NCBI GenBank assembly: GCA_965637545.1
Contig: OZ281494.1
Coordinates: 6,138,001 to 6,202,000, forward strand
DNA: 64,000 nucleotides
Source: Phallusia mammillata
Taxonomy: Eukaryota
Reading direction: 5' to 3'
This document shows positions 1-64,000 of this stretch, one piece after another. How positions within the stretch are numbered: position 1 is the stretch's first letter; every line of letters begins with the position of its first letter. The translations under genes and the position numbers were made by a program. The notes beneath the pieces are model-generated. The model had not been told where the DNA came from. It did no database searches and saw only the letters and a list, made by a program, of their open reading frames with translations.

Positions 1-3000
1 GATTGTTCGCTTGCCTCTTGCACACTCGCTGTTCGATTTTGTATTTGTTCCAATTGTTTACGAACAGCTTGTTCTCGATCCGATGCCAGAACTGCTTCTT
101 GGGTGTAAGTCTCTTCAACCTAGATAAATGTGACTGTGGTTAGTATAAGACTTTACCTTCTTAAAAAATCCCTATTTAAACTTGATAATTATTTTAGATT
201 TAAAGAAACATTTTTTCTAAACCTTCTAGATGTTTGTTTGTTGGCACATGTTTTTAAATTTTGTAACAACATTATGTTTACCTTAGATAATTGCACTTAG
301 TCAATACATAAATCTATTTATTTGGAAGTTTTTAATTGTTTGGTGGCTAGTCTCGTTCAATATTCTTAAAGAGTTATTTTTTTTAAGCATCTTAAATAAT
401 ACTAATTCTAATATTTACTTCATGCATTTAATTTTTACACTCATTTATTTTACATCAAAAAGAAACACTTTTTCCAATTCAGTTAACAATGATTGTGTTT
501 TATAGTAAAAGATTTTACCTGCACTAGGTGTCCTCTCAATCTTGTGAGTTCCGATTGCAGTTTAGATTCTTTCTCCCTTAAACTTCTCGCCTCTTCGTTG
601 GCACGCTGAGCTTCCAACTGCTTCTGTTTTAGTGTCAACATTATCTGAAAAACACAAAAATAAAAATCAGTAAATTTAGTTCAAACAATAACTGCACATG
701 TTCATAAGTAAATAAAGCCAAAACAAACAAAAATAGGAAGAACATATGGGAATGCTATCAAACAATAAATTGTAGTATTTTATCACACTACTAATTTATT
801 GTTATGCTAAACTTGGCTTTAGCGTTATTTGCTGTTATATTGCTTGTCTAGGATTTGCGTATTTACATAGTGAAGTTTGATAAAAGCCAAAACTTGAGTG
901 TGTGTAACAAGTCTTTGATTATTTGCAGTAAAAATGCCAGCAACCTCACCTGATCACGTTCATGTTTCACAGAAGTTGTTTCCTTTTTCAGTCGATCAAG
1001 TTCTTGCAAATATTTCCTGGTTTCAGAATCTTTTCCCTGAGAACAAAGAGTTTAAGTTACAAATTTGAAACAAATTAAAAACATAAAGAGCCCCATACTT
1101 TTGATTTGACTAATTGGTTAAATATAAAGTGTAGTCATATGCAATCATTTGAGAATTTGCAGAAAAAGTTCAACAATAAGTATTTTAGCATCAACAATAA
1201 GTTTTATTAAGTATATTACACTTACTCTACAAACTTATACAGGTCTGGTATATTATACAGGTCATACAGGCTTCTTTTGGGCTTGGCTAGAAATATTGAG
1301 GCAACGGCAACAATACCTGTTCATTTCGTTGCAAGATTTCACTAACACTGGAAACTTTTTCCTTCATCGCTTCCATCTCATATTCTCTCTCCTTGAGTAA
1401 AATCGAAAGTTGAGCGTTTGTTTCCTGCAAACAACATAAATTTACTCTCAAACAAGTCAAGTGTGTCAATTACAGTTTGAAATATGATCAAAATAAAATT
1501 AGGCAAGAAGCAATATAAAAAAAAACTTTTAAATTTCAACTTGTGTTGCAGTAGCATGCCAAGGTTCAAAAACATTTCAATTGTGATGAAAAATCCTCAA
1601 TATATTTTTTTACACAAACCTGAAAAGCTGTGCTTTCCGATTCCTTTTCTTCTGATGCTCGTTCCAATGACATTACCTTCTCTCTCAGTAAGTTAGCCTC
1701 ATAAGTACAAGAAGTAACCTAACAATAAAGTAAACAAATATAATTTTTTTTTTAAATATGTATTTAAAAATAGGTTGTCAATAGCAATTATAAACCGGCA
1801 TTCAAATTTTCATGTACCTGTTCCCTGAGATTTCCAACAGATTTACGAAGGATCTCCACTTCATTGCTCTTCTGTGAGAGATCGTTTCCCGTTCTAGTCA
1901 TTTCTTCCATCTTCCAGTGGATCAAGATGTCTTTCTCCTTTAAATCTTTTTGCAGTTGTGTGATCTATTACAAGAGGAAATAAGTTTTATTTACAACACT
2001 CAACAAACAATACCCAAGACAGCTTTCTGGTTTTCATTCAAAAATAGTGTTTATTGGGGATGACCTAAACTGCTAATGTTCTGTTTGATTCAACACCAAC
2101 CATTTCAAAAACAGTGATTTTTGTTTGTGGATACCCTTTGGAACACTAGTTTTGTATTTTAGCAGGGCATGAATATGCAAGTTTAATACTTGGGTCAGTT
2201 TGTGCAACAACTCGGCTGAGCACCGAGCATTAAAAACAGCGATGCTCAGTACGGAGTACTCGGGTTTCGGTCCCTAGTGTTTATCATTTCTGCAGAAGAA
2301 TTAACCGATAATGCCGAGATGGTGGAGTGTTTAGCACAACTGTCTTGTGTTCACAAGGTTGTGGGTTTTAATCCTGTCTCAGCCATTAGTGTCCCTAAGA
2401 AAGATACTGGAGTGACGTTACTTCAACCCAGAGAAACCCGGTTGGTTGAACTATATTAAAGTCACTAACTCTCTAAATCAAAACAAAATGATTTCACATG
2501 CTTATAACCAAGCAGGCAACTCCAGGGTTCCCGCGCAATTTTCGTTTATAAATTCCATGACTTTTCCAAAACTTTTCAAGAAAAAAATCCCAAATTTCCA
2601 TAACCTTATTTGAAAAAAAATCGAGCAATTCCCATACAAGAAAAGAGGCTTTGGTATATGTAGCAGACTTACTAGGAAGCTTAAAAACAGAATTAAACTC
2701 ACTTTGTCTTCCAGATCTTCTCTCTTTTTCATGCTCTCCTGGAGAAGAAGATCTTTCTGGAGGAGGGATTCTGTTTTCTTTTCCAAAATCATCTCCAGTT
2801 CATCATTTGTCTTCTCTGCTCCTCTATTTGCATCTGATCTCAGGTTTTCAATTGCTGCTGATGCTTGTGATGAAGAGGAGTGGGAGAACTGAGGAGGAGC
2901 AAGAGTGGGAGTGGGATGCTCTTCTTGTGGGATTTCGAGTTTAGAGAAAAGAATCTCTTTTGTTTCCTAAGGTTTTTAGTTAATTAATATGGCAAGTCAA

Positions 3001-6000
3001 AGAAAATATACAAAACATTAATTTGTAGTTTAAAACAAATATAAGTTGACCATACTAAAATTGTATGTGTTTGGTCAAGAGTGTCAAATCAAAAAGCAAA
3101 AATGAAAATCAGCGATTTTTCGTTATGTGACAAGTACATTAAGAAACAGTAAGCTTACTATATAAAAAATAACAATGTTAAAGATATACCAATGCAACAC
3201 ATTTGAAAGACTGAATGCTTAATACTGGCGACCTTCCAAACATTTTTCATAGTGTAATAAAAGGTATCGCCGAATTGTCTTTTGTATGAAATTTTACCTC
3301 TAGGTGGTTAAAAGCTTCTTTAAATCTTCCCAGCTCTCGTTGTACAGTGTTAAGTTTCATCTCAATCTGCTCATAATCATGAACCAAGTTCCCGTAGCTG
3401 ATCTGAAGCTTCGAATTCTCGGCCGCATCTTTTTCCGTTGCCTCCGAAGCTTTCCGTGCCTCTTCCTGGAACAAGAGCGCCTCCTGGTGTTTGGTGTTGA
3501 CCAGCGCCACTAAGTGGTCTCGCTCAATGAGCAGCTGGCGGACTTGCTGCGATAGAGTCTCACGATCTCGGAGCAGAAGCTGAACTTGCTGAGATGACAC
3601 TGATGGCTCACCGCTGCCCCCCGCTGGTGAACCTAAGCAATAAAAAAATCAATTTAAGAAAAAATGTTTCTGAAATATGTCCAGATGTAGCAGATAACAA
3701 AAACATTTTTTTGAAAACAAAGAAAATATTTAAAATGCAGGGATGACTGAAATGTAATTATCAAAACGATTAAAACGTAATTTACCAAATTGCTACAAAT
3801 CCACTTATTTGCAAACCAGTATACCAATCGGAGAATTGAATACAAATGTTGTAACCATAGCCTATCACTTGTAAAAAAAATCGTCTGATTAACCACAGAA
3901 CTGGTTATAAAACTGGATTCATTCATATACAGTCTTTGAAAGTATTGTTATGCGTTTCATGTAAAAATGGAAGGTAACTTTCATGTAAAAATGACAGAAT
4001 CTGCTTTGACAGAATTTAAATATAACCCCTACCAGCTTGTTCTTGTTGGTGCAGCACATCGAGTAAAGTCTGGCACTTCTGTTTTAATGATTCAATTTCA
4101 AGATCCTTCTCACTGATGAGTTTCGATAATCTTCCAACTGTTTCTTTCGTCATTTCTTGATCAAAACCTTCATATTTTTCTTTCAATGCTCTGTTCTCAG
4201 CTTGGATCTACAAATTAAAAATGCAAAGTTAAAACAAGTTTGTGAAGAGATCATTATAGGTTGTTTTTGTTGAGTTCAAACTTAGGTTGTTAATAACCTT
4301 TATTACAAACTTATATTTCTTTTCAAATGACATTGTGATTTAAAAGGTCAGGTTTTTAAACATCATGTTTCTACTGGACAACAGTAAAAAAACAAAAATT
4401 ACTGAAATCCAGAAACTTATTTCACCTGTAAATACCTATAAAATTTGGCACACAATGCCTTAAAAGTGTCCTAAACATTTTACCAACCTCAGCCAGCTCA
4501 GTTTGTCCTGCTGAAATGGTGTCAACCATTCGTTGATTTTCGTCTTTAAGTTGTCGATTTTCTTGAGTTTTCTGTGAAATGACTGCCAGAATTTGATCTC
4601 GTTCTTCATTCAGCTGACGATATTTCTCTTCCAAATCAGCATTTGCTACATAGAGTCAAAGCTTGTTAAATAACATTATCACATAAGTAAATATAAAGGC
4701 CAACAAAAGTTATTGAGGCTTAAAAACTGTGAAACAAAGAAAATAAATGTTACCTTTTTGCAATGGTACTGATGGTGTGACTTGGCTTGTTGCTCTTAAC
4801 ATGTTGATCACTTGGTCACGCTCTGCAATTTAAAAAGATAAGATAAAAAACAACATAATTATAACAAACTGCATATAATCTAAAAACAAACACAGTCAGC
4901 TATCAAGCTATTTTTTCAAGCATTTTCACATAGCAATGTGCAAGGTAAATATATCAAGTCAGCAACAGGATTTGGACCTACAATTTAGCCGCTAACTGTT
5001 GAATCACATACCCCAATATCTGCCCTATATGATATTAGGTAATTGTCAGTTTGACCCGGCCCTACACTGTAAAGTTGTAAGACAGACTTGATTCTGAATT
5101 CAACATAGACTTATATTGAATCTAAACTTTTTCCCAATATTGAATCTAAACAAACCTTTAATAACAGCCAACAAAGAGCCAATGTCCTCCTTCGACAAAT
5201 CTCCCTTCTCCCATCCACTCAGATCCCTCTTCCGAATCTCCTGGAGCATTTTATCAACATCTTCAGGAGAAACCGATTCCTGGGGTGTGGAGTTAGCTAC
5301 CGAGATCCTCAGTTTTCCAATTTCTGATTCCAGAGTCAAAATCTTGTCCTCATATTCTTTTCTCACGTCATTATCGATCGAAGTCCGCTGCAATGCATTC
5401 TCTAGTCTTGCAACCTCCTCTTCAAGATGTTGGTTTCGATTTTTGACTGCATTAGCATCCAGCACTGATTCTGGATCTTTAGTGTTTTGGAGCTGCATCT
5501 TTTTTAGCTCGTCCACTTCAATTTTGTGATCTGCTCGCATCTTTTCAACTGCCAAGGTCATTTCTTTCTTCCAATTTCTTTTCTCCTGATCGAGATGTTC
5601 TGACATGAGTACAACATCATTTTGTGAAGCCTCCAGTTCTTCTTCAACCTCTTTAAGTTTTCGTTTCCATTCTACCTCTTTAGTTTTGAGTTCTTCCTCA
5701 AGACTTTTTAACTGATTTTTAGCAGAAGCGAGTTTTTCCTCGGACAAAGATCGCTCTTCTTGAAGTCCCACAATATCTTTCTTCAAGACTTCAATGTGTT
5801 CTTGATTTGTAAAGTTGGCATCAGCGAGAGCTTTTGAAAGTTCATCCCTGAATTCTTCCTTTAAAGCTTTAACCTTTTCCAGATGCATAGTCTTACTTTC
5901 TTCTTCATTAGCTTTGATCTTCTTATTGAACTCATCCTGCTCTTTAGCATGTTTTTCCATGATGTCCTTCTTTTCCTTTGTAAACTGTGTTTTTGTTTCA

Positions 6001-9000
6001 TCAAGATTGTTCTGAAGAAAAGTTAGTTTGTTTTCCAGGGATTTTAACTCCTGTTGATGCTTTTCTGCTTCCAAACTACGGAGCTCCAGCTCTTCATAAA
6101 GTCTTCTTTCAACTTCTTCATTTCTGTTCCTAAGATTGTTAATTTCTCCTGCTTCTCGGTCAGTTGATTTTTGCATTTTCTCATTCATAACTTGCATTGT
6201 TGAGGCTTTTTCATGCTCAAGAGACGTTACCCTTGCATCCAGCTGTACCTTGATGCCTTCTAACAGTTCTTTCTCCTTTTCCAGAGCAGACAATTGCTCT
6301 TCATGTTCATTCTGCAATTGTGCAATTTTGGAATTGAAGTCTTGTTGATGATTGTGAACTTCTTCTGCATGCTTTTCCTTTGTTTCTTGCAAGTTATGTT
6401 CAAAGTTTGCCTTGAGATCCTCAATTTGTTTCTTGAAGTCAGATATTGTTGTATTCAGTTCAGAAGAAGATTCTGACTTGATGCCATTTATTTGTGTCTG
6501 TAGTTCCACAATCACAGAATCTTTCATGGTGATATCTTTCTGTAAGTCTGTCACTTTCCTCTCCACTGTTGTAATTTCTGATTTCAACAAGCTTCGTTCT
6601 TCATTAACAGATGTCAAGCGGTCTTCAAGTCGGCGTATTTCATTCTTCAATAGAGCTTCATGTTCCACATCATTTTCATGAACATGCGACATCTCAACCA
6701 TCCTCTTCTTCTCCTCTTGTTGAAGAAGATCCAGCTCTTCCTTTAAGGTCTTTACTTCCTCTTCTTTTGCCTCCAGAGATGCAACAAACTGGTCCTCAGA
6801 TTCCAGCTGACTTTGTCGAAAAGAATCCATGTCTCGGATGACTTTGAGATGCTGAGTCTTCAGATGCTCCATCTTTGTCAATGTCATCTTCTGTTCTTCC
6901 TCCATTTTCCTCCTTCTTGATTCAACTTCATCTACCCTTGCTTCTGCATCAGTAATCGCCTCCAAATTTTCCTGAGCTTGTTGCTGTAACATCTCCATCA
7001 AATGAATATTCTCTCTTTCAACTTCCGCTAGCTTGGCAGCTGCATCCTCGTTTTCCTGAAGAGCTTGGGATAACTTTTCTTTCAGATCCTCCGCTTCAGT
7101 CTCAGCATCCAAAGTCTCTTCCTTTTCTTGAGCCAAGGACTTTTCAAGCTCTGTGATGTGATTCTTGGCGTCCTGTAACTCTTTGACAATGCTCAATTTT
7201 TCAGAGTTTACAACCTGTAATTTATCTTGGATGCGAAGAATTTCTTCTTGCATAGAGGAATTCTTTTGTAATTTTAAAATCTCATCTCTTGCCTCCTTCA
7301 AGTGATCCTCAGCATCTTTCTTCTCACACTGGATTGTTTGAAGTTCTTTCTGGATGTTGTGGAGTTCTTCCCTACCTTGATTTGAAGCTTTTTGCAACTC
7401 TGCAATCACGTTTCTCGCATCCACTAAATCTTCTTCAGCCTTTCTCTTCTCCAGATTTTTCATTTGCAGTTCTTCAGAAATGTTTTGAGAAACCTCTTCA
7501 TCTTGTTTTGTGATTTTCTGCTCGTTTAATAATTTCAGCTCTTCTCTCAGAGATGCAACCGTCCTTTCTAGAGTTAAGTTGTCATTCTGTGTTGAAAAAT
7601 AAACAGAAAAATTAAAAAATTAAAAACAAATGCTTTCAACGCTGCAAAAAATATTTTTAATTTCTAATTTTGCCTAGATTTAATTCTGGAAAGAAAATAG
7701 TATTTCATTAAACCGAAAAAGATTTAGTTCCTTATGATAAACATAGAAGCCTGTAAAGTTACATGATTTATTTGTTCTGAATACATTAAATTGATAACTT
7801 TGGTTTGTTGAATTGAACAGAAATAGTAACACACTTTGTGTCAGATATTTTAAATTTATAAAAGCGATTTTGAAACGAAAGTGCAACCAAACTTATAATT
7901 CAGAGGAACTAACAATTCAAGAACTAGTAAATTTGAATCGGGCAGTCACAGTAAATACCTTAGCAGCTTCAAGTTGAGCTTGAGTTGATTTTAGTTTTTC
8001 ATTTAACTCGTTTCTCATCACAATGATCTGGTTCATTTCGTCTTGATGCTGAGAATCCAACATCTCAATTGCTTGATCCAGGTCGCTCTTTTCAAGTCTG
8101 TAAGAACAAAAGTATATATGAATGTGGCAGGATTATCAGATTTTTGTGAGAAAAATAACCCCAACATGCTAAAATAGCCTATATCATATTTCGTTTCTTT
8201 TAGTGGCAATATGACATAACTTACACATTATTTAATCATACAACTGGGGGTTCCACTAAAAGGACTACAATATAGTTTGTAGTAATGGGACGGGTACCCG
8301 GTACTCGGTACTCGGTATCAATGGTATCGAACGATTTCAGTGGTATCGATACTCGTACTCGGTATCGAAATATTCTGTCTCAGTTTTCGATACCAACGTG
8401 TGAGTACCGAAGGCCGATTTACACTATAAGAACACTGAAAACTTTGTGCCAATATATGCTTCGGACAGTACAAATTTGGGAAAAAGTTCCGCCAGGTTAC
8501 GTATTTGTTTCGCTATCGTATGGAGATTACTTTTTTCTGCATGTGTGTGCGCACGCCTGTACGCCGGCCATGGCAGATAAATTAGCAGGTGATATACAAC
8601 TAAGTACAACACTGTACTTAAGTACTCGGTAATCGTACTCGGTACTCGGTATCGAAGGTATATACATGTGGTACTCATACTCGGTATCGGTACTCGCTTC
8701 AAAACCTGGTATCGTCCCATCACTAATAGTTTGATATGTTTTATTAGTTTGTATGAAAAAAATAGTTTGTTAAACAGAATTAAATTGAGCACTGAGCATC
8801 AATTGATGCTCTCAATAAAGAACCAGTAATAAACCATTGCAACTTAAGCAGGTTAATTTGGTTTTCTACTGTGGTTAGTGAGTCAGACAGCTTTAGAACC
8901 TTGCATAATGCATGCGATTTGCAAAAGTTGTTAATAACTTAAATTTAACTCCTCTTTTAGCAGGTCAGTTTTACTGGATTGTGTAGCTTTTAACTTAAAA

Positions 9001-12000
9001 TTTAGCTCATATGTTGAACTTACTTGCTGGAATTTAAGTCATCAGACACATTTTTCAGAGCAGTCTCGAGTCGTTTCTTCTCAGCTAAAGCCTGTTCCAG
9101 ATCAGACTCCAGTTCTGTTACTTTGTCTGCAAAACAAAACCATGTAAATTTGCTAAAAACAATTCACCCATAATAAATTGGCATCAAATTTACCACAAGT
9201 TTTTCATATTCTAAAAATAGCCTCCCACTTATTAGTTCTGCTTTTTTTAAACACATTTTATACCAAAATAAGTTTTTCAAAACTAGCTTGCTTCCTATAG
9301 AGCAGCTCCAACAGAATGATGCAACGGTTGAAACAAAGCACACGCCACACATGCAGTACCAACACTACATTTGTTAAAACAACAAAGACACAAGCACTGT
9401 ATTCATTGAATCATTATTACAAAAACAAGTATAGACCCACACTTCTATGGAAAAAATGTCTTTTATACTTTATGTGAACCATATGCCAAATGTTGTAAAA
9501 GTACCTTTTTCAGTTTGCGCTTCTGCAATTGACATGTTCAATTCCTCTTCCAGATTCAGAGCAGCAGTTTGCAATTGTTCCTGTCACATAAAATAAAATG
9601 TGTTGTCTGATGTCAAAATGCAAAAATGTTTGTGGGATTCAAGACCACAACCAAAATCGTATCAAAACCAAACTGAGCTATGTGCTAGGTAGGTATTACA
9701 TAACTACATCGGTATGTTGATAATTTTTACCTTTTCCTGCATAATCTTCTGACGATCTTTCTCCAGGTTCAATCTTGCTTCTTTCACTTCCTCAAGTTCA
9801 CGTTTCAAGTCGACAACTGCTTTAGCTCGAACATCAGCTGTATCAGATGCCTTGTCAACCTGCGCAGAAATTTTTCAGGTTTGTTGCCAAGAAAATGTTC
9901 TGTTTCAGACCATATGAAGATGAATGGTGGCAGTCTTTTGGCTTTTTTGAGATTTCAACGTTAAGACAACATATGCTATCTATCTCAGTCAGACCGATTG
10001 AAAGCGCCATACCAAATCAGCCATTCACAAATCATTCCAACATATGACGAGCCACACACCAGAAAAATCTTGGTCTGGGGTGGGATTTAAACAAATGACA
10101 GGAGCCTTTTCATGACTCACGCTCTACCAACTGAGCAGGCAACTGTGCTTGTGATTCAACTTTCATGGGCTCACCATGGAACCTGTGTAGCTCAGTTGGT
10201 AGAGCGCAAGTCCCCGAAAGACTCCAGTCGTGGGCTTAAATCCTACCTGTGGCAAAATTTTTCTGCCCTGTGCCTTGCCATTTGGTAAATGCTTGGTGAC
10301 CGACTGATTCGGCATAACACCTTCAATGGGCCTGGCATACTATGATTTATGTATGAGTATGTGATCACTACTTATCATAGACACTTCAGGGTTGATATCA
10401 GTATTAATTTGTTTATCTTAACTGTTATTTTGTATTACAACATGACACACACATGTTTGAATCTGCAAGCAATATATTTCAGAGGTTCTTAATACCTTTT
10501 CAGTATTTGACTTATGACCAAGTTCATCCTGGTATCTGTCAAGCATATTCTGCAGCGATTCTTTCTCAGTTTGCCATTCTCTTTGAACAAGCTCGTACTG
10601 AGCGATCTCCAGTTCATAGTCTTCAACCTGTATATTAATAACGCTTGTTAAGACAGTGCATTCCATCTTGTATCCACTGTCAAACGCATTTTGTCCAGCA
10701 AAACACACATCATTGCACAAAACAAAATAAAAAATGAGTAGGAAAGAAAGGAGACAGAAATCATTTGCACTATTTTGTTCCGTTGATAAAAAATCTAAGT
10801 AGGTTTGTTATATTGCTATTGTGTCGCTATGTTTTCTTTCACCAAGCGAAATAAACTCAACTCAACTCATATTATTAGCTGAAGTTGAGGTAAGTTACAT
10901 GCAAAAAGAATTGGCAGTGTTAAAACTGTGTTTAACAATTTTTCCGTTCAACTGGTGTAATGCTAAACAAAATACTAGTCGTTGTTTCAAAAACTTGTAT
11001 TTTTGCTAACGTTTCGTCCACCAGAACGGTAGAGCTTCATCACAGCAATGAATGATGTATTGCGAGCAAAAAGTGAGAAAGCGCAAGGAACTAATATCGG
11101 AAATTTGATGGAGAGATTGGACGTACAATGTCGAGGATAACTGGGAAAATTTGTTAAATATGCAACCTGGTGGACGAAACGCCTGTTCAGTAACTGTGTT
11201 ACAGAAATTTGGTTACCACAAAAACATTAGCCGGCAGAACACAAACAGTATACAATTAACACATAACATTGGTCTTTATCTAACCTGTTTCTGTAATGCG
11301 GCCAACGTCATCGTCAAGTCACCAGCCACAGCGCTGACCTCTTCATCACCATTGTCATGATGCCCATTGTCGTCGGCAACCAGCAGAAATTTTTCATCAT
11401 TATCTTCTCTCATCTTGCTCTGTGGAGAGCTCTGATAAAGAGGTTTGAAGATGGGACGAGGAATTGCCGAAGTCTGTCGAGACTGTGGACCCTTTTTTTC
11501 ATCAGAAAATGACCTACAAATGGAAAATACAACTTTAAAACAAACAGAAAAATCTTAACGCAAAATACAAAAAATGCCAAAACAGTAGTGTATAAATTGT
11601 TTGATCCTATGGCATAACGCAGAACTATTCTATTTTTGATGCCATATGGGAATGCTTGGATATACGAGTGTGCCATGATCACTGGTCAGCATAGACGCTT
11701 CAAGGTTGATCCCAGTTATGAATTTATGTTCATTTTTACTGATTGCTGGTTAATCCGGCGATCCCATACTAGAAAGGTGACATGTGCAGCATACAAGGCA
11801 GGCAATGGTACTTGTGATTCGACTTTCGATGGGTTCACTGCTGAGCCTATGTAGCTCAGTTGGTAGAGCGCGAGTCCCGAAAAGACTCCTGTCATGGGTT
11901 CGAATCCCACTGCAAGCTCGATTTTTGCTGACCTACACCCTCCATTATATAATGTAAAAATGACAAACCATACCTTTCCAGTTTTCTCGGCTTTGTGTCT

Positions 12001-15000
12001 TTTGTGACATCATTGTCATGCTTGAGTGATTCAACCTCCACCTGAAGTTTGTCGTTGTTTTCTTTCAACAGTTTAATTTTTTGTGCAATATCAGCAGCTG
12101 ATAGCGGTGCAGGGTTTTCACTCATATGTTCATCTTTGTCAGGTAAAACTGATTGCCTAATATCTGTAAAATAATAATTCCATGTTTTAAAAAAGGCTAC
12201 CAAAACTTTTATTGCTTTAACACTTTTGATTTCAGAAAAAAGAAAAACATTTCTTGCCGACATGAAATAGCAAGCTGCAGATAGTGTACACTGTTTCGAT
12301 CTATAGCAGGGGTGGGCAACATACGGCCCGCGGGCCGGATCCGGCCCGCGACGGGATTTTGAGCGGCCCGCGGACAGTTTCCGGTCTTACATGATAATGT
12401 GGCCCGCGGTCACAGTCTGCCGCAATCCCCCATTACTTGCTTCCTACGTCAAATTACAGTTGTAACGCTCCCCAATAGCAAAAAAATTTCCCGCCGTTGT
12501 TACCATTGCACCATACGTCCATTGTTACGACATAACTACCAACCTTGTGTGTGTCCTACTTTAACGGTTTTCTTTGTTTCCACACGTATAGCCTAGTTCA
12601 GGGGTGGGGAACCTGCGGCCTAAAGGCCACATGCAGCCTTTTAGGGCACTAAGTGCGGCTTTCGATGGCAAAATACATTTTTAAGATGTTGATATAACCG
12701 ACTGCACCAGGCGCTGAAAAAAAATAGACAGAAACGTATTTTTGACCTTATTGCAGATTATTTTTTGATTAGTTCCAGGGCAGCGGTTTTCAAACAAGAC
12801 CCATGTGGTCCCATAGTGGTACATAAAGCGATTTCCATAGTTAGGACTACCAAAAACTCCAGGTTCAGCAATTTCTAGGTTAAATAAATCCTGAATGTTG
12901 TAGTGAAGATGAAAATGTAGTGAGGAATTTTAATTAGCTGGGACCGTAAGTTCTACAAACTACGAGGAAATAGCAAAACGACCATTCTGTAAGTCAAAAA
13001 GTTTGAACATCACTGCCCTTGGCCTGGAAAATAGTCTATGCGGCCTACACGAGTGACGATAAATCGTTTGGTAGCCTTTATAAACAAAAAGGTTCCCCAC
13101 CCCTGGTTTAGGTGGTCAAAATTCCGTTTTAAATCACTGGATAAATACGCGATTAATGTATCGATTCATGAATCCGGCCCGCCAAGTGCTTCATTTTCCC
13201 ATATCAGGCCCGCCAACTGGAGAAGTTGCCCGCCCCTGATCTATAGGGTCTCATCTATGCAGTTGGTGACATTAGATAGGCTGTATTGGCTAATGCAGCC
13301 ATCCAGCGGCACAGTTTGTCAAAAACCATGCCTTACATATTCTGTTGATGCCACAACTGGACATAAACCACAGATGATCTGCAGCTTATCGTTTCTTGGC
13401 TTGATGCTTTCACAATGATCTGGTATACTGTATAAAAAAAGTGCATACCGGTCCACCTAAATTTTCGAGACACTCAAATGTAGGATTAAAATCATGACAT
13501 TATTTGCACCTTTTGTGAAAATATTCAGTTTTTTGGGCAACACAAGATTTTAAGTGCTGACACAAGTTTTAGGCTAAAATACAGGAAGAATTCATAAAAT
13601 TTACGCTAGGCACCTTAACACTACATGGTTAAGATTGATCACTATATTAGGCAACATCAGGTTTGTGAGAAAAGTTCTAGTAAAAATGTCAAGGGTTATA
13701 GGAGTGGACATTTTAACAATAGGTCCCTTGAAATTCCTGGCACAGAGCGGGATCGGTAAAGCAAACAAGAAGCATGCCAGCCCTACACACTGATCACTTA
13801 TCAGCACACACATTCCACGTCTGGAGTTTATCTGAAACTACTCAACCATAAACAGCTCAACTGCTTCATAAGAAAACTATTCAGAGCATCCGGTTTTCCC
13901 AAATACCTTTTTCGCATTTGAAAAATATTTTTTTTATTTGCTCTTAGTATGGAATGGTTTTGTAAGTAATACTACTAAACTAACCACATCTTGCATACAG
14001 TTAAAACATCTAAAAAAGAAATAAATTTTGACACTGAAATAAAACCTAAAAAATCTAAGAATGAAAAATATTTTCCTTGCAACGAAATCAGTCGATAAAT
14101 ATTTTTATTCCATGACATTCATCGATTGTTTTAATTACAAGGAAAATATTTTCCATTATTGGCTATTTAATTACATAAATGGTGATTGTCGATGACCATG
14201 CTGCATGAAAGGACCGATACTATTCAGTTCAAACACTCTCCGCCAAAAAATCTACTACAAATAAATTGTTTTTTAAGTTTTTTGCTTTTACCCATTTTTT
14301 GTTTTTTACAACAAATTCACATCTAAACACTGTTTTATATTTTAGAAATCAGATTAAATAACTTCACACTGCAATAGTTGGCCAAAAAAGTTGACCAACT
14401 GCCTACCAAGCTACTGGTAACCAACTAAACAAGCAGTAACCAACCAGGTTTCAGCCCTACATGGTAACCTAACAGATAAATGAGAATCGACGGGTAATGT
14501 TTCTAGGGCAGGAATGGCATTTATTGGAATTAATTGTCTGCCGAAGAAAGACAAAGAGATGGTCCAAACATTAGAACAATCAGAGGATTGTTGTACAATC
14601 TTGTTCGAGAATCAAGTTTCACGCGGGCAACGAATGTCTGTAAACCAATCTATTCAAAGATGGACTGGTTTTCAGGAGGATTTGATGGGAACACATTAAC
14701 TATAAAAGTTGACAGTTTGGCCAGCGAGAGTGCTGTCACACTCTAGGTTAAGTTTTGAAAAGTACATGCCACAATATATAACTCTATTCGCTTCAATAAA
14801 AAAAAAACTGTCATGTCATAAAAGGCACTTACTGCCTATTCAAACGATTTAAAAATTAAAAACATAAAAATTGGTCAAATTAATTGAAATTTTGTTTCAA
14901 GCTCTTCAAGCCATTGTATCAAATATATATCTTACATTTTTTTAATTTTTTGGGGTGTCAGAAAGAGGGTTCAAAACATTTTTTGAAACAGATCAATACA

Positions 15001-18000
15001 AAAAATGCATCTTGTCTGAGCAATTAGGAGTAGTTTTCCCGGTTTCATTTTTCATTTTCACATAACTTTTGTAAAGAATACCTTGCAAAGTTTTCTTCAA
15101 TTCTTCTTGGTGTTTTTTGGCCACAGTCTCCAGGTAATTGCATTCTTTCTGCAAAGCTTCAACTTCTGACACGGAATCCTTCAAACTACTTTCAAGGATT
15201 TCACTGTGGCTTTTTTGTTCATCTACTTGAGACTTTAAGATGTCAATGTTGCTTTTTTGCACCTAAATATAAGTGTTTGATTTAAAAATCCACAATATTA
15301 ATTTGAGACACAAGAAATGTTGTTGAAAGATTAATTTGCAGAACTCACTTTAATCAAACAGTTTAAGCAAAAACCTCAAGTTTAAAATTAAAAACAGGTT
15401 TTTTCACATGTCATAAATTATTACACTAACATATATATGTTGCTAAAAGTTTAAGTTGGTGGTATATTTTTACTGTTGCAAAATCCTCATAATGAGCAGT
15501 TTGTAGTTCAAATTATAGACAAAACACACAAAAATGTAAAATTTGTTGCAGTTTACCTGTAGCTGTCGATCCCTTGTTCGAAGTTTTGATTTCAATTCTT
15601 CAAGTTCAGCATTTAAACTTGTGACTTTCTGTGATTGGTTGATGTTGTCATGTGACTGGGTTTCACTGCCACCAAGTGACCGAAGTCGATAGATCTTAAA
15701 AACGTTCGATCGTTAGGTTTCAACATAAATCTGTTGGGATTTCTGTCTGTTTTGAGTCAAACATGTTTCAGTTTCTATGCCAGCTGTCCTAATTCTCATT
15801 TGTTTCCAGGAACATTAAAAGTTTTTAAACCTTTTCCATCAACAATAGGCATTTGTGTGCCAAAGTGCAATTAAATTAAAGTTTACTAATTCACATGATA
15901 AGGCTCACTTGTATCATATTTGGTTTATAACATTCTTTGTGTCAGACCAGTTTACAAATAATTTCCACGCCTTTAAAAAATCAATTATAAAAGTACCTCC
16001 TCTTTGTATTGACGAAGTGAGGTTGAATTGGATTCCTGAAGAGAAAATAATTCATGCTGGTGTCGTTCAATTTCTTGCTTTAGCTTTCCCTCTAGTTCCT
16101 AAACAACAAAACACATGAAAACACAGTTATTAGACACTCAAGTTTCAAGCCTTCCACGATAATTGATATAGTTGTGCCTTCTTTTAATCAATATTTTAAA
16201 ACTTTAGCATGAAATGTTACAAGCTATGAACCATGCCATCCAAGACACATTGCATTTCTGATGCAGTTATTCTCAACGAAACCAGACATAAACCAAAAGG
16301 GGTTTAACCAAAAGCAGATTTGCCACAGAAATTGTATGCAAGAACACATTTCATTACAGTTTTGAAAGGGGCTTTTTGATGTCAGCTAAACACTAAATAT
16401 AACCTATAAGGTAGTTCCATTTTTAATCTGACTAAATTGAATGCAGACACGAACGAATTCAAAAACCAGTCACTAGTCTCCATTTGAAACCAACAAGTGC
16501 CCCACTTGTATCATTTGGCAAATACAGAGGGGTAACAGGACGCACTTTAGAATAACTCCACCAGTATGACAGTACTGTGTGATACTTAAGTGTGGCGTGT
16601 ATGGAACTGTAACGACAGGTTTTATGATATTCAATGGGTTCTGTAGCCATATCAGGCCACTTGTTGCTTTTATGTTGTGTTCCGAGGGCCTGGTGCTTGT
16701 TGAAACGACACAGGTGCTGTTATCATCATGGTGGGAATCTATCTCAATGATGTGTAATGTTGATAGACTACTATATTGCCGGATATTGCAACTGACACTA
16801 GATATTGTCATTTTGTGTATTAATGTGTCATTTTTGGATAGGGCCTGCTTAGGATTAAAACTTTTTTCTTTAAACTTTTTACACTGGTTTTATAATTTTC
16901 TTGATATAAAGGGGACCAAAATATACACCTCAGGAAAAAAGATCAGGAAATATATGAATGTTTCAAACAAAGGACATTGTTTTATTCAAACCAAATCATA
17001 ACTTTTTGCAACAAACAATAAAAAGTGTTACAAACCTTAACTTTGTTTTGTAGAATAACTTGATTATCATCCAGTGGAATTACATCCTGTAATGCCAAAA
17101 CAAAGATCATTTAACTTGTTTTTTGCTTGTAACTTGAACTAAATTTTTAGTCAAACAGATTCACTAAATTGCATCAAAATTTGTTTATTTAATCACAAAA
17201 AATGTTCGTTTTAAAAAAAAAATTAAAATCTTTCAAAATTTATTAAAGTTATTAAAACATATATATATATATAGCACAAGGCATTTTACATGAACAAAAA
17301 AAAAAAAAAAAAAATTTAATAAAAAAACTCAGAGCATTTAAGTAAAAACAATAATTTTTCTCATAGTAAATTTTAAAAAATGAAAAAAATAGATCTGCTT
17401 ACGCTCTGTGAATTTGCTTGTTGCTTCCAGTGTTCACATTCCTCTTTCACTCGGGACAGCTCATACGACAAACGATTGACTTCACGCTGTGAGCTGATGA
17501 CATCATCAAACTCTGCTGCATCAGTTGATCCTCCAGAAAATGTTCTTCTGGAAGAGGAAGAGGGATTGGGATGAAAATCATCATCATTAAGGATCTGAAA
17601 GCCATCCTCTGAAGTGTTGCGGCCTTGTTTCAGTTTGTTAATTATTTTCTGTCAAAATAAAAAGACTTAAGTGATTAAAACACCTTCAACACACTTTTTT
17701 CCAGAAATGTTGATATTTTCGGTTATAAATGACCTGATTTTCTACTTTTAGAATATATTTCTGCATTCATGCACATGTATACTATAACTTTCTGTGCAGA
17801 ACATACCTAAACAATTAATCTCATTTATCAGTTCTGGTAGCAGAAATGTATGTTACGAAAATTAGCGTAAGAGAATGCAAAAAATGTCACACTGGCCTTA
17901 AGTATCTTAGCAACCGGGGTTATCTGGCACATTGCGCGCTTGTCAATAACACACGAACCCTTACACAAGTACGGTTTCCTATCAAACATCGTCTGTATCG

Positions 18001-21000
18001 AGCTACTACAGAGCAAGATAGCAAACAAAACTGACGCCAAGCCAGGCATTTTGGACACTAACTACATTCCAAAGAATTGATACAAGCTCTGTTTTGTCAT
18101 AAACGCATGCTTTTTTTTAACTTTAGTATATTTAGAAATACCATTGTTACGGCATAACCGGACCGCAACAAGACGTTGACGTCATTTTACTTGGTAGTTG
18201 GAATATTTTGCAACTGACGTCTACCTGATGTCAATTTTTGAGTGTTCGATTATTTTATTTTTTTGTCCTAGCTAAGATAAAGGTCGATTGTTAAATTGCT
18301 ATCACATTTTTTGCGTTAAAAATTCGCTGGATGTTAGGATATACAGAATAGCAACACACGTAGCATTGCAAAAATAACACATTTTCCTGCATTTGTGACG
18401 CATAATTAATAAGATGTTGTTGTTATGGGAACGTTTATGACAAAAACCAATAAAAATGCATTAGGGCAGAAGTTATACGCAAAATTTTCACTCTTACCGA
18501 TTCAGTTCAACGCAAAAACGTGTTGCAAAATAAAACAAAAAGTGGTCGCAATGTCAAACCACTAACAAAATTTCACAGCAAAATATTACCACTAAATTCT
18601 TACAGATATTTATGCTGCGCAACTATTTCAGTAGCTGAAAACTGAACACACAATCTTCTCGCGTTCGCGCCCAACTAAAACACCCAGCTCAACTGTACAC
18701 GTGGTTTCGTTGGCGCCTCTTTATAACTTTACCAAAGACTTGGATGAATAGAAAGAGAGGGACCAATGCGGTGGTGTGTGACGCCACAACGAGCATTGTT
18801 TGCTCACAGAGGGTCCGAAAAAGCGATTTGTTCCCTTACAGAAAACGCTTGAGTGGCCAGTGTGAGAGCTAAGAGGCTACTCAAATAGGGTTTCGCAATC
18901 CGCCAATACTTTGTGCTGTTTTGTGTCACTGTTATTTGGCTGTTTAATTGTCTGACACGTTGCAAATATTTCGCAAAAGCATCCCCTATGTTTTTCCAGC
19001 AACATTTTCACGACTTTTTATCAAACATCATAACACACCAAATAAGTTTTAAAAAAATTTTCGCATATAATTTGGTAATAAAAAAGAAGTGGTAAACTTA
19101 TTTGTATTCCGCAAGCCGAGAATAACAGTAAAGGGGTGGTTTATTGCAAGTCCGAATTGTAAAATCGAACCGGGGATTGTAAAACTTTATGCCAAAAAAA
19201 CAAATGCTGTACAGCTGCTGCAATGACACAGCAAATAGTGGCAAAATTGACCATTTCCTATTTACTCCCCCAAGGATTCACTTCATTATGTCAAAGTATT
19301 ACCACAAAAGCTAAATTACCCGAAAAAACTAGGTCATTTTAACTTCTCTAAGTTGAATAATACTGCATCAATAAAGGCCTGGTCTAAACGCATTAGGAGG
19401 CACATTATATGCAAATATACATCTACCGTTTTGGGTGGGCTCATCTCTACTTTAACGCAATGTGTACCCTGTGAAATAACGTCAGTTGGAAAATAGGTCT
19501 AAACACTGCAAAAGCATACAATGAACCAAAACCGCTTGCTGATTAATATAATTTTTTACGCATCGTAAATTCAAGGCACACGTACGGACTAAGACAAATC
19601 GGCAAGTTTCCGCATTTTTTGCGGAGTTGCATCAAAACGATTAATTAGGCCTTGCACTCCAAGAACAAAGTCTAAATTCCAAAACGTTACACCTTTTGCT
19701 GCCAAATACAAGAAAAACTGATGTGTGGCAGAAACACCTAAAAGCATTAACGCAACGCCACAGGGTGTAAGGCGATCTCCCTTTTAAGCTCGGATTTGGT
19801 AAGACGAATATTCTTCAAAAGGACTGAGAAAAAAAAGCACCACGGTTTTCAGATGTCTAGACAAGGCCAATATGATATAAACTACGCAAATAAATGTAGT
19901 GCAAGGTCTGGAAATTTTCAATTCACCCCTAAGACGTGAGGGTTTATCCTTTTTCGGTCCTTGTTTACATTGTCTTGGTATAGCTTCCTAAGAAGACAGT
20001 ACAAATAAAACGACTACGCTTTTATTTGCCATGGAATTGGGTTATAATACAGGTGTACAATTTAAACAGGGTTATTGTGTGGGGCTAAGCTTTTAGCAGA
20101 CTTCTCACTTTCTGAAAATAACGTTTATTTTTACAGCTAAATGTTCTACGAAACCCAGTCGGACAACTTGCATGCAATTTTGTACAAAACATTTTTTATC
20201 GTTTTAATTTGTGGTCTAAAACTGCCTGGACTCTCCTCACAGTTGACATTCTTCACAATAAAATAAGAGATAAGACAAAAATTAAAACGTTTTGCGACAT
20301 AAACAATAAATTTACAAATATTCATTCGCCTCAAAAGATTTCCTCAAAAATATCAAATATTTTATTCGCCTAAAAAAACAAGCCTGTTTCTAAACCAAAA
20401 TTCTAAAAGAAATAAGCAAACAAACATTTAAAAAGCTGACTTCAAAGTTACAGCTTAGATGAAAAACTGAAAACACGCTCTACAAGCCAGTTCCAGTTCC
20501 TCTGTACCAATTATAACAAGAAAACAGCTTTTACGGAATAGCAGAGACCAGAGAGCCGTGCAAACACATCACACTGCGTCTGGGTTTCTTCAAGTCTCAG
20601 GAATCCGCCACTCAAGTGATTTATTTAGGGCTAGAAGATAAAATGGACTTGTGTGTGTTAAGCTTAGTGAAAAAGTCCACAAGCCAACCCTAGATTCTGG
20701 CGTTGTTCGGGGGGTGGGGAAATCTTTATGCTGCTGTACAAACGATGTTATGCTCTGCTGCACACGACATTGTAGTCGCTAACAGTGTGCAGGTCAGTAA
20801 GTTTGAAAAACATGACGTAGAATTGTTTTTCGTCAAACTTTTTTGCTGGTTTTTCCATGTTTTTATTGAAGTGCAACAAACACAAACCTAATCTGCACTA
20901 AAGGTTTTCGTAGCAAAACGAAGCAAAATTCTGAAAAATGCTGCTACAAAGACTAAATTGGAAAATACTTCAGACAACTGTCAAACACCAAAATCATTTA

Positions 21001-24000
21001 GTTTTGTTTCTAGTATTTTTAGCTTTTAAGGGTAATATCAAAAGTTTTGTGAAAATACAACACTACAACGAACAACGTATATTACATTTTTAGCCATTCC
21101 AATTAATCTAGTTTGGTTTTGAGATCGTTTGTTTCAAACTTTAAACACAGCAATATTTAGCAGAACAATTAAGGTACTCTTAGCGGATTTGACGATTTAA
21201 CTGATGCCAGCTCAAAAGATTATTCTTTATGACATTTCTACCCAGCACAGAGTTTTAAGTCGGGACGGGTTCGGGTTTAGGTTTGAATAAAACGGACTTG
21301 ATTCGCACCTACAGCCACATTTGTGTCTAATTTCACTTTGGAAAATCTGTTTCGGGCCTAGTTTCGGGATTGTATTTCTGGTTCCGGTCGCAGGTACAAG
21401 CTCACCTACGACTTTGGTCCAAACACCCCCAAGCGAAACATGCCACGGCCGTCATTTTCCAATCAATTGAAAAAATTGAACGTCGCCCTACCAAGCTAAA
21501 GGGTTGAAAACTGGAACAGACACGTCAGCACTTAACAATTCATCACAACGTGTCAATATGATCGCGTCATACACCGAACTTTCAAGTATCGCCATCCTCC
21601 CTATCCGGGTGGGGGAAAATATATCGCACACTTTTCCAAAACCCGGATGTCCCGATGCGACCCGGATTAGGGAGCGATCGATTCGTTGTCATGACGACCG
21701 ACGCTTGGAGCGGTATATCCGGGTCGGTAGGAGTGTTTCGAGTGGTGCGAGAGAACGGGTCGAGTGTTATGTGAAGTTTTTTCATCAAATTTTGTTCGGT
21801 GGCGAGGGAAGGGGCGAAGTAGGTTACTGAAATTCTATGGGTCGAAAAAACTGTATATATGTACATTGAACCTCGGTTAATCCGGACCCGTTTGGGCCAA
21901 AAATTGTGTACGGAATAGGCGAGGATCCAAATTAACCGATATCTATTAGTTAAAACCTTACTGCATTATAAATCACTTGTACCTCAAGTTTTGTCTGAAT
22001 TAGGCGAAGATCCGGATTAACCGAATCTGGTTTAACTGCGGTTTATTGTATATGGGTATAAGGGCAGAAGTTTATACAAAACTTATAAAATTACAATTAA
22101 GATACGAAAGCAGTCACATTTTATTTAAGGCAACAAAATAAGGTTTCATAAAATGTCCCCGTTGTTTGAGATGGAAACGTTTCTATGGCGAATTTTTACA
22201 TTTTTGTTTCACTGACCCCTAAAATAGAGAAACCAGGTGAAACTGATGGATTAAACGGTTTCGGAAGAAAGCCCTGTGTTAAAAACAGCTTCCTTGCTAA
22301 ACAAAAGTCGACATAAAACCGGTAACAAGATGCTGAGAATAAAAAATCGCCACAAAGAAAGTGCATCAAGTTACCGCGTCCAGGCTCCACGTAATAAAGC
22401 GACTATAGTGCTGTCACACTTTCATTGAAACGTCACAATTAACTGTGTTGCGTTACAATAGACAGAGCACAGGAAAGACTGGGTCTTCTCTAGTTGAAGA
22501 GGGTTGAAGTTTTTGTCTGTGTGGGATTGAGTTTCCAGAGCAAAGGGGATGTAAAACGCGGGAATATTTGAAATTGGCGCCGTTTTTTAATGAGACGGTC
22601 CTTGAAAAATCAGGCGTAAAAAGGGCACAAGTGGTTTTCAACCAAAGAGGCTTGGTTTTTTGTGTATTTTTGACGCGGGTCTAGGAATAATGAAAACAAG
22701 TTACTACACAAAAAATACATCTTTGCTATATTTATCAATACTTTAAAGGAGAAAATTACGGCCCAAATTGACGTAAAAGGCGACATGCTTTATTGTTCAA
22801 ACGTTTCGGCAAATGCTCAGGCCATCAGCAGCGATATGAAGGGCCACGTCAGTTACACCCGTTTATAACCACTTGAGTCGCGTATTTGGGGTGATATTTT
22901 CATCATTAAACTTATGAACACATCCGTAGTAGTGTATTAAGACCTTAATATCCTAGATAAAAGAATTGGATGAACATATTGGATTCGTTGATAACAGAAT
23001 GAACAAACTACAAATCAAATGCTGAAGACAGAATTAACCACTCGAAAAATCTAACATTGACATCAATGGCGCAATCAACTGTGAAATTCTGTGAAAACAG
23101 GTTCCACGAAACACCTAGCTCATTTTCCACATATTTTCAACGGCTGGCAGCAATATGTATAATGTATGTGCACTCAATGAATGTTAAGTTAAGGACTGCT
23201 CGGCCTTTGCTGTACTGTCCACCTCTTGCCGTTTTGTTTAACTGATCGCAGTCGCACGACAGGCAAAAAAAACTGGATTACCTTTTAAAACACCATACCG
23301 TTAGCGTTTAAACCAGTGCCGGATGCGCCCTAAAAGGTAGAGGCGAAGATTAAAAAAGGCTGATTTATGTACTAGAAAAACTTGCGCTTCTTTTCTGTGT
23401 TTGCAGTAATGGTGCGCCCCTACCTTGTGGTTATTTAATAACTGCACTTTGAAACAAAAACGGCTAAGAAACAATTGTTTAAACACTACAAAGTTGACAG
23501 CGAAGCATCCAAAACTTTTTAGCTGATGACCCGCTTTAACTTTTTAACAGTTTTTCCACCCCTCTACTTTCAGTCAGAGGAATTCAATCTGTCATTTAGC
23601 ATGTTAGTCTACATTCCGCTTAACTGCACTTGCAGCAACTCAATATCTGAAAAGGGCATAAATCATCTAATGAGGAAAATAAGAGCTCAAACAGACGCAG
23701 CAAGCGACATGCTTGACAGTTCAAACGTTTGTGCAAATGCTTATGCCATCATCAGTTATTTGAGGAGCCACATGAGTAACACCCGTTTCGAACAACTTGA
23801 GTCACATAAAAGGTTGATAAAAAGCTGCGAAACAGTATTTTTACCGGAATAGTGTTTTGTATCGTACTGGCTTTCACTTTAAAAGCTGGCCGGTAATACC
23901 CACCTCGAAGTGCAAAATTAATCATACGGCGCATAAAAATGTGTTGGGAAACCCTGTTTAGCGCTGAAAACACTTCTACACCTGAGCTACGCAAAAACAA

Positions 24001-27000
24001 ACCGAAGTATTGCTTTAACATGACAGTTGGCCTACATGGTGTCATTCAGTTATTGGGCAATACGAAAGAAAGGCACGACGTTTTGTTGAGTTTAATCCCA
24101 TATTTCGACAATTCCATGTAACTTTCCCGACAAGTCCAGGGTTTAGTTGTGAAAACAAACAGCCATTATGGAGTAAGAATAAACTACAAAGCTTGAAGCC
24201 AACCTTCTCGACAGTAAAGACCCGCACAGACAAACATGATTGTGACGTCATCATCCCGTTTACGTAAGGACTGCGTGTTCATTGTAAAAGCAGCAGGGAG
24301 GGAGAGGTTTTTGTGGTTTATCAAGTTAGTGTCTCGCTTTTATCGTTTGGTTTCCAAGATGCGCTTATTTGACAAAGTTTAAAACCAACAGGCAAGATAG
24401 AAAACGGCGATTAAAGACTAAAATTTCAACATTGCATGTCAACAGTGCTCAAAAATAACACCAAAAAACACCCATTTTTAACTTAGCGCCTGACTCTCTG
24501 ATACGAAGCAGTTTAAAAACGTAATAACACTTTAGCGCCAACATGCGGATTAGTTAAATTGTAGAAAAAATCAGTGCCACGTTGGCCAAGCTTTCTGGTC
24601 CTTCCAACAACAACTTTCAAGTAGTGGTGCTCAGCGCAAACAGACAATAGAAAACTGGAGTTCACTGAACAAAGGCAGAGATTTGCTATAGAATAGTTTG
24701 CTGACATAGACTCACTTTTTTCTAAACCAATGTTTTTGCCAAATCGAATTTCAGTACAGGATTTATTACTGAGCTTGACCACATATTTTGTATTGATAAA
24801 CGTAGATTGGGTTTAGATACAACTGAGATAAAAGTTTGCATGAAACATACACAAAGTTGTAATTTTTTTTCATTTCTGCTATACACACATTTACCAACTT
24901 AACCATGTGAAAATACCACACAAATATTTTAACATTTCATGTCTAAACAACATGATACAAAACAAATGTACTTGTACATCTACATAATGTATATGTATGA
25001 TGTACATTTACAGTCATTTCCAACAGCCATTTTATGTAACATATCAATATAAAAGCATTGCAGCTTATCATACAAACACTACTACAAGATTTTTTTTTTT
25101 CAAAACAGCACTGTTTAGAAAACTAAAATTGTCCAAACAAAAAATACCCCAACTGTACCTTGTATCGTTGTTACTATCAGTAATTATCCATTTTATTGCA
25201 GCACAAACCAGACTGACACAGTAAAACCTGGCTATTAATTAACTGACAACCTTGTTTATTAAACAACAACTTCAGCTCTGATACAACTTAAAAGATAAGT
25301 GGCAGAGCAAGGGTTGGCAAACAGCAGGCCAGTGCTCTACCGTGAGGGTCACTGAGCTGTACAAAAAGAATATATGCAGACAAAACGATGGTTTTATTGA
25401 ATATCAACCATACATGGGAAGGACCTCAATACTATAAACAGTCTCACTCTTTTTTAATCAGTTTAATAATGCAAATGTTTTTTTTGCTTGAGCATAATGT
25501 GAAAAACAACCTAAACAGGTCAATAAGGTTATCACAAAGGGAGAAAAAATACTTTTATCTATCACAACTGGGGTTAAGAATTTGTTAAACATTAAATCAG
25601 AAATCGCCATGTTGCAAATTACTACTAGATGTGTTTGTATTAAAAGTTTATTTATTCATGTCACACTCGTTAAATTGTAAATGTGAAACAAAACACAAAA
25701 ATGTTGTGATATAAGTTAAAGGGTATTTTTATGAGTTGCACACAGCACAGCACAACAAACCAAGAACATTTGTATTGTAAGGGATCTTTGCAAGTTATTT
25801 TACAACCAGAAAGGCATTTCCCCACACACAGACACACATGGCTCAATTGCACTTTGGCCCAGCATGTCTGCAACCAACTGCTGCAGAATACTGGAGTAGG
25901 CAGTTTCAGTGTTACAATAAGAATATAACAGCAATCTATTGCTTAGAACTGTGGTTCTCAACCTTTTTTACTATGCGACCCCCTTTAGAGATTTTCTAAC
26001 ACCACGCGACCCCTATACATACGCACATACACAAGAAGTTTAACTATCAGCATGTGTTGATTGTGTTCATCACACATTTGCAATCTTAACGTGGCTGCAA
26101 TAGTTCGGCGTTTTGCTGTATTCCGGAAAACCCCTATTTTTCACTAACTATTTCACTATTTCGTGTTTTTTTATGTTAAGAAAAACCAAAACCCGCAATT
26201 ATAGAAGTATACAATCGCAAATAATGTTGCGCCCGTTCTAAATCAAACGGTCGTGTGAGTTACTACATGCTAAACAAAAGTCACAGGGAAAGTTTTTATG
26301 ATACAGATAAAGTATTCCGTGTTCGGTTACGTCTCCGTGACCCCCTCAAAAGTGCTTGACGACCCCTTGGGGGGTCGCGACCCCCAGGTTGAGAAACACT
26401 GGCTTAGAATGTAATTAAGTTTGTTTTACGTAAATAATCCTGAAAAAATTGTTATGGTAATTTTTACCATATTTTTTTTGCACACATTAATTTTCTACCT
26501 GTTGTTGCTGCAGTTTTGCTTCATATTCATGAGACAGGCTACTTGCTTCTAAACTTGCTGTCCTTGCTTTTTCCTGAAGAACTGAGTTAGACTGAACATG
26601 CTTCGAAATCTGTGTGTACACAAATAAAACATTACAGTAAAAGTTTCATAAAAAGTGCATTGTGCAAATATCAAAGGTATCATTCCAAAATTACATTGCT
26701 GTTCCTTCAAAAAAATGACATTGTTAAAAAACCAAGATACCAGCTGCATCAAAAATATATAATTATTCTACTATCTTGGTTGGTAATGTTACAAACCAGG
26801 TTTTTAAATTTATACAATTTGGCCTTGAGATTTTTTTGAGTCAAATAAGTACTGGAATACAAATACATTTTGTGACAACAACATCAAATAAAAGTATTTA
26901 CCTCTGCTTCTTTCTCATTAATATATGCTTCAGCTTCGATGAGTTTCATCCGCAAGCGACGAACTTCTGCCTCATAATCTGAGTAAAATTGATATAACTT

Positions 27001-27381
27001 CAATCAATTGTTTATTATTACCCGCGAACCAGATATAACTTTGTAGAATTCACCAAATATTATTAATTACACCACATTTTTTTTTCAAAAAAGTCAGCTT
27101 TCGAACTAATTTAAAAGTAGACTTAAACTATTAAAGCAAAAATAAACAGATTTTGAAAAAGCTAAACAAATGTCCAAAGGTAACTTTAAAATATAATCAA
27201 GCAACTACAACCAGCAATGCAGAATTAATTACAACTAGAAATCAAAATAAATCCTACCAAGATCTTCATCCGTTCCTTCAGCTAAAACTTCTTTTGTAAA
27301 TGTTGATAGTTGTCCACCAATTTGACCAGTTATGTTTGAAATTTGATTGAAACTGTCATTTAACCCTCCAATCCAAGACAT
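1..27381 (-). CDS. TRIP11: TRIP11/GMAP-210 golgin, multi-exon, 3' end (GRAB domain) outside window
   Basis: Exon 1 (27381-27258) encodes MSWIGGLNDSFNQISNITGQIGGQLSTFTKEVLAEGTDEDL, matching the ALPS-type GMAP-210 N-terminus. Exons 26978-26902, 26609-26499 and 17648-17403 (FDDVISSQREVNRLSYELSRV) are phase-compatible; the exon near 4030-4205 encodes RLSKLISEKDLEIESLKQKCQTLLDVL, a conserved TRIP11 block; a large coiled-coil exon spans ~5100-7585. Many further short coiled-coil exons with GT-AG ends. Confidence 0.93.
2313..2460 (+). mobile_element. Degenerate tRNA-derived SINE with CORE-like block
   Basis: GCCGAGA...TCTCAGC acceptor-like pairing, A-box-like TGGTGGAGTGTTTAG, B-box-like GGTTTTAATCC, then GTGTCCCTAAGAAAGATACT resembling the GTGTCCTTGGGCAAGACACT core. 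Confidence 0.6.
8280..8725. mobile_element. MITE with TIRs and internal GGTACTC/GGTATC repeats
   Basis: TAGTAATGGGACG ... CGTCCCATCACTA terminal inverted repeats with subterminal ggtactc iterations at both ends. Confidence 0.8.
9975..10345. mobile_element. Head-to-head pair of tRNA-derived SINE copies
   Basis: Minus-strand GCTCAGTTGGTAGAGC head (10136-10121) and plus-strand TAGCTCAGTTGGTAGAGC head (10188-10205), each followed by a homologous ~120-nt body starting ATTTTTCTG; ~40-nt spacer. Confidence 0.8.
11797..11918 (+). mobile_element. tRNA-like SINE head (tRNA-Phe-like, GAA) preceded by the same spacer as the 10.1-kb pair
   Basis: 11845-11918 folds as a cloverleaf (GCTC/GAGC D-stem, GAGTC/GACTC anticodon stem, GGTTCGAATCC) but has acceptor-stem mismatches; the upstream 48 nt match 10135-10180. 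Confidence 0.75.
12307..13238. mobile_element. hAT-type MITE containing nested MITEs at 12599-13105 and 12781-13015
   Basis: CAGGGGTGGGCAAC...GTTGCCCGCCCCTG with perfect TSD ATCTATAG; middle CAGGGGTGGGGAACC...GGTTCCCCACCCCTG; inner CAGCGGTTTTCAAAC...GTTTGAACATCACTG. Confidence 0.9.
17828..18049 (-). CDS. Candidate 73-aa small ORF with a signal-peptide-like N-terminus
   Basis: CCAAAATG start about 40 nt after the acceptor; MPGLASVLFAILLCSSSIQT followed by RK and KR dibasic sites and several Cys. An internal GTAAGG donor at 17964 could truncate it to 28 aa. Confidence 0.3.
   Translation of the reverse strand: MPGLASVLFAILLCSSSIQTMFDRKPYLCKGSCVIDKRAMCQITPVAKILKASVTFFAFSYANFRNIHFCYQN
18604..18726 (-). 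promoter_or_regulatory. Internal TATA+Inr core promoter and 91-nt non-coding first exon within TRIP11 intron 3
   Basis: Minus strand: TTATAAA (18726-18720), Inr-like CAGTT with A at 18694 (about 31 nt from the TATA start), ATG-free exon ending in a GTAAGA donor (18603). The acceptor-like ACAAAACAG lies at ~18090. Confidence 0.55.
21864..22048. mobile_element. Tc1/pogo (Tigger-like) MITE with TA TSD
   Basis: TA-CATTGAACCTCGGTTAA ... TTAACTGCGGTTTATTG-TA; a decayed relative lies at ~44270-44380. Confidence 0.65.
25949..26401. mobile_element. hAT-type MITE
   Basis: CTGTGGTTCTCAACC...GGTTGAGAAACACTG; TSD GCTTAGAA on both sides. Confidence 0.88.
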
Positions 27382-27399
27382 TTTAACAGGAGAACGTCA

Positions 27400-28013
27400 A
27401 CAAAACTTACGACATGTATATACTAATTTAAACAAATTTCAAAACGCAACTCAAGCATATATTGCACCTTTTCAAAATAGTATTTTCAGAAGTTTTGTCT
27501 TAAAAGACAAATTTATACAAAATTTAATAAGCTCAACTCGTAAACTTGTAAATTTTGCATCAAACACTAAAAGATGATTTTGTTAACTTTAAGAGAAGCA
27601 AGGATTAGAATCGAGAAACACGTGAAATCAACGTTTTTCGAACAAATATATTTTTTGTACAACAACGCATACATAGTTACGTCACAGAAGTCACGCATGA
27701 TAGTTTTTGTTCATGCGTAACATTGTGTTTTTCATGCGTAACGGATCAATTATGCATGTAAATGTATTTCATGCAGTAGTTTTTTCACAAAAATCGTTTA
27801 TTTTATTTTCTAAAAAACACAATAGTTTAAGAGATGTCATATTTTGTGTAATTTTTATTTCACGAGATAGAGATTATCTTGAAGGTCATACTATTTTCGT
27901 ATGCCTGTTGTCGATTGAACAAAGATTGTTTTGGTCCTGGTTAAAACGACCTGCGTAATTTTTGCCAATTACAGCAATTGTACCGAAGTAACCAAAAGTC
28001 GAAGCAATAAGCC
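27400..28013. promoter_or_regulatory. Shared divergent promoter region of TRIP11 and OPA3
   Basis: The start codons are 632 nt apart in head-to-head orientation; CpG-retaining segment with TTACGTCA (CRE-like) near 27677. Confidence 0.55.
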
Positions 28014-29133
28014 ATGGTGCTGGGTATACCCATTGCCAAACTGGTTCCGGAGTTATTCAAGGCCATGACCAAGCCAATGGTGAACGGTTTAAAACGAAAC
28101 GTCCGAAAAAGTCCCTTTTGGAAAGACAGAGTTTTCATTCCAATGGCGCAACGTGAGTTTGAGTGACCGGTTTTTAGTTTTGGAATTAATCAAATAGAGT
28201 AATGCAGAAACCAGGGAAATATTCCTATTTGATGATGTAACGTGTATGTAATCAGTTTTATAAACAAACGTCGTTTCTCAAACGACGGTGTTGACAATTT
28301 GACAACAACTGTTACCTAATCATTTTTTCTTTCAGTTAGGTAATGTACATTTGTAGTTCAGACCAGAGTCATATAGAAACTTCAGTAGAGACTAATAGTT
28401 TTTTCTTCTGTTTTACTGACATTGTATGTTAAATAGATCTATTTAACCATTAGTGTTGTATTTGTTTGATATAAAAGATGGTTTTGGGAGTGCCACTGTT
28501 TAAGTTGGCCCCATTAGCATTTAAAATTGTCACAAAACCAATTGTTGATCTGTTGAAACGCAATGTGAAGAAAAGCCCATTTTGGAAAGACCAGATTTTT
28601 CTGCCTTTAGCAACAAGTAAGACAACCTAAACTAAGTTAATTCTGCTGTTTGCTCCATGTACCTTTGCAAGTAAATATTTTTTAACTTTTTCAATTTTGC
28701 AGATTACAACAAGGCTTCAGTTCGAGTTCGATTGTGGAATCAAGGTATCCATAGAAACAAAGAACAAGTTGAGCGTTCTGCCAGAATGAGTGAAGAAGCA
28801 GCGTTAGAGCTCGGAGCTGAAATTGTCGCCAACACAACTACCTTTATTATTGGACTCATGGCAATTTTGATGCAACAATCAATTGCTAGTGCTACAGAGA
28901 AAAAGAAAGAGTTCGAAGAAAATGCGGAGTCAAAACGGATAGAGTCAGCGATTTTGGACATTCGACGTCAAGTTTTGGACTTGGGTTTAACTGTTGAGCA
29001 GCTTGACGCAAGAATGAGAGAAATGAATCGGACAATTACTGCAATGAAATCATATAACCAAGCTTCTACAGAAGTTGCTGCTAACAATGGTTCAGATAAA
29101 GTTTCAATTAAAGTCAAACACAATTCTTCCTGA
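28014..29133 (+). CDS. OPA3: OPA3-family mitochondrial protein, isoform using exon 1A (28014-28152) + exon 2 (28703-29133)
   Basis: Exon 1A: MVLGIPIAKLVPELFKAMTKPMVNGLKRNVRKSPFWKDRVFIPMAQ, phase-1 donor GTGAG. Exon 2 contains EEAALELGAEIVANTTTFIIG and a coiled-coil tail, matching OPA3 (EEAAAELGAELLGE). The intron falls at the same phase-1 position as in human OPA3. Confidence 0.85.
28478..29133 (+). CDS. OPA3: OPA3-family protein, isoform using duplicated exon 1B (28478-28616) + exon 2
   Basis: Exon 1B: MVLGVPLFKLAPLAFKIVTKPIVDLLKRNVKKSPFWKDQIFLPLAT, also 139 nt with a phase-1 donor (GTAAG), in frame with exon 2. Confidence 0.88.
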
Positions 29134-30150
29134 CCTGAACTTTCAAAAAACAGTTCAGGGGTTTGTTTAATTACTCCCTAGCACAATTTGTTTTAATCTA
29201 GTACCACTAATTAAAGTTGCAAATTGCTTTTCATACAATTGTCAACAGATTTCAAGGTGAAATACTGTTATGTAGCGTTACACTTACCCATAATTAGTAC
29301 TTATTACTTTTTTTTTGTATAGTGTTTTAATTGTAACAGAAATCTATTCTTATGATTAATTATGCAAACCAGCTTAGTTTTGTAGTACGCCAACTTTATT
29401 TTATACCAACCCTATAAGAACTATAATACGAACTGTGGCCATCTGCTATAGATAGCATTTTTTGCATGCAACTAACTTCAATGCTGTTATTATATTATAC
29501 ACCTCCCTTTCAGAACTATTGATTGGTCCACATGATTACAAGATTGTTGATTTGATAGTTTACCGTTATGATTGCAAGCCTGTTGTTTTTCACTTTACTA
29601 TTCAGACATTTTATATCTACATATGATCAGTAGTAGGATTCAATTTTTTATTCAGCCGGTTCACAAAAGTCCTGTTTTTCAACTAGTTCTGTTGCAAAAA
29701 GTCCATTGACAGTAACCAGTAATGCTAACTGGTTCAAATTTCATGCGACGGTTCTATAGAACTGGTGCGAACTGGCTGAATCCCACAACTGCATATGATA
29801 CATCTCTTGTCACTTATTACATCAAGTCTTTAATAGGAGTGATATATGGAAAATGATGTATAGTTTCTCTTCTTTATTTTGCAAACGGGTAAAATGACAT
29901 GTATAAAAATAGAGCAATAATATAAATGTCTACTCAAAAATAATAAAACACAGCTCTTTTTGTCAAAGCATTGAAAATTTTTAACATAAAATGTGTGACC
30001 AAGTTTTGATCTTGCACATTTCAACATGATGCAATACTTATATCTTCACTGTTCAACATGGAAAAACTTAACCTCGTATATTCAGAACAAGTCTCTCATT
30101 TGGAGGTAGCTACTAACTGTGTTTCAGATGTGTCTTACAACCATGAACTT

Positions 30151-33100
30151 TTAGTTCTTTCTTTCAATTTCCTTCATATATTGTTGCAATGCATCAAGTC
30201 TAGCGTCAATTTCGTCCATATCTGTGTCCTTGGTTGCTCGTTTTTGGCGTGTCTCATGTCGCTTGATATCTGGTGTGCTCGACAAGCGCCTATCGCTCAC
30301 CATACTTGGATATGTCGGGCTGTCATCCCAGGCCTGTGGTTTTCTGTTCAAAAATAAACCAGAAATGTATGATTAAGATGTTCAATGTATAAGTGGAAGT
30401 GGAATTCGTAACTAATTCACACTTTTGTATTTTGTTCTGCTGATGTCTGACCAGTTAAACTTTTATGACAAAATGTGTCATAGTGTACACACTTGTGGAC
30501 ATATATAATATACCAGTGGTTCCCAACATTTATCAATGAAATTCCTTTCATATTAATTCAAAACAAAATTGGGTATTTTATTAACTTTACAGTAAAATTC
30601 CCAGAGCTTAAGGGTTTATTTTACAAACCAAATCTACAAATTAAAGGAAATTTGTCCCCTAAAGTTTTAAAATTCCTTACAGGTTGGGAACCACTGTATT
30701 ATACCATTAAAATTGTGAAATATGTTTGAGCAGTTAACCGACTTATTTTGAGCCTGTGGACAAGGAAGTCTGGTCACAACTGTTGAACTAGCTTGAAAAG
30801 AATGTTTTACCACTCTAAAAAATGTTTTGTTTTTTTATCCCAACCTTTTTGTTCTGATGCGAGTGATGGATCCGTTATCAGATGAATTTCGACTTTCAAT
30901 TGAACCAGTTCTTCTTCGGAATCCAGCCGAGTATCGTTCCCTTGACGATGAGAAATCATTTCCTCGTGAATATCGAGTTCTCGTTCTTCCACGAGATTCG
31001 TTAGAACCAGGAATAAAACCAGCGGAAGTTCTTCTATTTCTGTTGTAAAAAGTCAGTTTGCTAAAAGGGTTTGCACAGCTAAGATATGTCTGTAACCAAA
31101 GGCAGATTTTGGTACCCTAAATACAACCTTATAATTAGCCTATTTTTTTTTAAATGTCTCATGAGTAGTACACAGTGAATACATCAGAAAACACAAACTC
31201 TTTTTTTTTGGACTAAAACTAAAAAACATGTTACTTGATGAACTGGTGATTACAGATGCAATGTATAATATTTTTAGTCAGAAATATGGACAAGACCACA
31301 GCATTTTTGTGAGTATTGTACTAATGCAACCTTGCATTTTTTGTCTAAGGACATGGCCAAATATACAACATTCTAGAAAAATATTGATTAGTTACAATGC
31401 TGTAAAACATTTTTTAACTTACAATCTTTCTTTTGACTGCTGAAGCTTTCTCTTTTTTTCTTCAATGTAGAGTGTTGGGTTAAACCTTGAAAATCTGTTG
31501 GGGGTTGGAGTTCTACTTTTATATCCATCCCTGCAAAAAGAACAAAATATTCCAATAAAATGTAACACTCCAAGCACCTCAAAATGTTGTAATTTTGGTG
31601 TCTCAATGACTTTTTTGCTAAATGAAACATTGGTTTTACCACAAACAGGTATTTTTTTAGGTAACAGTTTTGAATTTGTAGCAATATCTTTCAAAAAACT
31701 ACCACTAACCTGCTTAAAAATGACTTTTTATCTTGTGATATTGATCGTTCCCTCCTCGGTGCAGGACGATCTCGAGAAGATGATCGGTTTTGTTGATAAA
31801 ATGACCCTGACCTTGACCCTCTTGATGTTGACCTTCGTGCAGCAGTTGAACCAGGTCGTGCCCCAGTATTAGGTCGGGTCGCAGAATTACGGGTGGCTGA
31901 GTAAAGGTTTTGGTTTGACCGAGTTCGCGAAGCAGGTCGGTCTACGTTTGGGGTGCGACTGTAAAAAAATTTTGTTTTAGTTAAATAAGGTCCTTTTACC
32001 ATTTTTTGTATTTTCTAATAACTAAATATTGTTTGAAATAGTACAAACGTGAATCTCATAAAAATCTACCCAATCAGCCATAGGCTTTCTGTGTTTTTGA
32101 AGTGGAATATAAAATTAAGCTAGTATGTTCCAGTGAGTTGCCTCATTTTTGTAAATAAGATTAATCAGTTTGCTTTACTTAAAAATGGGTAAAGTAATTT
32201 ATTGAGGCAAATAAATAAGCATAAAGAACTTTCTATTATAGAGATAAAATTTCATTTTTTTACCTTCTCTTGTACATCGCCAATTCATTAGTAAGACTTT
32301 TCACTCTGATTTGTAGGGTTCGTTCTCGAGCAGTTATCTCATTCAACTGAAAAAAAAAAATTTTACCAGTTTAGTTTCAAAACACTTTACTCAAAAACAC
32401 ATATTGTCTGTTGTTTTACCTCTGACGTTAGTCTCTTGACATCTGCAGATTTCTTGGAAATCTGTCGTTGAAATCTGTTTTTTTCTTTCATCATTTCGAG
32501 CTCGAGGTTTTGAACAACCTTCTTCAGAATTTTAACCTAAAAGCACATACAATACAATTTCAAATAAAATACAGACAAACAATCATTGCAACCTTGGAAT
32601 CACAAGACATTTAACTGTGCAACCACCTACCTCTTTGGATGCTGAAAGTTTCCCAACACTTTGTGTTTCACGTTTCATCTCATTAAGCGCTGTTTCAAGT
32701 CTGTTTTTATCCTCCAATAGACATTCGTAACTATACATAACAATACAAAACCTGGTTAGATCTGTTTAATTACTGAAAAAAATGTTTTTGTAGTTTACCA
32801 CCTACTTCAATATTAATTCATTCAAACAAACTATTCGCAGATTAATCAATTCTACTCTTAATTTGTTTAAATGGTTTACCATTTACTAAGTTTACAAAAT
32901 TCCTGGAGGTAAGTACTAAAATCTTGCTATATATACATTAGTAAAGAAACTATTCGCTAAAATTACAAGGAGAAAGTTTCGCAAGTTTCTGGTAATGATA
33001 ATAATCGTTCTTAGGAAAGAACGAAAAACATTTCAAGCATTAAGTTGAAGTTTTTTTGGAGCTTCTATGTAATTTTATAAAGGTCCTTACTTTTCTTTCA

Positions 33101-34403
33101 GTCTAAGGTATTCCTCATCTTGCACTCTTGTGTTTCTTCCAGACTTTAATTTTGTGATTTCATCGTTAAGTTGTCGAACAAGATTTTGTAAATGGACAGG
33201 ATCAGGTTTTCCTTGATAGGGAAGTGGCAGAGGGTAGTGAATTCTGAAAAATGCAATGTAACTATATTATTTTCATAATATGTCAAAATTAAATGAAAAA
33301 AGGCAAAAACCTGAAGGTATTTATCACAGAATAAAACAAAATAGGATAATAAATAAGCTTTTTTTAACATTTTGCCTTCAAATTCATTTGCAATAAATTA
33401 CAAATATACAAGAGTAAAACTTTTTAATAAGTCACTAAGTCAGGCATTTAAATATGTTCCTACATGTACCTATCAAACTCCACAGAATAGACAAGAATAA
33501 GATAGCGTTTATTTTCCTGTTGCCTGTTTGGTTTCACTCTAGGTCGAGTGCCGGCATTTGCAGCTTTACGATTTCTCAACAACTCAAGATCCGAGAAGGT
33601 CAAAAGGTCGAGCATGACTGAATCTGAGGACTACAAAGACATTTGTTAGGTGTGGTAATTTTAAGACAAAAATTTACACTATTGCACGCAGATTTAGGCA
33701 AAAAAACAAAATATGCACGTCATTAAGTTGAAAGGTACTACCTTATCCAGTGCACTTTCCAACATCGACACAAAAACATCAAATTGTTTAAAGTTCCCTG
33801 TCTTGTGTGTTAAATCCTCGATGTCTGAAATATAAAGGCACAAATAACAACCTGTCCAGCAAATAGCTGAATGTTATTGACTGCTTATTGATCAGGCGCA
33901 TGTTACATCCATAAGACTCAATAAATATTAGTAACACAGGCACCTATATTTTTACATCCATTTGGTTTCAAACATAATTTGGCGTCCTTACAAATTCTAA
34001 AATCAATTGGCAAAAAAATCAAAGGTTTTTCGAATAAATGTTCAAAAACCAATGAATGTATACATTCTTTCCATAGACTTTTCTTTAGAAAAGTCACTGA
34101 ATGTACAAATTATATTAGAGCAGATGAATGTATAACTTTGTGTTAATTTATTCCAGAAAACTTTACAAGCACTTTAAAACACATCTGAAATCGTTTTATG
34201 CGGACGAAATACTTTTTGCACATTAAAGCAAATTGCACAGGACACTTACAATTTGATTCAAAAGTTCCTCTCCACTGTTCAGCCGTGACTTTATCTTCAA
34301 CTTCGACGCATAATACCGATCCATTTTTGATAGTTCGTAAAGTAACGATATATTCTATTCCACGAAACACATACTCACTACTTGCACTGTAGTCAGGATT
34401 CAT
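30151..34403 (-). CDS. CCDC61: CCDC61/VFL3 centrosomal coiled-coil protein, about 11 exons
   Basis: Exon 1: MNPDYSASSEYVFRGIEYIVTL...VEVEDKVTAEQWRGTFE; exon 2: IEDLTHKTGNFKQFDVFVSMLESAL; exon 3: SSDSVMLDLLTFSDLELLRNRK; internal RFNPTLYIEEKKRK; C-terminal IDARLDALQQYMKEI. All are characteristic of CCDC61. Confidence 0.95.
30514..30696. mobile_element. hAT-type MITE
   Basis: CAGTGGTTCCCAAC...GTTGGGAACCACTG; TSD TAATATAC/TATTATAC (1 mismatch). Confidence 0.8.
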
Positions 34404-35149
34404 GCTTCGGCTGCACAAATAGCAGCTCTAATTTTAAGTTTCAGCAAAAAAATCGCAAAGAAAATCTTTAGCAAAAACGAATTCAACGATCAAAATCTCA
34501 AATCAACCGCCAAACGATGTTGTTGACACTGACAACATTAACGTAGAGTACAGAAGGACGTAGTGAAGTTAATGACGCGTAACGGACAGTTGGGTTGATG
34601 TTTTTTTTTATGTACCGTATGTGGGAGTGTGTTTTTTTTATTAACATCATAAAACCAAATGAACAATTCAAACTTCGAAATATAAGGTGCATATGCAGTC
34701 CAGACGCAAATCCAAAGAGCAATCAGCCTAAATTTTATTACCTCTTGCGAAACACCACCGGTAAACAACTGCGGTTGCATTTACTTTGAATTACTGCCTT
34801 TTTAGTAGCAAGCAAATACATTATAGCAAGGGGTAATATCCGAAAAGGCAGGCGTAATATCCGAAAAAGAAAGTTAATATTCAGCGTATAGCAGTGTTAG
34901 CATTGGAAAGCTGGAAACAGATCTTTATCGCAGTTAGTCTAAAACCAAATGCAGTCTGTTACCTGCCATACGTGATGGAAACCCAAAGCACTGGCACAGC
35001 TAGATTAAAAGTAAGTGTTTTTTTGCAGATTTTGTACCGTATTCAGAGACTGTCTTTCTATCAAATATGTAGTTACTACATTGTAGTGCATCAACTTTTA
35101 ACAGAAAGGTTTGTTTTGCAAACTGCACGGATGGCGACAAAGGCAGTTT

Positions 35150-35415
35150 TTGAATAATAGCTTTAATAAAAAGCAAATTGCCAGCGACGTAGAGTAAAAC
35201 GTATTCATTTTGTCGGCAACTTTTTATCAGCGTGACGCAGTTGATTAAACTTTTCTCCTTACTTTTCTGCATATAAACGCGCTTGTTTCCACTTGTGCAT
35301 TACATTTTACACTGATGATGACAATAGTTTTGTCGAAACGTTTGTTTTAATAAAAAATGAATACGTTTTACTCTACGACGCTGGCAATTTGCTTTTTATT
35401 AAAGCTGTTATTCAA
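35150..35415. mobile_element. Penelope-like-element remnant: hammerhead-like motif flanked by ~62-nt inverted arms
   Basis: 35150-35211 is the reverse complement of 35353-35415 (2 mismatches); CTGATGA-T-GACAA..TTGTC-GAAAC at 35312-35339, AATAAA at 35349. Confidence 0.6.
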
Positions 35416-35549
35416 GTCCGTGTCTTGTGTACCTAAGTTTTTGAATAGCTTCAATAAAGTGTGCTTATTATATTACCGGCAGATTCGCTTTAAAACAAGC
35501 TAATTTTCGTGTTAATTGTTCCTAATTTCATTTGCTCAATACCCTACGT

Positions 35550-35764
35550 CAGTGGTTCTCAAACTTTTTTTGTTGGGACGCTCCTGGAAAAGTTTTCTGG
35601 ACTTGCGACGCACCAGCAAATAAAAGTTAACGGGGAAAATTATTATTAAAGTTAGGTTTATTGATACAACAACAAAAAGCCACAAAACGGAAATATTCTG
35701 CGACTCCCTTGGAAAATTGAAACGACGCACCAGGGCGTCGCGACGCACAGTTTGAGAACTACTG
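35550..35764. mobile_element. hAT-type MITE
   Basis: CAGTGGTTCTCAAAC...GTTTGAGAACTACTG; TSD CCCTACGT. Confidence 0.9.
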
Positions 35765-35948
35765 CCCTACGTTGCTAAGTTCGGTTAGTGGTCGCAATTC
35801 TCAATATTGACCCTACATGTAATTGAAGTAGCCTACAGACCCCATAATACAAGTTCACCCATGTGGTCTCATTTTGTTAAGCACGCACTCATAACAAATA
35901 CGAATTAACTTTTTACTTTGTTTAATTCTATTTTCATAATTCTCAAAG

Positions 35949-38900
35949 ATGCAACAGCCTGAAGGTGGTAAGTCTGACGAAGCAAATGATGGTGACCATA
36001 AAACCACTTTGCCCTCAACTTGCGCTGGGCAAACACAACAACCTTTAACACATCTGGAAACACTTGGTAAGTTTTCTTCATCTAGTAGTGCTTAGTATTT
36101 TTATGATACATTTAAAACAGAAATGATACAGTTTTTGAACGTAAGTTTTGTATTTTTTAGGCGCTAATCTAAAAGCATCGCTACGACGAAACATCGAAGT
36201 CATTGCTGCTGTGACGTCACAAAAGGAAATCGTGTGCCCTTTGACACTGACGCAAGAGTCGTTGGAGCAGATTGACAACGAATTGGACGCAGAGAGATTG
36301 AGTCTGCAACGAGAGGAGATTGTAAAATTGCGCAACGGTTCTGGGGGAAATGTGGAAGCCAATCACGTGTTTAGTCACGCGTTGATGCGGGCAATTGAGC
36401 GTGACGAGCAGCAGGACCTCCAACAAGGTTTGCACATTGACGTGTTTAAAGAGCACATGTAAAGTTTGTTGCTCAAACATAGGTCTGTCTGTGTAATGTT
36501 GGTTAGTACAACTCTGCGCCTATCTCAGATTCTGTGTATTGTCGTTATATCATAATTTGGCGATTGTTTTGATTTACGAGTAAAAGCAATCAAATACACA
36601 GAAGTATGAACGAAATCTTCTCAGGGATTAAAAAGTGAAACACGAGAGTTTCATTTTACTTACGCACGCGTGTTTCAAAAATATTTTTTGCATAGAAAAT
36701 GAAAGCTTATTTGTTAAGTCTTATATACATTTTCAAGATCAAGCTGATCTTCCACACCAAAAGACAAACGTGTCAGAAAAACGCGGGAAAGTAGTCGGAA
36801 TTATCGGATCAGCGGGAGCAGGAAAAACAACACTGATACACCAATGGATGAAAAGGATCAACAACAACGAACTGTTTAATCCCACTTCATACGTCTTCTT
36901 TATTCCAATCGACGAGATCAAGATGCAAGATAAGATTACCCTTCTTCAGTTCCTGACCTCCCATTTGCTCTCTGAGTGGACGTGCTCTCCTGAAGAAGAA
37001 AAACAACTCATTGAAATCCTCCTTAAAGATGACGACGTGCTCATTATAATTGATGGCTTGGACGATGCTGGCTATAAGTCTTTCTCGAGTTCCCCGTCGC
37101 CAATCTCGATTTTCGACACAGCAAACCCCAAAGCATTTGTAGAGAATTTGCTGAGCGGTAACCTGCTTCCCCTTGCCAGGAAAATGATTACCTTTCGTCC
37201 TGGTCTGCTGCATAAAATTCCAGACTCACTTCGTCCGCCCTTCCTCGTTCAAGTTCAAGGGTTAAATAAAAGTTCACAAGAAAGTCTTGGCCGAAAGCTG
37301 TACAAGAAACGTTACGGTGGATACAAGGAAATACTCTCCCAAAATCCAAATTTGTTGTCCTACTGCCACATTCCATACAACTTCAAACTTGTATTGAAAT
37401 ACCTGAAGTTTCCGCAGACAAAACAGCAGTGTAACATCACAATGACCCAAATCCTTACATCTACTCTACTTTACATGTTGAACTCTGCAAATTACGCATC
37501 ACAGAAAGATTTCAAACTCTCTGACGTGCTCAACTGGGCTTGGCGTTCTGTAAAGGAGCGCAAATCCTTCATCAAAACGAAGGACCTCCACAAGATGAAA
37601 CTACATGCGTCTACTTTACAGAAGTTTCTGAACTCAAACAAAGATAACCTTGAGATTTTATGCGTCGGGGAAAACACGTGTCACTTCTCAAGCATCGTCT
37701 GGCAAGAATTTTTTGCCTCACTTTACCTGATGATAATACTTAGCGTGAGAGATTTTAAAAGCCAGATGCAATTTTTTTCAAGCGAAAACCTCTCGGGTGT
37801 TACGTGTTTTCTTTTCGGTTTGTGCCATGAAGCAACTTTGTCAAAACTTCTATCCGTTTTTCCAAAAGCCCCAGCTAAAGATCCAAGCAAAAAGATTATT
37901 TTGTTAGAAGGCCTTGCTCTATCTGTTATAAAGGAAAGAAGCAACTCGTCGTTGTTAAGAGTTTGCAAATGGATTTGTGAGTCAAACACACCAAGCCTAC
38001 AAAATTCTGTAAGGAACTCACTGCCCTCGAAAATAAATCTTTCAAAAGTTCAATTACTTCCTTGGGAACTTCACAACCTCGTGTATCTACTTCAAACGGA
38101 AACCACTCAGCAGGTAGTTTGTGCATTTTCCTAGGCTCTGTACGACTATGTGTATTTGCTGTCTTTGAAAACTTTGACTATCTGTCCGAGTACATTGGTT
38201 GACTTTCTGTTCTGCATTGGCCTTCTTTCTAACTGTGTATTTTTGTTCTCTATATGTCTGTGTTTCCTGCCTGTGTGTCTGTATCTTTTCTGTCCATTCG
38301 TTTTTGCGTGCTTGTCTGTCTTGTCTGTTTTTTTGTACTTGTTTTACCGCGTTTTAGTCTATATGCTTGTGTTTTCTGTGAGCTTATCTATGTGCTTGTT
38401 TTTTTCTGTTCTTTTTGTCTGTGTGCTTGTGTTCCCAGCCTCTCTGTCTGTGTGTTTATCTTTACTGCCTATTTGTATCTGTGCTTGTCATTCCTGCTCC
38501 TCTATCTGTCTGCTTATACTGCCTGGGTGCTTGTCTGTGTGCTTTTCATTCCTGCCTATTTGTCTTTGCGCTTGTGTTTTTGTTCTACGGACTTATCTTT
38601 CAGTAACACAATGGTGTTTGTTTTAGCTACAGGTTCTTGACCTAAGTGGAAACGACATCGGTGACAAGGGATCGACTCTTCTCTCTCACTGCTTGCCCGG
38701 TGTTCAGGAGCTGAAGCTAAACAGATGCGGAATAGGACGAAATGGAGCGAGAGATATGTCCGGAGGAATTTCAGCTCTTAAATCACCGGTACAGTAGACG
38801 GCATCACCACGAAACAAATCATGTCTTTTTACGGTTGTTAGATTTATGAATGGTTGTTGATTTGCATGAACCTTAGTTCACCGAGTCTATTGAAGCCGTT

Positions 38901-40580
38901 ATGCCAAAGCAAGTCGGTCTCAACCACACTTTAGATTTGTCTAGCCAAGTCTTGTCGGATGGGAATAATTGGGTCCGGCTTGATTTCTGATGGAAATAAT
39001 TGGGACCGGCGTGATTCGGTATATGAAGCCTTTAATAGGCCTGGTGTGATTTACAGAAGCGTATGCCGTGATCTCAGGTCTGTATAAACCAGCGGTTCCC
39101 AAACTGGGGTCCGCGGTCCTTTAGGGGTCCGTGAGGCAATTTTGGGGGGACCGCGAAGCGGTTGAAGTAATTCTATAATCTTATTTGGCGTCAGTTTGTG
39201 CCACTAAATAAGTTTAAATCAAAATAGAATTGAGAATCGACTGTCTCCATTGCTAAACAATGGCCTTTATTGAATGACAACTATCAAAAATGTAATTGTT
39301 CGCGCACAATCGTAATGTTTTTGTCCTGTTTGTGATGTTACTTGCTGTCTTTGGATGATTGTTATGCGCAATTTTGCATAACTAGCTAAAATCCTGCAAT
39401 CAACTTTCGTTTTTATGAAATACACATTTAAGCTTAAGGACCGCGAACCCTCGAAATAATGGCAAAGGGGCCGTTTTGAAAAAAATATGAAAAAGTTTGG
39501 GAACCACTGGTATAAACGCTTCTGATTTCATTAGCAATACACAAATAATGGTTTACCCCAAATCCCCCTGTAAAATAAATAGAAACATGTTTTTGACAAT
39601 TACGTGATCTAGCAAACGATGCCGGTAAAACTTTTTATATTTATCAACAGATGAAAAAGCTTTCCATATCAGGCAACACAATTGGAGATATTGGAACCAG
39701 TTTCATTGCAGAATGTCTTCATTGCATTGAAGACCTGGAACTCGTGGATTGTGGAGTCGAGGTGAACGGAACTCAGGAACTAACTGCAAAGATACTCGAA
39801 CTTCCAGTACCGGTAAGTGTACTTGATATCTTTTTTTCCGTTTAAATGGTCTACTCGAGTTTAGTTTAATACGCTTGGTGAATACAAAACTGATTGTTTT
39901 CATAAAGGACATTACGCAGGACATGAACAGTAGCTTAATCCAGAACCCTTCAGGCATGAAAGAACGTTTCAACATCGCTGTTGGATATTTAACTGATCAG
40001 GCGATAAATTGTTATGTAGCCGTTGTAGCTGCAGCGAGTTTGGTCAAGACTCACCAATTCTCCATTTTTTGCTTTACGTGTTTCGACTACTAGGTGATTG
40101 TGTGAGTGCAAATATGTTACAATGCTTTGTGTTACCAAACGCACTTAACTCAATTCAGTGTGCAAAAGCAGCAAGTAGGTTACTTGACATACAATCCAGT
40201 GGTAAACTTGCTGCGTGCCATAGTTTTGTGCTTGTTTCGCTTGGTACACTAAAACGGTTACCCAGCAGCCGCAAATATCTGCCAAACGTTACACATTACA
40301 TAACGCAAAAAATGAAAGCATAATTGGTGATTTAAATTGAAAAGCGATGCACCTACATCGCATTATGAATCGTTTCATCATTAAAGCTCATTGTGAGTTT
40401 TATAATCTTTTTGTTTAGCTGAAGCGTCTTGATCTTTCATGGAACCATTTGACGGACACAGGAGCGACTGTTCTTGCTTCATGCGTCCACAAAATCAGGA
40501 AACTCGAAGTTGCAAGTTGTGGGTTTACTTCTGTCGGGAGAAACGTGATTAAACGCAGACTTCGAAGTCTCAACCTGCAG
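35949..40580 (+). CDS. NACHT-LRR (NLR-like) protein; terminal exon after 40580 not resolved
   Basis: Phase-compatible exons 35949-~36066, 36161-36427, 36738-38113, 38627-38788, 39651-39812 and 40419-40580. Walker A GSAGAGKT, Walker B IIIDGLDD, sensor-1 MITFRP, CHIP motif, WHD WQEFFAS, then RI-like LRRs (LDLSGNDIGDKG, LSISGNTIGDIG, LDLSWNHLTDTG). Confidence 0.9.
38140..38600. repeat. Degenerate TG/TC-rich low-complexity tract in an NLR intron
   Basis: A-poor iterations of tgtctgtgtg/tgcttgt; produces spurious C/V/L-rich ORFs in all three plus frames. Confidence 0.8.
39090..39509. mobile_element. hAT-type MITE
   Basis: CAGCGGTTCCCAAACT...AGTTTGGGAACCACTG; TSD GTATAAAC. Confidence 0.9.
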
Positions 40581-42133
40581 GTACAATGACATATCAGCTT
40601 AAAGTACTCGTAAAGTGAAATGGTGATAAAACATAATGTGTTTGCACATCCGGGGTTGCATACTTTATTGCTATTGTACTTTGCACCGGGTTATATAGTC
40701 AGATGTCATGTGAATGTTGTAATTGATTTGTTAACAATTTCTAGGACAACTGTCAATTTTTTTGAGACCCAAAGGTTTTTTTCTAAATTTTATGCAATTT
40801 TTAGGCACGCTTTGTTGCCAAACATATTGTGATTTTTGTTACATTAAAACAATAAGTAAGCTATAATAATGCCATTCTTGCTACCAATAATTCCATGCAC
40901 TTCTTATTGCAGATTGATGCATGTAGTTTAATACTGATTTGTTTTTTGTTTAGATTTTTCGTGTGGTGTTTGAGAAAAGTGCTTCCGAATTGACATCGAG
41001 TGAAGAAGACGATTCGGACATTTAAAGAAGGAAATCATGACTACATTGAGTGCGAATTTGTGCGATGTTACATAGACTTCTGTACTTGATCGAAAAAGCT
41101 CAATAATTTTCTTGATTGTTTCCACGTTAAAACATCACCACCAGAAACTATAACGTTGTAAAACCGTGAATATTTTTTTCTGTTTTCTGAAAAATCTTTA
41201 TTCGCAACATTATTTTCTAATTTAAAATATATATATATACATTTTCTAATATAACCCAGTCAGCATTAGAAATACAAGTAATTCGTGAATAATTAAATCC
41301 CAAAACACCTTATAATAACCATTATAACCGAGCTGCACAAAACAAAAAAATGTTGTTTTGCTGGGCTTGTGTCTAGTATACCAGTGAAATTATATTACAA
41401 ATTTTACATGGTCAATTTGGAAAACATTATAGGCATCAATTTTACGCAATAAAAAGTTTGAACATCACTAAAAAGCATACGCCAGGAAAATGGATGATAT
41501 CGCTTTTCTTAGTGGTGCAAAGACCTAAATATGAAACGCTATTCCAGAGCGGGTCAGATTTCTTCTTCTGCATTTCACTTTTTATTTTTTTGTGTTTATC
41601 TGTGATATTTACAATACTGTGTGTGTAAAAGTTCAACATGCAATTCAACCAGCGTATACGGTTTCAAATATCCGTTTTTTGTGATATCCAAGACTATAAT
41701 GTCAGCAAATGAGTTGTTCACCGCGCCGTAATTGTCTGACGAAATATTTAACCCCAGTGCTGCTGCATTGAATGTCACCCCAGATTGTAATCTCAGATAA
41801 GGTCAGCCTTTAACTCTGGGTTTATCGTAAGATGCAAATGATCTGACGATATCCTTGCAAAACTGGTTTATCTATACTGGTCAAACAAGGGTTTTGGTAT
41901 AAATTCTCCCTTAAGTTATGCCACAGCCCCTAGTTGCTACTTTTCAGGGCGTAAAGAGGTTTCTAAACTTCTCTCGCTTCAAAATTGGGTAAAATACGCT
42001 CGATTATCGAACTAATTCATTATATAGACCTTAATGTTTGAAAACGTATAAGGCCTAGTTAATTTTTTTGTCCAGTATAGGGAAGTTGTAAACAATAAAG
42101 CAATTTCGGTTTTTGTCGTTAACGTTTACAAAG

Positions 42134-43099
42134 ATGAAAGTTTTGGTTCAAATCATAGCTCTTCTCAGTGTGTGCGGTTTTGCTTTTGGACAAGGTAAGG
42201 CAATCAACCAAATGGTTGACGTAAAAGATAACTCAAGAGATATGTTAAAATCCAGTTATCTAATTTACTTAATGTAAGCTTCGGATTGTAAAAATTTAAA
42301 TCTCTGAATTTACATTATTGCCTTACCCACAATAACAGTTTAAAACGTTTAAACTTGTTGTTACAACAGATATTGTGGAACGATGTTTGGAAGGTTCTTC
42401 CTCTAACGGAGTGGGAAATTTCACCGTGGCACCGTGCGATCTCTCGTCCAATGTGACTAAACTAGATTACCTTATTCTATTTGACTTACAAACTTGCATA
42501 ACCTATTGTAGCCTAAACGTTGTCGTGTAAAAAAATTTACTGTGTAGTGTCACGTAATTATCTTTGTTATAAGTATCTAAAAATAAAAAACAGCTTTTGA
42601 ATCTTAATTATTTTCTATTAAAACATTATTCAGCCTACCTAAACAACTTTGTACTTTCCAGCGCTATTCCTGTGAAACACGCATTGCTGTGAACGGCGAG
42701 AACATGTACATCGAAAGAAAATGCAAGCAGAGGATGGCTTGCCTCAATAATCAGCAAAACAACAGAAATCAGTGCTACTCTCAAGATGCCATGAGCAAAC
42801 GGGTAACTTCCAAAAAATATGAAGATTTTACTTGTGTGCACCTCAAGTCTTTTGAACTCTTTTTAACAAGCAACAAGTGTTTAAGAAAAAAGTCATTGCG
42901 AGATGGAACAATGGGCCTTACATTTCCTTAGTATTTCGAACGTCTTACTTTTGCGTTACAGGTTCGTGTTTGCTACTTCTGTTGCGATGAGGATGTGTGC
43001 AACGACTTTGACACAATTATTCCTTCGGCGTCCCCCACCGTCCCAACTCCGGACCCGATTCAAATCGACGACCTGGAAGACGATGAATTTGATGTGTAA
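42134..43099 (+). CDS. Secreted Ly6/uPAR (three-finger) domain protein with acidic tail, 4 exons
   Basis: Exons 42134-~42194, ~42370-42451, ~42661-42801 and 42962-43099. Signal peptide MKVLVQIIALLSVCGFAFG; 10 Cys ending in CYFCCDEDVCN; tail PDPIQIDDLEDDEFDV*; AATAAA follows near 43150-43190. Confidence 0.82.
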
Positions 43100-43624
43100 A
43101 TTTATTATCCGTCTCGAATTTGTGCAAATGATTAATGTTACTAAAATGTACAAATAAATCGACTTTGTGTAGATTGATCACAAAATAAAACAAAAAACTC
43201 TGCACTTTTGTAAATGACAATAAAGCAGTAAACGTTTCCCGGGGTTTTCTTTATCAACACCAAAAATGAGTGGATGGGTGGCGGTTTTTCATATCAATAC
43301 TTTTGATTTAAGAAGTCGCACTGCAAAACTTGCCATGTCTCTGTGCTGGAAGCGAAGTTTCTGATATTACTGATTTATTCGTTTTCAATGCTATTTAAGT
43401 TTTACTGTGCTTCGTTCACATATCAGTAGAAATAAAGTTAGGCCCTGGTTTTCTGACAAGTCACCCAGCTAACAATTAGACGGTCATATAACGTTATTTT
43501 TGGAGTCCGTAAAGTTACATTTACGTATTCATAAAATGTAAGTTTGATGTTGGAGTTTCCGGGGAAAAAATCAAACAAAAAACGTTAACAATATATTTGA
43601 TTTCTATGTTGGGCGGCAAAATCA

Positions 43625-46600
43625 ATGTTTACAAACAATGTGTGGAAAAGTTTTGCGGTGTCTCGAAAAACGTTTACAATGTCGTAGGTTTATAAAAGCT
43701 GAACATGAAGCGGAAGTTTAAGGTAAATTTTCTGGATATTTTATACTTTACCTTGAAAACTATTTTTTTCCTATGAAAGGCAAAATCAAACACTGTTTTA
43801 TTTATTTCAAAATTTGATTTTTGGCTACCTCTTTGCAAAGGTTTTATACACGCATCAAAAGACAAAGAAGCAAAAAGTTTGGCAGGATGGCTGGTTAACG
43901 TTGTCTTTGGATGCAAAACGAGGTTTTCTCAGTACAGAAGATAAGAGACAAATTTCAACTGTCTATTTGGAAAAGAAAGAGGTACATTTCTACATGTATC
44001 ATGTATTGGATGTATTAACTGTTTGCATGCTTTTAACGACACATCTGAGTAACTACTCCTTGACTATCATTTGATTCCTATTATTAAATGAATAATTTTG
44101 TGTGTTTGCTCTCCTTAAATTCTTAAATGACCAGCCTTGTCCCACTATCCAATAAAATGACAAGCCATATCATTTTGCCTTTCGCCAGTTACCTGCATTG
44201 TGTGATACATAAACAATATGCATCTGCAAATAAATATAATGATGATCAAGATTAACATGAACACAGTATAGTAAACATTGGTTCAACCGGACTGTCCAGA
44301 TTTGGCAGAGATCCAGGTTTTTTTTCGAATTAGACAAAGATCTGGATTAACTGAATCCGGTTTATTTGAAGTTTACTGCATCTAGTTTCTTGTTACAAAA
44401 GCAAATGTCTTGTTTGCTATCTGTGGGTTTATCAAGGTTGAATCTGGAGTGGATTTGGAAAGCGACAGATACTTGATACAAGTAGAAGAGGAAATATCTC
44501 AAGGTGACATAACTTGCAACTCCTCTCAATCAAGTCAGCCATCTACACCAAAGGTGACTGTCTAAGTTTGTTTAGCTTTAATTAAATGTCAATGGCAAAT
44601 TACTAAACAATAAATGCATTTAGTCTGTCTCGTATTTGTTGTAATGTTGGAGTGGTATTTTGGTCATTGGCTGTTTTTTTAAGCTAACTAGTTTTACGGT
44701 TTAACATAGGTTTGTAACAATTGTCTTTTCGAAAAATTAAATGAAATTGTTTTTTTTTTGCATTTGTCTTTTCTTTTTGTTTAAACAGGCTGCAGCGAAG
44801 CCAGTTTCCAAAAGTGTTTTAGCAACTCCCCCAAATGATGCAGCATTTAAAAGCAGCCAACCCTTAAAAAAGAAATTTAACATTCCAAGAAGAACTTTAC
44901 CTAAACAGCCTGTGGTGCCAGTAGTTCAAGAAAAAGAAATGGACACTGTCCAGGTAATATATGTATACGTTTATACTTGCCATTTTCAATATATTACCGT
45001 TACGATATATTTCAATATATTCAGCTATCACATACAAAAGTTTATCTGCAAAAAAAAATAATATCTGGCAGAAACCAATTTGTTTAAAAATTAGCGAGTG
45101 TTTTCGTTTTGAACTCTTATTGTTTTGAACTGTACTGTAGATTGTTTGATAAATAGGCTTTGTATTGTATGACTTATTTTATTCTTTGAGATGTGACACT
45201 GTACTAGTCAGTACAAAACACTTTTTGAAAGTGATTTTATTTTACATTGGCTCATGTTATGCTAAACTTCATACATTTTTTTAAGGATCTTTCCCAAAAT
45301 GAAACAGGTGTCAGCATTTGGAGTGAAATCAAACCTAAAAATTCTGTCCCACAATCACAAAACAGGTACTTACAAGTATATACTATTGTGCCTTTTGCAA
45401 GCTAGGTCAAACAAAACATGTTCATTTTAATGTAAATTTCAATGTAAGTACAAATAAACATTTATTTTTCGCTGACCTTGTGTCTGTATCATATGATAGG
45501 GAGTATAGAAGTTGTAGATTTTAAGACTGTGATACTCTTTCGTAGGATGAATTCAACTGCTCTAGGAACAGTTCCAGATTCCACCCCAACATATCGGGGA
45601 ACACAAGATCTCCTGAATCTTTTAAGTGGTTCTGCTATACCTGACCAGGTACATGACATTTTCATGTGCTAATACCAAAATGTATTCAATTTTTTGACAG
45701 GTGGACATGCTAATTATTATACATTGTAAGACAACTACTTTACAGGGCAATGCACTTTTTTCAACTTGTTTATTTTTGTAAAGACTTTGTTGACCTATGA
45801 ATTGTGTTTTAAATCAGAAAACTGAGGAAAAGATTCCACAAGGTAATCAACAAGATTCATCATCTGCCCCATCCTTCGAATATGCAAGGTAAGACTTGTA
45901 CAAAAATATACATCGGATTGAAGAAATATTACTTAAATAAATAACTTTAGAATGGTGTATTTCCAATTCTTTGCTTGATGTGTTTTGTATTGAGCAACAT
46001 GCTTGTATGATGGCATAAGCTATTGCCTAAACTACTTAATGTTGGCAGAAACAATCAGTATATATGCCAGTTGCTTATCAGAATAGGGTAGTGTGTGTAT
46101 GTGAGGAATTAAGCCTTTGCGCTGAGAACAAAAGTCTATTAAGTTCAGTCACGCTTCCAATAGCATGAGCTATTCTGCTTTCATTGTTGCATGCGCCAAC
46201 CCTGCCACATGATTTTATATCATGGTGATTGTTGTGTTTTTATGGCTGCCCTGCTCCATTGGTCACCTGCAAAATGGAAACATGTGAAACTACACATGGG
46301 ATTAAAAGCTTGTTTTCCATTTTGCAGGTTGCCAGCTGAGATGTGCAGTTGCGAGGAAAGTGAAGAAAAGTGTTTTATACAATCACAGTCATTACCAAGT
46401 AGTTTGAATGAAGAGACAGTATCCAGTAGTTTTACCCTCTCAATGCCAAACTTAAGTGCAAAAAACAAAGATAGTCGAACAGAAAGCAATATCCAATTAG
46501 AAATTGCACAAGAAAATGTTGATGATCCATTAGAAACTAAATTAGGAACTGAAAGTAATGATAAATCACAGCTTAAAACACTGCCAGACATATTTATTGC

Positions 46601-49600
46601 TGAATCATCACAAAATCTAGATAAAGTTGACACTGATGTTCTCCATTGTTTGAATGAGCTTGTTGCTCAGGTTGAAGCTTCCTTAGAGAGGAAGGTAACT
46701 TTTAGTGATGTGCCTGATATAAAGCAAAGAATCGCAAAGAAAGTAAATGACAATGGTGTTGGATTATGTAAAGTCAGTGTCTTAATACAAGCAGAACAAG
46801 AAACGTATCAGGAGTCATCTAAAGAGTGTAATGCAGCAAATGTTGACCTTTCTGAGAGTGTTGTTTCTGGTTTGAATAACTTTGTTAAAGATTTAAAAAC
46901 AGAAGTGAAACAAAATGAAGATGGTCAGAAAGTAAAGGAATTTGCCTTTATTCACAATCAAAGTATTGAATCTAGTTCAAAAGCAGAGAATGAAATGAGT
47001 AATGCAAAGATTTCTACGGATGCGGACAGAGAAGCTGTTGTCACAAAAGATACAACAGATAGAAAAATAGAAAAGGCAGACACAACTGAACCCTTAATAA
47101 ATGATCACTTAGGTGTTGCTGTGACAAAGTGTGATTCTAGTGTTATTACTGAAATAAGTAATACTGTTGCAGAAACTGAGGCAGGTATTTATATTACAAT
47201 GCACAGTACAAAAGTTGAAGGAACGATGGATGATAGTTGCACTGTCAAGTCAAAAAATGATTTAGAATATGTGGATTCATTGTCAGCCAAAGATATTCTG
47301 TTGGATGTCAACTTGCATCAGCCTGAGTTGGCCTTAGATAATTGTGGACAAGATGAATTTGAGTTCGATTTGCCTGATTTTGATATCGGTGAAAACGATT
47401 TTCTATCAGTAGACCCCTATTTCTCTCAAAGCAAACCCACAAATGAATCATTAGCTGGAAACAGTGTGAGGGTATTAGATAACCAAAGTAGGATAGAAAA
47501 TTCCTCAGCTACTTTATCACAAGCAGAAATACAAGGGTCCCACCATGAAGAAAAGTATGGCACAAAAAACAAATCCGCACATTGTGAAAATTTTTCACAG
47601 CCTGATCGACAAACTGATCTTGGAGAAAACCTTGTGCCTGATGGCAATACTTGTGAGAAATTGAATAATACTGAAGTAGTTCTACCAAGTTCAATGTCCA
47701 ACCAAATATGTGATGACATTTTTAGTTTTTCACCTTTAAGGAGTTCCCAACTAATTGATGCTTCACTTGATATTCTTGAATCCAATCAAAGTAGTTTAGT
47801 ACCTGGAGTATCATCACTGTCAGCAAATTCCAAATCTACTGATCAGACAGTTCCATCATTGATTGATGTTTTCAATGGTGATGAAGATTTCTTATTGATG
47901 CAGTCTTGCAATGAATTACTGATGAAATCAGAACAAATGTACAAGAATGATTATGACAAGGAAGGCCTGCAAATTGGTCTAAACGACAATGCTCAAAGCA
48001 GCTCAATAAATATACGTGAATGTTTAAATAAAACTGAACACAAAAATTGTAAGCATACAGAAACCAGCAGTCCTACTAGTGGAAAAAGCGAATGTAACCA
48101 TGAAAACAATGCTTTTGATGACAAGTTACTTGGTTCCAATGAAGAAACCAATGTAGTACATGCACATTCAAGCACAGAAACTGAATGCTGTTTTAGCAAA
48201 ATGGATGAATCAACTATTGGAATGGTAGACGATGCAAAAAATGATTTAGTTTGTGACAGGTTTGTAACTAACCACAAAGATGCAGATGATTGCTTGTTGC
48301 TAAATATGGATGACTTTGCTGCAAATGAAGACCAACTGTTGATTGCAGAATGTGAAAAGTTGATTAAACAGACAAGCGAAACATTATCAGAGAAAAATAT
48401 TAAAAGCAGCACAAGTTTTCAACCTGTGTGTTCTACATCTAGTGGTGCTAGAGTTGATAAACGGTTAAAATTACCTGAACTGTATAACGGGGATGGAAAA
48501 GTTTTCGATGCAGCAGAATATTTTACCACACAAGACAGTTTAAGAGTCAGAAGTCCAGATGTGATGTTTCCTGCAGGCAATAACTCTACCCAAGATGACA
48601 TTCAGACAAGTTGCTTCTTGTCTGATAAAAATAAGTTTGGCACTCAAACACACCAACATCACAGTAGCAGCAGCAGAACAGCAATAAAATTACCTTCCAA
48701 AAGCATGGGTCGCCCTCAAATACCCAAAAGAATGCAAAATATGTGTATCAGTAAAGATAACACAGGGCAGTCTTCATATTTCGACAGTAAGAAATTTACA
48801 AATACAGTTCAAGCAGCAGAAGAAGCTGCATTCAAATCAATGGGTCTGGTTAGTGACGTTGCAACTCCAAGTAGCACATCAATAACATCATCTCCTTTAA
48901 CTACAGCTACCCATACAAAATGCTATGCAATGTCTGAAATTTGTGATGGGTTGAAGAAAACCTTTGACCAGCACCAAAAGATGATTTATAGTAGTCCATT
49001 TTTGAGGCAAGTCCATGGGCAAACTTTGCATACCAAACACCATTGCATATCCCAACGAGCCAAAAGTCCTGTTCGTCAAGGACAAACTAGTGTACAATCT
49101 CCATTAAAACATTCACATTTTGGTATGGATGCTAAAAGGCAAACTGACAATATGTTGTATAATCACAATTCATTAGAAGATGAATCAATCTTTCCTAAGA
49201 GATGCTGTCATAATTTCTTGTATGAAGACCTTGATCCTTTTTGTTTTAATGCTTACAAAAGTGATCACAAAAGCAAAGAATTTAGTCCTGTTCCAAAAAG
49301 ACAGAAGTCTGTGTTTTGGAATGAACATTACTCCCAAACACAAGATATGTTTGAAAGCAGAGACAGTCATTTAACAAGGCACAACTCTGAAGTATGGTTT
49401 CCATTCAGGTTGGAAACAGAAAGTATTGAATTGCATGAAAATTCTGTACAACCTGATAATAAAATTAAAGAAGGTAACTTTTTCACAGGCAGTTCAGAAC
49501 ATGAATTTCAATTTTCCTCACAACGTCCATCAATACCTCATGAGTTGTTTTCTCAGAAATGTTTTTCACCACCAATGTCCAGCATCTCACTAAGTCCGTC

Positions 49601-52600
49601 AAAATCTGACATGACCTTCGACCCAGATGAGACCCAGACAAAGTGGGGAAAGTACCTAAATGATGAACAGTATGTACCTAGGCAGAAATCACTGCGTAAA
49701 AAATGGATTGATGAAATGGTGGAGCTTGAAAAGTCATCAGGATTTTGGTCAAACTTTAGCCAAATTTCTCAGAAACATATGCAGCGTGGGAATGTTGTGT
49801 ATGGCAATGATTCAAGTTTGAGATTTAGTGCATTCAACAATGTTGAAAGACATGAAGAACAATGTTATGAGAGACAAGGGGTCAAAAGCATTTGGAATGA
49901 ATTTTGTGACAATGAACATGATGAAGAAAATTTCGACATGCGATGGTTTTAATAATTTACTGTGGTGTATAGCAAGCTGAACTGATTTATTTATTTATTT
50001 ATTCTTGCTTATTAAATGCAAAGAGAATATGTTTCCATGTATTTTGTTGTTGTTTGCTTTATATTTTTGAAAACTTGTTTAAGACTAAAAAATTTTTGTT
50101 TCTATATATTTTAGTTGATGTGTCATTTGTTAAAGAATAGTATTAGTTAAAAAACACATGTTGTTTTGTACTTAGTGTTACAAGATGTAGTAATCTTTTT
50201 TAAAGCTTTTTTTACTGAAAAGTTAACTTGATGTTACATTTATCAGCAAACTACAAAAAAGGTAAAACTAAACTGACATCAGTCGGTATTGCTACTTTTA
50301 CAACACATTTTACAATATATTGTTTTTTGCATTTCTAGAAAGCAACATCTTTTCAACCGAAGCTACAACTCCGAACATTTATCTACTGACAGGCTGATCT
50401 CTATTCCTGATTCCATACAGGTACAAAAATATGCTTTTGAGACAAAGAACCTAACTGACCAAAATTACAAAACTTATTGCATGACAAATAAGGTGAAAAA
50501 TATACAGCAGAAAATTTGCACCAGTTTTGGCACAGATAGGTACCAAGCCATAAACATATCTAGGAAAACATTGGTCTAATCTCATGTATATAAAAACAAT
50601 TGTTGGTGGCATTGTTATGTGTCAAAACATTTCAGTCATAAGATGAAGATGGCTGGCTTTATGCTGGTTTATCAGTATCCCGGATTGAACTTCCACTTTC
50701 TTTATATGAAACAGCTATTCGAATGTTTTACATTATAATTACTGTTGTTTTTTCTCACAGGTGCGTATCAGAAAGGAAATATTTTTTCCATCAGCAGCAG
50801 ACCTTGAAGTCAGTCATGGTTTTATCCCAACATCCACAGCATCAGTTCCTGTCTCATATGAAAGTGTTGATGAATATGTTCAAATATGGACTGGAATCAT
50901 TAATGGTACAATACAGTACTTAAATGTTACCATCACAGTTGGTATTTTAATTCAACACAAAACTGTTTGAAAGGTTGCACAAAGTAAACTCATAGTAACA
51001 CAGACATTTCAGAAATGGATGCTCCTTACACACAAATTTTTTGACAATTTTGTTTGTGATTAATCTACTTTTTAAATGAGTGTGTATTGATGCCTTTTTC
51101 TATTTGTGAGTTATTACCGGCAGTGGAAATCATTTGGATTTTATTTATATTGATATTTTTGTTGTTGTATTGTTGTGAAGTTTGTTCATACAGAGGCAAT
51201 CAATATCATTTTGTGGAGGAAATCATCAGAGTATCACAAGTTGATGAGAAATGCTGACATCAGCACTTTGGTATTAAAACAACCTGAACTAAAATATTTT
51301 GATTGTGGAAAATCTTATGAAATGGAAAATGTGTCTTTTGTTTTGCCTGAAATTGCTGGGACAAACAAACTTACAGATGATGAGGTAAATCATGCTTTAA
51401 AATAAATTTCAAAAGTCCAAATTGATGCTTAACTAAACTATGAGTGTGCAACCCTTGTCACTGTGAAGCCAAATACAATTGCCAAGATTAGATCACAAGC
51501 CACACCTTTATGTAACACAAGGTGATTTTACTTTGTTTCATACCAAATCTGCATAACTACAAGTAAAATTAGCATTTTGTTCGAGCCACATTTTGCCAGG
51601 TTGCAGAAAACTAGCATCAGGCGCATTAATCTGCTCAAAAATATAGAAAAACTGGACTCGTTTGCCAGTACATTTAAAACCCAAGCATCTCTGCATCCCG
51701 CATTTGGCTTGCGGGTTGCAGGTTGCACACCCCAGCTTCTAACTTTATTTTACACTTTTTTATCGCCACTGATGTACTCTGTCCAACAATGAAAACAAAT
51801 GTTTACTTTTCCATTTACTGTAATTAAAATCCATTCGTTAAACTAAATTGTCAGTCTTATTATTTTATCTTGTTTTATTAACAACAGATTTTTTACCCCA
51901 TCATATACAGGTAGCAGACATGGACCCTCCTTATTGTGAACATGAAGCTCCATGTAAAGTGGCACGAGTTCGTAAGGAAGGTCCAAACACTGGTAGGCTG
52001 TTCTATGCTTGTCGAAAGGGGAAAAGAAGATGCAAGGTGAAACCAATTTGCCTAATAGTTATTCAATAAAATGTGTTTGCTTTCTAATGCTTATATCAAA
52101 ACAAAATCAAAAATATTGCTTTAAGAAAGCTAAACCAATAAAAAAATTACACAAAAGTATTTTAATGCTATTTAAAAAAAAGATATTTATAAAATAAAAC
52201 GAATAACAATTGTTTTACTGTACACAGCCAATACATTTTTCTAACATAATACTAGCCCTTGTGACAATTTGCAGTTTTATTGTGACAAGTAGAAAAAGAA
52301 TTTACAGTAAAAGCTTTTTATTATTTACTAAGATAAAATGACTGACACAACAAAATGAATAGAATTTGACAAAGAGAGATTTTTTTTAGTTTTTCCAGTG
52401 GGTTGACGAAGCTGTTCTTAAGCAAAAGGGAAAAACTGAACAGGAGTGTCCTCCAGCGGAAGAAAATATTGTAAAAATCAACAACACAAGGGCTCTGACG
52501 AGTTACTTGAACAGGAATAAAGTTAATTTGTTTGTAGGATGTCAAATTGAAAGGTAAATTAAACTCAAGTTTATAGAGCTCTTCTGGCAAATGTATTTTT

Positions 52601-55600
52601 ATTCCGATGTTTCGATGTCCTATACAGGTCACCTTCATCAGGGTAAATAACACTAAATGCGCGTAGTAAGATTAAACCGGTGAATTTATTATGACAAAAC
52701 GAGAGACGCGTGAAGAAAAACAAGAATTTTGCCAAACAAGCATTTTAATTGTCACACTAATACTTCAATGCAACCATGAATATTAATAATTTATTGTACA
52801 CTTCAATTGGTTAAATGAATATAAGTTTTCTGCAGATTAAACGACTTAAACATACTATATAAACTGACGATTAAGCTTACAAAATGCAAACATGTTTAAC
52901 AACCAGCTCAACCAGCTGATGCTTGAGTCCCAAAAAAGGTATAGTTTCGTATACTAGGTGTTGATTATCCAGCTCAGGTATTTCTTCTGTCTTGGTGACC
53001 TATCTCTGTTGACCTGGAAACCAAAGCAACCATAAATTGTACAGATTTCATGAAATCATTACTGAAAATGCTGTGTTATGTCAGTGGACATGTTTGTTCA
53101 GCTCTTTGAAACACTAAATATCAATGTCATATGTAAAAAATCATGGCAAATCGTCTTTCTTTTAACTGCAAACAATATTGAACAGTTGCTACATGTCGAA
53201 CAATATTTACCTCTGTATTCAACTTTTTTCTGTTTGACTATTTAGTCTTTGCTTCAAATGGAGTTGCATAAACGTTTTTGCATATTTGGGTGGAGATCTG
53301 AAAAAATATTGGAATTAAAACGAATAATTAAAAAAAGAATTCTTTTTGTTGGATTTTAGATTTGCAGGATCGTGCATAAAACTCACACTTAATAACATGA
53401 TCTGTTTTTTAGGCCGTTGCTTTGGAATATTAAATTAATCAGATAAATCAGAAAGTCACAAAATTCTACCAAAAAATGCAGATAAATTATTATTTAAGGT
53501 TTTAACCCTCGACTCGGTTTTTATTTTCTTTTTTGATACCCTGGATTCTAAAACAGTTGTATTACCTTCTGTCTCAGCATTTGAATCGCACATGCTTTCC
53601 GTCTCCGTTCGTGTAAACGACCACCACCATACTTTCATCTTTCTTTGAACCGCGGTGACTTTGTCGTCTCTTTGACCTTCGTTTTTTCGTGGAAGGTGTT
53701 TTCCTCTTTTGCTCTTCCTTCTCCTGAGCCTCTTCTGTTCCGAGCTCCTCCCAAGCTTTTTCCACAACTGTTTTTCTCTTCTCCATGATGGCTCGCTCTT
53801 TATCCTCAGTAGATACACAAGCGTCGACTTTATCTTCTCTTTGTTTTGGAGAAGGCTTTGCCCTCCTATGTACCGGTTTGGTATCTTTTGAGCAGGAAAT
53901 ATTTCCGTACCTTCCGTCATCCGCAGTTACTTTGAACATGTTACCCAGTTTATCGGACCACTGAATGACTTGGCTCTTCCCGGAAAGCTCTTTCAGTATA
54001 CTGGGATACAGAGGCGTTTGCGATCGCATTTGCTGTAGCGCCGTTGGTGGCCGGGTAATCTGGGCGTCAAATATCGGGGGTAGAGTATCACGGACACTTG
54101 TCTGCACCGAAACAGTCTGGTGGACTTTTTCCTCTGGTTCTTTTGCCACTGGCTTTTTATGTATCACTCGGGGCGATTCTTGCTGGTAAAATGCGCGTTG
54201 CTTAAGCTTCATAATTCCGGGTACGCCCTTTTTATAGGTCTTTTCTTCTGAAATATTCTCATTCGGGTCGCTATATTGATCGGTAATCAAATCGCCGGCC
54301 ATGTTAAGCACAGTGACCATTGCTTTTGGCTGACGCTTGATGCTTCGTAATGCGCGCAGTTCTTCAATCTTATGCTGGAGCGGAGTTCTTTCCAGTATAT
54401 TATAAGTCTGTTGCGTGGCTATGGGTGACTTGCGTTTATGGGCATTCAACTTTAACCTGTGTCTGAATTGAGTTGAGGGCGATGTCGGTTGTTCGTCGTA
54501 ATGAACGTTCACAGCTTGTGGTAAATCAGGAGCCTCATTGGTTTGTGTTGGTGGAATTTCGTACTTGTTGTAAAGCCGCTTTTGTTCAGTTGACGCTTTG
54601 ATTATGTTCTGTTCATCAGATGGGGATCTTTCTCTTTTTGTGTCAATACTTAAACCTGCAACCTTGTTTAGGTTTATAGGCGGAAGAAACCGTGATTTTG
54701 AGCTGCTCTTTTTCTTTTGTTTGGACGGTGGCCTCTCCAAGCTCATACGCCGCTGCAAGAACTCAATAATCGAGTTCCTTCGTGGCCTTGTAGCGCTTGA
54801 CATTGCAGAATCTTGTGAAGTAGGCCGTTCTGAGTCAGGCTTGTCCTGCTGATTAGGTGAACTTAGTACTAAAACTCGTGGTTTTCCAAACACCGTTTCT
54901 CGCTCTTTTCTTTCTCTGTGCACTTTCTGGCCGACGTTTATTTCCTTGCGAAGAATCTTACAGCTGTAGTCATCATCGAAACGAAAGTGCAGCTCTTTTA
55001 AGGGATTCGTTTTTTTCTTCTGATACTCACTGTGTGAGCTTTCAGGCGCTTGTTGAATTTTTCTACTTCGTCCACTTTTTGGACCCCCGGATTTTAATCC
55101 AGCTGTAGAATTGCAGTGAAGTGACTCCAGTGAGTTTTCATACACAGTTCTCAGTGAAGACGAGGCCCCGTTTCTGATCGTCGCAGTTTTATTTCTGAGT
55201 GATTGATTTGCCATTAAGCCAAGTTTATCTGTTGTCTCTTGGGCTTGCACGTTTTCTTTAGGTCCTGAATCTTTGTCAACGTTAAAGTGGCCAATCCCTG
55301 AGCTGATATAGTTTCCGTTGTTTACTGTACGACTTGTAATTAGCTGTTTAGCGCTAGTTTTTGTCTCGTTTGCTGCAATGGAGTTTAACAAATTAGTAGA
55401 GCTCTTTACTGTTATTTCTTTATTTACAACTGTATCTTTTTCAACAGTTGCAGAACTCTGTTTTTTACTTTTTGCGCTTTTCTTTCTAGGTTTAGTTTCA
55501 ACAACTTTTGTGCCACGATGTTGTCTCAGTGTCACACTAGTGTCAACTTCACTTTTAGCTTTAACACATTTCTGATCGGCTACAAGGTTGCATGCACTTT

Positions 55601-58600
55601 CAACTTGTGCTGCTTCGCTCACTAAACCACAAAGGTTTGGTGCGGGGACATGTTCGCTTATTGTTTCTCTAATATCCACTTCATAACTCCGATTCATCTT
55701 TTCCACTTCAACATTACTTTGAGTGCTCTCTTCATAATCAACATCACCCCTGTTGACGTCAGTCTCCATGCTTCCCCGCTTATATTCGCTCATCTCAAGG
55801 ACTTGTTGAGGCAACGTACAGCTGCCCTGACAATCCTTGTCTTCATTCTCGCTGTTTTGTTTCAAAGTCTTCACTTTCTCTTCAGGTTTTCCGACATCTA
55901 TATCTTCATGTGAACATACTTCGTTGCTTGCTTTATGTTTTAAACTGTGTCCAGCACTTTGTGTCACATTTTGAACTTGTTGTCCAACTTTTTTTGATTG
56001 TTTATTGTGTGTCACATCATGTTTGTCCGTTGCAATTGAGCCCTCTTCTCTGCTTTGGACTTCAGTGAAAGCGCCTTCAGTTGATGTGTTTTGCCCAATG
56101 GAACATGCTTTCGATAATTGTTTGTCAGTAGGTGGCGCACCGGTACTGTTTGCAGCAGCTTCTGCGTTTTCGCTTGTACCTTCACTTGTGTTGGTATGTT
56201 GATGGAGAATTTGTGTACTGTTTTCTTTTTCAGGTGACATGTGGTTCCTGTTTTTGTTGTCAGTCATTGTATTTGTTGTTTCTTTCACTGGAATTGTTTT
56301 GTTGCTTATCTTTGATAATTCTGTCTTTGTTTCAGTACAGCTTTTCTCATCGTTACATTCACTCTTAACTTCTTGTATTGGCATGTTTTGTGCTTGTACC
56401 TTTGTCCTTTTCTGTTTTAAAGATGTCTTTGCTTGTTTTGCGACTGTATTTTTTTCTTGTGGGATATCTTTTGTTGGTTCGTGCGATATTTCTTGCGTAG
56501 ACGTTAGAGGTGGTTGTGATAGTGTTGTATCTTGTTCTATTCGTTTGTTAACTGTAGCAATGTCAAGTGGAGCATCTATAGCGTTTTGCTGTTGTGCAAG
56601 TGTAAAACTTTCTTGTGTGTCTATATTCTGTTGGTGCGGGACAGCGTCAAGTTCTTCATCGTTTACTTGACTGTCAACCATTTCACATTGTTTGCTCATC
56701 TTAAGCTCCTGTTCTGGTTCCTGCGATTCCTGCTTTTGTTGTGTGGTTTTGATCTCATTTTGAGTTCTACCACGTTGGTTCACCAGGGATGTTATATTTT
56801 CCTTTTCCTCTTGTGACAGTCGATTGTGTTCATTCGTAGTTGAGCCCAATGTATAAGTCTTTGAAAACGGATTTCCAGAATTGAAGCTGTCCAGTGATAA
56901 AGTTTGCTTGATCGTTTGATGAAAAGTGCTAATGGGCAGCGACATTTTGCGAGAAAAGTTTTTTGCTCTCGATTTCCACGCTGAAGTTGCAGGTGATGGC
57001 GTCTCCTCAGACCAAGCCAACTTAACTTGCTTATTGTGTCGACTTTCAACCTTATTTCCCTCTGATGCTTTATCCTTGAGCTTTGTACCCTTGCTAGTTG
57101 TCGCTGTTGATTGCGAACTAGTGAAGTTGTTAGTACTCTCAGCTTCATTGGTCGTTTTTGAACTGGCTCCGGAACGCAGTGAAATACTACTTTCATTGCT
57201 GTTGGGTGGAGCAACTTCTTCCGAAATTGTTAAGCATTTTGCAACTGTTTGTTTTGTTGGTTTATTAACAACAAGAGTTGGAGGTTTCAAAACTTCGATG
57301 AACTCTTTCTTGTGTGGGTTTGTTGTCAGTTTAATTAGTTTTTTCTTTGGTTTATCCCCGGCAGATTTCGGCTCTTTACCTTGTTGCTTTTGTTCTTGTC
57401 TTTTCAAATGCTTCTTTAAATAGCTCTCTGACTCGAAAGAATCAAAATCACACGACTGTGTTTCTCTTTGCATCGTCTCAATTTCACTATATGTGTCAGA
57501 TGTTTTTAAACTGTTCAACTGACTTTTGATCATTTCACAACACTTTGATACTGCTTCAAATTCAGCCTCACTCTTTGGATTACAAACTTGTTCTGTCACG
57601 GGTTTTTGTGGCAGCGATCTACTCAATTTTTGCTTTCTATTCCCGTTGCAGTTCCATTGTAGTTGCAAGTTTAATCGTGGTGGAATTGGTTCATATTTAA
57701 ATTCCAGATAATCTTCAATTTCCTTCAAACTTTTTGGAATTTCTTTCACGTTTTCAGATTTTTTTTCAAGACTTGTTTTCTTTGTTAGTTTATTAACAAA
57801 ATTATTATCATTAACAATGTTGGTTTCTGTTCTGTAAAATGCCTTTGCTACTGCTGGCGGTTTGAGAATTGTGCCATTTCTTTTGTGGTTTTGCATAAGT
57901 ATGACTCAAGAAATTATTAATCTGTCAACATCTTTTAAGACGAAGCTTTAAGTGGAAGCATCGTCTGTCTACAAATGAATGTAAGCTAGAACAAAAAAAG
58001 GATGGTTTTGAACTGAATAGTGTAGTTTAACAAACTCTCACTACAAGGCTGAATTTTAATTTTCTTTCGTTTTCAAACTACCTTTTCGAACTTGAATTAA
58101 ACTTATTCATTAAGGAAAACAAAATCAGACGAGAAATGGGTTTAAGATTTTTTTTGCTGTACTGCGTTTTCCCGAACGTTATACGTTGTATTTAAATAAG
58201 GAAACTTGCAGTTCACAGCTTCTGTAGTTTGTATTTGTAGCTCTAATTTTCCTGACTAAACGAAGCTTTTGCCTACAAAGGCCTTGCATTGAATAGTAAA
58301 TAAAATAAATTAAACCAAATAAATCACGCCTTATTTCACTTTATACCACTTACACTAAACCTTACGTGCCACTTTTATTGTCACGTTAGATTCCCATTTA
58401 ACTAGACTGAAATCTTTTCAGAAACTTCTGTGGCGACTTATCGGGCGCATCTTGAAGTGGCTACTTGTGTCATACTTTGGCCAAAACATATTCAAGCTCT
58501 AAACGTTTGACATGTTGATGACCCCAGTTAGCAACAAGAACACCTAATTCTAGTGCACAATAAAAAAGTTATTTATTATTTCACAATATTTTTATTTTCG

Positions 58601-61600
58601 TTCGGATTTTTTTAGGTGTACGATTATACTTAAATATAAGCTATTGCTACCAGGCATAATATCAAGTTTATAGCTCTCGTTTGGCAATTTTATTTTGTAA
58701 ACACATTTAAGAGCTGTATAAACTTGGTAACTTACCTTTATTCCAGTGTTTCTCAAACTTCTTTATTGTCGAGGCCAAATAATGTTTGTGTGTGGGGAGC
58801 TGCAAAACACGAAACCTTGAGAAAATCGCGCAAGATTATTAGCTTGAAAGCTAAAATAGCAATCTTTGGTGGTTTTCTGAGGTTAAGTGGGAGCCGCAAA
58901 ATAAGTAGTTGGGAGCCGTATGCGGCCCTGAGAGCCGCGTTTGAAAATCACTGCTTTATACCCTTATCTCACTGAAAATAAACAACTATATTTTTGTTTC
59001 GTTTTTAGAAAAAGCGTAGGAAAACCAACAGAAGAAAAAAACAAGGTGTGTTTTAATATACATCTTATAAACTCAGCGTTAACATAATGTTTTTACCACT
59101 GTGCTTTTTATTGCGTTGTAAGTGTAATTTATGGATATTAACAAACAGCATTTTTTCGAAGAAAATTCAAGACGAATTAATGGAAGGAAAACGACAAACC
59201 ATCCTTAAACTTTCCAGAATGGACCAATCATTAGCAAGCACAAAAGGTTTTGTCATAATCTCAATTCGCATTGATTAGATCAGATTGGTCAAAACCCTGG
59301 TTCCTTTTGTGCAGCCTGTGAACACTTTCTGCACACCATCATCGAATTAGTTACAGTAGTCACAGCCCTAAATAATACGCTCATTAACAAATGCCATGCA
59401 GGTCAATATGTATATATTGTGACACAACAAGGGCCTTGACCTTGTGGTGAAACTATTTAGGTCTCAAAACATAATCTAATGTGTCCCTTTGTTGTATTAT
59501 GACCTCCCTGGATTAGATGATTGATTTACAGTACATCCCTTTTTTAGGTGGTGTTTGGATACTTTCATGTTCTTTGGAACTGAACTCAAACGATTCCATT
59601 CTGATAAGAGTTTTATCGAACAGCCAATCAGCAGCCGGTGAGCTCATCATTCAGCCAATCAGAGGATCCATTCCAATAGAATGGCAAAACGGAGGTAGCC
59701 AATAACTACTAAACTCACAAACTTATTTTTGGCGTGTTTTTTTCTTCTCTATCTTGCATTATACAACCTGCAAAGTTTGTGTTTCGTGAGTTTTTAATGT
59801 TTTTTTTTTCTTCTTTTTTGTTGTATTTTGTGTCACTGTACATGTGTGGTTGTTGGGCGAATAATGTTATTTTATTCTTTCTTGCCTGGCTTTAGACCGT
59901 CTGTGTTTTTCCTACTACTAATGCGCTAATGGGATTATATAAGAAAACTCGAAACAATTGCAAATTGTTTTCTTTCAGAGACCATAAATGTCAAATTTTA
60001 TTAGGCGGTGTCCAGTATGTTTTCATATTTATACTTTCAGCTGATATCCATGCACTGTTTCTGACAAACTCCTTACCTGAGTTTACCTACTTGCAAAGTA
60101 TGCAGCGGTTGTCGAGTCTTCCAATCTTGCCTCAACTTCTCAGGGACAACAACCCAAAACAACCAGGTAAGGAAAAAAATATTTATACCTGGTGGCAAAG
60201 TACTTTGCATGTGTGTTTATATTTCTTCGTCTTATCAAGGAACAAAGATTAAACAATTAAGCCACAAACCCACTGCAAAGTTTAATGTGAAGTTGGATGA
60301 AGCAGTAAGTAATAAATACCGTTACAATATGTTTACATATACTTGTTTTCGAGATCTATTTTTTTAATTATACTGTTTGAAGTTATTTGATACATCAATT
60401 TTGTTTGAAGCAGGCCTCGTTGGTTTTATTAGAGAAGTTTGAATGTTGCACCAATCTTATTTATTTCTGAGTTCTTATTTCACTTTTTCAGTTGAAAGTT
60501 GTTACTGGGTTTGTGGAGAAATTCAATTTGAACGAGGATCAAGCGTCGATTCTTTGTTCAGCAGCTGAAATGTTGTTGGACAAAAACAACTCAATTTCAC
60601 CGTTGCTCGTTATCGATGGTAAGTAATGCATTGCTCTTAACGTAACTTGGTTAACCGAAAAATGTACTGTTGATCCGATAATTCCGTTTTTGTTGTTCAA
60701 CTTCACTTCAAAGGGTTTTTGAATGTTTTAAACACGAACATTTTTTTGCACTTTAGGCGTTGTAGGCTCGGGGAAAACTTTTCTGCTAGCTATCGTGGCG
60801 CTTCTTGTATTTGAATTGCTCTCGACCAATGAGAACGTAGCTGACGACGAATCTGGCGAGGTGATTGGCCGAAAGCGGAAAATTCAAAGAAAGTGGAAAA
60901 TATTGATTACGTCAGAATTAGATTCAGTGGTAAGTTCGGAAATACGTCACGTCGACTGCCACGTAATAGATAGTGACGTAGGCTAAACCTCAACGAGATA
61001 TTTAATTTTTGCTTTACGTCGTGGTTATTGTCGTCAAGGTATTCCAGCATTTCGTGTAGTCTGGCTTTTTATTTTTTGATTATGTCACAACTTATGACGA
61101 AAGTTAACATGAGAATGCCGTTTTATGACGTATAGTTTATCACATTAGACCAGGGGCGTGCAACTTCTCCAGTCGGCGGGCCTGATATGGGAAAATGAAG
61201 TACTTGGCGGGCCGGATTCCTGAATCGATACATTTATCGTGTATTCATCCAGTGATTTAAAATGGATTTTTGACCACCTAAACCAAATACAATCAAGATC
61301 GTCACAATTACAATACAGTCCAAACAATCTAACTGATATAACATAAAATTAAAGGAAACCGTGAAAGCAGGCCCCATACAAGGTTGGCAGTTATGTCGTA
61401 ACAATGGACGTAAGGTACAATGGTAACAAAGGCGGATTTTTTGTTATTCGGGAGCGTCACTGTCCGTTACAACTGGAATTAATTTGACGTAGTAAGCAAG
61501 TATAGTGGGGGATTGCGACAGACTGTGGCCGTGGGTCACATTATCAGGTAAGACCGGAAACTGCCTGCGGGCCGCTCAAAATCCCGTCGCGGGCCGTATG

Positions 61601-64000
61601 TTGCCCGCCCCTGCATTAGACCGCCAGCAACTTAATTTCAAAGTGTATACGGCCACAGTTCCAAACTGTATTGATCGCAATAAACTATTTTACATAACAT
61701 TCCAGGTACATTTTTTATTGCATTCTTTTTAATTTCAAAGCTTCGATTTCGACAAAACGACGTCGTGAATTTAATTAAATGCACGGAGCAAAAAGTAAAC
61801 TCACAAAATCGCTAGGGAGCAATAGGTTGTAATATAGAGTTTAACTTACAACTCGACAATCATCAATGGTTTTTTTTTCACAAAGGTGGATCAAATAATC
61901 CTGAAACTGGTGCAACTTGGGTTTTCGAACGTAGTAAGAGTTGGTGACTTGAACAAAATTAATAGAAAGTTGCTTCCACACTCTGTTCACATCAGAGGAG
62001 GATCGGACGAACATGTTAAAAAGTTGAAGGTTTGTTTCGCTTTTTCACTGTAAACATTTATAGCAGGGGTGGCCAACTTGCCAGTCGTTAAGATCGACGA
62101 AAATTTTCTTAATTGTACGCGATCGACTGATCAGTCGTAATTTAGGCTGACACTAACACAAAGCAATAACGCAAATTTTTTCATGCGATTTGCTTGACAA
62201 TTGCCACATATTTATGGTCATGAGTTTTGTTGGCAAGCATCACCTAGTTATTACAACAATAAAACGTCGCATATGCACACAATTTTTATCAAAGTAGTCA
62301 GTGGGAACTTTTAAATCTCCCCAATCAATAGCAACAGCTTCGTTAAAGCAAACACTCAAGTTGTGACGACAAACATTGTAGTTGTTACGACATAATTTGG
62401 TGCCAAAATAACAATTGTTACGCAACAAAGAAAGTGACAATTACTTAGGTATTGTCTTATTACACATGTGTGCGTTGTTTCAAAATGACAGAAGTGCTGT
62501 TTTATAATATTTAATTTGTTTTTCAATTAATAAGCGTTTGATTAGTTGTGGAGAATTTAGTGGCGATCGACCAGTCAAAAGCAGGCGATCGACGTGTTGG
62601 CCACACCTGATTTATAGCATGAATCTACTAATGGCCTGGATAGTTTACAATTGTAGTTTCGAATTATATTTTTACCAAAAAACGTTGGTCTAAAACTTTT
62701 CTTTTCTTGTGTTTTGTTTATCTTCTTTTCATCTCGCAGCTGATGTTGCGACAAGGAGCTGAATCAGACCCAGAAAGACAGTGAGTGTCAAATAATATAC
62801 ATAAATTTGTTCAGGTGGAAACTAGGAAATCAATTATGCGTTAGTTTTGATTTCTGATCACACAGTAATAAACACTTTTTTCCGCTTCTTACTATTTATT
62901 TTTTGAACTGTTTATTATTATTTGTAAACTAAATATTGTTGACAAAATTATTTTTAACAGTTACATTCGAAAAAGTTTGGAGTTGGCGCTCTCTGGTGGC
63001 GCCAAGCGGTTACTGCACAACGCTTTTGTGGTGGGCGCAACTTGTCGCGACGCTCTTGCCTCCTCCATCGGATATTACAAATTTCCTGTGCGTTAAATTA
63101 CCATATCTTTGGTTTAATATACGTTCTAACGAGTATGTTTGTTGTTAGGTCATAATCATTGATGACGCTTCAATGATTTCGGAACCAATGGCACTTTCAA
63201 CTTTGACCCGATATACGTGCGAGAAACTTCTCATAGCAGGGGATTCCCGGATGTCGGTGATAAATAACAACGCCGTACAGCGGTCGTTATTTCAAAGGTA
63301 GATTTTCGTGTACTATCGTGGCTTTATGTTACAGTGCAAAACATGCAAAAAATCACTTTAAGATAAATTTTAAATAAATAAATGTGATAGAAATTTCTCC
63401 AGCGGTTTCCCAAAATTTGGACTTGCAACTTCAACTACAGTTTTTGGTATTTAAATGAAACACTTGCGGTCTCTTAAAACTACTTAGCGGTCACCCAAAC
63501 CAAACCTTAAATAAAAACCTGTTTGTATGTGCAAGAATTTTTTTAATAATATGCTTTTAAATTCATGTTTGTTCACGTTTGGGCATGAAGTATTCATTTG
63601 TTTCAAATTTTTCGATTTTTTAGGCTATTAGATTTAGGAAATGACGTTTTTCACCTCAACACTCACTACCGCTGTCATCCACACGTGGTGGCGCTGCTCA
63701 ACCATGTGGTTTATGACGACACAATAATTGAAATGTCATCAAATGTAAAGAGTTTGGTTCCCAGCTTGCCTGGTGTTTGCTTTTGTGACGTCATAGGTGA
63801 GATAAAGGATGTGCGGGTAAAATATTGAGATCCCATTAACTAATGAATTTGTAAATGAGATTATGTTGTTTTGTGGAAGTTTTGTTTTAGAGTTATTGCA
63901 ACTACATCATCTCTATATTTTAATTTGCCACGGTTTGAAAGGGAATGAAGTTGCATCTGCGAAACTATAATTTCTTTACCGACTCACTCAAACGTCAAGC
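43625..64000 (+). CDS. ZGRF1: ZGRF1: DUF2439 N-terminus, large disordered exon, GRF zinc finger, SF1 (UPF1/DNA2-like) helicase domain; 3' end outside window
   Basis: VLYTHQKTKKQKVWQDG (43841-43981) and DLESDRYLIQVEE match the ZGRF1 N-terminus; big exon 46328-49669; GRF finger CEHEAPCKVARVRKEGPNTGRLFYAC...CKFFQW (51911-52400); helicase exons 60.5-63.8 kb (LNEDQ, GVVGSGKT, VRVG, VVGATC, HYRCHP). The start exon 43625-43657 is tentative. Confidence 0.93.
46328..49952 (+). CDS. ZGRF1: Possible extended terminal exon of a short ZGRF1 isoform (read-through of the 49670 donor)
   Basis: The frame stays open about 93 codons past the phase-2 GTATGT donor at 49670, to TAA at 49952; ATTAAA lies near 50010. 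Confidence 0.55.
53574..57896 (-). CDS. 1440-aa uninterrupted orphan ORF nested antisense in a ZGRF1 intron; low-complexity S/T/K/E/Q-rich, probably disordered
   Basis: 4.3-kb stop-free frame lying wholly in the intron 52555-59148; acceptor-like TTTGTAG at 57969-70 upstream of the ATG; donor-like GTAAGT/GTAAGG at ~58350-58365; AATAAA on the minus strand at ~53520. No recognisable domain and no transposase or RT motifs. Confidence 0.85.
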   Translation of the reverse strand: MQNHKRNGTILKPPAVAKAFYRTETNIVNDNNFVNKLTKKTSLEKKSENVKEIPKSLKEIEDYLEFKYEPIPPRLNLQLQWNCNGNRKQKLSRSLPQKPVTEQVCNPKSEAEFEAVSKCCEMIKSQLNSLKTSDTYSEIETMQRETQSCDFDSFESESYLKKHLKRQEQKQQGKEPKSAGDKPKKKLIKLTTNPHKKEFIEVLKPPTLVVNKPTKQTVAKCLTISEEVAPPNSNESSISLRSGASSKTTNEAESTNNFTSSQSTATTSKGTKLKDKASEGNKVESRHNKQVKLAWSEETPSPATSAWKSRAKNFSRKMSLPISTFHQTIKQTLSLDSFNSGNPFSKTYTLGSTTNEHNRLSQEEKENITSLVNQRGRTQNEIKTTQQKQESQEPEQELKMSKQCEMVDSQVNDEELDAVPHQQNIDTQESFTLAQQQNAIDAPLDIATVNKRIEQDTTLSQPPLTSTQEISHEPTKDIPQEKNTVAKQAKTSLKQKRTKVQAQNMPIQEVKSECNDEKSCTETKTELSKISNKTIPVKETTNTMTDNKNRNHMSPEKENSTQILHQHTNTSEGTSENAEAAANSTGAPPTDKQLSKACSIGQNTSTEGAFTEVQSREEGSIATDKHDVTHNKQSKKVGQQVQNVTQSAGHSLKHKASNEVCSHEDIDVGKPEEKVKTLKQNSENEDKDCQGSCTLPQQVLEMSEYKRGSMETDVNRGDVDYEESTQSNVEVEKMNRSYEVDIRETISEHVPAPNLCGLVSEAAQVESACNLVADQKCVKAKSEVDTSVTLRQHRGTKVVETKPRKKSAKSKKQSSATVEKDTVVNKEITVKSSTNLLNSIAANETKTSAKQLITSRTVNNGNYISSGIGHFNVDKDSGPKENVQAQETTDKLGLMANQSLRNKTATIRNGASSSLRTVYENSLESLHCNSTAGLKSGGPKSGRSRKIQQAPESSHSEYQKKKTNPLKELHFRFDDDYSCKILRKEINVGQKVHRERKERETVFGKPRVLVLSSPNQQDKPDSERPTSQDSAMSSATRPRRNSIIEFLQRRMSLERPPSKQKKKSSSKSRFLPPINLNKVAGLSIDTKRERSPSDEQNIIKASTEQKRLYNKYEIPPTQTNEAPDLPQAVNVHYDEQPTSPSTQFRHRLKLNAHKRKSPIATQQTYNILERTPLQHKIEELRALRSIKRQPKAMVTVLNMAGDLITDQYSDPNENISEEKTYKKGVPGIMKLKQRAFYQQESPRVIHKKPVAKEPEEKVHQTVSVQTSVRDTLPPIFDAQITRPPTALQQMRSQTPLYPSILKELSGKSQVIQWSDKLGNMFKVTADDGRYGNISCSKDTKPVHRRAKPSPKQREDKVDACVSTEDKERAIMEKRKTVVEKAWEELGTEEAQEKEEQKRKTPSTKKRRSKRRQSHRGSKKDESMVVVVYTNGDGKHVRFKC
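58744..58953. mobile_element. hAT-type MITE
   Basis: CAGTGTTTCTCAAAC...GTTTGAAAATCACTG; TSD CTTTATTC/CTTTATAC. Confidence 0.8.
61151..61613. mobile_element. hAT-type MITE; uninterrupted, inverted copy of the outer 12.3-kb element
   Basis: CAGGGGCGTGCAAC...GTTGCCCGCCCCTG; TSD CATTAGAC; the reverse complement aligns to both 12307-12598 and 13106-13238. Confidence 0.92.
62064..62609. mobile_element. hAT-type MITE
   Basis: CAGGGGTGGCCAAC...GTTGGCCACACCTG; TSD ATTTATAG. Confidence 0.9.

What the first reader, a model, noticed from the sequence alone, without database searches (positions are those of the whole stretch)
28014..29133. OPA3 with tandem-duplicated first coding exons: two alternative mitochondrial-targeting N-termini
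Seen: exons 1A and 1B are both 139 nt with an intact ATG, frame and phase-1 donor, 29/46 aa identical with mostly conservative changes and heavy silent divergence, and there is only one exon 2. Joining 1A to 1B would frameshift, so they are mutually exclusive. Each ATG has an upstream AG acceptor (27974-75; 28476-77). Known: human OPA3 has the mirror arrangement (one exon 1, two alternative exon 2s). Inference: independent isoform diversification, here of the targeting/import segment, possibly under separate promoters or trans-splice acceptors.
Basis: partly seen in the sequence, partly recalled or inferred. Interest (0 to 1): 0.7.

Follow-up and report, generated by a model that had tools for sequence, protein, structure and literature searches.

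The report
OPA3 gene with two alternative first exons

Summary
Exons 1A (28014-28152) and 1B (28478-28616) are both 139 nt, start with ATG and end at a phase-1 GT donor. They share 29/46 residues, with silent sites saturated. There is one exon 2 (28703-29133).

The window is Phallusia mammillata. Only the 1A isoform is in the protein collection.

RNA-derived contigs from four runs in four studies cover both first exons and stop exactly at both donors. The introns are empty. In one run the letters before 28703 are an exact mix of the 1A and 1B ends, so both junctions exist. 1B is about 61-71% of the exon-1 contig depth (a poor measure), and 1A plus 1B roughly equals exon 2.

The arrangement is not specific to Phallusia. 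Clavelina and Styela carry the same 139-nt pair in their genomes. Ciona savignyi has both isoforms, and for C. intestinalis only the B form was retrieved. A-type exons group together across species (moderate support), so the duplication predates the ascidian orders. Decapod crustaceans have a separate pair.

The most likely mechanism is two start sites, with probable spliced-leader addition at the 1B acceptor. This is inferred, not shown. Any difference in targeting is untested.

It is a new member of a known kind: an N-terminal substitution derived from tandem exon duplication. This scan had no earlier OPA3 note.

The parts
27258..27480 (-). First exon of the divergent neighbour gene. Other first-stage notes call it TRIP11; I did not test that. 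Its 5' end lies about 380 nt or less from the 5' end of the OPA3 1A leader.
   Evidence: RNA contigs 27258-27467/27480 in all four runs belong to records of 1.2-4.4 kb that match only here, so they are spliced. ORF 27235-27381 on the minus strand.
27857..28013 (+). 5' leader of the 1A transcript, colinear with the genome. It contains the AG at 27974-75, which the contigs run through.
   Evidence: The contigs start at 27857, 27868, 27875 and 27918 and run unbroken to 28152 (table 8).
28014..28152 (+). Exon 1A coding part: 139 nt, ATG to a phase-1 donor. This is the A-type N-terminus, with Glu at residue 13.
   Evidence: The exact protein is in NCBI and UniProt for Phallusia mammillata.
28153..28477 (+). 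The 325-nt interval between 1A and 1B. It is an intron for 1A transcripts. Its last 15-42 nt appear as a colinear 1B leader, and the acceptor AG at 28476-77 abuts the 1B ATG. It probably holds the 1B start site.
   Evidence: Depth is 0 in the bins covering 28170-28403 in all four runs. The 1B contigs start at 28436, 28460 and 28463 (colinear), and at 28475 preceded by 21 non-genomic letters in run X4.
28478..28616 (+). Exon 1B coding part: 139 nt, ATG to a phase-1 donor. This is the B-type N-terminus, with Leu at residue 13 as in non-tunicate OPA3.
   Evidence: The isoform is not in the protein collection.
28617..28702 (+). 86-nt intron between 1B and exon 2. Its acceptor is shared with the 550-nt 1A intron (28153-28702).
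   Evidence: The listed contigs end at 28616 and resume at 28703.
28703..29133 (+). Shared exon 2 coding part, 143 codons including the split one and the hydrophobic segment, ending in TGA.
   Evidence: There is a synonymous G/A polymorphism at 28734, with both alleles present in all four runs.
29134..29638 (+). 3' untranslated region; this is its minimum extent.
   Evidence: Contigs 28735-29638, 28735-29541 and 28735-29288 (table 8).

Best explanation
This is the OPA3 gene of the ascidian Phallusia mammillata. Its ancestral first coding exon was duplicated in tandem before the ascidian orders diverged. Both copies have been kept under purifying selection ever since.

Shown here: each copy carries its own ATG and donor. 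Each is spliced to the single exon 2 in mature RNA. The two resulting 189-residue proteins differ only in residues 1-47, and both are present together in every sample examined. 1B is the more abundant form by contig depth.

Inferred: the choice is made mainly at transcription initiation. 1A transcripts start at or before 27857, in the roughly 380-nt region shared head-to-head with the neighbour gene. Their donor skips the weak 1B acceptor and joins exon 2. 1B transcripts start inside the 325-nt interval, between about 28404 and 28436. On these transcripts the acceptor at 28476-77 has no upstream donor. By the rule described for Ciona, it should then receive the spliced leader, which would place the leader directly before the 1B AUG.

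A transcript that includes both exons is out of frame and stops 8 codons into 1B. That keeps the two proteins mutually exclusive.

In function, exon 1 encodes the first helix and half of the second helix of the OPA3 domain. In human OPA3 this is the segment described as the mitochondrial leader and targeting signal. B keeps the ancestral, more hydrophobic form. A is a derived form with a fixed Glu13. The two proteins therefore most likely differ in membrane targeting, insertion or partner binding, not in the body of the protein.
For: - **Family:** both isoforms match Pfam OPA3 PF07047 at 83.6 and 83.7 bits, against a cut-off of 25.7.
- **Species:** the 1A isoform is an exact match to a Phallusia mammillata record.
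- **Expression and junctions, four runs from four studies:**
  - 1A contigs end exactly at 28152 and 1B contigs end exactly at 28616. Each continues for 19 further letters.
  - Depth is 0 over the bins 28170-28403.
  - In X4 the loose end before 28703 reads AATAGCAAAAA with agreement 0.68. This is exactly what the last 11 nt of 1A and of 1B give when merged.
  - Depths of 1A and 1B are 9.1+22.7, 24.1+40.1, 28.9+46.1 and 7.7+14.4. Exon 2 depths are 31.3, 78.7, 102.8 and 25.4.
- **Conservation:**
  - A-type and B-type isoforms with an identical remainder occur in Clavelina, Ciona savignyi and Styela. In C. intestinalis only the B form was retrieved.
  - The genomic order 1A-1B-2, with all first exons 139 nt long, holds in Clavelina L001 and Styela L002.
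  - A-type exons form one clade with 81/79 support inside a tunicate clade with 100/99 support.
  - pN is 0.10-0.15 between A orthologues and 0.12-0.28 between B orthologues, while pS is saturated.
- **Separate start sites:**
  - The 1B contigs are colinear upstream to 28436.
  - B-type mRNA contigs of other tunicates carry leaders of 335 nt (L008) and 31 nt (L009) with no A exon in them.
- **Spliced leader:**
  - In X4 all three 5' ends carry extra non-genomic letters: 9 on the neighbour gene, 7 on 1A and 21 on 1B.
  - The 1B match starts at 28475, three bases before the exon. The Ciona leader ATTCTATTTGAATAAG ends in AAG, which equals the genome at 28475-77 (PMC1488885).
  - Subtracting the 7-9 extra letters from 21 leaves 12-14. 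The 16-nt leader minus the 3 shared bases is 13.
- **A versus B:**
  - Residue 13 is Glu in all six A-types. It is Leu in all eight B-types and all nine non-tunicate sequences in that alignment.
  - Kyte-Doolittle mean over residues 1-24 is 0.61-0.86 for A and 1.14-1.45 for B.
- **Human comparison:**
  - The N-terminus is described as a leader and targeting signal.
  - Exon 1 ends at c.142, which is the same intron phase (PMC3987911).
Against: - Contigs cannot show transcript starts, so no start site is demonstrated.
- The 21 non-genomic letters were not displayed, so the spliced leader is inferred only from lengths and from the 3-base overlap.
- The colinear 1B leaders could come from unprocessed precursor RNA.
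- Gene models in Clavelina (P0002) and Styela (P0008) join 1A to an acceptor 27 or 24 nt upstream of the 1B ATG. 1B can therefore behave as an internal exon, and one promoter may be enough.
- Contig depth is a poor measure of abundance.
- No localisation data exist for any ascidian OPA3.
- The structure model is of low confidence (pLDDT 60.9).
Confidence: 0.6

Rival explanations
1. One promoter, with the choice made by splicing. All transcripts start upstream of 1A. The 1A donor joins either exon 2, giving the A protein, or the 1B acceptor, giving a 1A>1B>2 mRNA. In that mRNA the 1A reading frame acts as a short upstream ORF that stops early, and the B protein is made by re-initiation or leaky scanning at the 1B AUG.
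For: - RefSeq isoform X1 of Clavelina and of Styela is exactly such a 1A>1B>2 model. It is read from an out-of-frame ATG inside 1A: the motif AHFGK..QW is the +1 frame of KSPFWKD.
- A good acceptor sits just upstream of the 1B ATG in all three genomes.
- The Penaeus type-2 mRNA contig L007 carries the end of the type-1 exon, a TGA formed at the junction, a 104-nt spacer, and then the type-2 ATG.
Against: - In Phallusia, 1B depth falls short of exon 2 depth by about the 1A depth in all four runs.
- The 1A contigs continue for the same 19 letters as the 1B contigs, and the X4 loose end shows 1A joined directly to 28703.
- No listed contig joins 28152 to 28478.
- The 1B contigs start colinearly at 28436-28463, not with 1A sequence.
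- B-type mRNA contigs L008 and L009 contain no A exon.
- A 54-codon upstream ORF that ends well before the last junction would be a poor way to express the more abundant isoform.
Confidence: 0.2
2. One of the two exons is a decaying relic or is never translated. In that case only one protein matters and the other junction is splicing noise.
For: Only the 1A isoform is in the public protein collection for Phallusia. In one styelid RNA contig (L010) the A-type exon starts with GTG in place of ATG.
Against: - Both exons keep their ATG, frame, length (139 nt) and donor in three ascidian orders.
- Silent sites are saturated while pN is only 0.10-0.28.
- Both are present at comparable depth in four runs from four studies.
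Confidence: 0.03
3. Assembly artefact: two paralogous OPA3 genes were collapsed so that one lost its exon 2.
For: None found.
Against: - The same 1A-1B-2 order with a single exon 2 occurs in the independent assemblies of Clavelina and Styela.
- DNA runs hold 94-96% of the sampled words of this stretch.
- Both exons are joined to the same exon 2 sequence in RNA.
- There is no second exon 2 in the 64 kb.
Confidence: 0.01

Closest known systems
N-terminal tandem exon duplication-derived substitutions (homologous alternative first coding exons), as catalogued for human genes in PMC8373072
   Same: Two adjacent homologous coding exons of equal length and phase each carry a start codon and each is joined to the same downstream exon. 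They give proteins with homologous but different N-termini, and the pair is deeply conserved. That paper attributes such N-terminal cases to duplicated 5' coding exons used through alternative promoters.
   Different: This case is in a trans-splicing animal, so the second exon's acceptor may take a spliced leader. The promoter of the second exon has not been demonstrated. OPA3 is not mentioned in the main text of that paper.
Human OPA3 isoforms OPA3A and OPA3B (exon 1 joined to exon 2 or to exon 3)
   Same: It is the same gene family, with the same two-exon ground plan and the same phase-1 intron after about 46-47 codons. One exon has a homologous alternative that gives two proteins (PMC3249181; PMC3987911).
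   Different: In mammals the second exon is the one that alternates, the extra form is reported as mammal-specific, and it is weakly expressed. In ascidians the first exon alternates, the pair is older than the ascidian orders, and both forms are well represented in RNA contigs. These are independent events.
Decapod crustacean OPA3 isoforms (Penaeus vannamei P0036/P0044; Cherax quadricarinatus P0041/P0042)
   Same: There are two alternative N-termini of about 46-47 residues on an identical remainder, and the switch is at the same position. Both types are conserved between shrimp and crayfish.
   Different: The two decapod types group with each other and away from the tunicate exons (83/88 and 100/99), so this is a separate duplication. 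I could not obtain the genomic arrangement. The one mRNA contig seen carries both exons (L007).
Strict mutually exclusive splicing clusters of internal exons (for example Dscam or tropomyosin)
   Same: The exons are homologous tandem copies whose length is not a multiple of three, so including both breaks the frame.
   Different: Here both exons are first coding exons with their own AUG, and no upstream constitutive exon is seen in RNA. The 233-450 nt between the two exons in the three genomes excludes steric hindrance between splice sites. I did not look for competing RNA structures.

Membership tests
OPA3 protein family (Pfam PF07047) | Match to the family profile above the curated cut-off | tested here: met
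   Both isoforms match at 83.6 and 83.7 bits against a cut-off of 25.7, residues 8-130 on profile positions 1-118 of 121.
OPA3 protein family (Pfam PF07047) | Ancestral gene plan: a first coding exon of about 46-47 codons ending in phase 1, then one large exon | tested here: met
   139 nt is 46 codons plus 1 base. Human exon 1 ends at c.142, which is 47 codons plus 1 base, going by the variant names c.142+5G>C and c.143-1G>C (PMC3987911).
Tandem exon duplication-derived N-terminal substitution | Two adjacent homologous exons of the same length and phase | tested here: met
   Both exons are 139 nt, 63% identical in protein, with E = 1e-18.
Tandem exon duplication-derived N-terminal substitution | Each exon is joined to the same downstream exon in mature RNA | tested here: met
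   Contigs end exactly at both donors in four runs. The loose end before 28703 in X4 is the merge of both exon ends.
Tandem exon duplication-derived N-terminal substitution | Both exons conserved across species | tested here: met
   The pair is present in Phallusia, Clavelina, Ciona savignyi and Styela. A-types form one clade. pN is 0.10-0.28 with saturated pS.
Tandem exon duplication-derived N-terminal substitution | Choice made through alternative promoters | tested here: inconclusive
   The 1B leaders are colinear to 28436, and relatives have B-type mRNAs without an A exon. Contigs cannot show start sites, and gene models with 1A>1B>2 exist in relatives.
Strict mutually exclusive splicing of internal exons | The alternative exons are internal, flanked on both sides by constitutive exons of one transcript | tested here: not met
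   Both exons carry the start codon. The 1A leader is colinear with the genome back to 27857, with no upstream exon seen.
Spliced-leader trans-spliced ascidian mRNA | The 16-nt leader is joined at an acceptor that has no upstream donor | tested here: inconclusive
   One contig in X4 has 21 non-genomic letters before 28475. The length and the AAG overlap fit the Ciona leader, but the letters themselves were not shown.

The most novel reading that the evidence does not exclude
OPA3 has acquired a pair of homologous alternative exons three separate times: exon 1 in ascidians, exon 1 in decapods, and exon 2 in mammals. This would point to a recurrent need for two forms of this poorly understood membrane protein. 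In ascidians the choice would be made by an unusual switch. A transcript that starts upstream cis-splices past 1B. A transcript that starts inside the intron leaves the 1B acceptor unpaired and takes the spliced leader. The derived Glu13 form and the ancestral hydrophobic form would then go to different membranes or different import routes.
Probability: 0.2. Interest if true: 0.6.

Novelty: new member of a known kind. Interest (0 to 1): 0.38.

Why it matters
The molecular role of OPA3 is still unclear, although defects in it cause Costeff syndrome and a dominant form of optic atrophy. Nature has here kept two versions of exactly the N-terminal segment, with a single diagnostic change (Glu versus Leu at residue 13) fixed across every ascidian sequence sampled. 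This gives a ready-made pair for asking what that segment does, in embryos where tagged constructs are easy to express.

For annotation:
- The more abundant Phallusia isoform (1B) is missing from the protein collection searched.
- The X1 models in Clavelina and Styela start from an out-of-frame ATG inside 1A and are probably not real proteins.

For evolution, the repeated, independent duplication of an OPA3 exon in three lineages is a small but clean example of convergent isoform gain.

Tried and rejected
- **Structure prediction.** A model of the A isoform from a 22-sequence alignment gave pLDDT 60.9 and pTM 0.30. It is all helical, with helices at 7-32 and 34-59. That is too weak for a fold search or for mapping A/B differences, so I used it only for the helix boundaries.
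- **Loci of unknown tunicates.** I fetched L003-L006 with 3-kb flanks. Only L005 reached an exon 1, a B-like one at 549-686. The others have longer introns, so they say nothing about the pair.
- **Loci not on record.** The Ciona intestinalis (P0006) and Cherax (P0041) loci were not on record. The Penaeus look-up returned an RNA contig, not the genome.
- **Spliced leader in the window.** A search for the Ciona leader gave only a chance-level hit with 2 mismatches at 10576.
- **RNA families.** Rfam and tRNA scans of 27000-30500 and 29400-30000 found nothing.
- **TATAAAAG at 28470-77.** I considered it as a TATA box and rejected it, because it would place the start inside the coding sequence.
- **AG at 27974-75.** I rejected it as the main 5' end of 1A mRNAs, because all four 1A contigs run through it.
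- **Literature.** No paper in the library discusses OPA3 exon duplication in tunicates. The only paper holding both 'OPA3' and 'Ciona' is about Dact genes.
- **Earlier notes.** This scan held no OPA3 entry.

Full report
**1. What is in the sequence**

The coordinates in the finding are exact.
- Exon 1A runs from the ATG at 28014 to 28152, followed by GTGAGT.
- Exon 1B runs from the ATG at 28478 to 28616, followed by GTAAGA.
- Exon 2 starts at 28703 behind a strong acceptor (ttttgcag) and ends with TGA at 29131-29133.
- Both first exons are 139 nt, which is 46 codons plus one base.

The two peptides share 29 of 46 residues. Nucleotide identity is 79/139. By codon position the identity is 29, 37 and 13 of 46, so silent positions are at random level while second positions are conserved.

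Reciprocal tblastn of one peptide onto the other's exon gives E = 1e-18. The 64-kb window holds no third exon 1 and no second exon 2. A blind repeat search returns the pair as family D4.

Joining 1A to 1B shifts the frame and stops after eight codons of 1B.

**2. Identity**

Either exon 1 joined to exon 2 gives a 189-residue protein. Both match Pfam OPA3 (PF07047) at 83.6 and 83.7 bits, against a cut-off of 25.7.

The 1A protein is identical to a public record for the ascidian Phallusia mammillata (CAB3264566.1 / A0A6F9DNL1). The 1B protein is not in the collection of about 15 billion sequences.

On the opposite strand, the first exon of the neighbour gene lies at 27258-27480. Other first-stage notes call it TRIP11; I did not test that name. 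OPA3 and this neighbour are therefore head to head.

**3. Are both exons used?**

Fourteen listed runs held about 60-65% of the sampled words of 27900-29300. That is what exons without introns would give. Two other runs held 94-96%, which fits genomic DNA.

I laid contigs of four runs from four studies on 27000-30500. The runs behave as RNA:
- The bins covering 28170-28403 have depth 0 in all four.
- The neighbour's exon is part of records of 1.2-4.4 kb that match only 210-223 nt here.

In every run one contig covers the 1A leader and exon and ends exactly at 28152. These contigs start at 27857, 27868, 27875 and 27918. Another contig covers 1B and ends exactly at 28616. These start at 28436, 28460, 28463 and 28475. 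Each contig continues for 19 further letters that do not lie next door.

Those 19 letters were too short to be reported as a joint. Run X4 has a loose end of 11 letters before 28703, taken from two contigs, with consensus AATAGCAAAAA and agreement 0.68.
- The last 11 nt of 1A are AATGGCGCAAC.
- The last 11 nt of 1B are TTTAGCAACAA.
- Merging them with ties broken alphabetically gives exactly that consensus.
- The expected agreement is (4 + 7 x 0.5) / 11 = 0.68.

So both junctions, 28152>28703 and 28616>28703, are present.

Contig depths are as follows.

| Run | 1A | 1B | 1A + 1B | Exon 2 (both alleles at 28734) | 1B share |
|---|---|---|---|---|---|
| X1 | 9.1 | 22.7 | 31.8 | 31.3 | 71% |
| X3 | 24.1 | 40.1 | 64.2 | 78.7 | 62% |
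| X4 | 28.9 | 46.1 | 75.0 | 102.8 | 61% |
| X17 | 7.7 | 14.4 | 22.1 | 25.4 | 65% |

Depth of contigs is a poor measure. Even so, the additivity in four samples is what mutually exclusive use predicts. It is not what routine inclusion of both exons predicts.

**4. Is it peculiar to Phallusia?**

No. A word search with the 1B protein found pairs of proteins with identical remainders and A-type or B-type starts in three species:
- Clavelina lepadiformis: P0003 is A and P0002 is B.
- Ciona savignyi: P0004 is A and P0005 is B.
- Styela clava: P0007 is A and P0008 is B.

Ciona intestinalis yielded a B-type protein only (P0006).

The genomic loci show the same order:
- Clavelina L001: 1A 4001-4139, 1B 4400-4538, exon 2 from 4739.
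- Styela L002: 1A 4001-4139, 1B 4614-4752, exon 2 from about 5389.
- Every first exon is 139 nt.

Together with Phallusia and Ciona, these species represent the groups conventionally treated as the three ascidian orders. That classification is from my own knowledge; no tool here gave the taxonomy.

A tree of the exon-1 peptides (46 columns, so modest power) gives the following:
- All tunicate exons fall in one clade (100/99).
- All six A-types fall in one clade (81/79).
- The B-types are unresolved at the base of the tunicate clade.

Silent differences between any two exons are saturated (pS 0.55-1.05). Replacement differences are 0.10-0.15 between A orthologues, 0.12-0.28 between B orthologues and 0.21-0.28 between A and B.

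The duplication is therefore older than the split of the ascidian orders, and both copies have been under purifying selection since then.

**5. Which copy is the new one?**

Residue 13 is Glu in all six A-types. It is Leu in all eight B-types and in all nine non-tunicate OPA3 sequences in that alignment.

B-types are consistently more hydrophobic over residues 1-24. The Kyte-Doolittle mean is 1.14-1.45 for B and 0.61-0.86 for A. Net charge is similar.

B is thus the ancestral-like form and A the derived one, although A lies first in the gene and is the better conserved.

**6. How the choice is made**

*Shown.* The 1A leader is colinear with the genome back to at least 27857. It runs through the AG at 27974-75, so that AG is not the main 5' end. 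The 1B contigs are colinear back to 28436, 28460 and 28463 in three runs. The bins upstream, covering 28170-28403, are empty.

*Inferred.* 1B has its own start site in the 325-nt interval.

*Support from relatives.* B-type mRNA contigs from other tunicates carry leaders of 335 nt (L008) and 31 nt (L009) that contain no A exon.

In run X4 the 1B contig instead starts at 28475, preceded by 21 letters that do not fit the genome. In that run, and only in that run, the neighbour's 5' end has 9 extra letters and the 1A 5' end has 7. This looks like a library that keeps a short adapter remnant at true 5' ends.

Subtracting 7-9 from 21 leaves 12-14 letters. The ascidian spliced leader described for Ciona is the 16-nt ATTCTATTTGAATAAG (PMC1488885). 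Its last three bases, AAG, equal the genome at 28475-77. A leader joined at the AG of 28476-77 would therefore leave 13 letters unmatched and would make the match start at 28475, as observed. The end of exon 1A (..CAAC) would not do this. I could not see the letters, so this remains an inference.

It fits the rule quoted in the same paper: trans-splicing occurs at acceptors that have no upstream donor in the transcript. That is the situation of the 1B acceptor only if transcription starts inside the interval.

**7. The rival: one promoter**

The RefSeq isoforms X1 of Clavelina and Styela have an N-terminal extension with a shared motif, AHFG[KR]..[FY]L[FY]QW. This motif is the +1 reading frame of the conserved KSPFWKD.. 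part of exon 1A. The same frame in Phallusia reads PFGKTEFSFQW.

These models are transcripts in which 1A is joined to an acceptor 27 nt (Clavelina, AG at 4371-72) or 24 nt (Styela, AG at 4588-89) upstream of the 1B ATG. They are read from an out-of-frame ATG inside 1A. They show that 1B can be modelled as an internal exon. The extension itself is most likely a product of picking the longest ORF.

In Phallusia three things argue that such transcripts are minor:
- Depths of 1A and 1B add up to exon 2 depth.
- The direct 1A>exon 2 junction is present.
- No listed contig joins 1A to 1B.

Contigs drop rare forms, so I cannot exclude such transcripts.

**8. Function**

The human literature describes the N-terminus of OPA3 as a mitochondrial leader and targeting signal. 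It places the end of exon 1 at c.142, the same intron phase as here (PMC3987911).

A structure model of the A isoform is of low confidence (pLDDT 60.9). It is entirely helical, and exon 1 covers helix 7-32 and half of helix 34-59.

It is a reasonable inference that the two forms differ in targeting, insertion or partner binding. It is untested.

**9. Comparison with what is known**

The class is known. Tandemly duplicated 5' coding exons used through alternative promoters give homologous N-termini. 39 such N-terminal events are catalogued in human genes, and they are unusually well conserved (PMC8373072).

Human OPA3 alternates its second exon instead. The extra form is reported as mammal-specific and weakly expressed (PMC3249181).

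The ascidian isoforms are already in public annotation. I found no paper that describes them, and this scan had no earlier OPA3 note.

**10. A parallel in crustaceans**

The profile search also returned decapod OPA3 pairs with the same kind of N-terminal swap: Penaeus vannamei P0036/P0044, and Cherax P0041/P0042 under one locus tag.

The two decapod types group together and away from the tunicates (83/88), so this is a separate duplication.

The one Penaeus mRNA contig for the second type (L007) carries four elements in order:
- the end of the first type's exon;
- a TGA created at the junction;
- a 104-nt spacer;
- the second type's ATG.

There, inclusion of both exons is real in at least one transcript.

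**11. Verdict**

The thing is ordinary in kind, ancient, and shared by the ascidians sampled. What remains open is the start-site and leader mechanism, and whether the two N-termini do different things.

Noticed in passing
P0036/P0044 (Penaeus vannamei), P0041/P0042 (Cherax quadricarinatus); L007:1-340: Decapod OPA3 also has two alternative homologous N-terminal exons of about 46-47 residues on an identical remainder, conserved between shrimp and crayfish, and duplicated independently of the ascidian pair. The Penaeus mRNA contig L007 for the second type still carries the end of the first type's exon, with a TGA formed at the junction, then 104 nt, then the second ATG.
   Followed up: partly
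L001:4071-4399 (Clavelina) and L002:4086-4613 (Styela): RefSeq isoform X1 of OPA3 in both species begins at an out-of-frame ATG inside exon 1A and reads through a 1A>1B junction. The 26-32 residue extension is the +1 frame of conserved coding sequence and is probably an artefact of choosing the longest ORF.
   Followed up: yes
L010:312-314: In a styelid RNA contig (Logan SRR32906204) the otherwise well conserved A-type exon begins with GTG in place of ATG, with an in-frame stop just upstream. This could be loss of the A start codon in that species, a non-AUG start, or an error. The contig also begins with a Nextera adapter remnant.
   Followed up: no
window 29686-29791: A stretch of about 105 nt downstream of OPA3, partly palindromic (aaccagt..actggtt), has RNA-contig depth in the thousands. 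It is found in 10-22 contigs per run with many different flanks, so it is a dispersed repeat that is present in many transcripts. There is no Rfam or tRNA match.
   Followed up: partly
window 10165-10246, 11829-11910 and inverted 10080-10136: Three copies of a tRNA-like sequence (GTAGCTCAGTTGGTAGAGCGC...), 80-86% alike, two direct and one inverted. They are probably tRNA-derived repeats or tRNA genes inside the neighbour gene's introns.
   Followed up: no
window 28734: A synonymous G/A polymorphism (TTG/TTA, Leu) in exon 2, with both alleles present at similar depth in all four RNA runs from four studies. The contig breaks 19 nt into exon 2 suggest a second variable site near 28722.
   Followed up: partly
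window 12330-13243 and 61146-61608: Three inverted-repeat blocks of 85-140 nt, 88-93% complementary, lie about 48 kb apart. They are probably two copies of one mobile element in opposite orientation.
   Followed up: no
L001, L002 and window 27258-27480: The upstream neighbour of OPA3 differs in each ascidian: a Hikeshi-like gene in Clavelina, an MRPL44-like gene in Styela, and the divergent gene called TRIP11 in Phallusia. The exon pair is conserved while the surrounding gene order is not.
   Followed up: no
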